Source: Breznakia blatticola
Lineage (GTDB): Bacteria; Bacillota_I; Bacilli_A; Erysipelotrichales; Erysipelotrichaceae
DNA: 32,000 nucleotides
Assembly (NCBI RefSeq): GCF_004365815.1
Contig: NZ_SODD01000023.1
Coordinates: 1 to 32,000 of the forward strand
Direction: 5' to 3'
Numbering within the stretch: position 1 is the stretch's first letter; every line of letters begins with the position of its first letter. Below the pieces are notes generated by a model. The model saw nothing but the letters and a program-made list of their open reading frames with translations. It was not told the origin of the DNA and did no database searches. The position numbers and the translations under genes were made by a program. This document shows, piece after piece, positions 1 through 32,000 of this stretch.

Positions 1-76
1 TCAGCCTAAAATGAAAATAGGCTTTTAATAATGTACACATGATTAAGAAAATGAGCAATATATGGAATAAACCAAG

Positions 77-131
77 AAAAAAAGGAGCTGTGCTCTAGAT
101 TTGGCTAAATATGCCTATCTGTCACAGCTCC
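77..131 (-). terminator. Rho-independent terminator after tag
   Basis: Minus-strand hairpin arms GGAGCTGTG (131-123) and CACAGCTCC (92-84) are followed by T7 (83-77). It starts right after the tag stop codon. Confidence 0.6.
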
Positions 132-683
132 TTATTTTTGATATAAGTAACACTCTGGTTCATGACAATCTAAGACACCAATAGCTTGTAAGTACGAATA
201 GATAATGGTTTCACCCACAAAATTCATTCCTCTTTTCTTTAGATCTTTCGAGATTTGTTTAGACAAATCAGAGGATCCTTGATCTGGTTCATAGATCGTT
301 TTACCATCAGTAAACTTCCAAATATATGCATCAAATGTTCCGTATTCTTTTTGAATATCTTGAAACACTTTTGCATTTTGAATAGTTGCGAGTATCTTTC
401 GACGATTCCGTACAATGGATGCATCTTGCATAAGAACTTCTACTTTCTCATGTGTATAATGACTTACAGCAATGACATCAAATTGATCAAAAGCATCCTG
501 AAAGGATTGTTGTTTATTTAAAATGCATTCCCAAGACAAACCTGCTTGAAATGATTCAAGCACTAGCATTTCAAATAGTTCTTTATCATCATGTGTTGCT
601 TGTCCCCACACATGATCATGATATTTTACATAGTTTTCATTGTCGAGATTTACCCAACGACATCTTTTCTTGTTTATCTTCAT
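132..683 (-). CDS. tag: DNA-3-methyladenine glycosylase I
   Basis: 183 aa. It reads collinearly with E. coli Tag as I remember it: RCRWV...YHDHVWG, LFEMLVLESFQAGLSW, KKRGMNFVGETIIYSYLQAIG and a C-terminal Cys/His cluster. Confidence 0.9.
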   Translation of the reverse strand: MKINKKRCRWVNLDNENYVKYHDHVWGQATHDDKELFEMLVLESFQAGLSWECILNKQQSFQDAFDQFDVIAVSHYTHEKVEVLMQDASIVRNRRKILATIQNAKVFQDIQKEYGTFDAYIWKFTDGKTIYEPDQGSSDLSKQISKDLKKRGMNFVGETIIYSYLQAIGVLDCHEPECYLYQK

Positions 684-712
684 AGGTATACTTTACCATA
701 GATATCGTATTT

Positions 713-740
713 AAAAAAGAAAAGGACTTTCGCCCTTTCC
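713..740 (-). terminator. Rho-independent terminator ending the glv-type operon
   Basis: Minus strand reads GGAAAGG-gcgaaagt-CCTTTTC followed by T6, directly after the EIIA stop at 745. Confidence 0.55.
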
Positions 741-744
741 CATT

Positions 745-1203
745 TTATTTACATGTAATATCCAACGCCTCATTTGCTTGAACCGTTTTTGATTCGATTG
801 AGACTTCTTTGTGTTTTGTGAATACAACCATCACTGTGGAATCAATTGCCTTACTTTCAAGAAATGGTAAATCAAAATCCACTAATTTACTTCCTTGCTT
901 TACTTTATCTCCGCTATTAACGAAAGTGGAAAATCCTTCTCCTTGTAGATTGACTGTATCAATTCCAATATGGAATAATACTTCACTTCCATCTTCAAAA
1001 GTCATTCCTACTGCATGTTTTGTAGGAAAGATAGCTGATATTACCCCATTTTTAGGTGCATAAAGTTCACCCTTACTAGGAACAATCGCAAAACCTGGAC
1101 CTAATGATTCGCCTGCAAATACAGGGTCATTTACTTCACACAATGGAATTATCTTTCCTGAACATGGTGCATAAAACACCTGTTTCTTTTTAAATAGTCC
1201 CAT
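745..1203 (-). CDS. PTS glucose-family EIIA component
   Basis: 152 aa with the EIIA-Glc signature: PTKHAVGM...VLFHIGIDTVNLQGEGF, both His present. Its start overlaps the GH4 stop (TAATG). Confidence 0.9.
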   Translation of the reverse strand: MGLFKKKQVFYAPCSGKIIPLCEVNDPVFAGESLGPGFAIVPSKGELYAPKNGVISAIFPTKHAVGMTFEDGSEVLFHIGIDTVNLQGEGFSTFVNSGDKVKQGSKLVDFDLPFLESKAIDSTVMVVFTKHKEVSIESKTVQANEALDITCK

Positions 1204-2537
1204 TATTTTAACTCAGTCCAGTAACCTTTATTTGCTTCAATGTAGTCATCAAGTAATGCTTTTGCCACATCAGTATTTACTACTGCACGGTTTAATACTA
1301 AGGCTTTTAAAGCTTTCATATAGTCACCTTCAAGAGCTGCTTCTGCTGTTAGCTTTTCATAAGCGTGTTGGTTTTCAATAAGCCCTTTATAGAACGTTGG
1401 AACTTCACCTACACTTATTGCTTCCACTCCATATGTTCCTACACGACAAGGTACTTCTACCATCATATCAGGATCTAAATTCGAACATGTTCCATTGTTT
1501 TTTGTGATAATTAGGAAAATTTCATTACTATTATTTGCTAGTGCTGTTGCTAAATCAACAATGTACTCTGCATGACAACCTGCATCAGGTTCTGGTTCAT
1601 ATGCAGTTCCTTTGATTTTTCCAAGTTTAACAACTGCTTCTAGTGTTTCATATACTTCTTTTTCATTACCTTCCATTACCTCATCTGCTCTTGTGTGATT
1701 GATGTCTTGTTTTTTAAACATCTTTTGAGGATATAGGTAATATTGCATATATGTATTTGGTAGGTATTCATCATAGTCACTAATCATGGTACTCATAAAA
1801 TCAAATGTAGCTTTCCATGATGGCTCTTCAAATAGCTTTTCTGTTTTGAATTCTTTTGGTGTTTTTAAAATATTACGTAACTCTGGAAGATAATCATGAC
1901 CTGTTTTTACATCATAGATATTTGTGAACCAACCAAAGTGGTTTAATCCAAAGTAACGTGGTTCAAAATCTTTACGTTTTTTCCCAAGAACATTCGCATA
2001 CATATCCATAATTGCAATTGGCATATCACAAATATTAATAATACGGTGATCTTCTGGGAACACTTTTTCTGTAGCTTGCGCAACAATCGCAGCTGGATTT
2101 GAATAATTTAAAATCCAAGCTTCTGGAGCATATTTACGAATATCTTTAATAATATCAATAACTGCAGGGACACTACGCATTCCATATGCAAACCCACCTG
2201 CTCCACATGTTTCTTGTCCAAGACAACCATGTTTAATTGCAATTTTTTCATCTGATGCACGCATTTTTAAACGACCAGCACGAATTTGCATCAATGCAAA
2301 GTCGATACCTGTATATGCTTCTTCAGGATCTGTCGTATACACTACCTCAACACCTGGATAATATTCATTAAATAGTATTTCTGCATATTTTCCGACTAAC
2401 TCTTGTCGTTCTGCTTCGTTATCATAGAAAACGATTTTCGCTAATGGAAAACGTTCTTTTTGGTTACATAACATGGTAAGCATATCCGGTGTATAACGAC
2501 TACCTCCACCAATGATACAAATTGTGTACTTTTTCAT
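1203..2537 (-). CDS. glvA: GH4 6-phospho-alpha-glucosidase (maltose-6'-phosphate glucosidase type)
   Basis: 444 aa. It has an N-terminal NAD fold IIGGGSRYTP, then GQETCGAGG, NYSNPAA, the CDMP motif (NICDMP) typical of the 6-phospho-alpha-glucosidase branch of GH4, GLNHFGW, LPNTYMQYYLYP, NHTRADEVMEG and MVEVPC. It reads collinearly with B. subtilis GlvA from memory. Confidence 0.9.
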   Translation of the reverse strand: MKKYTICIIGGGSRYTPDMLTMLCNQKERFPLAKIVFYDNEAERQELVGKYAEILFNEYYPGVEVVYTTDPEEAYTGIDFALMQIRAGRLKMRASDEKIAIKHGCLGQETCGAGGFAYGMRSVPAVIDIIKDIRKYAPEAWILNYSNPAAIVAQATEKVFPEDHRIINICDMPIAIMDMYANVLGKKRKDFEPRYFGLNHFGWFTNIYDVKTGHDYLPELRNILKTPKEFKTEKLFEEPSWKATFDFMSTMISDYDEYLPNTYMQYYLYPQKMFKKQDINHTRADEVMEGNEKEVYETLEAVVKLGKIKGTAYEPEPDAGCHAEYIVDLATALANNSNEIFLIITKNNGTCSNLDPDMMVEVPCRVGTYGVEAISVGEVPTFYKGLIENQHAYEKLTAEAALEGDYMKALKALVLNRAVVNTDVAKALLDDYIEANKGYWTELK

Positions 2538-2538
2538 T

Positions 2539-4074
2539 TTATTCCTCCCAGTTTACACTTGCTTTAAATGCTTCGCAAACTTCCTGTACTTTCATTCCGA
2601 TAATAATTTGCACATTATTACCTTTTACAACTGAGCCTTTTGCTTGTGTTTGCTCAATAATTTTCTCATCTACTTTTGAAACATCTTTCACATCAATACG
2701 TAATCGTGTAAAACAGTTTTCGATACTTTCAATATTATCGACTCCACCCACTGCTTGTACGAATACTTGAATATCTGCATCCCAATCACTATTTCCGATT
2801 TGTCCTTCATTTGCACCAGTTGCTAATACAAGTTCGCGTCCTGGTGTTTTTAAATCCATTTTCTTAATCATGAATTGGAATACAAAGAACCATACGATAA
2901 CTGCAATAATTCCAACGATAAAGAAGATGTGGATTTTTGTAAGTTCAATTGGTAATGGCAAGTTACAAATTACCATATCTAATAAACCGTAAATCATATA
3001 TGTTCTTGATCCAAGTAACCAAAGCAACATTTCAAACAATCCAGTTAATAGCCCATGAACTAACCATAATAGTGGTGAAGCAAATAAGAACATGAAGTCA
3101 AATGGCTCTGTAATACCTGCAACCATTGCAACAAACACACTTGGTAATAACATACTGATAACTTGTTTACGACGTTCTGGTTTTGCAGTTTTAATGAATG
3201 CTAAGAATGCTCCTAACACTCCAAATGCTTTTGCAAATCCAAATGTAGCGAAACGAACCGATTCATGAATTGCAGTAATTGCTCCTGGGTTTGCCATTTC
3301 TGCATAGAAGATGTTTGCAGCTCCTGAATATACGTTTCCAGCAATTTCAGTTACTCCTCCAAACCCAGTGAAACAGAATGGCATCCATAACATATGGTGT
3401 AATCCAGTAGGAATTAAGAAACGGTTTCCAAATGCGTATGCAAACACACCACCTGGTCCTGCATCTTTCATGAATTCTGTAGTTGCAGCAATTCCATCAT
3501 TTACTGTTGGCCAAATATAAGTAACTCCAACTCCAAGAACTAATACAACTGGAATCATAACTGCGAATGCTAAACGTGATCCACCATAAATTTTAAACAT
3601 GTCACTGAATTCAACATTTGCGAATTTATTGAATACAAATGCAGTAATACATCCTAGGATCATCCCTAAGAATACCCCCATGTCACTTACTTGAAATCCT
3701 AAAACAATTGCTTGTCCTGTTCCAAATAACCCCATTTCTCCAGGTTCAGCTAACATTCCTTGACTTGTTAACCAAGCATTATTTACTGCAAGAAACATTA
3801 AATATGAAATAGTTGCAACTAGTGCAGCATCCACTTTCTTATTTTTTGCCATTGTTGTTGTTAATCCTACACAGAAGATTAACGATAAGTTATTAAGCAT
3901 TGCATCCATCATAGATGAAATAAGTCCCCCAAATGCCACGATTGGCTCAGGCATAAACTCTAATTTCATAATTGTTGCTAATGCAATAACAGTTCCCATA
4001 ATCGCCAAGAACATTACTATTCCTGTCATCGATCTAGAAAACTTATTCATTAATTTGATAAGTTTTTCTTTCAT
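2539..4074 (-). CDS. glvC: PTS alpha-glucoside/maltose-type EIICB permease
   Basis: 511 aa and multi-TM. EIIC motifs PTGLHHMLW and GITEPFDFMF are present, and the C-terminal EIIB has the phospho-Cys signature AVGGVDNIESIENCFTRLRIDV. Operon context is GH4 plus an RpiR regulator. Confidence 0.88.
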   Translation of the reverse strand: MKEKLIKLMNKFSRSMTGIVMFLAIMGTVIALATIMKLEFMPEPIVAFGGLISSMMDAMLNNLSLIFCVGLTTTMAKNKKVDAALVATISYLMFLAVNNAWLTSQGMLAEPGEMGLFGTGQAIVLGFQVSDMGVFLGMILGCITAFVFNKFANVEFSDMFKIYGGSRLAFAVMIPVVLVLGVGVTYIWPTVNDGIAATTEFMKDAGPGGVFAYAFGNRFLIPTGLHHMLWMPFCFTGFGGVTEIAGNVYSGAANIFYAEMANPGAITAIHESVRFATFGFAKAFGVLGAFLAFIKTAKPERRKQVISMLLPSVFVAMVAGITEPFDFMFLFASPLLWLVHGLLTGLFEMLLWLLGSRTYMIYGLLDMVICNLPLPIELTKIHIFFIVGIIAVIVWFFVFQFMIKKMDLKTPGRELVLATGANEGQIGNSDWDADIQVFVQAVGGVDNIESIENCFTRLRIDVKDVSKVDEKIIEQTQAKGSVVKGNNVQIIIGMKVQEVCEAFKASVNWEE

Positions 4075-4137
4075 TTTCTTGTTCTCCTTTTTAAATTCCC
4101 TTTATGATATACAACGTGTCGACCCTTGTACAAACAA

Positions 4138-4175
4138 AGTATAGCGAGATGAAATCCTTGATACAAGCGTTTACG
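4138..4175 (-). promoter_or_regulatory. Putative sigma-A promoter of the EIICB-GH4-EIIA operon with an overlapping cre-like site
   Basis: On the minus strand: -35 TTGTAT (4166-4161), a 17-nt spacer and -10 TATACT (4143-4138). The cre-like CGTAAACGCTTGTA (4175-4162) overlaps the -35 and has 3 mismatches to TGNAARCGNWWWCA. Confidence 0.4.
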
Positions 4176-4216
4176 ATGGATGGTGAAAAAGGTCACCGCA
4201 TTGTGACAAAAGTTAC

Positions 4217-4243
4217 TAAAAAAGCCATCCTTCGATAGACGAC
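4217..4243 (-). terminator. Weak terminator after the RpiR gene
   Basis: Minus strand reads GTCGTC-tatcgaag-GATGGC (two G-U pairs) followed by T6-7. Confidence 0.35.
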
Positions 4244-4244
4244 T

Positions 4245-4970
4245 TTATTTCTCATTTGGTTTTTCTAAGAATGTTTTCGAATATTCCTCAAGGACCATTT
4301 CGAAGAACACAATGATCTTTGCGGTAAAGAAATCCGCCTTGTAATGATCTTTCGTACTCTTTATTGAATCAATTTGAATACTCGTGTGTGCAAGTTTTCC
4401 AGCTGGTGAATTTAAGTCAGAACTAAAAACAAGCACATTAAATCCATTTTCCTTTGCTTCACGTATCCGTTCAAGAATTTCTCCTCTTGCCCCTGAATTA
4501 GACATTACAATAAACAATCCCTTTTTAAAAGTTGTATTGGCAAATGCTTCATAGTGATAACAAAAATTCGCATTGAAATTAAAGACGAGTAATTTTTGAA
4601 TAATGTAATCTCTAGCAGCATCTACATATCCTAAGGAATCTACCAAGATTTTATCATTTCGATAATAGTGTAATAACTCAGCAACATTTGGAATATACTG
4701 TGAACTAGATCCATCTTTCTCAAGTGAAGAAATTTCAAACACTTCAGGTGAATATTGATTTTTCTTGCTTGCAAGCATCATGTAATACATTTCACTATAT
4801 CCACTATATCCAAGCTTTTTACTTAATTTGATAACCGTGGCTTTTGAGACAAAACACTCCTCAGCAATTTTTACAACATTTACCTTTTCATTTTGTTCAA
4901 TATACTTCCAAATGGTATTCATGATTAGATTTTCTGTATCGTTTAAATTCGTTTTATTTATATTCATATG
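4245..4970 (-). CDS. glvR: MurR/RpiR-family transcriptional regulator (HTH + SIS domain)
   Basis: An N-terminal HTH (VVKIAEECFVSKATVIKLSKKLGYSGYSEM) is followed by a SIS-like region (FIVMSNSGARGE). I prefer the start at MNINK (4970), which has SD GAGGG. The ORF-track start at 5012 sits next to a TATAAT at 5020-5015. Confidence 0.8.
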   Translation of the reverse strand, partial: HMNINKTNLNDTENLIMNTIWKYIEQNEKVNVVKIAEECFVSKATVIKLSKKLGYSGYSEMYYMMLASKKNQYSPEVFEISSLEKDGSSSQYIPNVAELLHYYRNDKILVDSLGYVDAARDYIIQKLLVFNFNANFCYHYEAFANTTFKKGLFIVMSNSGARGEILERIREAKENGFNVLVFSSDLNSPAGKLAHTSIQIDSIKSTKDHYKADFFTAKIIVFFEMVLEEYSKTFLEKPNEK

Positions 4971-5029
4971 ACCCTCTACCATAATTATAAGCCAAATATG
5001 TTTGCGTTGCACGAATTATAGCGTTTTCA

Positions 5030-5076
5030 TCAAAAAAGGATATAGTTGATATCTAAGTATCTCATCTATATCCTTT
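5030..5076 (-). terminator. Rho-independent terminator after the EIIBC gene
   Basis: A perfect 10-bp stem AAGGATATAG...CTATATCCTT (5075-5036) is followed by a T-run on the minus strand. Confidence 0.7.
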
Positions 5077-5098
5077 GTATTTTACTATCTTTCTTTAC

Positions 5099-6466
5099 TT
5101 AGGCTTTTGTTGCTACTGATTTATCCTTAGTTAATACAAATGAAACTAAGAATGCTACAACGAATGCAACAACCAAACTAATAATCATAAATATTAAGTT
5201 ATTTCCTTCACCGATGTATGTTGGTAAACTGAATATTCCTGGCATTGCATATCCATAACTTTTCACTCCAAACAGCATGTATAAGAATCCACCTGCAGCA
5301 CCACCAGCAACAATACCAATTAGCGGTGTACGATATTCAATATCAACTGAGTATAGTGCAGGTTCTGTAATCCCTAGCAAACCAAGACCACCACCAGAGA
5401 AAGCAGCAGCTTTATTATCTGGGTCTTTTATTTTGAATGCAGCTCCTAGTGTAGCACCCGCAACTGCAATGTTGTTTACAAAGAATCCAGGCATTAAGAA
5501 GTCATAGCCAAGCGATGCATAGTTTACAATCATTAATGGTTGTAGGGCTTGGTGCATACCTGTGATGATAATAAATGACATCAATCCACCAGTTAAGGCT
5601 CCAGCAATCGGTCCTGTTGTTTCAAATAACCAAACAATTGCTTGTGAGAAACTTTCTCCAAGGTAATATCCAAACGGTGCAACGATAAATAATAAGATAG
5701 GCATTACAATTAAAAAAGTTAAGAATCCTGAGAATACAATTTTAATTGCTTTTGGCATAATGCTATCAATAAAGCGGAATGCATAAGAAAATAAGATTAC
5801 ACTTAAAATAACTGGCACAACTGAACTTGCATAGTTTTGTGCTGGAATATTAAATAATATGAAGTCAATGGTGTCTCCAGCAGCACCCATGAATGTAGGA
5901 GATAATAATACCCCTGCAATCATCAATCCATACATCTCATTAATCTTAAAGCGTTTAGCAGTTGTATATCCGACCATAAATGGCAAGAAGTAGAATGGTG
6001 CATCCCCAATTGAATTGAGCACAGTGACTACACCACTATCAACAAGTTCAGTATTAAATAAAAGTAAAATAATTACAAAACTCTTTAACATCCCTCCAGC
6101 AATCAGTATAGGTAATAATGGCAAGAAAATTCCTGATAAGGTACTTAAAAATCTTGTGCCTAGTGATTCCTTTTGTGTATCTTCATTTGCCACAACTTGT
6201 TGTTCACCAGAATCATCATTTGAAAATCCAGCAACCTCACAGAAATCGTTATATACATCTTTTACATGTGAACCAATAACCAGTTGGAATTGGTTTCCCA
6301 CTTGTTTTACTTGTAAGATTCCATTGATTTTAGCGAGTGCTTCTTGATCAATTTCTTCTTTGTTTTTCACAACAATACGTAAGCGTGTTACACAATAGAA
6401 CACATCTGCAATATTCTCTTTTTTAATGATACTAAGTATCTCTTTACTCATGTTTTCGTATTTCAT
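5099..6466 (-). CDS. PTS beta-glucoside/sucrose-family EIIBC permease
   Basis: 455 aa. The N-terminal EIIB has ENIADVFYCVTRLRIVV and is followed by a multi-TM EIIC. SD is GGAGA. It lies downstream of a BglG-type antiterminator and a RAT-like/terminator element. Confidence 0.88.
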   Translation of the reverse strand: MKYENMSKEILSIIKKENIADVFYCVTRLRIVVKNKEEIDQEALAKINGILQVKQVGNQFQLVIGSHVKDVYNDFCEVAGFSNDDSGEQQVVANEDTQKESLGTRFLSTLSGIFLPLLPILIAGGMLKSFVIILLLFNTELVDSGVVTVLNSIGDAPFYFLPFMVGYTTAKRFKINEMYGLMIAGVLLSPTFMGAAGDTIDFILFNIPAQNYASSVVPVILSVILFSYAFRFIDSIMPKAIKIVFSGFLTFLIVMPILLFIVAPFGYYLGESFSQAIVWLFETTGPIAGALTGGLMSFIIITGMHQALQPLMIVNYASLGYDFLMPGFFVNNIAVAGATLGAAFKIKDPDNKAAAFSGGGLGLLGITEPALYSVDIEYRTPLIGIVAGGAAGGFLYMLFGVKSYGYAMPGIFSLPTYIGEGNNLIFMIISLVVAFVVAFLVSFVLTKDKSVATKA

Positions 6467-6555
6467 TTTAAATTCTCCTTTTAATTTTTTGTTTGATATA
6501 CATGTAGTTTCCTTTATACTTCTTATTTCTACACAGCAAATTTCAATTTTACATA

Positions 6556-6631
6556 AATAAAAACCGAGTCTACTACGAACATAAAAACACTATTTATGTT
6601 TGTTAAGTCTAGCCCGGTTTGGTAACTATCT
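6556..6631 (-). promoter_or_regulatory. RAT-like element overlapping an intra-operon terminator (between the antiterminator and EIIBC)
   Basis: Minus strand AGATAGTTACCAAACCGGGCTAGACTT (6631-6605) resembles the RAT consensus GGATTGTTAC..GGCAAGACC. Its 3' half forms the 5' arm of a long interrupted hairpin (outer CCGGG/CTCGG, inner ACAAACATAAA/TTTATGTTCGT) followed by TTTTTATTT. Confidence 0.5.
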
Positions 6632-7478
6632 TACTTTTATCTAGTAAATTATTGATATGAATAATTAGGTATCCCTTTTCTTCATTATTCACTTCAATTT
6701 TGTAATTGAAATCTAAATACTCGCTAATTAATTCCACACATTTTGTTGTTTCTGGATATTGTACTTTCATCATACGATATACAAAATCCTTATCTCCATA
6801 TTCCACATCATTTTCCGCGAAGACTCTTGAACTAAAGTATTTCAAGTGGGTTAAGAAACGTTCATAATACACAGATTCTTGATCTAATGTAAATTCGAAG
6901 TACGTTTCAACTATTTCTATTACCTTTTTAATCAACATAACACTATCACTTGTTGGCTTATTAATATCAACTCCTGCTAAATTCAGAATATGAAATGCAA
7001 TAAATCCAGCTTCATCCAGCGGTAATTCAATTTCATACAATTCATTTGCTTTGCGAATTGCTTTTAAACCAATTGCAAATTCATTTGGATAAAAACGTTT
7101 TACTTCATTCAACATTTGATTTGGTAAAAGAATATGATTTTGTGCACGTTCTACCGCATTTGCGAGGTGATCTGCCAAACTAATATATGCAATGGTAGTT
7201 GTTTTTACACCAAGTTGTTCTTCTGCATAATCTAGTATATTCACAGCTAAATCAATGAAATCAGAATTGATATTCTCAATAATATCCATATAGCGAGTTT
7301 TTTCTCTTCCCTTTAAGACGAACTCTTTTTCAACTTTGTCCTTATCGACAAAATCTCCAACTTTCTTCTTAAAAGAGATTCCACTACCCATCAATACAAT
7401 TTCTGAGTCTTTATCATGTGAAGCGACAACATTATTATTAATGATGCGACTAATCACATATCCTTTTTCATTTAACAT
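6609..7478 (-). CDS. BglG/LicT-family PRD-containing transcription antiterminator
   Basis: 289 aa. The N-terminal CAT domain reads VISRIINNNVVASHDKDSEIVLMGSGISFKKKVGD and is followed by two PRD-like halves (ISLADHLANAVERA; FLTHLKYF). Confidence 0.9.
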   Translation of the reverse strand: MLNEKGYVISRIINNNVVASHDKDSEIVLMGSGISFKKKVGDFVDKDKVEKEFVLKGREKTRYMDIIENINSDFIDLAVNILDYAEEQLGVKTTTIAYISLADHLANAVERAQNHILLPNQMLNEVKRFYPNEFAIGLKAIRKANELYEIELPLDEAGFIAFHILNLAGVDINKPTSDSVMLIKKVIEIVETYFEFTLDQESVYYERFLTHLKYFSSRVFAENDVEYGDKDFVYRMMKVQYPETTKCVELISEYLDFNYKIEVNNEEKGYLIIHINNLLDKSKIVTKPG

Positions 7479-7938
7479 CAGCTATCACGTCCCTAGTTGT
7501 TATACTTTCACTTTCATTATGCAATGTAATCTCGTGTCCATTCGTGTTGGTGAAGATTACAATGACAGTTGGATCAAGATCATTTTGCTTTATAATTTCT
7601 TGATCAAAACGAACCAATTCAGCTCCAACATTTACTTTATCACCTTGTTTCACAAGTGTAGTAAATCCTTTACCTTGAAGATTGACCGTATCTATACCAA
7701 TATGAATTAGAATTTCTACACCGTCTTTACGTTTCAAACCAACTGCATGTCCGGTTGGAAACACCATCATGATTTCTCCATCGACTGGACTTTTCACAAT
7801 GTTATTTGCGGGTCTGACACCACAACCAACCCCCATAATTGTAGTTGCATATGTTGGATCGTTGATTAGTTCTTGCTTCACATAGATTCCATCAACTGGA
7901 GCATAGATTTCATTTTTTTGTGATCGTTTAAATAACAT
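7468..7938 (-). CDS. PTS glucose-family EIIA component
   Basis: 156 aa with PTGHAVGL...ILIHIGIDTVNLQGKGF. SD is GGAGG. Its 3' end overlaps the antiterminator start. Confidence 0.9.
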   Translation of the reverse strand: MLFKRSQKNEIYAPVDGIYVKQELINDPTYATTIMGVGCGVRPANNIVKSPVDGEIMMVFPTGHAVGLKRKDGVEILIHIGIDTVNLQGKGFTTLVKQGDKVNVGAELVRFDQEIIKQNDLDPTVIVIFTNTNGHEITLHNESESITTRDVIADVK

Positions 7939-7992
7939 GTTACCACCTCCTTCTGCATTTTACATACCAGAACGATTTCGACTTTTTTGTCT

Positions 7993-8042
7993 TAAAAAAC
8001 AAAAAAGACCAATACCGAAAAAATAATTTCGATGCTGATCTT
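7993..8042 (-). terminator. Leader terminator of the EIIA-antiterminator-EIIBC operon
   Basis: Minus strand AAGATCAGCATCGAAA-ttat-TTTCGGTATTGGTCTT (Watson-Crick plus G-U pairs) is followed by TTTTGTTTTTT. The 5' arm overlaps the RAT 3' end. Confidence 0.7.
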
Positions 8043-8063
8043 GCCTACTTAAAGTAACAATTC
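8037..8063 (-). promoter_or_regulatory. RAT (ribonucleic antiterminator) target of a BglG/LicT-type antiterminator
   Basis: Minus strand GAATTGTTACTTTAAGTAGGCAAGATC compares with B. subtilis RATs GGATTGTTACTG..CAGGCAAGACC. It sits just downstream of a consensus promoter and overlaps the terminator arm. Confidence 0.75.
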
Positions 8064-8078
8064 AAACTATCTATTTTC

Positions 8079-8107
8079 ATAATAATCGAGAGAATGCGTT
8101 TTGTCAA
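8079..8107 (-). promoter_or_regulatory. Sigma-A promoter of the RAT-controlled operon
   Basis: Minus strand: TTGACA (8107-8102), a 17-nt spacer and TATTAT (8084-8079). Confidence 0.65.
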
Positions 8108-8137
8108 CCATTACATTTACTTTTATTATATAACATA

Positions 8138-8151
8138 AGCAAGCGTTTACA
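8138..8151. promoter_or_regulatory. cre-like (CcpA) palindrome upstream of the promoter
   Basis: TGTAAACGCTTGCT on the minus strand has 2 mismatches to TGNAARCGNWWWCA. It shares the core AAGCGTTTAC with the site at 4162-4175. Confidence 0.4.
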
Positions 8152-8190
8152 GATGTAGTTAAACTATGCACTTTCATCGGGGTATTATTT

Positions 8191-8210
8191 CTATATATTC
8201 CTATATATTC
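8191..8210. repeat. Exact 10-bp tandem duplication CTATATATTC x2
   Basis: Read directly from the sequence. A degenerate third copy, catatgtata, follows. It lies between the EIICB stop (8231) and the next promoter. Confidence 0.8.
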
Positions 8211-8230
8211 CATATGTATAGTGTTAAATT

Positions 8231-9667
8231 CTAGTTATTATGTTTCATTTGCTTTCCTAAAATGGATTCTAAATGTTCAACAATAGCACCTGCATTAGGT
8301 CCATATACAATTTGTATTTCATCACCAAACTGCATATATTCAATTGCCCCTGTTTGTTTCAATAATTCAAAATTAAATGCTCCAGGATTATGTAGATGAA
8401 AACGTACTCTTGTAATACAACAGTCGATTGCTTGTACATTGTTCATTCCGCCAACTGCATATATCAATGCTGTGCATATTGTATCAATTTCAGTATTTTG
8501 CAATGGTGTTGTCACTCGATGATCCAGTTCTATTTCCCGCCCTAGCGTATGCAAGTTATTGCGTTTAATGATGTACGTAAATCCAAAATAATACGCAATG
8601 GCTAGTACAACACCCATAACTAAAAGCATAAGCGGCATTTTTGTAAATGGCATCTGTAAACTTAACATAAAGTCGATAAATCCTGCACTGAAACTAAATC
8701 CTGCAATCCACTGAAACTGTGCAGCAATAAATACTGAAATTCCAGTTATAGCTGCATGCACTAAGTATAATTGTGGAGCGATAAACATAAACGAGAACTC
8801 TAAAGGTTCTGTCAGTCCAGTAAAAAATGAAGCGAACGCAGCTGATAATAAAAATGAGCGTACTTTATTTTTATTTTGTGGATATGCAGTTCTAAGCATC
8901 GCAAGTGCAGCTGCTGGCAAACCAAACATCATCACTGGAAAAAAACCGGCTTGATACATCCCTGTAACTCCATAAGTTCCTTGACTTGACCAAAAGTTTC
9001 CAATATCATTAATCCCCACTACATCAAACCAAAATACGGAATTAAGTGGATGATGCATTCCAATTGGAATTAAAAGTCGATTAAAAAATGCATAAATACC
9101 CGCACCTAATGGTCCTAATGAACTTATAAAATCACCAAACTGGATAAGCTTATTATAGATAAATGGCCATACAAAAATTAAGATACAACATAATCCTAAT
9201 GAAACAATCAATAAAGTAAGTAAGAGTATTACATTCTCATTTAACGTATCTAAGTGTAATTTATGTAATCGATTGTATACAGCAGAAGCCACAACTCCTG
9301 AAAGTATTCCAATGAACTGATTATCGATATGCTCAAATGGTTGATTAAAGTTATCGACTGGAAAATCGTACATATCAATTCTTTGTTGGGCGAGCACATT
9401 GGTTATTATTAAGAATACGAAGAGGCCTGCAAAAGCACTAATCCCCTTGTGATGATCACTTAATCCATAGGCGACACCAATGGCAAAAGCAACTGGCATA
9501 AATCCTAAAATTGCTTCACCAGAAGTACGTAAAATGACACTAAGAAAATGGACAAAGGTAGCATCCACACGTCCTAGCATGGCTCCAATACCAATTAAAA
9601 TAGCGGCAATTGGAAAAATTGCAATCGGTAATAATAATGCTTTTCCGATTTTATGAAGATAGTTCAT
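8231..9667 (-). CDS. PTS glucose/maltose/NAG-family EIICB permease
   Basis: 478 aa with EIIC motifs PIGMHHPLN and GLTEPLEFSFMF. The C-terminal EIIB reads AVGGMNNVQAIDCCITRVRF. The start overlaps the antiterminator stop (TAATG). Confidence 0.88.
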   Translation of the reverse strand: MNYLHKIGKALLLPIAIFPIAAILIGIGAMLGRVDATFVHFLSVILRTSGEAILGFMPVAFAIGVAYGLSDHHKGISAFAGLFVFLIITNVLAQQRIDMYDFPVDNFNQPFEHIDNQFIGILSGVVASAVYNRLHKLHLDTLNENVILLLTLLIVSLGLCCILIFVWPFIYNKLIQFGDFISSLGPLGAGIYAFFNRLLIPIGMHHPLNSVFWFDVVGINDIGNFWSSQGTYGVTGMYQAGFFPVMMFGLPAAALAMLRTAYPQNKNKVRSFLLSAAFASFFTGLTEPLEFSFMFIAPQLYLVHAAITGISVFIAAQFQWIAGFSFSAGFIDFMLSLQMPFTKMPLMLLVMGVVLAIAYYFGFTYIIKRNNLHTLGREIELDHRVTTPLQNTEIDTICTALIYAVGGMNNVQAIDCCITRVRFHLHNPGAFNFELLKQTGAIEYMQFGDEIQIVYGPNAGAIVEHLESILGKQMKHNN

Positions 9668-10497
9668 TAGATACTCACAATCTTATTAATATGAATCATC
9701 AAATATACAAGTTCATCTTTCGTAAGTGTATAATGATAATTCAATTTCACAATATCAAAAATATTCTCTACACATAACTCCATCTTCTCATGTTTATTAA
9801 TAAGTAAAGTATACATTTGATCAAGGTTTAATGGTTCTTTTGTGTCCTTGATAAATATATGTTGTGCTAGAAACTTCAAATGTGTTAATAATCTTGAAGT
9901 ATCAAGTGATTCATCATTAAACGAAATTCCAAAGACATTTTCAATAATCGTTTGCACATCTTTAACAAAAGCAACAATACGTTTTGCATCACGCACTTTA
10001 TTTCCTACAGTTGCATTCACAATATGCATCGCAATATAACTTGCTTCATCCTTTGGAAATTGAATTCCCGTATTTGCTTGAATCAAACGTAATGCCCACA
10101 AACCAATACGATATTCTTCTTTATATAAACTTTTGATTTCATCGTGCATTAAGTTTGGAATTTCCAACCCTCGTTTTTTACGATCCGCTGCATACCATAA
10201 ATGGTCTGTTAGCGAGATAAATATCTGGTTAGATAATTCTATTTCCATTTCATTAACCGCTTTCGTAGCTATCGCTTCAGCTATTTGAAAATACATAATC
10301 GGAGTACGATTTAGTAATTCAGCAAATTGCTTTTTTTGTTGGTCTTCAAATGAATAGACCTTTTCCACACGATTTTGATCTACTTCATCGTGTACTTTCC
10401 GATTAAATCCGATTCCATTCCCTGTAACGACATATTCGTTATCACCTTCTACAGCAACAACGACATTGTTGTTATAAATTCGACTTATCTTCATCAT
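9667..10497 (-). CDS. BglG/LicT-family PRD-containing transcription antiterminator (second copy)
   Basis: 276 aa. The CAT domain reads KISRIYNNNVVVAVEGDNEYVVTGNGIGFNRKV, with PRD-like ISLTDHLWYAADR and LLTHLKFLAQH. The start could be the second ATG at 10494. Confidence 0.88.
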   Translation of the reverse strand: MMKISRIYNNNVVVAVEGDNEYVVTGNGIGFNRKVHDEVDQNRVEKVYSFEDQQKKQFAELLNRTPIMYFQIAEAIATKAVNEMEIELSNQIFISLTDHLWYAADRKKRGLEIPNLMHDEIKSLYKEEYRIGLWALRLIQANTGIQFPKDEASYIAMHIVNATVGNKVRDAKRIVAFVKDVQTIIENVFGISFNDESLDTSRLLTHLKFLAQHIFIKDTKEPLNLDQMYTLLINKHEKMELCVENIFDIVKLNYHYTLTKDELVYLMIHINKIVSI

Positions 10498-10503
10498 TCA
10501 CCT

Positions 10504-11769
10504 CTATATTAATAATGACGCATTTGCTTGCGTAATGTATGCGTCTAATGCATCATACAATGCTTTTGGTGCAACCCCTTGCACTATCATTTCATTATCG
10601 TGTATTTCAACTTGTATACTTTTTGGTAGTTTCTCTATTTCGTTTTTTCGAATCAACATTTCTTCTTCTAATGTGATATATAATTTCTCTTCCAAAATGT
10701 GAAGTGTAATAATATTTTCTATTCCACCTACAACATGGATAAACTGTGCAACTTGCTTTTCATCAAGTTGTATACGTTGTCCTTTATGAATCAAATCATC
10801 AATATGATTTCTAGCAAGATAGAAGCTTATCACACACAAGAAACTTCCACCGATAAGCATGCTTACCATATTTGGTTGACTGATGATTTCCCATATCCAT
10901 AATATACTTTGCAACACATAAAACAGTAACATATATAACGGATTAAACGTAAATAGTAGAAATTGAAACACCAATGGATCACCTTGAATCATGGCACCAA
11001 TTCCAACAAGTAAAAATACAAGTCTCCATTCTTTTAAGGCTGCTTTATGTTTACTATTATACAAAAGTATAAGTACTAGTGGAATCACGATCTGCATCAA
11101 AATTGTTTGGTTTGTAAAGAAGATGGCATGTTCTTGCAATAATTCTAGAGATGAGATCCCAATAAATGACAACAAGACCTGTAACCACATATATACTATA
11201 GGACCTATAGTTTCTATATTTCGTACTTGCAACAGCCATGCAACTGCTCGATACATAAACGGCCAAATAATGATAAGTAATGAACCGATAATTATCATTA
11301 CAAGTCCGGTAATGATTGGTACCAAGCGTTTTCCTGAAAAGAATGCTAACCCGCTTGGTAGTTGGACATTATAAAATCGATTATATATACTTGCTCCAAG
11401 TAATCCACACATAATTCCCATGCATCCATTTTGAATACTTGTATAATCAAATTGAAGTACAAATGAACAACCTTCCAATGCTTTAGCAAGTGTTTCATTG
11501 GATGCAATATGAATCAGTACTACATAACCAATCATTCCACTTAATACACTTGTACCATCTTTTCGTTTTGCAAAGAACATCGCAAAACTAGCCGCATATA
11601 ACAATGGCAAATATTGTATATATGCACGATAGGTTTCCATAAACATTCTACCTACATGAAATGAAAATGATGTATTTATAAAATCACCAAAGACATAAAG
11701 ACCATACAAAATTGGAACAAAAAGGGTTGGATACAACAAACTTTTTGTATATTTTTTTACAAATTCCAT
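10504..11769 (-). CDS. PTS EIIC-EIIB-like membrane protein with degenerate catalytic motifs (probably not a phosphotransferase)
   Basis: 421 aa and multi-TM. The C-terminal domain aligns with EIIB (VVGGIENI...), but the C-x-T-R-L-R signature reads L-E-E-K-L-Y. The EIIC GITEP motif reads IQGDP and the GxHH motif is absent. SD GGGAGGAG is strong and the frame is intact. Confidence 0.7.
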   Translation of the reverse strand: MEFVKKYTKSLLYPTLFVPILYGLYVFGDFINTSFSFHVGRMFMETYRAYIQYLPLLYAASFAMFFAKRKDGTSVLSGMIGYVVLIHIASNETLAKALEGCSFVLQFDYTSIQNGCMGIMCGLLGASIYNRFYNVQLPSGLAFFSGKRLVPIITGLVMIIIGSLLIIIWPFMYRAVAWLLQVRNIETIGPIVYMWLQVLLSFIGISSLELLQEHAIFFTNQTILMQIVIPLVLILLYNSKHKAALKEWRLVFLLVGIGAMIQGDPLVFQFLLFTFNPLYMLLFYVLQSILWIWEIISQPNMVSMLIGGSFLCVISFYLARNHIDDLIHKGQRIQLDEKQVAQFIHVVGGIENIITLHILEEKLYITLEEEMLIRKNEIEKLPKSIQVEIHDNEMIVQGVAPKALYDALDAYITQANASLLI

Positions 11770-11799
11770 GTTTACTCCTCCCTTTTTACTACACTCTAT

Positions 11800-11808
11800 A
11801 GTATAGCA
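11800..11808 (-). promoter_or_regulatory. Extended -10 promoter element for the EIIC-like/antiterminator/EIICB operon
   Basis: Minus strand reads TGcTATACT. This leaves a leader of only about 25 nt before the SD, with no RAT in it. Confidence 0.4.
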
Positions 11809-11824
11809 AGAAATACGATAAATC

Positions 11825-11853
11825 TTGACATTTTTTTTGGAATCAACTACGCT
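11825..11853 (+). promoter_or_regulatory. Putative sigma-A promoter of the plus-strand EIIA gene
   Basis: TTGACA (11825-11830), a 17-nt spacer and TACGCT (11848-11853). SD AGAGG lies at 11866-11870. Confidence 0.45.
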
Positions 11854-11878
11854 TATTTAAGAATTAGAGGTATATATT

Positions 11879-12361
11879 ATGTTTCATTTGTTAGGAAGAA
11901 AAAACAAACGAGTTCGCGTATATGCTCCAATTCAAGGTAGTATTGTTTCTTTAGATGAAATTATTGACCCTGTATTTTCACAACGTCTAGTTGGCGAAGG
12001 AGTTGCCATCAAATCAAATTCTGGCACCATTTATGCACCAGTAGATGGAACAATTCAATGGGCAATCCGTTCGAAACATGCCATTTCCATTCAAACAAAA
12101 CACAATGCAGTCATTTTAATTCATATTGGCTTACAAACCGATTCATCAAAAAGTGAATCCTATACACCGCTTGTTCCCAACGGAACAAACGTAAAAGCTG
12201 GTGATGAAATATTACACTTCTCACCTAATGAATATGAAGGACAAAACAACCATGTGATGATTCCGGTTATCTTACTAGATTCTCAGTTTTATCAAATGAG
12301 TAAAGTGAAAACAAGTGGATCTGCAGTACAAAAGAAAACAATACTTTTTGAATTTAAATAG
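11879..12361 (+). CDS. PTS EIIA-Glc-family protein, divergent variant
   Basis: 160 aa. Both His positions are kept (SKHAIS...VILIHIG), but the following segment reads GLQTDSSKSESY instead of the GIDTVNLQG(E/K)GF seen in the two other EIIA genes of this window. It is the only plus-strand gene. Confidence 0.8.
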   Translation: MFHLLGRKNKRVRVYAPIQGSIVSLDEIIDPVFSQRLVGEGVAIKSNSGTIYAPVDGTIQWAIRSKHAISIQTKHNAVILIHIGLQTDSSKSESYTPLVPNGTNVKAGDEILHFSPNEYEGQNNHVMIPVILLDSQFYQMSKVKTSGSAVQKKTILFEFK

Positions 12362-12369
12362 ATAAGGTT

Positions 12370-12398
12370 AGATTGTTACCAAGAAATTGAGCAAAACT
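12370..12398 (+). promoter_or_regulatory. RAT-like antiterminator target with no downstream plus-strand gene
   Basis: AGATTGTTACCAAGAAATTGAGCAAAACT compares with GGATTGTTACTG..CAGGCAAAACC. The upper stem is CAA/TTG with loop GAAA. The 3' part AGCAAAAC is the 5' arm of the terminator at 12390-12444. Confidence 0.6.
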
Positions 12399-12444
12399 GA
12401 CGTAATCACCTACAGGTGTTTTTACGCATGTTTTGCTTTTTTTT
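12390..12444 (+). terminator. Rho-independent terminator after the plus-strand EIIA gene
   Basis: A long hairpin AGCAAAAC..CGTAA.CACCT-ac-AGGTG..TTACG..GTTTTGCT is followed by T8. Confidence 0.75.
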
Positions 12445-12498
12445 ACGCGAACTTGTTACGAAAAAGAATTCACAGAGACATGCATTCTTTTTTTGTAG

Positions 12499-13656
12499 TT
12501 ATACTTTTTCTTGTGTATGCATTCCATAGAAATATGTCATGAAACCAAGTAATGAAAAAACAAATGATATTCCCAATAAAGTAACTATATTTGTTTGTTG
12601 AACAAGCCAACCACTCAAAATACTTCCAAGTCCTCCTGCAATTCCTAAATAGCATATTCCAATTAACGTTTGTGCACGAACTGCATATTTTGCTGGTAAA
12701 AGATATCGAACGAATTGAACATTACCCGCCCAAAACAGGCCTGCACCTAACATTTGAAAAACTTGTGCTACATGTAAATACAACACATCACTAGCAAGCC
12801 ATAAAATAAGAATTCGAATACTTGAGAAAAAGAAGGAAATAAGCATTAGTCGCGTAATACCTACACGCTTTAGTATACGTGAAAAAAGTAAAGCTGCAGG
12901 CAGTTCAACAAATGCCATTATTGATATTCCTAACCCATAATCACTAGTTTGTCCACCAACTACACTATATGCATCGACCAAAAAATTTCCTGACATCTCT
13001 TTTCCAATAAATGATAGTGTTGTTGCGATTAAGAAGAAAAGTAAAATTGGATATTCTTTGATAATTTGTTTATTTTTAATGGATGCATCATCCGCTGCAG
13101 GAGCAACTTGATAAATTGGTTCTATAATCAATACCAGTATGATAAGAACCATCATCAATATGAGTTGCGCTCCTAACAGTAATGGTAACGAACTAACAAG
13201 ACCAAATACATATGCACCAATTGAAAAACTTAATGATCCAAGCCCTCTAGCAAACGGATATTGGATTTGTTTTCCTTCATGTGCGTAAAGTACATACATT
13301 GCATCGATAAAGCTTGAAATACCAAAAGTGAAAACACCATATCCAATAAATACAAGCAACATGATCATCCATGATGGATCCAACATTTGAATGAGTGTTA
13401 GTAATATACTGCAACCCAATAGTAAGATGATGAGTTGGTTGAGTGATACGTTCTTTCGCTTTACTTCTAAAATGCGGACAACCAATGGTTGGAAAACCAC
13501 ATTACTTAATGCTCGTACACCTAAAAGTATTCCAATATGCATACTTTGGAAGCCTTGTGCTTGCAATATTGGCACAATAAAAGCAGTTGTACAAAGATTT
13601 ACTAGCCAATATACTGTTTGGATTGCATAATACTTTATTTGTAATGAATGTTTCAT
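12499..13656 (-). CDS. MFS-type transporter
   Basis: About 385 aa with about 12 hydrophobic segments in a 6+6 layout and a central loop (APAADDASIKNKQ). The start ATG at 13656 is preceded by GAAAGG. Substrate is unknown. Confidence 0.75.
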   Translation of the reverse strand: MKHSLQIKYYAIQTVYWLVNLCTTAFIVPILQAQGFQSMHIGILLGVRALSNVVFQPLVVRILEVKRKNVSLNQLIILLLGCSILLTLIQMLDPSWMIMLLVFIGYGVFTFGISSFIDAMYVLYAHEGKQIQYPFARGLGSLSFSIGAYVFGLVSSLPLLLGAQLILMMVLIILVLIIEPIYQVAPAADDASIKNKQIIKEYPILLFFLIATTLSFIGKEMSGNFLVDAYSVVGGQTSDYGLGISIMAFVELPAALLFSRILKRVGITRLMLISFFFSSIRILILWLASDVLYLHVAQVFQMLGAGLFWAGNVQFVRYLLPAKYAVRAQTLIGICYLGIAGGLGSILSGWLVQQTNIVTLLGISFVFSLLGFMTYFYGMHTQEKV

Positions 13657-13734
13657 CAAATATATACCTTTCTATAGCCGTATCTATTCTACTTGGTTTG
13701 TAGCGATGAAGCAATATGTAGATCAAATATTTGC

Positions 13735-14064
13735 TTATGCAATATCGCGAAAGTCATAGGTAAAAGCTAACTTTCCACTTATATAGAACGAAGCTCTAAC
13801 TTGAATTAAACAAAACGTAGTTTTTGTATCATCTATATATTGCAGTTTTCCATGCATGGTTAGTTCATTATGATTATATATAGCATGGACATGCACATCA
13901 TCTTCATTGGAAAACTTTTCAATATCTTCTTTACAGTCATATGCAAAGTATATACCTTGATTATTGATTTCAACTTCATGTATCTGCAATGAATGGAAAT
14001 CATTTGTTACGCTACATGAAGTTGCAAGTTTTAGATGCATTTTCACCTTATCTAATCGTTTCAT
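13735..14064 (-). CDS. Hypothetical protein (109 aa)
   Basis: An open frame with SD AGAGGAAAG upstream of MKRLDK. I recognised no motif and saw no terminator before the MFS gene, so it is probably co-transcribed with it. Confidence 0.5.
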   Translation of the reverse strand: MKRLDKVKMHLKLATSCSVTNDFHSLQIHEVEINNQGIYFAYDCKEDIEKFSNEDDVHVHAIYNHNELTMHGKLQYIDDTKTTFCLIQVRASFYISGKLAFTYDFRDIA

Positions 14065-14133
14065 TTTCTTTCCTCTTTTCGTTGTCAATCAACATACATA
14101 ATACTTTAGTTATTGATTTGATTCGATATACAC

Positions 14134-14142
14134 AGTATATCA
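14134..14142 (-). promoter_or_regulatory. Extended -10 element (TGaTATACT) upstream of the hypothetical/MFS pair
   Basis: Read on the minus strand, between the terminator at 14175-14201 and the SD of the 109-aa ORF. Confidence 0.35.
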
Positions 14143-14174
14143 TGTGTTTCTATTTTTCTCTTTTGTGCATTATG

Positions 14175-14201
14175 AAAAAACAGTGTTCATTTATACACTG
14201 T
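14175..14201 (-). terminator. Rho-independent terminator after the iron ABC operon
   Basis: Minus strand reads ACAGTGT-ataaatga-ACACTGT followed by T5, just after the ATPase stop at 14207. Confidence 0.6.
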
Positions 14202-14206
14202 TATAT

Positions 14207-15007
14207 TTACGTATTTGTAAAGTAGTTTCCTTTTGGCACAATCATTGGTGTTTTTGCGACTGGATCTTCAATAATCATACAATCCAGGCCAAATACATGT
14301 TGAATTGTATCCTCAGTAACTATTTCTTTTGGTGTCCCATGTGCGACAATTTCTCCATCTTTAACAGCTATCATATAATCTGCATATCGAGCTGATAAAT
14401 TGATATCATGTAACACCATAACAATCGTTGTTTTATGCGTTTCATTTAGTCGTTTCAATAACTCAAGTATATCTAATTGATATGTGATATCTAAATATGT
14501 TGTTGGTTCATCAAGAAATAGAATATCCGTATCTTGTGCAAGTGCCATTGCTATCCAGACACGTTGCCGTTGTCCTCCTGATAGTTCATCGATACTTCGA
14601 TCTGCTAATTCTGCGATTCCCATCATATCTAAAGCATCTGCAACCGCTTTAGTGTCTTCATCGCTCATACCACCCATAAACTTTTGATATGGAAAACGTC
14701 CACGTGCAACTAAATCAGAAACACTAATTCCTTCTGGTGCAATTGGACTTTGCGGTAACAAACCTAGTATTTGTGCAAGTTCTTTTGTAGGTATGGTATG
14801 TATATCTTTTCCATCAAGTTTTATTTCACCTTGACTTACTGGAAGTAATCGGGCAAACGTCTTTAATAAGGTCGACTTTCCACTTGCATTACTTCCGATG
14901 ATCACAGTGATCTTTCCATCAGGAATGTCTACACTTACATCATCCAAAATCATCTTTTTATCATATCCAGCAACGATATGATTTGCTTGTAATGTATGTT
15001 GTTTCAT
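14207..15007 (-). CDS. Iron/siderophore (FecE/FepC-type) ABC transporter ATP-binding protein
   Basis: 266 aa with Walker A GSNASGKST, signature LSGGQRQR and Walker B ILFLDEPT. It overlaps the upstream permease stop (ATGA). Confidence 0.88.
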   Translation of the reverse strand: MKQHTLQANHIVAGYDKKMILDDVSVDIPDGKITVIIGSNASGKSTLLKTFARLLPVSQGEIKLDGKDIHTIPTKELAQILGLLPQSPIAPEGISVSDLVARGRFPYQKFMGGMSDEDTKAVADALDMMGIAELADRSIDELSGGQRQRVWIAMALAQDTDILFLDEPTTYLDITYQLDILELLKRLNETHKTTIVMVLHDINLSARYADYMIAVKDGEIVAHGTPKEIVTEDTIQHVFGLDCMIIEDPVAKTPMIVPKGNYFTNT

Positions 15008-16038
15008 AACGTTCCTTTCTTACGACTTTTTCCAAAAAGTAGTAATAGTAAATAGGGAGCTCCAATCACTCCAGTGATTACCCCAACTGGAAATCTTGTA
15101 CTAAAAGCAAATTGTCCAAGTAAATCAGCTGCTAATACTAAAATTACGCCAACGAGTCCAGAAGCAAATGCATATGATCGCCCTGCTCCAACTAGGCGTA
15201 ATGCAATCGGTCCTGCTAAAAAGGAGACAAAGGCTATAGGTCCACCAACACTTGTCGCAAAGGCTATTAAACAAACCGCACTTACAATTAATACAATACG
15301 TGATATACGCAAATTTACACCAAGTACAGCGGCTAAATCTTCACCCAATTCCAGGATGTTTAAATTTCTCTCACTTAATAAAATGATAAGTGTGAAGACA
15401 ATCACAACAATAGCCAGCAATGGAATACTTTTCATTTGAATTCCATTCAAACTTCCACTGAGCCAACGCATTGCTCCTGTAACTTCATATTGGTTAGCAC
15501 GTACCATCATATAGGATATTACCGCTTGTATTGCACTTTGCATTCCAATTCCGATAAGTACAAATCGTGAAGTTGAAAAATGACCAATATTGGAAAGTGC
15601 ATAAATAAGCAATGCACATAATAGACCGACAATACATGCAATAAAGGATACCATAAAGCCGCTAAGTCCAAGTATAAGAATACAGAATACTGCAGCCATA
15701 CTTGTCCCAGCACTAACTCCTACAATATCGGGACTTGCTAGTGTATTACGTAGCATCTTTTGAAAAACGCTACCTGCTAAACCTAAAGCAAAACCAGTAA
15801 ATGCACCTGCTAGCATTCGTGGTAAACGGATCGTAGAGATTGCAAAACTAGCTCCTTGTATTTGTTTTCCTGATAGCACTTCAAATATAGTTGCCAATGA
15901 ATAGTTTGTATTTCCTAGCATTAACATCAATAACATCAACACAATAGCGATAAGCACCAAAGATATAGTTGCAAGTATTGCGCGTCTTTTACGTCGTGCA
16001 TATCCAGCACGAACCTTGTTCTCTGTATAATTACTCAT
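15004..16038 (-). CDS. FecCD-family iron/siderophore ABC permease
   Basis: 344 aa and polytopic. It has the typical FecCD C-terminus (FPVGVITGVIGAPYLLLLL) and overlapping stop/start codons with its neighbours. Confidence 0.85.
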   Translation of the reverse strand: MSNYTENKVRAGYARRKRRAILATISLVLIAIVLMLLMLMLGNTNYSLATIFEVLSGKQIQGASFAISTIRLPRMLAGAFTGFALGLAGSVFQKMLRNTLASPDIVGVSAGTSMAAVFCILILGLSGFMVSFIACIVGLLCALLIYALSNIGHFSTSRFVLIGIGMQSAIQAVISYMMVRANQYEVTGAMRWLSGSLNGIQMKSIPLLAIVVIVFTLIILLSERNLNILELGEDLAAVLGVNLRISRIVLIVSAVCLIAFATSVGGPIAFVSFLAGPIALRLVGAGRSYAFASGLVGVILVLAADLLGQFAFSTRFPVGVITGVIGAPYLLLLLFGKSRKKGTL

Positions 16039-17033
16039 AATGATTTCACCTTCGATTTAATCACCACATAAATAAAGACTGGTGCTCCAATAAGTGCTGT
16101 AAGTATACCTACTTCAACTTCTGCTGGTTGAGCAATAAGTCGACCTAAAGTATCTGCAACACATAATAAAGCGGCTCCTGTAACTATCGATAAAGGGATT
16201 AGCACCTTTATATTGTTTTTAAACAATAATCGTAGTACATGCGGAACCATTAACCCAACAAAAGCAATGGGTCCTGCTAATGCTGTAATTGATCCAGCAA
16301 GTATAACTGAGGATAGTACAGTTAAAAACCGTATCTTTTTGACTTTTACACCAAGTCCAGTAGCCATTTCATCACCTAGTGCAAGTGCATTTAATGATGG
16401 AGCAACGTATACTGCCAAAGCAAAACCAAGTAATAAAAACGGTAATAGCATCAAAATGTTATCCCAACTCACTCCAACGACACTTCCAACTTGCCAGTGA
16501 CGAAAATTTGTTAAGGATTGTGCCTGTGGGAGTACCAACATATTAATTAATGAAGCAATTGCTCCATTACTAACCGCACCAGCGAGTGCAAGTTTCATAG
16601 GTGTTGCACCTTCTCTTCCTACTGAGGCAATCGTGTAAACAAATGCTGTAGTAATAGCTGCTCCAATAATTGCAAAGATAATAAACTGCTGTGCACTTGA
16701 AATATGAAAAAACGTAATTCCTGCAACGACAGCTAGTGCTGCTCCACTGTTGACTCCAAGTATACTTGGATCAGCAACTGGATTACGTGTGAGTGATTGC
16801 ATCAATAAACCAGATACTGCTAGTGCTGCTCCAGCAAGCAAAGCAAAGATCGTTCTTATCATTCGTTGTTGAATAATCGCACCATTGAAACTATCCGTTG
16901 AAGCGTTAAGGACATGATGAAGAACATCCCGTATTGGAATGTTCTTTGAACCTAGTGCCAGTGATAACATCACACTAATACATAGTGCTATAAGTATCAC
17001 AATTGTATAAACATATACGCTTCTTTTTTTCAT
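16035..17033 (-). CDS. FecCD-family iron/siderophore ABC permease
   Basis: 332 aa and polytopic, with a FecCD-type C-terminus (EVEVGILTALIGAPVFIYVVI). Confidence 0.85.
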   Translation of the reverse strand: MKKRSVYVYTIVILIALCISVMLSLALGSKNIPIRDVLHHVLNASTDSFNGAIIQQRMIRTIFALLAGAALAVSGLLMQSLTRNPVADPSILGVNSGAALAVVAGITFFHISSAQQFIIFAIIGAAITTAFVYTIASVGREGATPMKLALAGAVSNGAIASLINMLVLPQAQSLTNFRHWQVGSVVGVSWDNILMLLPFLLLGFALAVYVAPSLNALALGDEMATGLGVKVKKIRFLTVLSSVILAGSITALAGPIAFVGLMVPHVLRLLFKNNIKVLIPLSIVTGAALLCVADTLGRLIAQPAEVEVGILTALIGAPVFIYVVIKSKVKSL

Positions 17034-17036
17034 TTC

Positions 17037-18047
17037 TTACTTCACTTTCGCTGCGGCTTTTCCAAGTAGTTTTACATAATCTTTCATCGCATATGGAATC
17101 GATAAAGCAGTAGGTGTAGTATTTGCTGTTGCAAAATCTGTTGTATCATCAAGTACAACTACTGCACCATTAGCAATTGCAGGTATTTTTGATAATAGTG
17201 TATCTTTTTGCAAGACATCTAAGATATCTTTATCACCATAAATAACTAGAATATCTGCATCATTTAAAATTTCTGCTTGTTCTGCACTTACTGTTGCATA
17301 GAATACATCACTATCATCAGTAATACTTTTAACTGCTTTTGGTAATGATAAACCAAAATCTTGTAAGTAACTTGCTCTTGTTTCACCTGTTCCATAAACG
17401 AAGAAACTTGATGTATCTTCTGGATTAAACCAAGTAAATACAGCACTTTTTCCTTCGAATTCCGGATACTTTTCAACTTCACTTGCCATTTGTTTTTCTA
17501 AATCATTTACAAGTGCTTTTCCTTCTTTTTCTAGACCTAACCCTTTTGCATCTTGTAGAATTTGACTTTGCCATGTAATCATCCATGGTGTTTTCTCATA
17601 TGCAATCGTTGGGGCAATTTGACTCAATAGTTCATAATCTTCTTTCGAAAAACCTGCATATGCTGCTAGAATTACATCCGGTTTTGCATCTGCAATGGCT
17701 TCAAAATCAAGTCCATCTCCATCATTGAATATAATTGGTTCTACTCCCAATGTATCATAAGCTTCTTGTGTCCAAGGACGCATTTTTTGATCATCATGCA
17801 GTCCATAAGCTGGTGCTGACATCGCTACAGGAGCTACACCTAATGCCAAAGCAACATCTTGGTTCTCCCATTGAATACTTACGACACGCTCAGGTTTCTT
17901 TTCAATTGTAGTTTCACCAAATGCATGTTTGATAACTACAGGCCATGAACCATCACTACTTCCTGTTTCTTTATCACTACTACTTGTATTTGTACAACCT
18001 GCAACAACAAATAACATTGCTATAACTGTAATTAGTATTTTTTTCAT
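17037..18047 (-). CDS. Iron/siderophore ABC substrate-binding lipoprotein (class III periplasmic binding protein)
   Basis: It has a signal peptide with lipobox MKKILITVIAMLFVVAGC and heads the FecCD/FecE-type operon. I prefer the ATG at 18047 (SD AAAGG) over the upstream GTG at 18068. Confidence 0.8.
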   Translation of the reverse strand: MKKILITVIAMLFVVAGCTNTSSSDKETGSSDGSWPVVIKHAFGETTIEKKPERVVSIQWENQDVALALGVAPVAMSAPAYGLHDDQKMRPWTQEAYDTLGVEPIIFNDGDGLDFEAIADAKPDVILAAYAGFSKEDYELLSQIAPTIAYEKTPWMITWQSQILQDAKGLGLEKEGKALVNDLEKQMASEVEKYPEFEGKSAVFTWFNPEDTSSFFVYGTGETRASYLQDFGLSLPKAVKSITDDSDVFYATVSAEQAEILNDADILVIYGDKDILDVLQKDTLLSKIPAIANGAVVVLDDTTDFATANTTPTALSIPYAMKDYVKLLGKAAAKVK

Positions 18048-18069
18048 TCTCCATACCTTTCCTTCCACC

Positions 18070-18129
18070 GATAATTGTTAGTCTTGTCTAACCTCTATCA
18101 AATGTATCATTTACCTTCTAAACAGTCAA
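18070..18129 (-). promoter_or_regulatory. Promoter of the iron ABC operon with an operator-like imperfect palindrome at the transcription start
   Basis: Minus strand: TTGACT (18129-18124), a 17-nt spacer and TACATT (18106-18101). This is followed by GATAGAGGTTAGACAAGACTAACAATTATC (18099-18070), which has inverted GTTAG/CTAAC and GATA/TATC. Confidence 0.45.
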
Positions 18130-18270
18130 GTGAAATGTTTACTTGGCATGTACTGTAAAAAATAAAGAAAATATCTCTCATTTTTTGTGCAACATTTTCA
18201 TTCATTGGATTGTAAAATTGACGGGATCAACAATAAACCCATCATATCTTACTATTAATATTTACTATTC

Positions 18271-18292
18271 TATTAGTTTAAATAAACTAATA
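18271..18292. repeat. Perfect 22-bp palindrome TATTAGTTTAAATAAACTAATA
   Basis: Read directly from the sequence. It lies in the roughly 360-bp non-coding gap between purC and the iron operon. Confidence 0.85.
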
Positions 18293-18388
18293 TGAAAAAT
18301 CATACCTTGTTTCCTGATTGTATATGCTTTTTCCCTATTTCGAACGCAATTCGACAATGTCGAAAACATATGTATCATGGATAGAAAT

Positions 18389-18418
18389 TAAAAAAACACT
18401 ACCCATATGAGTAATGTT
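18389..18418 (-). terminator. Rho-independent terminator after purC
   Basis: Minus strand reads AACATTAC-tcatatgg-GTAGTGTT followed by T6-7. Confidence 0.6.
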
Positions 18419-18427
18419 TTCGTACAA

Positions 18428-19114
18428 CTATTTTTCGATTTTTTCTAGTAACATGTTTGCACATTCAATTTGGTTTGGAATATTTCCATTTTCATCTTTA
18501 ATGCGCCAAATGTCTGGAGTGATTTCATCAGCCACAACGACTTTTCCATTTTCGTCATATCCAAGTTCAATCTTGAAATCGATTAATGTATATCCCATAC
18601 TTGCAACTTCTGCACGTAGAACTTCTCCTACTTTTACAAGTACAGCTAATGCTTCATCGTATTGTCCAGGTTGTAAGAACCCTTTCATTAAACATAAACG
18701 TTCGCTAATTAGTGGATCACCTTGTTCGTCATCTTTTAGAGTTACTTCTAAGTAAGGTGGTTCAAAAGGAATTCCTTCTTCTAATGTAAAACGACGACAC
18801 ATACTTCCAGCTGTATAGTAACGAAGTACAAATTCTAATGGTGGCACAGTAACTTTACGCACTTCCATCAATCCTGCATCAATATCAGAACCAATGTAGT
18901 GTGTTGGAATTCCGTGTTTTTCCATTAATTCAAAGAAATAACTAGTGATTTTTAATCCTGTTTTTCCTTTACCTTCAACACTTCCACCGACTGTGTTACT
19001 TCCTGGATCAAATACTCCATTTTCACCAGTTGCACTATCCTTAAAGAATAGAAATACACGTCCAGCATCATCAGTTAATACATCTTTTGTTTTTCCCGAA
19101 TACAATGTTTTCAT
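18428..19114 (-). CDS. purC: Phosphoribosylaminoimidazole-succinocarboxamide (SAICAR) synthase
   Basis: 228 aa. It reads collinearly with B. subtilis PurC from memory: LYSGKTKDV, FKDSATGENG, PLEFVLRYYTAGSM, KDDEQGDPLIS, LIDFKIELG and ADEITPD. Confidence 0.9.
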   Translation of the reverse strand: MKTLYSGKTKDVLTDDAGRVFLFFKDSATGENGVFDPGSNTVGGSVEGKGKTGLKITSYFFELMEKHGIPTHYIGSDIDAGLMEVRKVTVPPLEFVLRYYTAGSMCRRFTLEEGIPFEPPYLEVTLKDDEQGDPLISERLCLMKGFLQPGQYDEALAVLVKVGEVLRAEVASMGYTLIDFKIELGYDENGKVVVADEITPDIWRIKDENGNIPNQIECANMLLEKIEK

Positions 19115-19213
19115 TTAATTTCTCCTCATCTTATCACTCGAATTCACAACTAAATCGTTATGTTTTCTATAAGAAATTATAACATTAACCGCTTTTATGG
19201 AAAAGAAAATAAT

Positions 19214-19657
19214 CTATAAGTTTTGTAACGGTATTTTATCTTGTTGTATCCGAGCTTTTAAATCAAGAACTTTTTGCTCAATTTGTTTTGCAGTTGCTGC
19301 AAATTCAGACATTGCTTTGCCACTAGGATCATCAAGTCCCCAGTCTTCTGTATACACACCAGGAATATTTGGACATTCTACATTACATCCCATTGTAATG
19401 ATGATATCAACTGTTGGAATATCTTGTAACAGTTTTGGATGTTGTGTAGATTCCATATCGATTGTATATAGTTCTTTTATAATTTGAACGGCATCGGGGT
19501 TGATGTTAGCTTTTACCATCGTTCCTGCACTATATACTTCCATTACATCACTTGCAAGTTTTCTAGCAAGCGCTTCTGCCATTTGTGAGCGGCAAGAATT
19601 ATGGACACATAAAAAAGCTACACGTTTTCTTTGGTGTTTCATATTGTACTTATGCAT
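19214..19657 (-). CDS. arsC: Arsenate reductase (thioredoxin-coupled ArsC) / low-molecular-weight phosphotyrosine phosphatase family
   Basis: It has the CX5R(S) P-loop VAFLCVHNSCRSQMAEA, a distal Cys pair (TMGCNVECP) and DWGLDDP. The start is ambiguous (19657 or 19642). Confidence 0.7.
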   Translation of the reverse strand: MHKYNMKHQRKRVAFLCVHNSCRSQMAEALARKLASDVMEVYSAGTMVKANINPDAVQIIKELYTIDMESTQHPKLLQDIPTVDIIITMGCNVECPNIPGVYTEDWGLDDPSGKAMSEFAATAKQIEQKVLDLKARIQQDKIPLQNL

Positions 19658-19763
19658 CTTTTTTACCTAAAGATGATCTGTATTCAATTAATTTCATAGC
19701 TAGTCCTCGCTCTTTCTGTTACATTGTACTTGGTTTTCTATGGATTGAAAAGTAATTATAATC

Positions 19764-19789
19764 AAAAAAACATGAACCGCGTGGTTCAT
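19764..19789 (-). terminator. Rho-independent terminator after the zinc-ribbon/PH-domain gene
   Basis: Minus strand reads ATGAACC-acgc-GGTTCAT followed by GT7. The plus-strand side also ends in a T-run, so it may work in both directions. Confidence 0.7.
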
Positions 19790-19799
19790 ATCTTTTTGA

Positions 19800-20294
19800 T
19801 TAGATTCTTTCGTGGTACTGAACATTTACAGAATCACGAATATCCAAAACTGCACGACGTATAATGTCTTTAACAGTAAATGCATCTAGAATATTACTTA
19901 GCACAAGTGTACCTTCTGTAATATCTGTTGTATAAATCGTGATATCCCCTACTTTTGCAAGACGATCCGTAATGGATTGTTTGACTTGAATGTCTTTCAC
20001 ATGACGAAGTTCAACTTCAACTTGTTTCTTTCCAATCAATCCATCAGTTACAATGATTCTTTCGTTTGTTACTTTATAACGTGTATCATTAAAAATCATT
20101 TTTGCTTTATCACCTAGTCCTTCAGGCTTTCCTTCCCATAAGACAACCTCTTTATCTGGTTTTTGATTCGTTGGTGATTCATGTACTTGGTTTGTTGTTG
20201 GTTTTCCATCAATTTGAATATTTGATAGATCTGTACCACATTTTGCACAAAAATTTGCATCTTGCGCATCAAATCCACATTTCGGACAGAACAT
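19800..20294 (-). CDS. Zinc-ribbon plus bacterial PH (bPH/YdbT-like) domain protein
   Basis: 164 aa. The N-terminus has CPKCG...CAKCG. The C-terminal roughly 110 aa match the bPH pattern (VLWEGKP...YKVTNERIIV...DIQVKQS..DR..VGDI). SD is GGAGG. No TM segment is present. Confidence 0.65.
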   Translation of the reverse strand: MFCPKCGFDAQDANFCAKCGTDLSNIQIDGKPTTNQVHESPTNQKPDKEVVLWEGKPEGLGDKAKMIFNDTRYKVTNERIIVTDGLIGKKQVEVELRHVKDIQVKQSITDRLAKVGDITIYTTDITEGTLVLSNILDAFTVKDIIRRAVLDIRDSVNVQYHERI

Positions 20295-20347
20295 TAGAAT
20301 CCTCCTTTTTGTTTATTATACTATATGCAACAATTTATTTCGATTGT

Positions 20348-22012
20348 TTATTCTAATACTAATTCATCATGTATCTCAATATCTTCTTTGATCTCACGTA
20401 ATTTTGCATTCAGTATTTTACGTCCTGGATACATTTCTAAATATGCAACGATAAGTTGATATACTTTTTGTGTACCTCCAGGGATTTTTCTTAGCATTTC
20501 AAGTGCATGTATAATAGGATTATGTATTTTTGCAGGTGGTGTTGAAAGTTCTATAAATCGCTCTTCATAATAAGTTATCAAATCATTTGTACAATATGGA
20601 ACTAAGATTTCAACATATTGATCCATTTGGTCTATCTTTTTCGCATATGCAAAAAGTAAATCATGATATCCTTCTTGTTTATAAACTCTTGCGATACCAT
20701 CAAAATCTAGTTTCTCTATAAACTTGCGTTTGTTGGTTTTCCACCATAGTGGACTCACTTGTTTGAGAAACACGTGATACATTGTATAATCTCCAATATT
20801 ATAATCAACTAACCAACACCGTAAGAGTTCATAGTAATCATGCTCTTTTCGATTATCCAAATAGATTGACTTTATTAAATCATTATATTTCACTGCCATA
20901 CTCATAAATTGAGGTTTCGATTTATTTTTGTCAATAAATGCAAATACATCTGTTTTCTTATCAGACTGAAGAATTTGTTCCAATTGATATACTAAAACAC
21001 ATTCAAAATCACTATACAATTCAAATATATCATTGTTTTTTGTGCCATTTGGTTTTCTTTTAATGATTTGATTTAATGCAATCAACCATGGTATTCCATT
21101 ATCTTGGTAATGTTGACTCATTCCTTGTTTTAAATATACATCAACAGCATTGCGAATTACGCTTTCGCGCTCTTCCAATAGAATATTATCAAATGCATCT
21201 AAAATCAGTGAAATACGATATGTATCATCTAAAAATATATGATTACTGCCTTCAATATTTCCTAAAGATTTCAAGATGACTTTTTTCTCAATATCATTCG
21301 CTTCTTTGATAACCACATATATCAACTCACATATTTTAGCTTGAATCGTTTTTTTATAATTATTGGAGTCTATCGTATCTAATATGCATATCGCTCTAAG
21401 TCCTTCCCATAATATCTCATATGTTTTTAGGATATCTTTAGATTTTAATGTCTGCAATACACTTGCTTCTATCTCTTCATATGCTAAATCGATTACCACT
21501 TCACTGTCTTGATCATCAATATAGTCATCATAGTAATCCGTGTAGCCATCACTGATATCTTCTATTCGATTTAATAGTTCTTGAAAATCTGTTGTTGGTT
21601 CAAAATCGTATGTCTGATTATCAAATGCAAGTTTTTTTAATTGATACGCATCAAATGTTTGAAAACTAAAACTCTTTAATCTATCAAGATAGTCATGTTC
21701 TTTCTTCTTGCTAGCTCTAATGTATAATTGATTCTCTAAAATGTCCTCTTTCTCACAAACTTCCAATATAACAGCTACTAAATGTTTACAGTTATTCCCA
21801 CTTTGGAAGTGAGGACAACTACATTTCATTTGCACAATCTCATTATTGGAAACTTCAATCATCGTATTATACACTTTTGTACCATATACACGTGCATGAT
21901 ACAGCGTATCTTGTTTTTCTATTGCATCAACATAGCCATTATTAAAATATGCTCTTCCGCGTTTACAAACAAAATAATCAAACGCATCTTTCCACATAAC
22001 GAATTGTTCCAT
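20348..22012 (-). CDS. SWIM zinc-finger family protein, function unknown
   Basis: 554 aa with a CxCx8CxH signature (CSCPHFQSGNNCKH, residues 64-77). The rest looks helical and I recognised no catalytic motif. Its start lies 1 nt after the upstream stop. Confidence 0.75.
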   Translation of the reverse strand: MEQFVMWKDAFDYFVCKRGRAYFNNGYVDAIEKQDTLYHARVYGTKVYNTMIEVSNNEIVQMKCSCPHFQSGNNCKHLVAVILEVCEKEDILENQLYIRASKKKEHDYLDRLKSFSFQTFDAYQLKKLAFDNQTYDFEPTTDFQELLNRIEDISDGYTDYYDDYIDDQDSEVVIDLAYEEIEASVLQTLKSKDILKTYEILWEGLRAICILDTIDSNNYKKTIQAKICELIYVVIKEANDIEKKVILKSLGNIEGSNHIFLDDTYRISLILDAFDNILLEERESVIRNAVDVYLKQGMSQHYQDNGIPWLIALNQIIKRKPNGTKNNDIFELYSDFECVLVYQLEQILQSDKKTDVFAFIDKNKSKPQFMSMAVKYNDLIKSIYLDNRKEHDYYELLRCWLVDYNIGDYTMYHVFLKQVSPLWWKTNKRKFIEKLDFDGIARVYKQEGYHDLLFAYAKKIDQMDQYVEILVPYCTNDLITYYEERFIELSTPPAKIHNPIIHALEMLRKIPGGTQKVYQLIVAYLEMYPGRKILNAKLREIKEDIEIHDELVLE

Positions 22013-22013
22013 A

Positions 22014-22769
22014 CTACCAGATTAGCTCCTCAGATGGATATTCTATCGAACTATCAGTTAAGTCATATATATTACAATCGTATTTTTTAGCTGTTTTTGT
22101 ATATGATATGTACATTTCATAATAGGCATCTGGAAATTTGATGAAACGGTTTGCGATTGTTCTAACTTTCATTGGACGTTTTTCAACTTTCGTTTTTTCG
22201 AATTCAATGTTACATTTGTCTACATATAAAGCTAAATAATCCTTGTAGGAAACAGCACTTCTTTCGTATGAACGTATAAGTTTACTAGTAGCCTCAAAGC
22301 CAATTACTTCTTCAACAGCCTCCAATATCTTAGCACTTAAGTAATTAATAAGACCTTTATCACGTAGATACATTGGATATGAATATATCCTTGCATATTT
22401 ATCTTCTAGTTCTTTCGTTGTAACTAATACTTTTGCATATTTAGCGAGTTTTGGTGCTGCAAATGCGTAAAAAATTGCTTGAGGAAACATGATATTAAAA
22501 CTATATATTATCGTTGTCTCATTGTAGATTTCCATATTTTCTCCAAAAACTTCTTCACTTACTTTGTTGATTTCGCGATCTCCTTGATATGCGTGACGCA
22601 TATCATAACACATTGCAAGTACTTGAAGTGATATACCATAATTTGGATCACTACTATCATCGTCAAATTTCGTTATATTATGCATTGCATCTACAAGTTC
22701 TGAAAAGTCACGATAGTTACCAGAAATTGTTACTCCTAAGAGATTTTTTGTTGGTTTTACTGTAATCAT
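22014..22769 (-). CDS. Hypothetical protein (251 aa), SWIM-operon member
   Basis: An open frame with SD GGAG 6 nt before ATG 22769 (MITVKPTK). It is separated by 1 nt from the upstream stop. I recognised no motif. Confidence 0.6.
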   Translation of the reverse strand: MITVKPTKNLLGVTISGNYRDFSELVDAMHNITKFDDDSSDPNYGISLQVLAMCYDMRHAYQGDREINKVSEEVFGENMEIYNETTIIYSFNIMFPQAIFYAFAAPKLAKYAKVLVTTKELEDKYARIYSYPMYLRDKGLINYLSAKILEAVEEVIGFEATSKLIRSYERSAVSYKDYLALYVDKCNIEFEKTKVEKRPMKVRTIANRFIKFPDAYYEMYISYTKTAKKYDCNIYDLTDSSIEYPSEELIW

Positions 22770-22770
22770 T

Positions 22771-23046
22771 TTATTCTCCATTCTTCCAATCAGCGATATT
22801 ATATTCGTTCAGTAATTCTTGTGCTCTTTGTATTCCTTCATCACTAAAAGAAATATATTTAGATTTACTTGGATGTTTTCCTTGGTAGATGAGTTCATCA
22901 TTTGCAAGCTTATTTATTGCACTAAATGAATAACCCTTCAACGATCGTATATCATCAGGATATCCTGGAATTAATGTCTCATTATATCTTGTTAAGTACA
23001 TAAGTATAAGTGTCAACTCTTCTACTGCTTGATTTGGATTTCTCAT
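22771..23046 (-). CDS. Small hypothetical protein (91 aa), possibly a winged-helix-like fold
   Basis: SD GGAGG lies 7 nt before ATG 23046 (MRNPNQ). The ORF-track ATG at 23064 has no SD and sits about 6 nt from the predicted transcription start. The pattern LTLILMYLT...KGYSF...SKSKYISFSDEGIQRAQELL recalls DUF-only small Firmicute proteins from memory; I have not verified this. Confidence 0.55.
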   Translation of the reverse strand: MRNPNQAVEELTLILMYLTRYNETLIPGYPDDIRSLKGYSFSAINKLANDELIYQGKHPSKSKYISFSDEGIQRAQELLNEYNIADWKNGE

Positions 23047-23076
23047 ATTAGGCCTCCCTGACATTTTTATACTTTC

Positions 23077-23085
23077 ATCATACCA
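23077..23085 (-). promoter_or_regulatory. Extended -10 promoter element (TGgTATGAT) of the SWIM operon
   Basis: Read on the minus strand, immediately downstream of the terminator at 23100-23135. Confidence 0.4.
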
Positions 23086-23099
23086 TACGTAAATATTCG

Positions 23100-23135
23100 A
23101 AAAAACAAAAAGCGATACATCCTATGACATATCGC
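23100..23135 (-). terminator. Rho-independent terminator after the fused ABC gene
   Basis: Minus strand reads GCGATATGTC-atag-GATGTATCGC (10 bp including 2 G-U pairs) followed by TTTTTGTTTTTT. Confidence 0.7.
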
Positions 23136-23151
23136 AATTATTCATTATATT

Positions 23152-26100
23152 CTATTCACTTCGTAGTGCTTCAACTGGATCTTTTCTAGCTGCTGCGGAA
23201 GCAGGAATTAGTCCAGAAATAAAAGCTAAGAACATACTAATACCAATTAGTACTAGTGCTGCAGTTGGATGTAATTGTGCAATATTGGCAATACCAATTT
23301 CATCGTAGACGATAACATTGGCAATCGCGCTAATAATATATGTCACAACAATACCAATAGCACCAGCAGTAAATCCGATAATTAATGTCTCAGAATTAAA
23401 GACACGACGTATATCTCGCTTACTTGCACCAATTGCTCGTAAGATTCCAATTTCCTTTTTCCGTTCAAGTACAGATATATATGTAATAACTCCAATCATA
23501 ATACTTGAAACGATTAACGATATTGCCACAAATGCAATTAATGCATAGCTTACAGTGTCCACAATATCTGTTACTGATGACATCAAAGTTCCTACTAAAT
23601 CTGTATATTTCACAACCTTTGTTTCTTGGTTTGATTGTTTCATATCATCATTATACGTATCTAGAAACGAAATGATGTTTTCTTTTGTCGTAAAGTCTTT
23701 TGGATAAATACTAATTTGGTTTGGTGCATTTTTATCTGCATAACCAAATGCACGTAGATTGTTTTCAAATGATGATTCTTTTGGATTCATCATCGCTTGA
23801 ATTAAATCCACCATATCATCTTCAGTTACATTAATCTTAAATGCATTTTGTAGTGCATTGGTATCAATCGATAAAGCACTTTGTAGTTGATACGGTAATT
23901 GTGCAATCGTTGCATCAACTTGTCCTTGAATTTGACTTTGTACTGACTGCATTAATTGTGTCATATAACTTTGCATAGATGTTGTTATATAGTTTTGGAT
24001 AACTGCAGTTAGTTGTTCATTAACTCCAGAATCACCTATGACACTTTGTAGTTCACTTGCAATTTTTTGTTGGACTGCAGGACGCGTAAAGTATTCATTT
24101 AGATTTTGCATAAACACTGCAGGATCTGTTACTCCTGCTTGAATCTGTTCATTAATAAAATCTTGTATCACGCCTGTCATAATTGCAGTCAACTGATCCG
24201 TTGGAATTTGTACTTGTCCAGCAAGTTGTTCTGTAAGTGCACTTACATCCATTTCTGGTGGCTGTACTTGTGAGATATCAACATTGAATAGACTAGACGT
24301 ATCAATTGTAATCTTGCTTGTATCTATATTGAATGCCGAACGAATCGCATTTTCATCAACAGTAAATAATGAAGCTAAATCAAATTGATTTTGTCTATTT
24401 TCTTCAGTTTCAGCAACAAATGACTTTCCACTTAATACATTCGTTGTTGGTTTAGCAAGTTGCTCTTGTACTAATTTCTCATCCTTTGCCTCTTCCATTA
24501 AGTAGCTGATTAGTTCAGGTGAGTAATTAATTCCAGTTGATAATGATGTTACATTTGCATCAGGATCTGCTTGCACAATCCCAACAATTTTTAAATTCAC
24601 TCCATCTGCAACAACATTTTTCATATGTGCTTGATCATCTGACTTATCTAACCATACGTTATGCTCTTGATCAAATACATATTTTTGTGTTGGATTGATT
24701 ACTTTTAAATTTGTTGCAAGAATTTCATCATAACTTACATCTTTTGCACCTTTATTTAAATCCAATTTTTTCGTTGGATCATTCACAAACGCATCAAGCA
24801 TTTCTTTTAATTGATTGCGATCATTAATTCCTAAAGTATAAAGCATATAATCGGATACTCTTCCACTTGGTGAAAGTACCATCACTGCTTCGTCGTATGC
24901 TTTAGGCCATCTTCCTGCTTTAATGTCGTATTGGTTTTCAAACATACTACTATCACCAGGAAGTTCATAGAAATTGTTCATCATCGAAACACCACTTCCC
25001 ATGACTGCATTCATACCTGATGTTGAAGAAAATCCATAGTTTGACATCAAGGCATCAGGGTTTACTTGAGATATCGTTTTTGAAGTATCACCAAGATAAA
25101 TCTGTGGTGTAACATCATATGTATATTGAATGTTTTTTACATACGGGTCAATTTCTTTCCCATTGTTTTCAATATATGCTTTTAATGATTTCAAATCATT
25201 TTTATTTTGCGCGCTAAACATTGTTTCAAGAACCGTATTGACGCCAATTTCACCTTTATTTTTGCCGGAATCATTATCACCATTTTGATTTGGTGCATTG
25301 CTTATAAAACTCGTAATATCAATTCCTGATGATTGAATCGTCAGTGGATAGATACTCATCGTATCTTCTTCAATATCACCAATGTATGCATTGATACCAC
25401 TTGCTAATGCAAGAATTGCGGCAATCCCAATGATTCCTATTGAACCTGCAAGTGAAGTAATAAACGTTCTTCCTTTTTTGGATAACAAGTTACTAAACGA
25501 TAGCGATAATGCTGTAAATAAAGACATATTTACACGATTTGGTTTTTTTGCAGTTTTTACTTCCGCTTCCTCTTTTGGCGTAACCGGATTAGTATCACTT
25601 TCAATCACCCCATCACGTAAACTAATGATACGATTTGCATAATCTTGAGCAAGTTCTGGATTATGTGTAACCATAATAACTAATCGATCTTTAGCGATTT
25701 TTGTTAGTAAGTCCATAACTTGCACACTTGTTTTTGTATCTAGAGCACCTGTTGGTTCATCTGCTAAGAGTATTTCAGGATTGTTGATAAGTGAACGTGC
25801 AATTGCAACACGTTGCATTTGTCCCCCACTTAATTGACTTGGTAGTTTTTTTACATGGTCTTCCAATCCTACCTCTTTTAAAGCTGCAAGTGCGCGTTTG
25901 TGTCGCTCTTTTTTTGAAACACCACTTATCGTTAATGCAAGTTCAACATTTGCTAGTACACTTTGGTGTGGTATTAAATTGTAGCTTTGAAAAACAAATC
26001 CAATTCGATTGTTTCGATATGTATCCCAGTCGGAAGCTTTGTATTTTTTGGTAGATATCCCATCGATCTCTAAGTCCCCTGATTCGTATTGGTCAAGCCC

Positions 26101-26256
26101 ACCTATAATATTTAACATCGTCGTTTTTCCAGAACCACTTGGTCCTAAAATTGCGACGAATTCATTATCACGAAATGTTACACTGACATCATCCAAGGCA
26201 ACTTGAACAAAATCCTGTGTTTTATATGATTTTCGAATTTTTTTGAGTTTTAACAT
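23152..26256 (-). CDS. Fused MacB/FtsX-type ABC transporter: N-terminal ATPase, single FtsX permease module and a very large extracytoplasmic domain
   Basis: 1034 aa. The ATPase has Walker A GPSGSGKTT, signature LSGGQMQR and Walker B LLADEPTGALD. TM1 lies at about aa 262-290 and a C-terminal FtsX-type 3-TM bundle runs from about aa 903. Roughly 610 aa lie between them, including a Q-rich segment. Confidence 0.85.
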   Translation of the reverse strand: MLKLKKIRKSYKTQDFVQVALDDVSVTFRDNEFVAILGPSGSGKTTMLNIIGGLDQYESGDLEIDGISTKKYKASDWDTYRNNRIGFVFQSYNLIPHQSVLANVELALTISGVSKKERHKRALAALKEVGLEDHVKKLPSQLSGGQMQRVAIARSLINNPEILLADEPTGALDTKTSVQVMDLLTKIAKDRLVIMVTHNPELAQDYANRIISLRDGVIESDTNPVTPKEEAEVKTAKKPNRVNMSLFTALSLSFSNLLSKKGRTFITSLAGSIGIIGIAAILALASGINAYIGDIEEDTMSIYPLTIQSSGIDITSFISNAPNQNGDNDSGKNKGEIGVNTVLETMFSAQNKNDLKSLKAYIENNGKEIDPYVKNIQYTYDVTPQIYLGDTSKTISQVNPDALMSNYGFSSTSGMNAVMGSGVSMMNNFYELPGDSSMFENQYDIKAGRWPKAYDEAVMVLSPSGRVSDYMLYTLGINDRNQLKEMLDAFVNDPTKKLDLNKGAKDVSYDEILATNLKVINPTQKYVFDQEHNVWLDKSDDQAHMKNVVADGVNLKIVGIVQADPDANVTSLSTGINYSPELISYLMEEAKDEKLVQEQLAKPTTNVLSGKSFVAETEENRQNQFDLASLFTVDENAIRSAFNIDTSKITIDTSSLFNVDISQVQPPEMDVSALTEQLAGQVQIPTDQLTAIMTGVIQDFINEQIQAGVTDPAVFMQNLNEYFTRPAVQQKIASELQSVIGDSGVNEQLTAVIQNYITTSMQSYMTQLMQSVQSQIQGQVDATIAQLPYQLQSALSIDTNALQNAFKINVTEDDMVDLIQAMMNPKESSFENNLRAFGYADKNAPNQISIYPKDFTTKENIISFLDTYNDDMKQSNQETKVVKYTDLVGTLMSSVTDIVDTVSYALIAFVAISLIVSSIMIGVITYISVLERKKEIGILRAIGASKRDIRRVFNSETLIIGFTAGAIGIVVTYIISAIANVIVYDEIGIANIAQLHPTAALVLIGISMFLAFISGLIPASAAARKDPVEALRSE

Positions 26257-26290
26257 ATAGTTCCTTTCATAAACACTCTCCCGTGGGCAT

Positions 26291-26299
26291 ATTATATCA
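26291..26299 (-). promoter_or_regulatory. Extended -10 promoter element (TGaTATAAT) of the ABC gene
   Basis: Read on the minus strand, between the terminator at 26357-26393 and the SD AAAGGAAC. Confidence 0.45.
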
Positions 26300-26356
26300 A
26301 ACTTTCTATGTAGATACTATGTAATCTATAACTAACTTCATCACACAATTATTACG

Positions 26357-26393
26357 AAAAAGACACCATCACTGAGGATGTGATGATGTCTTT
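26357..26393 (-). terminator. Rho-independent terminator after the surface-protein gene
   Basis: Minus strand reads AAAGACATCATCAC-atcctca-GTGATGGTGTCTTT followed by a T-run. Confidence 0.75.
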
Positions 26394-26412
26394 GTGTGAA
26401 GTGTAGGTATAA

Positions 26413-29223
26413 TTATTGCTTTGCTGTTTTTCTTTTTTTAAGAATCACGATTGCTCCTAATGAAATCATTAGGCATGCTAACCATGCTGCAGCGTTTGTA
26501 ACATCACCTGATTGCACATTATTTGTTGGTGATGTTTTTGTTGTATTCGAACTTGAATTGTTTGTGTTTTTATCAACATCGATTGATGGGTTTTGTTTAA
26601 CTTCCCAAACTGCAAATAGTTCCAATCCGCTTTCTTGATCCCAAGCACTGAATACTTGCTCATCAGAATAAACAACTTTTCCATCTTTTGCAGTTGCCCA
26701 TCCTTTAAATGTATATCCTGTTTTTTCAAATGCATTCTTAGTTAATGTTGCTTTTTTATCAAATGTCACAACATCTTGATCCATATTACCTGTAGTTGCT
26801 CCATTTCCATCGTATGAAATGTTGTATGTATTTGCTTTCCATACTGCATGTAGTTGTAAATGATTCGTTAAATCATATGCATCAAATGCATGTTCATCTG
26901 TATAAGTAACATCTCCATCTTCTGAAGTTGCCCAACCAACAAATGTATAACCTTTACACTCATGCGTATTTTTAGTTAATGTAATTGGTTGATTATATGT
27001 CGCAACATCTTTGCTCATAGAACCGTTAGTTGCCCCATTACCGTGATACGTGATGTCGTAATCGCATACTTCCCAAATCGCATATAATTCTAAACCTGCT
27101 TCTTCAGTCCATGCATCAAGAAGTTCTTCATCTGTATATTCAACTTCTCCATCAGGTTCTAAAGACCACCCAATAAATGTATGACCTGTTTTTTCAAATG
27201 CATTTGCTGCAAGTTGCTTTTCTTGATCATATGTAAGAACTCCCGGTTCCATCGTTCCACTTGTTGCACCATTTCCATCATATGTAATTGTGTATGTGTC
27301 TGCACTCCATACTGCAAATAGCATTAAATTAACTTGACGATCCCACTTTGTGAATGTGTATTCATCAGCGTATACAACATCTCCGTCTTCTGAAGTCGAC
27401 CATCCTTTAAATGTATATCCTGTGCGTGTAAATGCATTTGGTGATAATGTAACACTTTGATCGTACACTGCTGGATCGGTTAACATCGTTCCACTTGTTG
27501 CACCATTACCATTGTATGTAACTGTGTATGTATTCGCTCTCCAAACAGGGTATAAGTCTAGGTTATCCGCAATATTATATGGTGCAAATATGTATGTATC
27601 GTTGTATACAACTGCTCCATTTTCTTGTGTTGCCCATCCTTCAAATTCGTATCCATCTCTTTGATATGCATTTTCTGACAACGTGAATACACTATCAAAC
27701 GTCACTGTATCAGTATCCATCTTTCCTGTTGTAGCATTTGTATCATGGTATGTAATTGTGTATTCATTTGCTTCCCATACTGCAAATAAATCAAGACCTT
27801 TTTCTTGATTCCATGTATTGAAGACTTGACCATCTGTATATTCAACATTTCCGTCTGTAGTAGTTGACCAACCTTTGAATGTATAACCAACTTTTTCATA
27901 CGCATTTGTAGCTAATGTAACTTTTTGACCAAAGTTCGCTACTCCATTTGTCATGTTTCCAGATGTTGCACCATTTCCACTATATGTGATTGCATAGTCA
28001 TCAATTTTCCAAACCGGGTATAAATCTAAATCAGCAGTCAAATCAAACATATTGAATTGATGTCCATCTGTATATGTCACATCTTGACTTCTTGGTTTAG
28101 TTGCCCATCCTTTGAAACTATATCCTGTTTTCTTATACTGGTTAGTTGCTAAACTGAATGATTTTCCAAATATAGCTTTATCTGTACTCATTGTACCTGA
28201 TGTAGAACCAGCATTATGATAATTCACATCAAATTGCTTTGTTACAATCTTTGCGTTGTTATCAGAAATAATAGATTCCTTAACCATATATCTAGCATCG
28301 CTTCCATCCATGTTTCCACCAACATTTCCACCTACGTTTCCGCCAACATTTCCACCAACGCTTCCATCAATGTTTCCATCAAAGTTAAATAACGCGGTTA
28401 CATGCACTTTTGCATTTAGCGTCTTCAAAAATGCAGAATCTTTCACCTTACCACTGTATGTTACAGTTAGTGTTTCACCTCGTGGGACAGCTTCAAAATC
28501 ATAGTAATATCCTTGTTCATTTGCTTTAAAGTTATACATATTCACTTTATGTCCATCAATTTTTAAAATAATTGAATTTGAATCCAAATCAAAATTTTCA
28601 TCTGTAGGGATGTAAACTTGCGTTTTGTTTGAATCCCAGTTTCCGACATTCTTAGCGACTAAATTATATGTAACTTGATCACCAACTAAAGTATATTCAC
28701 TTCTATCAGAAGTCAAATCGCCATCAAAAACAGGTGTAGTGACAGTTGGCCCCACTATGGTTAAATCACTAATGTTAGAATCACTTGGTTGAACTGCATG
28801 GACTGTAAACTGTTTTCCAATCACTGCATCTTCTCCAACATACATTTCAATTTCAATATAGTTTACATTTCTTGGAGCTACATATTTTGGTTGATAATAA
28901 ATCGTGTGAAATTTCTCATCGTACTCCCATTTATCATCTCCTGTAGTATCAATTGTTGCTTTGCGAATAAACTGTGCTTCCCTTGGTAAAACTATTTTCA
29001 CTGTATCTAAATATTGAGGTGTCATCCAATTTCCATTTGATGCTTCATAACGGATGGTGAAATATCCACCAGGTCTTACCAAATCATGATTAATACTTAA
29101 CTTTGTATACAGGTTGTTATGACCTGCACCAGTTTCAGCAGCATGTCCATTTACTTGAATCGCTCCAAAACTAATCACAAACGTTAACATGATTGCAAAA
29201 ACTTTTTTCATAATTTTATTCAT
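26413..29223 (-). CDS. Large cell-surface repeat protein (Listeria-Bacteroides/Flg_new-type repeats) with a C-terminal wall-sorting-like signal
   Basis: 936 aa. It has an N-terminal signal peptide (MKKVFAIMLTFVISFGAIQVNGHA), an N-terminal region of about 290 aa, a G-G-N-V tract and 7 repeats of about 70 aa (..Y.GNGATSG.M......TL..NAF.K.GYTFKGW....DG.V.YTD...F......L.L.AVW). The C-terminus reads NVQSG, then a hydrophobic stretch, then KKRKTAKQ. Confidence 0.85.
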   Translation of the reverse strand: MNKIMKKVFAIMLTFVISFGAIQVNGHAAETGAGHNNLYTKLSINHDLVRPGGYFTIRYEASNGNWMTPQYLDTVKIVLPREAQFIRKATIDTTGDDKWEYDEKFHTIYYQPKYVAPRNVNYIEIEMYVGEDAVIGKQFTVHAVQPSDSNISDLTIVGPTVTTPVFDGDLTSDRSEYTLVGDQVTYNLVAKNVGNWDSNKTQVYIPTDENFDLDSNSIILKIDGHKVNMYNFKANEQGYYYDFEAVPRGETLTVTYSGKVKDSAFLKTLNAKVHVTALFNFDGNIDGSVGGNVGGNVGGNVGGNMDGSDARYMVKESIISDNNAKIVTKQFDVNYHNAGSTSGTMSTDKAIFGKSFSLATNQYKKTGYSFKGWATKPRSQDVTYTDGHQFNMFDLTADLDLYPVWKIDDYAITYSGNGATSGNMTNGVANFGQKVTLATNAYEKVGYTFKGWSTTTDGNVEYTDGQVFNTWNQEKGLDLFAVWEANEYTITYHDTNATTGKMDTDTVTFDSVFTLSENAYQRDGYEFEGWATQENGAVVYNDTYIFAPYNIADNLDLYPVWRANTYTVTYNGNGATSGTMLTDPAVYDQSVTLSPNAFTRTGYTFKGWSTSEDGDVVYADEYTFTKWDRQVNLMLFAVWSADTYTITYDGNGATSGTMEPGVLTYDQEKQLAANAFEKTGHTFIGWSLEPDGEVEYTDEELLDAWTEEAGLELYAIWEVCDYDITYHGNGATNGSMSKDVATYNQPITLTKNTHECKGYTFVGWATSEDGDVTYTDEHAFDAYDLTNHLQLHAVWKANTYNISYDGNGATTGNMDQDVVTFDKKATLTKNAFEKTGYTFKGWATAKDGKVVYSDEQVFSAWDQESGLELFAVWEVKQNPSIDVDKNTNNSSSNTTKTSPTNNVQSGDVTNAAAWLACLMISLGAIVILKKRKTAKQ
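26608..28236 (-). repeat. Seven in-frame tandem domain repeats of about 210 bp inside the surface-protein gene
   Basis: The repeats are obvious in translation, with each unit ending ...L(D/E/Q/M)L(Y/F/H)(P/A)(V/I)W. The DNA copies have diverged. Confidence 0.85.
28301..28380 (-). repeat. Imperfect 12-nt tandem repeat encoding DGNIDGSVGGNVGGNVGGNVGGNMDGS
   Basis: Read directly from the sequence. The units differ mostly at wobble positions. Confidence 0.85.
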
Positions 29224-29341
29224 ACTATCTCTCCTTCTTTTTTACAACACACATAGAATGCATCTCTAAAATTACATCAACTTTCTATACTCCTACCCTC
29301 CTTTATTTGGCTAAATTACAATCGTAATTTGAGCTACTTAA

Positions 29342-29399
29342 ATTATAGCTTTCATTAATGTTAGATAAGGAAATCGTCTAGGTTTATATCTAAGGAAAT
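29342..29399 (-). promoter_or_regulatory. Putative activator-dependent promoter of the surface-protein gene, with two direct ATTTCCTTA repeats
   Basis: Minus strand: -10 TATAAT (29347-29342) with a poor -35 (CCTTAT). ATTTCCTTA occurs at 29374-29366 (overlapping the -35) and at 29399-29391, 25 bp apart. The inverted repeat TTAGATA/TATCTAA spans the same region. Confidence 0.35.
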
Positions 29400-29442
29400 T
29401 TTGTATGAAATATGAATGAGTATAGGTTTTTTTGTATTCTTT

Positions 29443-29488
29443 AAAAAAAAAAAGAAGCAAAACCCTATACCAGGATAGGTTTGCTTCT
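29443..29488 (-). terminator. Rho-independent terminator after the LuxR/MalT-type regulator gene
   Basis: Minus strand reads AGAAGCAAACCTAT-cctggt-ATAGGGTTTTGCTTCT followed by T11. Confidence 0.8.
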
Positions 29489-29498
29489 CATACAGTAT

Positions 29499-32000
29499 TT
29501 ATGAATCAAGTAAATGTTCCTCTTTTGCTTTAAGTACAGCATCCATTGCATTATCAACACATAACTTTTTGTATGCTTCACTTAAGTGATATTTTACAGT
29601 ATGAATGGTAAGTCCTGTCATCTGTGCAATCTCTGCATTTTTATACCCTTCACTTAATAGCTGTACCATGTGTTTTTGTTGCTTAGAAAGTTTTAGTTTT
29701 GGTGGACGTATATACTGTGTAATCCCTTTGTGTTTACTTGCTTTTTCATGTGTTGCAAGAATTACTTTATGTAAGAAATTTGCATCAATTTCTTGATGAT
29801 GTGTTCCACTATCCACTACAGTTGCTAAACGTTTCAATACAGGTAGTATTGCACCACCTTCATTGGCAATAATACGAATAAACTCATATGGTTGTAAGAT
29901 GAGTAATACATCTTCAATTGTTTCCAATGCTTTTTTACGTTGGCGCAATGCCCATTCAATGGATGCACGCAATACTTTTGCTTCAGCTATATCAAGTGGA
30001 CGATGAAACTGTGTTGCTAGTAATTCAAGTCTATCAATGAATTGTAATGCTTGTTCACTTTGTCCTAAAACGATATAGGCTCTAGCTGTCGTAAAATATT
30101 GATATATCTTATACAAGTAGAAATCATCATCAATAATGTAATAATTATCCAACCAACTTTTTGCTACTTCTTGATTTGCATCTTGAAGTTGTACTCTTGC
30201 TTTAAATGCTTCAAAGTTTAAATAGAATTGTGGATTATTATCCTGAATAATAAATGTCTGAATTTCCTCTATCGTTTGGTTTAGATTTTTTTGGTCATCT
30301 AAAGTAGCATATGTAGTTGCTTTAGTCATTAATAAACAGAAACCCTGTTCTCCGCTTTGTTCACCTTTCTTTGATGATAAGGTTTTATCAATCAGTGCAA
30401 GTGATTCATTCAACTTGTTTTTCTCATATAAGAAGTCTGCTTGTAAAGCATAGAGTATGTTTCTAACAAACGAACCAAATAATGGAGTAATAAACGTAAA
30501 TATTCTCTGTAAGCTTTTTCCTTTTGCAAGTTCACTATAGTCTCTAGCTGACCGATAGAAATGAGGAAGTTGCATTGTAACTGTATTCCATTGTAAGTTT
30601 TTCTTAAAGTTGATTTTTGCTAAATGCTTTACCAGTTTTTTTAGAATAGAACCAACACTTTTTCGATAATCAATAAGTGTCATCAAAATAACATCGGATT
30701 CAAACTGTGCATGTTCTTTAGAAATAATTGGTAAGTTTTTTTCAATCATATCCAAACACCATTCACATGTAGTAGCATCTCCTACAATCAAACTATATCC
30801 AGCATATTGTGAATATAAATATGGATGTTCATCTAGAACAACTCGTAATGACTGTTCTTCTAATAAGCTGCTATACACACTAATGAAGTTTTCTACTGAT
30901 AAAATATTACTATCTACTGAATCGTCTTCATCAATTGCGTAGTTCGTGATATCTATCGTTTCTTTATCTCTACTTTTTATTGCATATTTTCTAGCTAGAA
31001 AGATTCGATTTTCTTTTAAATAATGAAGTGAGACCACCTTATAAAGATCTTCACTTTTGATATGTTCATGTTTCCTTCGTACATCTGCTAAAAACAGCAG
31101 CAACAAAGAGTGATAACTGTAGGTATCTTTCCCTGTTTTATTCACAAAGAAATTTCCAGTACATAATGCATCAAGAATCTCTTGACTATCTTTTCTATTT
31201 GAAAGTAAATTTGCCATTTCCACACTAATATCTTCCACGATTGAAGTACGTAGTAAAAACTCTTGTATCTCAGTATCAAAGTTGTCCCATAGTTGTGTCT
31301 CAATATAATTTGAAAACACCATACCACCATCTGTTGTCGTTGGTTTGGTCAGTCCACTCATAGCTAATGCATTAATTCCAATCGCCCAACCTTCTGTGAT
31401 TTGTAGAATCTCTTTTGCATCTTCTAATGTGATTTTATTTCCGTATGTTAAAAACTGCTGATGAATTTCTACTTCTGAAAATGCAAAATCTTTCTTCGTT
31501 AACAAATTGACATTATCTTTACCTATCTGATCAAGATACTCATGATTTGGTTCATTACTTGTAATAACTACAATCGTAAAACATTTTGGTAAACGTCTTT
31601 TCACCATTAAAAATGCTTTGAGTATTTCTTTGTTAGTTACTAGTTGTGCACGATCTAACACAATTACATACGATGTCCCATTTGGTATAAACGAAGTAAT
31701 CAATTCAATACTATGTTCAACTGGAAGCGTATTAAATGTTGGACTTGCCAGAATTTTAGCCATTGCCTCATTATCCGATTGAAACGAGTAAATCCCCATA
31801 CACAACAATCGATAAAATGCAGTCAACGTATTATCATATTCATCCAAGTCTATCCACACATATGGAAACTTACTATATTCTAACCACTGTATTACTGCTG
31901 TTGTTTTCCCAAATCCCGATGGTGCGCAAATATAAATAATGTCTTTATTCGTCCCTATTGTAAGTGTATTTAGTAAGGCATATCTATATGTATAATTCTC
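29499..32000 (-). CDS. MalT-like STAND NTPase / LuxR-family transcriptional regulator (5' end outside the window)
   Basis: The C-terminal LuxR HTH reads LSKQQKHMVQLLSEGYKNAEIAQMTGLTIHTVKYHLSEAYKKL, preceded by a long helical/TPR-like middle. The frame stays open upstream of the ORF-track GTG at 31859 and encodes a Walker A (ICAPSGFGKTTAV, about 31915-31950). The gene is therefore truncated by the window edge. Confidence 0.85.
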   Translation of the reverse strand, partial: ENYTYRYALLNTLTIGTNKDIIYICAPSGFGKTTAVIQWLEYSKFPYVWIDLDEYDNTLTAFYRLLCMGIYSFQSDNEAMAKILASPTFNTLPVEHSIELITSFIPNGTSYVIVLDRAQLVTNKEILKAFLMVKRRLPKCFTIVVITSNEPNHEYLDQIGKDNVNLLTKKDFAFSEVEIHQQFLTYGNKITLEDAKEILQITEGWAIGINALAMSGLTKPTTTDGGMVFSNYIETQLWDNFDTEIQEFLLRTSIVEDISVEMANLLSNRKDSQEILDALCTGNFFVNKTGKDTYSYHSLLLLFLADVRRKHEHIKSEDLYKVVSLHYLKENRIFLARKYAIKSRDKETIDITNYAIDEDDSVDSNILSVENFISVYSSLLEEQSLRVVLDEHPYLYSQYAGYSLIVGDATTCEWCLDMIEKNLPIISKEHAQFESDVILMTLIDYRKSVGSILKKLVKHLAKINFKKNLQWNTVTMQLPHFYRSARDYSELAKGKSLQRIFTFITPLFGSFVRNILYALQADFLYEKNKLNESLALIDKTLSSKKGEQSGEQGFCLLMTKATTYATLDDQKNLNQTIEEIQTFIIQDNNPQFYLNFEAFKARVQLQDANQEVAKSWLDNYYIIDDDFYLYKIYQYFTTARAYIVLGQSEQALQFIDRLELLATQFHRPLDIAEAKVLRASIEWALRQRKKALETIEDVLLILQPYEFIRIIANEGGAILPVLKRLATVVDSGTHHQEIDANFLHKVILATHEKASKHKGITQYIRPPKLKLSKQQKHMVQLLSEGYKNAEIAQMTGLTIHTVKYHLSEAYKKLCVDNAMDAVLKAKEEHLLDS

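Follow-up and report, generated by a model that had tools for sequence, protein, structure and literature searches.

A LicT/SacY-class RAT-terminator switch at the 3′ end of a stand-alone PTS EIIA gene in Breznakia

Judged by sequence and structure, by the overlap with a terminator and by their genomic partners, positions 12366-12444 of a 32,000-nucleotide stretch of the Breznakia blatticola genome (hereafter the window; Table 1) are a RAT-terminator switch of the LicT/SacY class. B. blatticola is a cockroach-gut bacterium whose genus belongs to the Erysipelotrichaceae. RAT/antiterminator systems are textbook 5′ attenuators, and we found no description in the literature of a RAT as a regulated 3′ end. 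We propose, at a probability of about 0.45, that this RAT and the intrinsic terminator that it overlaps, T1, serve to set, in a regulated manner, where the monocistronic EIIA mRNA ends, as a cassette end-piece that would exert feedback on EIIA. The anatomy and the conservation of the element are solid, while its function is inferred; RAT and T1 are very probably real and functional. The original prediction, which was made from the sequence alone, has been upheld as to the RAT/terminator switch, which is genuine and is not followed by a sense gene, but not as to the inversion that it raised as one of two options.

Table 1. Features of the switch and its surroundings in the window.
Feature	Position	Strand	Basis and details
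Second antiterminator	6609-7478		PF03123 + PF00874
Canonical promoter-RAT-terminator leader, G26 type	8032-8068	-	R1 43.9 bits
Divergent operon without leader RAT (EIICx-antiterminator-EIICB)	8231-11769	-	Pfam, NCBIfam
GlcNAc-type EIICB	8231-9667	-	PTS-II-BC-nag 464 bits (best match), below cut-off
BglG/LicT-family antiterminator (AT)	9667-10497	-	PF03123 + PF00874; LicT 262 bits, below cut-off
EIICx	10504-11769	-	fast-evolving partial EIIC
Putative EIIA promoter	11825-11853	+	TTGACA 11825-11830, 17-nt spacer, weak -10 TACGCT 11848-11853
Stand-alone PTS EIIA (glucose family), 160 aa	11879-12361	+	PF00358, E 4.9e-36
5′ arm, AACGAGTTCGCGTA	11907-11920	+	EIIA codons 10-14; inverted repeat I2
RAT hairpin	12366-12402; core AGATTGTTACCAAGAAATTGAGCAAAACT, 12370-12398	+	RNAfold fold and covariance model R1
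Intrinsic terminator T1	12389-12444	+	20-bp interrupted hairpin 12389-12437, U8 12437-12444
3′ arm, TACGCGAACTTGTT	12444-12457	+	starts at last U of T1 U-tract
T2, A-tract/hairpin/U-tract element	12461-12497	unassigned	adjoins MFS stop; folding
Convergent MFS transporter, 386 aa	12499-13659	-	PF12832, PF07690

Anatomy of the switch and its class

The RAT core starts 8-9 nt past the EIIA stop codon (TAG, 12359-12361). The RAT family is absent from Rfam, where gathering and permissive thresholds gave noise matches only; a covariance model, R1, was therefore made from 17 other RATs (13 from Breznakia, three from Clostridia and one from Erysipelothrix), leaving out the orphan RAT studied here and its orthologue in "Erysipelotrichaceae bacterium MTC7" (hereafter MTC7). 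This model took the place of an IUPAC pattern that proved uninformative, since 28 of 100 shuffles matched it at two mismatches or fewer. RNAalifold of the R1 family alignment gave 11 pairs, four of them with compensatory changes. In the whole 2.46-Mb, 98-contig B. blatticola genome, which holds three strong R1 matches, the orphan RAT is the second best (38.2 bits, E 2.8e-6), and its MTC7 orthologue reaches 32.9 bits. The RAT that had been predicted at 12370-12398 was thus recovered by a model that never saw it.

Folded alone, the RAT has an energy of -6.6 kcal/mol and an extended lower stem (GUUAG/CUGAC). It carries A3 and A26, which is LicT-type, and a GAAA tetraloop. The upper stem had been read as CAA/TTG: an apical CAA/UUG stem of 2-3 bp is indeed present, but C10 and A21 form a C.A mismatch at the place of the C-G pair of canonical RATs, a feature shared with one other Breznakia module. 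Because of this mismatch and of the short apical stem, the affinity of the orphan RAT could be low. By context it departs from its class, whose members lie in 5′ leaders or between cistrons, with same-strand genes behind them.

RNAfold of positions 12362-12450 yielded the T1 hairpin as GAGCAAAACUG...GUUUUGCU(U), followed by U8, with a minimum free energy of -24 kcal/mol (z -3.5; 0 of 200 shuffles as stable); over the different folds its energy ranged from -20 to -24 kcal/mol. The RAT 3′ half and the T1 5′ arm have 14 nt in common (12389-12402), and the two folds are therefore mutually exclusive. Folding and overlap together bear out the expected layout, in which the RAT 3′ half doubles as the terminator 5′ arm ahead of a U8 tract. 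T1 is kept in MTC7, where the differences fall in the apical loop and at 3′-arm sites. A scan for promoter and terminator consensus listed neither T1 nor the putative EIIA promoter.

The gene ahead of the switch scores 103.9 bits against TIGR00830, which exceeds the cut-off, and both His residues are retained in all its orthologues, which are 97%, 72%, 35% and 38% identical to it. Judged from the sequence, its putative promoter at 11825-11853 would give a 5′ UTR of about 18 nt with the SD AGAGG. As had been noticed, EIIA alone is encoded on the plus strand; the other 25 of the 26 long ORFs in the window lie on the minus strand. The predicted lack of plus-strand coding potential behind the switch also holds, as the one ORF of at least 60 aa there is a 67-aa frame within the MFS antisense. 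By sequence reading, no promoter is recognisable within the EIIA 3′ end in B. blatticola or MTC7; the module thus has no promoter of its own, and EIIA transcription therefore feeds it.

The divergent operon was correctly described as having no RAT of its own, since its leader in B. blatticola holds no match to R1. The leader RAT at 8032-8068 precedes a second operon, EIIA-antiterminator-EIIBC, downstream of the EIICx-AT-EIICB operon; a further RAT is located at 6600-6636. Both leader RATs of the cassette (8032-8068, and RAT2 of MTC7) carry G26, whereas the orphan RAT carries A26, so that it may answer to a different antiterminator. The B. blatticola genome encodes nine PRD antiterminators with a CAT domain (CAT_RBD).

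Conservation of the switch and of its cassette

Comparison covered B. blatticola (G000), MTC7 (G001), Breznakia sp. PF5-3 (G002) and B. pachnodae (G003), together with seven Logan contigs from a close relative of B. blatticola (L047-L053; EIIA 97% identical to that of B. blatticola) and an ENA contig of the MTC7 type (L054). Between B. blatticola and MTC7, nucleotide identity is 57% in the promoter and 5′ UTR, 73% in the EIIA coding sequence, 83% in T1, 28% in the rest of the spacer with T2 (45 nt) and 62% in the MFS coding sequence. By contrast with this background, the leader and RAT 5′ half are identical at 25 of 27 positions (both changes lie in the apical loop, with 19/19 outside it), and the U-tract with the following ACGCGAACT (12438-12453) at 16 of 16. 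At 57% background identity, matches this numerous would arise with a binomial P of 6e-5 in the RAT half and of 1e-4 in the block behind T1. The leader and RAT 5′ half are also identical between B. blatticola and L047 (27/27). The conservation of the RAT in syntenic loci, on which the original prediction had staked its case, is thus found. As the RAT 5′ half lies outside the terminator and is conserved nonetheless, it is under purifying selection in its own right; on this sequence comparison, the RAT half of the switch is selectively maintained. At the protein level, B. blatticola and MTC7 are 72% identical in EIIA, 65% in MFS, 88% in AT and 49% in EIICx.

This pattern bears on the reading of the RAT as vestigial, i.e. 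as the leftover of a promoter-RAT-terminator-ncRNA unit whose terminator alone is still in use, serving EIIA and perhaps also MFS. The homologues in PF5-3 and B. pachnodae do have a promoter and a helix-closed segment of 220-306 nt, both missing here; in another module of L047 the RAT is gone and just the terminator core is left; and the C.A mismatch and weak apical stem would fit a decaying element. The best conserved part, however, is precisely the RAT 5′ half outside the terminator (25/27; P 6e-5), compared with 28-57% in neutral spacer, and the divergence of EIIA (72% amino-acid identity) and of MFS (65%) excludes a recent transfer. We therefore regard a vestigial RAT as rather improbable. 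Were the RAT inert, it would be an example of the switch remnants left by cassette rearrangement.

EIIA is followed by RAT and terminator in B. blatticola, L047-L053, MTC7/L054, PF5-3 and B. pachnodae. In B. blatticola, MTC7, the Logan contigs and the ENA contig, the MFS gene converges on EIIA-RAT/T1 and EIICx-AT-EIICB is divergent from it. In PF5-3 and B. pachnodae, EIIA is likewise divergent from EIICx-AT-EIICB and a homologous RAT/terminator follows, but this module has its own promoter (TTGACA-16/17-TAAAAT); the 220-306-nt segment behind it is closed by a 23-bp helix, and next comes a PP-loop ATPase gene, which has a separate promoter. The MFS gene was not found in the genomes of PF5-3 or B. 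pachnodae, and the 530-nt gap after the PF5-3 module holds no pseudogene remnants. A box, TAGTACTTGTTTCTC, was considered as a MITE or IS end and rejected, as it occurs in one or two locus-specific copies per genome and in none in B. blatticola. In PF5-3 and B. pachnodae the cassette sits between MurB and the PP-loop gene; these two are directly adjacent in B. blatticola and MTC7, so that in PF5-3 and B. pachnodae the whole cassette lies as an insert between them. Thus, the same EIIA-RAT-terminator edge is found in all four Breznakia species, whatever adjoins beyond, which assigns the module to the GlcNAc-type PTS/antiterminator cassette and not to the MFS gene. In all likelihood, the RAT/terminator is the end-piece of the EIICx-AT-EIICB / EIIA cassette.

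Beyond these loci, a paralogous MTC7 cassette (contig 17) has a divergent promoter-RAT-terminator without EIIA, and Longicatena, Faecalicoccus and two MAGs have EIICx-AT-EIICB with neither a leader RAT nor an adjoining EIIA. The EIICx orthologues found outside the genus are partial EIIC matches, or weak full-length ones (24-25% identity). Among 120 further genomes sampled from the family, strong RAT matches outside the genus number 14, and every one is an ordinary leader placed 18-78 nt before a PTS or antiterminator gene, so that a 3′-end position is unusual for the class. A protein search (5.8 billion) returned two close EIIA relatives only, and neither a metagenome scan with a DNA pattern nor a scan with the EIIA profile added further lineages. 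The exact arrangement is carried by three lineages only (B. blatticola, L047 and MTC7).

The changing neighbours also bear on antisense control of the MFS gene, the first of the two options raised in the original prediction. Antitermination at T1 would send polymerase over the MFS 3′ end and gene, and MFS together with the hypothetical gene downstream of it would be lowered by collision or by RNA duplex formation. Indeed, the MFS gene is convergent right behind the module in B. blatticola, L047 and MTC7, the RAT is under selection, and there is a precedent in the riboswitch-gated antisense RNA of the C. acetobutylicum ubiG operon (PMC2566862). The MFS transporter itself matches the sugar-efflux subfamily TIGR00899 remotely (34.8 bits against a cut-off of 522 bits). 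Between T1 and the MFS stop of all three lineages lies T2, which probably terminates MFS transcription and could work bidirectionally. Its energy is -7.0 kcal/mol in B. blatticola, a weak value that would favour antisense read-through, but -16.7 kcal/mol in L047 and -11.9 kcal/mol in MTC7, so that a hairpin and U-tract stand before MFS in three lineages and are strong in two; the T2 sequences of B. blatticola and MTC7 are not alignable. Antitermination through a RAT is moreover established as terminator-specific and not processive, which also speaks against passage of T2. The linkage between switch and MFS is confined to B. blatticola, L047 and MTC7 and is not kept in the other relatives: in PF5-3 and B. 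pachnodae, the RAT is retained next to the PP-loop gene. Finally, antisense control leaves the 16/16 block behind T1, and its complement in EIIA, unexplained. A convergent MFS gene is thus in place, and the option is weakened by T2 and by the changing neighbours; we consider it unlikely.

Complementarity between the read-through tail and the EIIA start

The two arms listed in Table 1 came from an inverted-repeat scan (I2: 14 nt, 93% complementary, one G.U pair). The conserved complementarity of the post-T1 tail with EIIA codons 10-14, as read from the sequences, is new here and was missed in the original prediction. Transcripts that read through T1 are the only ones to contain the 3′ arm; RNA terminated at T1 is without it. 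The 3′ arm falls in the 16/16 block, and the 5′ arm lies inside the longest run of EIIA nucleotide identity between B. blatticola and MTC7 (24 nt, the next being 14). EIIA N-terminal codons are well conserved in general, and a run of eight identical codons would arise by chance with a probability of about 0.02. In MTC7, the G.U pair has become G-C by a U-to-C change and the outer pairs are lost, so that an 11-bp core is left, as in L047, compared with 14 bp in B. blatticola. Covariation is limited to this one change because both arms are nearly invariant in the three lineages.

The predicted duplex energies are -20.0 kcal/mol in B. blatticola, -18.6 kcal/mol in MTC7 and -16.3 kcal/mol in L047. 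Partition-function folding of the complete read-through mRNA (about 640-660 nt) gives the helix a pair probability of about 1.0 in B. blatticola and MTC7, whether or not the RAT is held single-stranded. A perfect reverse-complement 10-mer in the upstream 600 nt is found for 0.05% of the GC-rich 10-mers of the window. By energy, 4-6% of natural 25-mers pair as well with EIIA mRNA in B. blatticola and MTC7, and 24% do so in L047; duplex energy by itself is only modestly unusual. The helix covers +29 to +42 and touches neither the SD nor the AUG, SD accessibility is unchanged by it (0.48 vs 0.45), and ribosomes can unwind 14 bp.

The nucleotides behind the terminator of PF5-3 and B. pachnodae also form one arm of a long helix (pair probability 0.98-1.0), which holds two compensatory pairs (GATT/AATC vs ACTT/AAGT). 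An equivalent of the 5′-3′ pairing was ruled out in these species, as the arm behind the terminator pairs there with a downstream partner.

We propose the following model for the switch as the regulated 3′ end of the EIIA mRNA, in which we infer antiterminator binding, conditional read-through and any effect of a 5′-3′ helix. In an idle PTS, PRD antiterminators are phosphorylated and inactive, as is established for PRD regulation. Without inducer, the inactive antiterminator would let T1 form, and a strong hairpin would close the 3′ end of the EIIA mRNA. Once inducer is present, the antiterminator would bind the RAT and sequester 14 nt of the T1 5′ arm, so that polymerase would pass T1. The first 14 nt added (12444-12457) would then pair with EIIA codons 10-14 and close the whole EIIA ORF into a loop of about 530 nt. 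Transcription would subsequently stop at T2, or leak into the MFS antisense. The output would be a post-transcriptional feedback, positive or negative, on EIIA, exerted via the stability of the mRNA, its processing by RNase III or elongation. That the 5′-3′ clamp is the selected output of the switch, giving an antiterminator-gated feedback on EIIA mRNA, is a suggestion that we put forward tentatively. Similarly tentative is the general form of this idea, in which BglG/LicT antitermination would act as a regulated choice of 3′ end, with a tail that clamps the start of its own coding sequence and thus a sugar-dependent feedback on EIIA. If true, together with the helix-closed sister modules it would define a Breznakia-wide class of RATs with RNA structures, in place of downstream genes, as their output.

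A RAT in the EIIA 3′ UTR might also act as a decoy, by titrating the antiterminator away from its productive targets and thereby setting a threshold. By analogy, the sRNA EutX/Rli55 sequesters the ANTAR regulator EutV. A decoy would account for a RAT conserved without a sense target, and for modules with their own promoter and no nearby gene in PF5-3, B. pachnodae and other loci. It would, however, need neither an overlapping terminator nor a conserved sequence behind it, and no sRNA partner emerged when NagY of E. faecalis was examined by RIP-seq (PMC12502629); we regard this role as very unlikely.

The inverted repeat could finally be read at the level of DNA, either as the trace of a past inversion of the cassette, the second option of the original prediction, or as the flanks of a phase-variable segment (11921-12443) whose flipping would switch EIIA off. 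The 14-bp repeat does flank most of EIIA together with RAT/T1, and invertible switches of the fimS type use repeats as short as 14 bp. A single orientation was nevertheless seen in 12 of 12 assemblies (B. blatticola, the seven Logan contigs, MTC7, the ENA contig, PF5-3 and B. pachnodae), a weak test in that it covers assemblies only. The left arm lies within the conserved, homologous EIIA N-terminus, so that the present orientation is native, and by sequence reading a flip would deprive EIIA of its start codon. No recombinase was detected by Pfam among 10 neighbouring ORFs. As regards a past inversion, the divergent order is found in four Breznakia species, in the paralogous cassette and in nine further assemblies, and in B. 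pachnodae and PF5-3 a separate promoter drives the module. The orientation of the cassette in related genomes, which had been suggested as a check, is the same in every assembly and does not support the inversion. No un-inverted relative was seen, and the EIICx-AT-EIICB leaders of Longicatena and Faecalicoccus are RAT-less, so that no un-inverted ancestor was seen either. An event at the DNA level is thus extremely unlikely.

Comparison with known systems

The switch shares with the LicT/SacY/SacT attenuators of B. subtilis (bglPH, licS, sacB, sacPA) a 29-nt RAT with conserved GATTGTTAC...GCAAAAC and two internal loops, a RAT 3′ half shared with an intrinsic terminator, and a neighbouring gene for a CAT-PRD antiterminator. 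Both have A3 and A26, the B. subtilis determinants for LicT (PMC1635312), as well as the GAAA tetraloop of bglP. Unlike the B. subtilis attenuators, the B. blatticola RAT follows a stop codon, is not succeeded by a sense gene and lacks a dedicated promoter; it also has an extended 5-bp lower stem, and C10.A21 in place of C-G below the apical stem.

The closest characterised system is that of NagY in E. faecalis (PMC9981650, PMC12502629), a BglG/SacY-family antiterminator that likewise goes with a GlcNAc-type PTS permease. The nagY-nagE/hylA regulon includes host-glycan hydrolases, to which GH84 enzymes correspond in Breznakia, linked to the cassette in MTC7 and L047. RNase III cooperates with NagY in E. 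faecalis (PMC12502629), and the Breznakia modules are flanked by long helices. While NagY autoregulates via a leader RAT, the Breznakia antiterminator operon is without one. Putative RATs of the NagY regulon were sought up to 200 nt before the ATG of target genes, and no 3′-end RAT was described (PMC12502629). None of the terms "antisense", "orphan", "decoy" and "convergent" occurs in a review that covers RNA-binding antiterminators (PMC12591593). If our proposal is true, searches for RATs restricted to upstream regions, such as that for NagY, would miss part of the regulons, and antiterminators that sense the PTS could also set alternative 3′ ends and mRNA architecture.

In S. aureus, the 3′ UTR of icaR pairs with the 5′ region of the same mRNA. 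The EIIA mRNA resembles it in having a 3′ segment complementary to its own 5′ part; it differs in that the 3′ arm would be added only after regulated read-through and in that the target is codons 10-14 and not the Shine-Dalgarno sequence. The switch would thus offer a simple case of conditional 5′-3′ mRNA pairing, in a cassette tied to the use of host glycans (GlcNAc) by gut bacteria.

Antisense RNA gated by a riboswitch is also known from the B12 riboswitch-AspocR of Listeria. The S-box/ubiG system (PMC2566862) resembles the Breznakia locus in its conditional terminator at the 3′ end of a convergent gene. In Breznakia, by contrast, the sensor would be a protein-bound RAT, a second hairpin stands before the target, and the neighbour is not conserved across the genus.

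Within the genus, the promoter-RAT-terminator modules of PF5-3 and B. pachnodae share with the switch a position at the cassette edge after EIIA, a homologous RAT/terminator and the ATAGATAAGGTT leader, and in all of them the sequence immediately behind the U-tract serves as one strand of a long helix. Unlike these sister modules, that of B. blatticola has neither a module promoter nor the 220-306-nt RNA, and the partner of its arm lies upstream, inside the EIIA coding sequence. The terminator 5′ arm reads ACGAAATCAC in the sister modules and ACGTAATCAC in B. blatticola.

Movement of the cassette within Breznakia

The gene order around MurB differs among the loci compared. MurB adjoins the PP-loop ATPase gene in B. 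blatticola and in Erysipelotrichaceae bacterium MTC7, and in Breznakia sp. PF5-3 and B. pachnodae the entire PTS/antiterminator cassette stands between these two genes, an arrangement which argues that the cassette has moved as one unit within the genus.

Within the cassette, EIICx aligns to no more than the initial two thirds of the EIIC profile. Its sequence changes far more quickly than those of the other genes in the operon, with 49% identity to the MTC7 counterpart against 88% for the antiterminator. EIICx may be a sensor rather than a transporter.

Features and their locations (L numbers denote loci; C numbers, contigs)
Feature	Source	Location	Strand	Remark
EIICx	B. blatticola, window	10504-11769	minus	partial match to EIIC profile
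T2 hairpin	B. blatticola, window	12461-12497		
Weak RAT-like element	B. blatticola, window	6600-6636	minus	22.3 bits, E 0.0034
Third strong RAT of the genome	B. blatticola (G000)	C45:5765-5801 (L118)		35.3 bits
MurB and PP-loop ATPase genes	B. blatticola (G000)	C2:50737-52471 (L113)		
MurB and PP-loop ATPase genes	MTC7 (G001)	C10 (L114)		
MurB and PP-loop ATPase genes	PF5-3 (G002)	L014		
MurB and PP-loop ATPase genes	B. pachnodae (G003)	L096		
Segment 3′ of promoter-RAT-terminator behind EIIA	PF5-3	L014:9733-10100		
Segment 3′ of promoter-RAT-terminator behind EIIA	B. pachnodae	L096:3510-3935		
Promoter-RAT-terminator module	MTC7	C12:56469-56495 (L065)		
Promoter-RAT-terminator module	MTC7	C17:39486-39512 (L073)		
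Region after EIICB	L047	36-353		

Comparison with a close relative

In L047, a Logan contig from a close relative of B. blatticola, a GH84 N-acetylglucosaminidase gene lies 3′ of EIICB in place of the EIIA-AT-EIIBC operon. The leader in this region retains the terminator core alone (TTACGAAATCAC...), and the RAT is absent from it. Because of a small indel in its stem, T2 is much weaker in B. blatticola (-7.0 kcal/mol) than in this 97%-identical relative (-16.7), and the predicted leakage into the antisense of the MFS gene would be greater in B. blatticola.

Post-terminator segments and further modules

Behind the terminator, PF5-3 and B. pachnodae carry a segment of 220-306 nt closed by a helix of about 23 bp (arms TCTAnnnTAGTACTTGTTTCTC ... 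GAGAAACAAGTACTAnnnTAGA), which additionally contains GATT/AATC in PF5-3 versus ACTT/AAGT in B. pachnodae. Conservation between the two extends to the arms and two compensatory pairs but not to the interior. Three identities are possible for the segment: structured RNA, RNase III site or invertible element. The post-terminator box is locus-specific, with one or two copies per genome. Two more modules in MTC7 possess the same box and have no sugar gene nearby: the C12 module lies 344 nt upstream of a 385-aa ORF that has no evident link to sugar metabolism, and the C17 module lies at a contig end, in divergent orientation to a paralogous EIICx-AT-EIICB-GH84 cassette.

Elsewhere in the B. blatticola genome, the weak RAT-like element sits between the second antiterminator gene and the EIIBC gene of that antiterminator, and overlaps a terminator-like hairpin. 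The third strong RAT has a promoter and a terminator of its own and lies about 95 nt upstream of a gene whose product has a signal-peptide-like N-terminus.

Follow-up and report, generated by a model that had tools for sequence, protein, structure and literature searches.

An optional association of DUF6429, DUF6904 and SWIM-solenoid genes in Breznakia blatticola

Stand-alone SWIM proteins of bacteria form a very large family without known function, one branch of which is a candidate for phage defence. In the cockroach-gut bacterium Breznakia blatticola, one such gene is tightly coupled to two others, and the question raised by this locus is whether the three genes, together with a fourth one behind them, make up a fixed new system, as a sequence-only reading had proposed, or an association of a looser kind. 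The coupled form offers two concrete candidate partners, and might in this way reveal the role of the whole SWIM family. If, on the other hand, the association is accidental, the supposed four-gene system drops out and the three families have to be studied as separate genes. From the analysis of 32,000 nucleotides of contig NZ_SODD01000023.1 (the window) and of related loci, we conclude that the three genes associate optionally and do not constitute a fixed new system.

The three minus-strand genes, separated by single bases and preceded by a terminator and an extended -10 element (Table 1), form one operon in B. blatticola. The first junction consists of the stop codon TAA (22773-22771), one base and the ATG at 22769, the second of TAG (22016-22014), one base and the ATG at 22012, in agreement with the sequence-only reading. 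That reading had also placed a terminator and a separate extended -10 before the trio, and both were found again. The hairpin and T-run of the ABC-gene terminator, at 23135-23112 in the terminator scan, comprise a stem of 10 bp, 4 of them GC pairs, and then TTTTTGTTTT, and shield the operon from transcription arriving from upstream. The element TGGTATGAT (23085-23077) would serve as the extended -10 of the operon, and a similar TGCTAAAAT occupies the equivalent position in the sister Breznakia. The start codon of gene 1, ATG 23046, is preceded at 7 nt by the ribosome-binding site GGGAGG (23058-23053), and the start of gene 2 fits the N-terminus MITVKPT common to all its homologues. Gene 3 may start at its second ATG, at 21997, which would give 549 aa; the NCBI model has this length, and the family consensus opens with MxWxxxF. 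The genomic surroundings within the window are ABC, PTS, purC, iron-transport, LuxR/MalT and surface-repeat genes, with no mobile-element context or defence island around the trio. An Rfam search of the window gave no match.

Table 1. Features of the operon and its borders (window coordinates)
Feature	Position	Strand	Basis
Intrinsic terminator of the upstream ABC gene (ATPase-FtsX, 1034 aa)	23100..23135	-	Terminator scan and direct reading
Putative extended -10 of the trio, TGGTATGAT	23077..23085	-	Read from sequence
Gene 1, 91-aa DUF6429 protein	22771..23046	-	Pfam PF20008
Gene 2, 251-aa DUF6904 protein	22014..22769	-	Pfam PF21845
Gene 3, 554-aa SWIM + alpha-solenoid protein	20348..22012	-	Pfam SWIM, AF2 model, homologues
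SWIM zinc-binding signature CSCPHFQSGNNCKH (C64, C66, C75, H77)	21782..21823	-	Read from sequence
Promoter-like site TCGAAA-17-TATAAT for the bPH gene	20315..20343	-	Promoter scan, 10/12 matches
164-aa zinc-ribbon + bPH_2 protein gene	19800..20294	-	Pfam bPH_2, zinc-ribbon matches
Terminator after the bPH gene	19759..19802	-	Terminator scan

The fourth gene encodes a protein that matches Pfam bPH_2 (PF03703; E 3.5e-14, 53.3 bits for a gathering cut-off of 22) and phrog_3707 of the PHROGs collection (E 1.8e-12). As had been claimed, the scan found no terminator between the 554-aa and 164-aa genes, the next one lying at 19802-19759. The bPH gene is, to judge by its promoter, a separate transcription unit outside the trio, because that promoter is its own and the block CGAAATAAATTGTTGCAT...TATAGTATAATAAAC is kept in the sister Breznakia, where the SWIM gene upstream is missing. 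The bPH protein is 93% identical in this sister species, with a dN/dS of 0.06.

Gene 3 belongs to a large Firmicutes family of SWIM + alpha-solenoid proteins (~540-580 aa) that are mostly encoded by stand-alone genes. It has more than 100 full-length homologues with 20-35% identity, and dozens of the 150 representatives listed align over residues ~6-540 with 19-35% identity; an exhaustive search (E <= 1e-3) returned 1665 representative clusters, many of the matches being short and limited to SWIM. The signature first recognised by eye proved sound. The protein scores 30.7 bits with Pfam SWIM PF04434 (threshold 19.6, E 2.1e-07) through the pattern C64-x-C66-x8-C75-x-H77, whose four residues do not vary among 43 full-length homologues, and this profile match and conservation identify CSCPHFQSGNNCKH as a genuine SWIM motif. 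In the AF2 model (pLDDT 85.7), residues 1-90 fold into a beta/SWIM domain and residues 143-548 are all-alpha, with a disordered segment over 102-134. The residues conserved throughout the family cluster in the N-terminal domain, and no catalytic motif was recognised in the helical C-terminal region, which upholds the earlier description. PDB sequence and profile searches with the SWIM protein gave nothing significant, and Foldseek with the model retrieved TPR/solenoid proteins, a giant-virus SWIM protein and ZSWIM8. The last of these (PDB 9rwz_N) ranked seventh with E 6e-3, and gave a weak profile match over the SWIM region (E 0.4). ZSWIM8 is the substrate receptor of a cullin-RING ligase. In eukaryotic proteins of this type a SWIM domain precedes an alpha-solenoid, as in gene 3, and with TM-scores below 0.2 the resemblance is architectural only.

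The two smaller proteins had been described as uncharacterised, and their Pfam matches are indeed confined to two families of the DUF category. Gene 1 matches DUF6429 (PF20008; E 4.8e-17, 61.9 bits for a gathering cut-off of 31.6) over profile positions 2-70 of 71, and gene 2 matches DUF6904 (PF21845; E 7.9e-46, 157.2 bits for a gathering cut-off of 27) over the full profile, 1-238 of 238. In the literature searched, PF20008 appears in one incidental listing and its function is described nowhere, while PF21845 has neither a described function nor any discussion. Both genes are under purifying selection relative to the sister species, with dN/dS values of 0.19 for gene 1 and 0.16 for gene 2. 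For the winged helix suspected in the 91-aa protein the indications are weak. In PDB profile searches the DUF6429 alignment came closest to the MarR-type wHTH proteins AF_1382 (2qvo), Hpr and SlyA, over most of the domain but at non-significant E values of 0.07-0.6; DUF6429 is probably a small winged helix. Across 48 homologues of DUF6904, the residues G17, D21, D56, R58 and D184 are invariant and the motif CYDxRHAxQGDRE is found. An AlphaFold2 model of DUF6904 built from 4 sequences was unusable (pLDDT 35.7), PDB sequence and profile searches yielded nothing significant, and its profile showed no relationship with the SWIM family or with the kinase-like protein of locus L019. NCBIfam produced no significant match for the trio and bPH proteins, nor did PHROGs match any of the three operon genes.

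Comparison with related genomes breaks up the fixed 3(+1)-gene module that had been proposed. The sister Breznakia possesses DUF6429-DUF6904-bPH and lacks the SWIM gene, and in a third relative (L169) the same chromosomal site has a SWIM gene and none of DUF6429, DUF6904 and bPH. DNA homology between the window and the sister species picks up again precisely at the stop codon of the SWIM gene. In the DUF6904-bPH spacer of the sister, the best local alignment to a possible SWIM remnant scored 14 for a shuffle mean of 13.4, with 130 of 300 shuffles reaching at least 14; this is not significant and shows no direction for the indel. A 518-aa protein of the sister locus was considered as a diverged SWIM protein and set aside, BLASTP finding no similarity.

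The complete trio was met again only in L170, a distant metagenomic contig, where DUF6429 (1000-1278), DUF6904 (1281-2042) and SWIM (2045-3745) follow in the same order. Their junctions, TAA-ta-ATG and TAA-aa-ATG, have 2-nt spacers, the identities with the window are 47%, 41% and 27%, respectively, the flanking genes differ and the bPH gene is absent, as it is from L169. A GNAT gene is adjacent to the trio in this contig. Partial arrangements exist elsewhere. In L097, a DUF6429::GNAT fusion lies directly upstream of DUF6904, and 18 nt beyond DUF6904 comes the gene of a 589-aa helical protein. When this protein was compared with the solenoid as a possible SWIM-less homologue, phmmer found nothing and hhalign aligned the last 65 columns only (E 0.005, probability 7%). 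In L019 and L020 the gene order is DUF6429, a P-loop kinase-like gene and a SWIM-family gene, and DUF6904 is absent beside DUF6429 in L019 and L168.

Co-occurrence as a fixed set across genomes, another expectation of the sequence-only reading, was not observed either. DUF6904 was found in none of 70 other full-length SWIM-family loci, 56 of which have at least 1.1 kb upstream; among 80 other metagenomic DUF6904 loci, none has a SWIM-family gene and one has DUF6429. The genome-collection scan relied on the pattern CKH[ML][AV]A[VL][LM][YF], and the window protein, which reads CKHLVAVIL, does not match it, so that the 70 loci sample the distant bulk of the SWIM family. To offset this bias, the 8 closest SWIM representatives were looked up individually: 7 are without the trio, and one of these 7, P0011, is uninformative with 67 nt upstream. 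The three families are facultatively associated, each being mostly alone and relatives lacking one part or another. The earlier reading thus keeps its operon and its SWIM protein and loses its fixed four-gene module. No source searched records the occasional adjacency of DUF6429, DUF6904 and SWIM-solenoid genes.

A facultative association may still be an accident of neighbourhood, three independent genes being co-transcribed from a variable chromosomal spot without a common function. The families are overwhelmingly solitary with heterogeneous neighbours, even the commonest Pfam family accounting for at most 3 of the immediate neighbours (83 for SWIM, 59 for DUF6904); gene content between the ABC gene and LMWPc/purC varies among three related genomes, and DUF6429 is solitary in Fusobacterium vincentii. 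We nevertheless regard pure accident as rather unlikely, for L170 keeps the order and the 1-2-nt spacing at 27-47% identity between different flanks, and DUF6429 adjoins DUF6904 or a SWIM-family gene in at least 4 separate lineages, a sample biased toward such pairs by its origin in DUF6904 and SWIM queries. A facultative functional link among the three genes is plausible, because the trio recurs in L170 with the same order and 2-nt spacers and because partial versions exist. That this link is one of toxin and antitoxin, or toxin and immunity protein, with DUF6429 neutralising or repressing DUF6904 and the SWIM protein as an accessory, seems very improbable. The idea would explain why a small wHTH-like gene stands directly upstream of, and translationally coupled to, a larger gene whose charged motif is conserved, and why DUF6429-DUF6904 is retained in the sister species. 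However, 79 of the 80 metagenomic loci, as well as P0004 and P0005, have DUF6904 without DUF6429, often beside housekeeping genes, and DUF6429 also occurs without DUF6904, in conflict with the obligate adjacency of type II systems; Pfam, NCBIfam and PADLOC place neither protein in a toxin, antitoxin or immunity family.

An anti-phage or conflict system would make the SWIM-solenoid protein a fast-evolving sensor of the PDC-S62 type, DUF6904 its effector and DUF6429 its regulator. PDC-S62, a single-gene phage defence candidate of PADLOC-DB with a profile of 566 positions, likewise combines an N-terminal SWIM domain with a long helical region in a protein of similar size. It is matched by 41 of the 43 full-length homologues of the window protein (best E 5e-27), in some relatives colinearly over positions ~18-347. 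Rapid divergence fits as well, the SWIM proteins of the window and L169 sharing 34% identity for 76-96% in the flanking genes, and other members of the family are located near HEPN/MNT modules, MmeI/Eco57I-type methylase fragments, AAA_21/RloB-like pairs, Cas3, GmrSD and serine recombinases, some distant ones by TA/RM genes. The window protein itself, in contrast, matches PDC-S62 over positions 24-103 only (E 3.5e-10), which is the SWIM part and not the whole profile, and by this measure it is a distant relative of PDC-S62 and not a member. While PDC-S62 and the SWIM-solenoid family are both mostly stand-alone, the gene in the window is coupled to two further ones. PDC-S62 is moreover a computational candidate only, with no experimental report in the literature searched. 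Known defence genes do not surround the gene in the window, whose contents are of the PTS, purine and iron-transport kind. The trio showed no effector domain such as a nuclease, NADase or pore, DUF6429 and DUF6904 match no PADLOC model, and many DUF6904 homologues have housekeeping genes around them, such as guaA, fur and glycerate kinase. Searches of plasmid, phage and IMG/VR collections for the trio families returned N-terminal SWIM matches only, apart from one DUF6429 copy in a 2.1-Mb Fusobacterium record, filed as a plasmid and evidently a chromosome. A conflict system of this kind is improbable, and the defence idea, with the kinship to PDC-S62 on one side and the housekeeping/PTS region on the other, is neither supported nor excluded.

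The SWIM zinc-binding motif is also common to gene 3 and to DpdE-type SNF2 helicases, the SWIM effector of retron type XIII and MuDR transposases. Weak matches to the DpdE N-terminus occur in 13 of the 43 family members, and the window protein matches SWIM_XIII (E 0.0014), but the likeness to these enzyme-linked proteins is confined to the ~80-residue SWIM region. Neither the operon nor its immediate neighbourhood encodes a helicase, reverse transcriptase or transposase, and the reported absence of an SNF2 helicase nearby holds for the window as a whole.

The reading that we favour, tentatively and as one that may well prove right, is that of a facultative trio whose products would cooperate in a small recognition module with weak enzymatic activity or none. 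Its binding scaffold or sensor would be the SWIM-solenoid protein, as the N-terminal SWIM domain is conserved and the whole protein, at this locus, far more divergent than the flanking genes. DUF6429 could provide a winged-helix adaptor or regulator that binds DNA or a ligand. DUF6904 would be the likeliest active partner of the three, a role for which residue conservation is the one argument, through the invariant Asp/Arg/His motif. That the genes are translationally coupled in two lineages points to products made in fixed proportion, which may form a complex. A bolder proposal, to which we give little credence, sees in the trio a previously undescribed modular system of inter-genomic conflict or stress sensing, in which a DUF6904 effector enzyme and a DUF6429 winged-helix adaptor would be optional attachments to a fast-diverging SWIM-solenoid sensor. 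Its middle or accessory parts would be exchangeable, to judge by the P-loop kinase of L019, the GNAT fusion of L097 and the adjacent GNAT of L170.

The window comes from Breznakia blatticola (Erysipelotrichaceae); its 554-aa and 251-aa products have identical NCBI counterparts in this species. On the minus strand of the window, the DUF6429, DUF6904 and SWIM-solenoid genes form one operon (see table). The upstream ABC ATPase-FtsX gene is closed by its own terminator, the first start codon (ATG 23046) is preceded by GGGAGG, and a single base separates each of the three genes from the next (TAA-a-ATG, TAG-t-ATG). The terminator, TGGTATGAT and the junctions were found as the sequence-only reading had described them, together with the lack of any terminator before the end of the bPH gene, and these observations are therefore confirmed. 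Which ATG starts the SWIM gene is ambiguous. The one at 22012 lies against the preceding stop and yields the 554-aa product; the one at 21997, the start of the 549-aa NCBI model, agrees with the family N-terminus MxWxxxF.

Coordinates of the operon, its signals and further features of the window and of compared loci
Feature	Location	Strand	Size	Assignment or basis
Hairpin and T-run closing the upstream ABC ATPase-FtsX gene	window 23135-23100	minus		terminator scan
TGGTATGAT, extended -10 upstream of GGGAGG	window 23085-23077	minus		read in sequence
Gene 1	window 22771..23046	minus	91 aa	DUF6429 (PF20008), Pfam E 4.8e-17
Gene 2	window 22014..22769	minus	251 aa	DUF6904 (PF21845), Pfam E 7.9e-46, full profile covered
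Gene 3	window 20348..22012	minus	554 aa	SWIM finger, residues 58-84, Pfam E 2.1e-07
Promoter-like site ahead of the fourth gene	window 20343-20315			
Fourth gene	window 19800..20294		164 aa	zinc ribbon and bPH_2
First terminator-like site after the operon start	window 19802-19759			terminator scan, none earlier
Genes with high dS against L001	window 19214-26256			LMWPc, bPH, DUF6904, DUF6429, ABC
Genes with low dS against L001	window 16035-19114			purC, periplasmic binding protein, FecCD
ORF between MFS transporter and ABC ATPase genes	window 13735-14088	minus	117 aa	no Pfam match
PTS cluster	window 132-12361			
518-aa gene	L001 6880-8436		518 aa	no Pfam match
521-aa gene	L169 7654-9219		521 aa	no Pfam match
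DUF6429::GNAT fusion	L097 2788-3615			
GNAT gene directly upstream of DUF6429	L170 450-905			
DUF6429, P-loop kinase-like and SWIM-family genes	L019 4942-9759			L020 near-identical

The profile searches proposed by the sequence-only reading assigned all four proteins to Pfam families. By this measure the operon products are clear members of SWIM, DUF6429 and DUF6904, families without a known function. Searches of the three genes against NCBIfam and PHROGs added nothing further, and the literature search returned no paper treating the SWIM-solenoid, DUF6429 or DUF6904 families. In the homologue alignment, DUF6904 has invariant G17, D21, D56, R58 and D184 and the motif CYDxRHAxQGDRE. The best PDB matches of DUF6429 in a profile search are MarR-type winged helices, at non-significant scores.

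The family of the SWIM protein is large. With a word index, the search matched only the protein itself; HMMER, run exhaustively over 1.84 billion representatives, gave 1665 matches at E <= 1e-3, and among the best 150 of these, dozens are 537-570 aa long and can be aligned over their whole length (residues ~6-540), with identities of 19-35%. Across 43 full-length homologues C64, C66, C75 and H77 are invariant, and most other conserved positions fall within the first ~80 residues. The AlphaFold2 model built from this alignment (pLDDT 85.7) comprises a beta-rich SWIM domain (1-90), a disordered linker (102-134) and an all-alpha region (143-548). With TM-scores low throughout, Foldseek returned only TPR/solenoid proteins (among them LGN, IFIT and APC subunits), a giant-virus SWIM protein and ZSWIM8, which shares the SWIM-plus-solenoid architecture. 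The protein is shown to be a SWIM-solenoid without a recognisable catalytic domain.

The same site in related genomes is variable. In the sister Breznakia (L001) the order is ABC - CLC - DUF6429 - DUF6904 - bPH - 518-aa unknown - LMWPc - purC, and a SWIM gene is absent; DUF6429 and DUF6904 are under purifying selection between the two genomes (dN/dS 0.19 and 0.16). The L001 spacer ahead of bPH retains the block CGAAATAAATTGTTGCAT...TATAGTATAATAAAC, which in the window contains a promoter-like site. This makes bPH a unit of its own, and its inclusion as a fourth member of the module is not borne out. A third relative (L169) has ABC - GDSL - CLC - SWIM (543 aa) - 521-aa unknown - LMWPc - purC and lacks DUF6429, DUF6904 and bPH. 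Its SWIM protein is only 34% identical to that of the window (SWIM domain 43%, solenoid 35%), against 76-96% for the flanking genes, which points to a SWIM gene that either evolved very fast or was swapped for a distant allele. The 518/521-aa gene, absent from the window, is a second highly divergent orphan at this variable site; its products are 37% identical between L001 and L169, where flanking genes reach 72-96%, a pattern like that of the SWIM gene. Along the locus, dS between the window and L001 shifts sharply from 0.08-0.20 on the purC side to 0.66-1.15 on the LMWPc side, suggesting that these two genes flank a recombination boundary.

The trio had been proposed as a fixed module, a claim that falls with the parts missing from L001 and L169 and with the wider survey. 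When a single genome was scanned for each species, a sample of the distant bulk of the SWIM family, 80 loci were obtained, 70 with a full-length member; DUF6904 occurs in none of these 70, and DUF6429 only in L019 and its near-identical counterpart L020, where a 184-aa P-loop kinase-like gene intervenes. Immediate SWIM neighbours are heterogeneous, every Pfam family occurring at most 3 times in 83. Conversely, none of 80 metagenomic DUF6904 loci holds a SWIM-family gene and only one (L097) holds a DUF6429 domain, fused to a GNAT acetyltransferase; DUF6904 neighbours are likewise heterogeneous and often housekeeping genes (guaA, fur, glycerate kinase). Phages, viral contigs and true plasmids yielded none of the three families except short SWIM-domain matches. 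The single DUF6429 copy in the plasmid collection, without partners, lies in Fusobacterium vincentii record L168 (NZ_CP084075.1), a 2.1-Mb entry labelled "plasmid" in PLSDB with 1 annotated feature; it carries rsmH, ftsL and ligA and is evidently a chromosome.

Co-occurrence was nonetheless found when the eight closest SWIM representatives were looked up one by one. One of them, P0009 (27% identical), is encoded on L170, a metagenomic contig of 29% GC, in the order MarR-like - GNAT - DUF6429 - DUF6904 - SWIM, with junctions TAA-ta-ATG and TAA-aa-ATG; identities to the window are 47% for DUF6429 and 41% for DUF6904. The other seven showed no trio, P0011 having too little upstream sequence to judge, and some adjoin HEPN/MNT modules, methylase fragments or serine recombinases. 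Together, L170, L097, L019/L020 and the Breznakia DUF6429-DUF6904 pair show an association that is recurrent yet optional and centred on DUF6429. The case for the trio as a system draws on a very small number of loci. As side observations, the GNAT fusion in L097 and the adjacent GNAT gene in L170 hint at a possible DUF6429-GNAT link, and the L019/L020 block, common to genomes assigned to Mediterraneibacter and Blautia, has an AAA_21-type ATPase and a RloB-like gene on the opposite strand.

What the operon does can be approached tentatively. The SWIM-solenoid protein would serve as a binding scaffold or sensor, DUF6429 as a nucleic-acid- or ligand-binding adaptor or regulator and DUF6904 as the likeliest active component; the translational coupling of the genes hints at a complex of their products. 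We consider this whole model possible, at somewhat less than an even chance. Its main rival, an accidental juxtaposition of three genes in a variable site, is rather unlikely: it would fit the scattered occurrence of the three families, and the shared order and tight coupling in L170, amid different flanks and at such divergence, are difficult to account for unless there is some selection to keep the genes linked.

A defence role of the type of PDC-S62, a single-gene phage defence candidate in PADLOC, is improbable. The trio matches no PADLOC system, and the SWIM protein alone has a PADLOC hit at all, to this candidate over profile positions 24-103 of 566. Since 41 of the 43 family members also match, some colinearly up to position ~347, the SWIM-solenoid family is related to that computational candidate, and by profile comparison the window protein is distantly related to it. 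A toxin-antitoxin pair is very improbable, the trio genes occurring apart where obligate adjacency would be expected. The trio also differs from SNF2- and retron-associated SWIM proteins in having no such association. In the window a normally stand-alone SWIM-solenoid gene is coupled to two DUF genes, in an arrangement recurring once elsewhere; the trio gives this large orphan family candidate partners that can be put to the test.

Elsewhere in the window lies a dense PTS cluster, in which an Rfam search detected no element; it holds four EIIC/EIIB and three EIIA genes with a family-4 glycosyl hydrolase, an RpiR regulator and a BglG-type PRD antiterminator.
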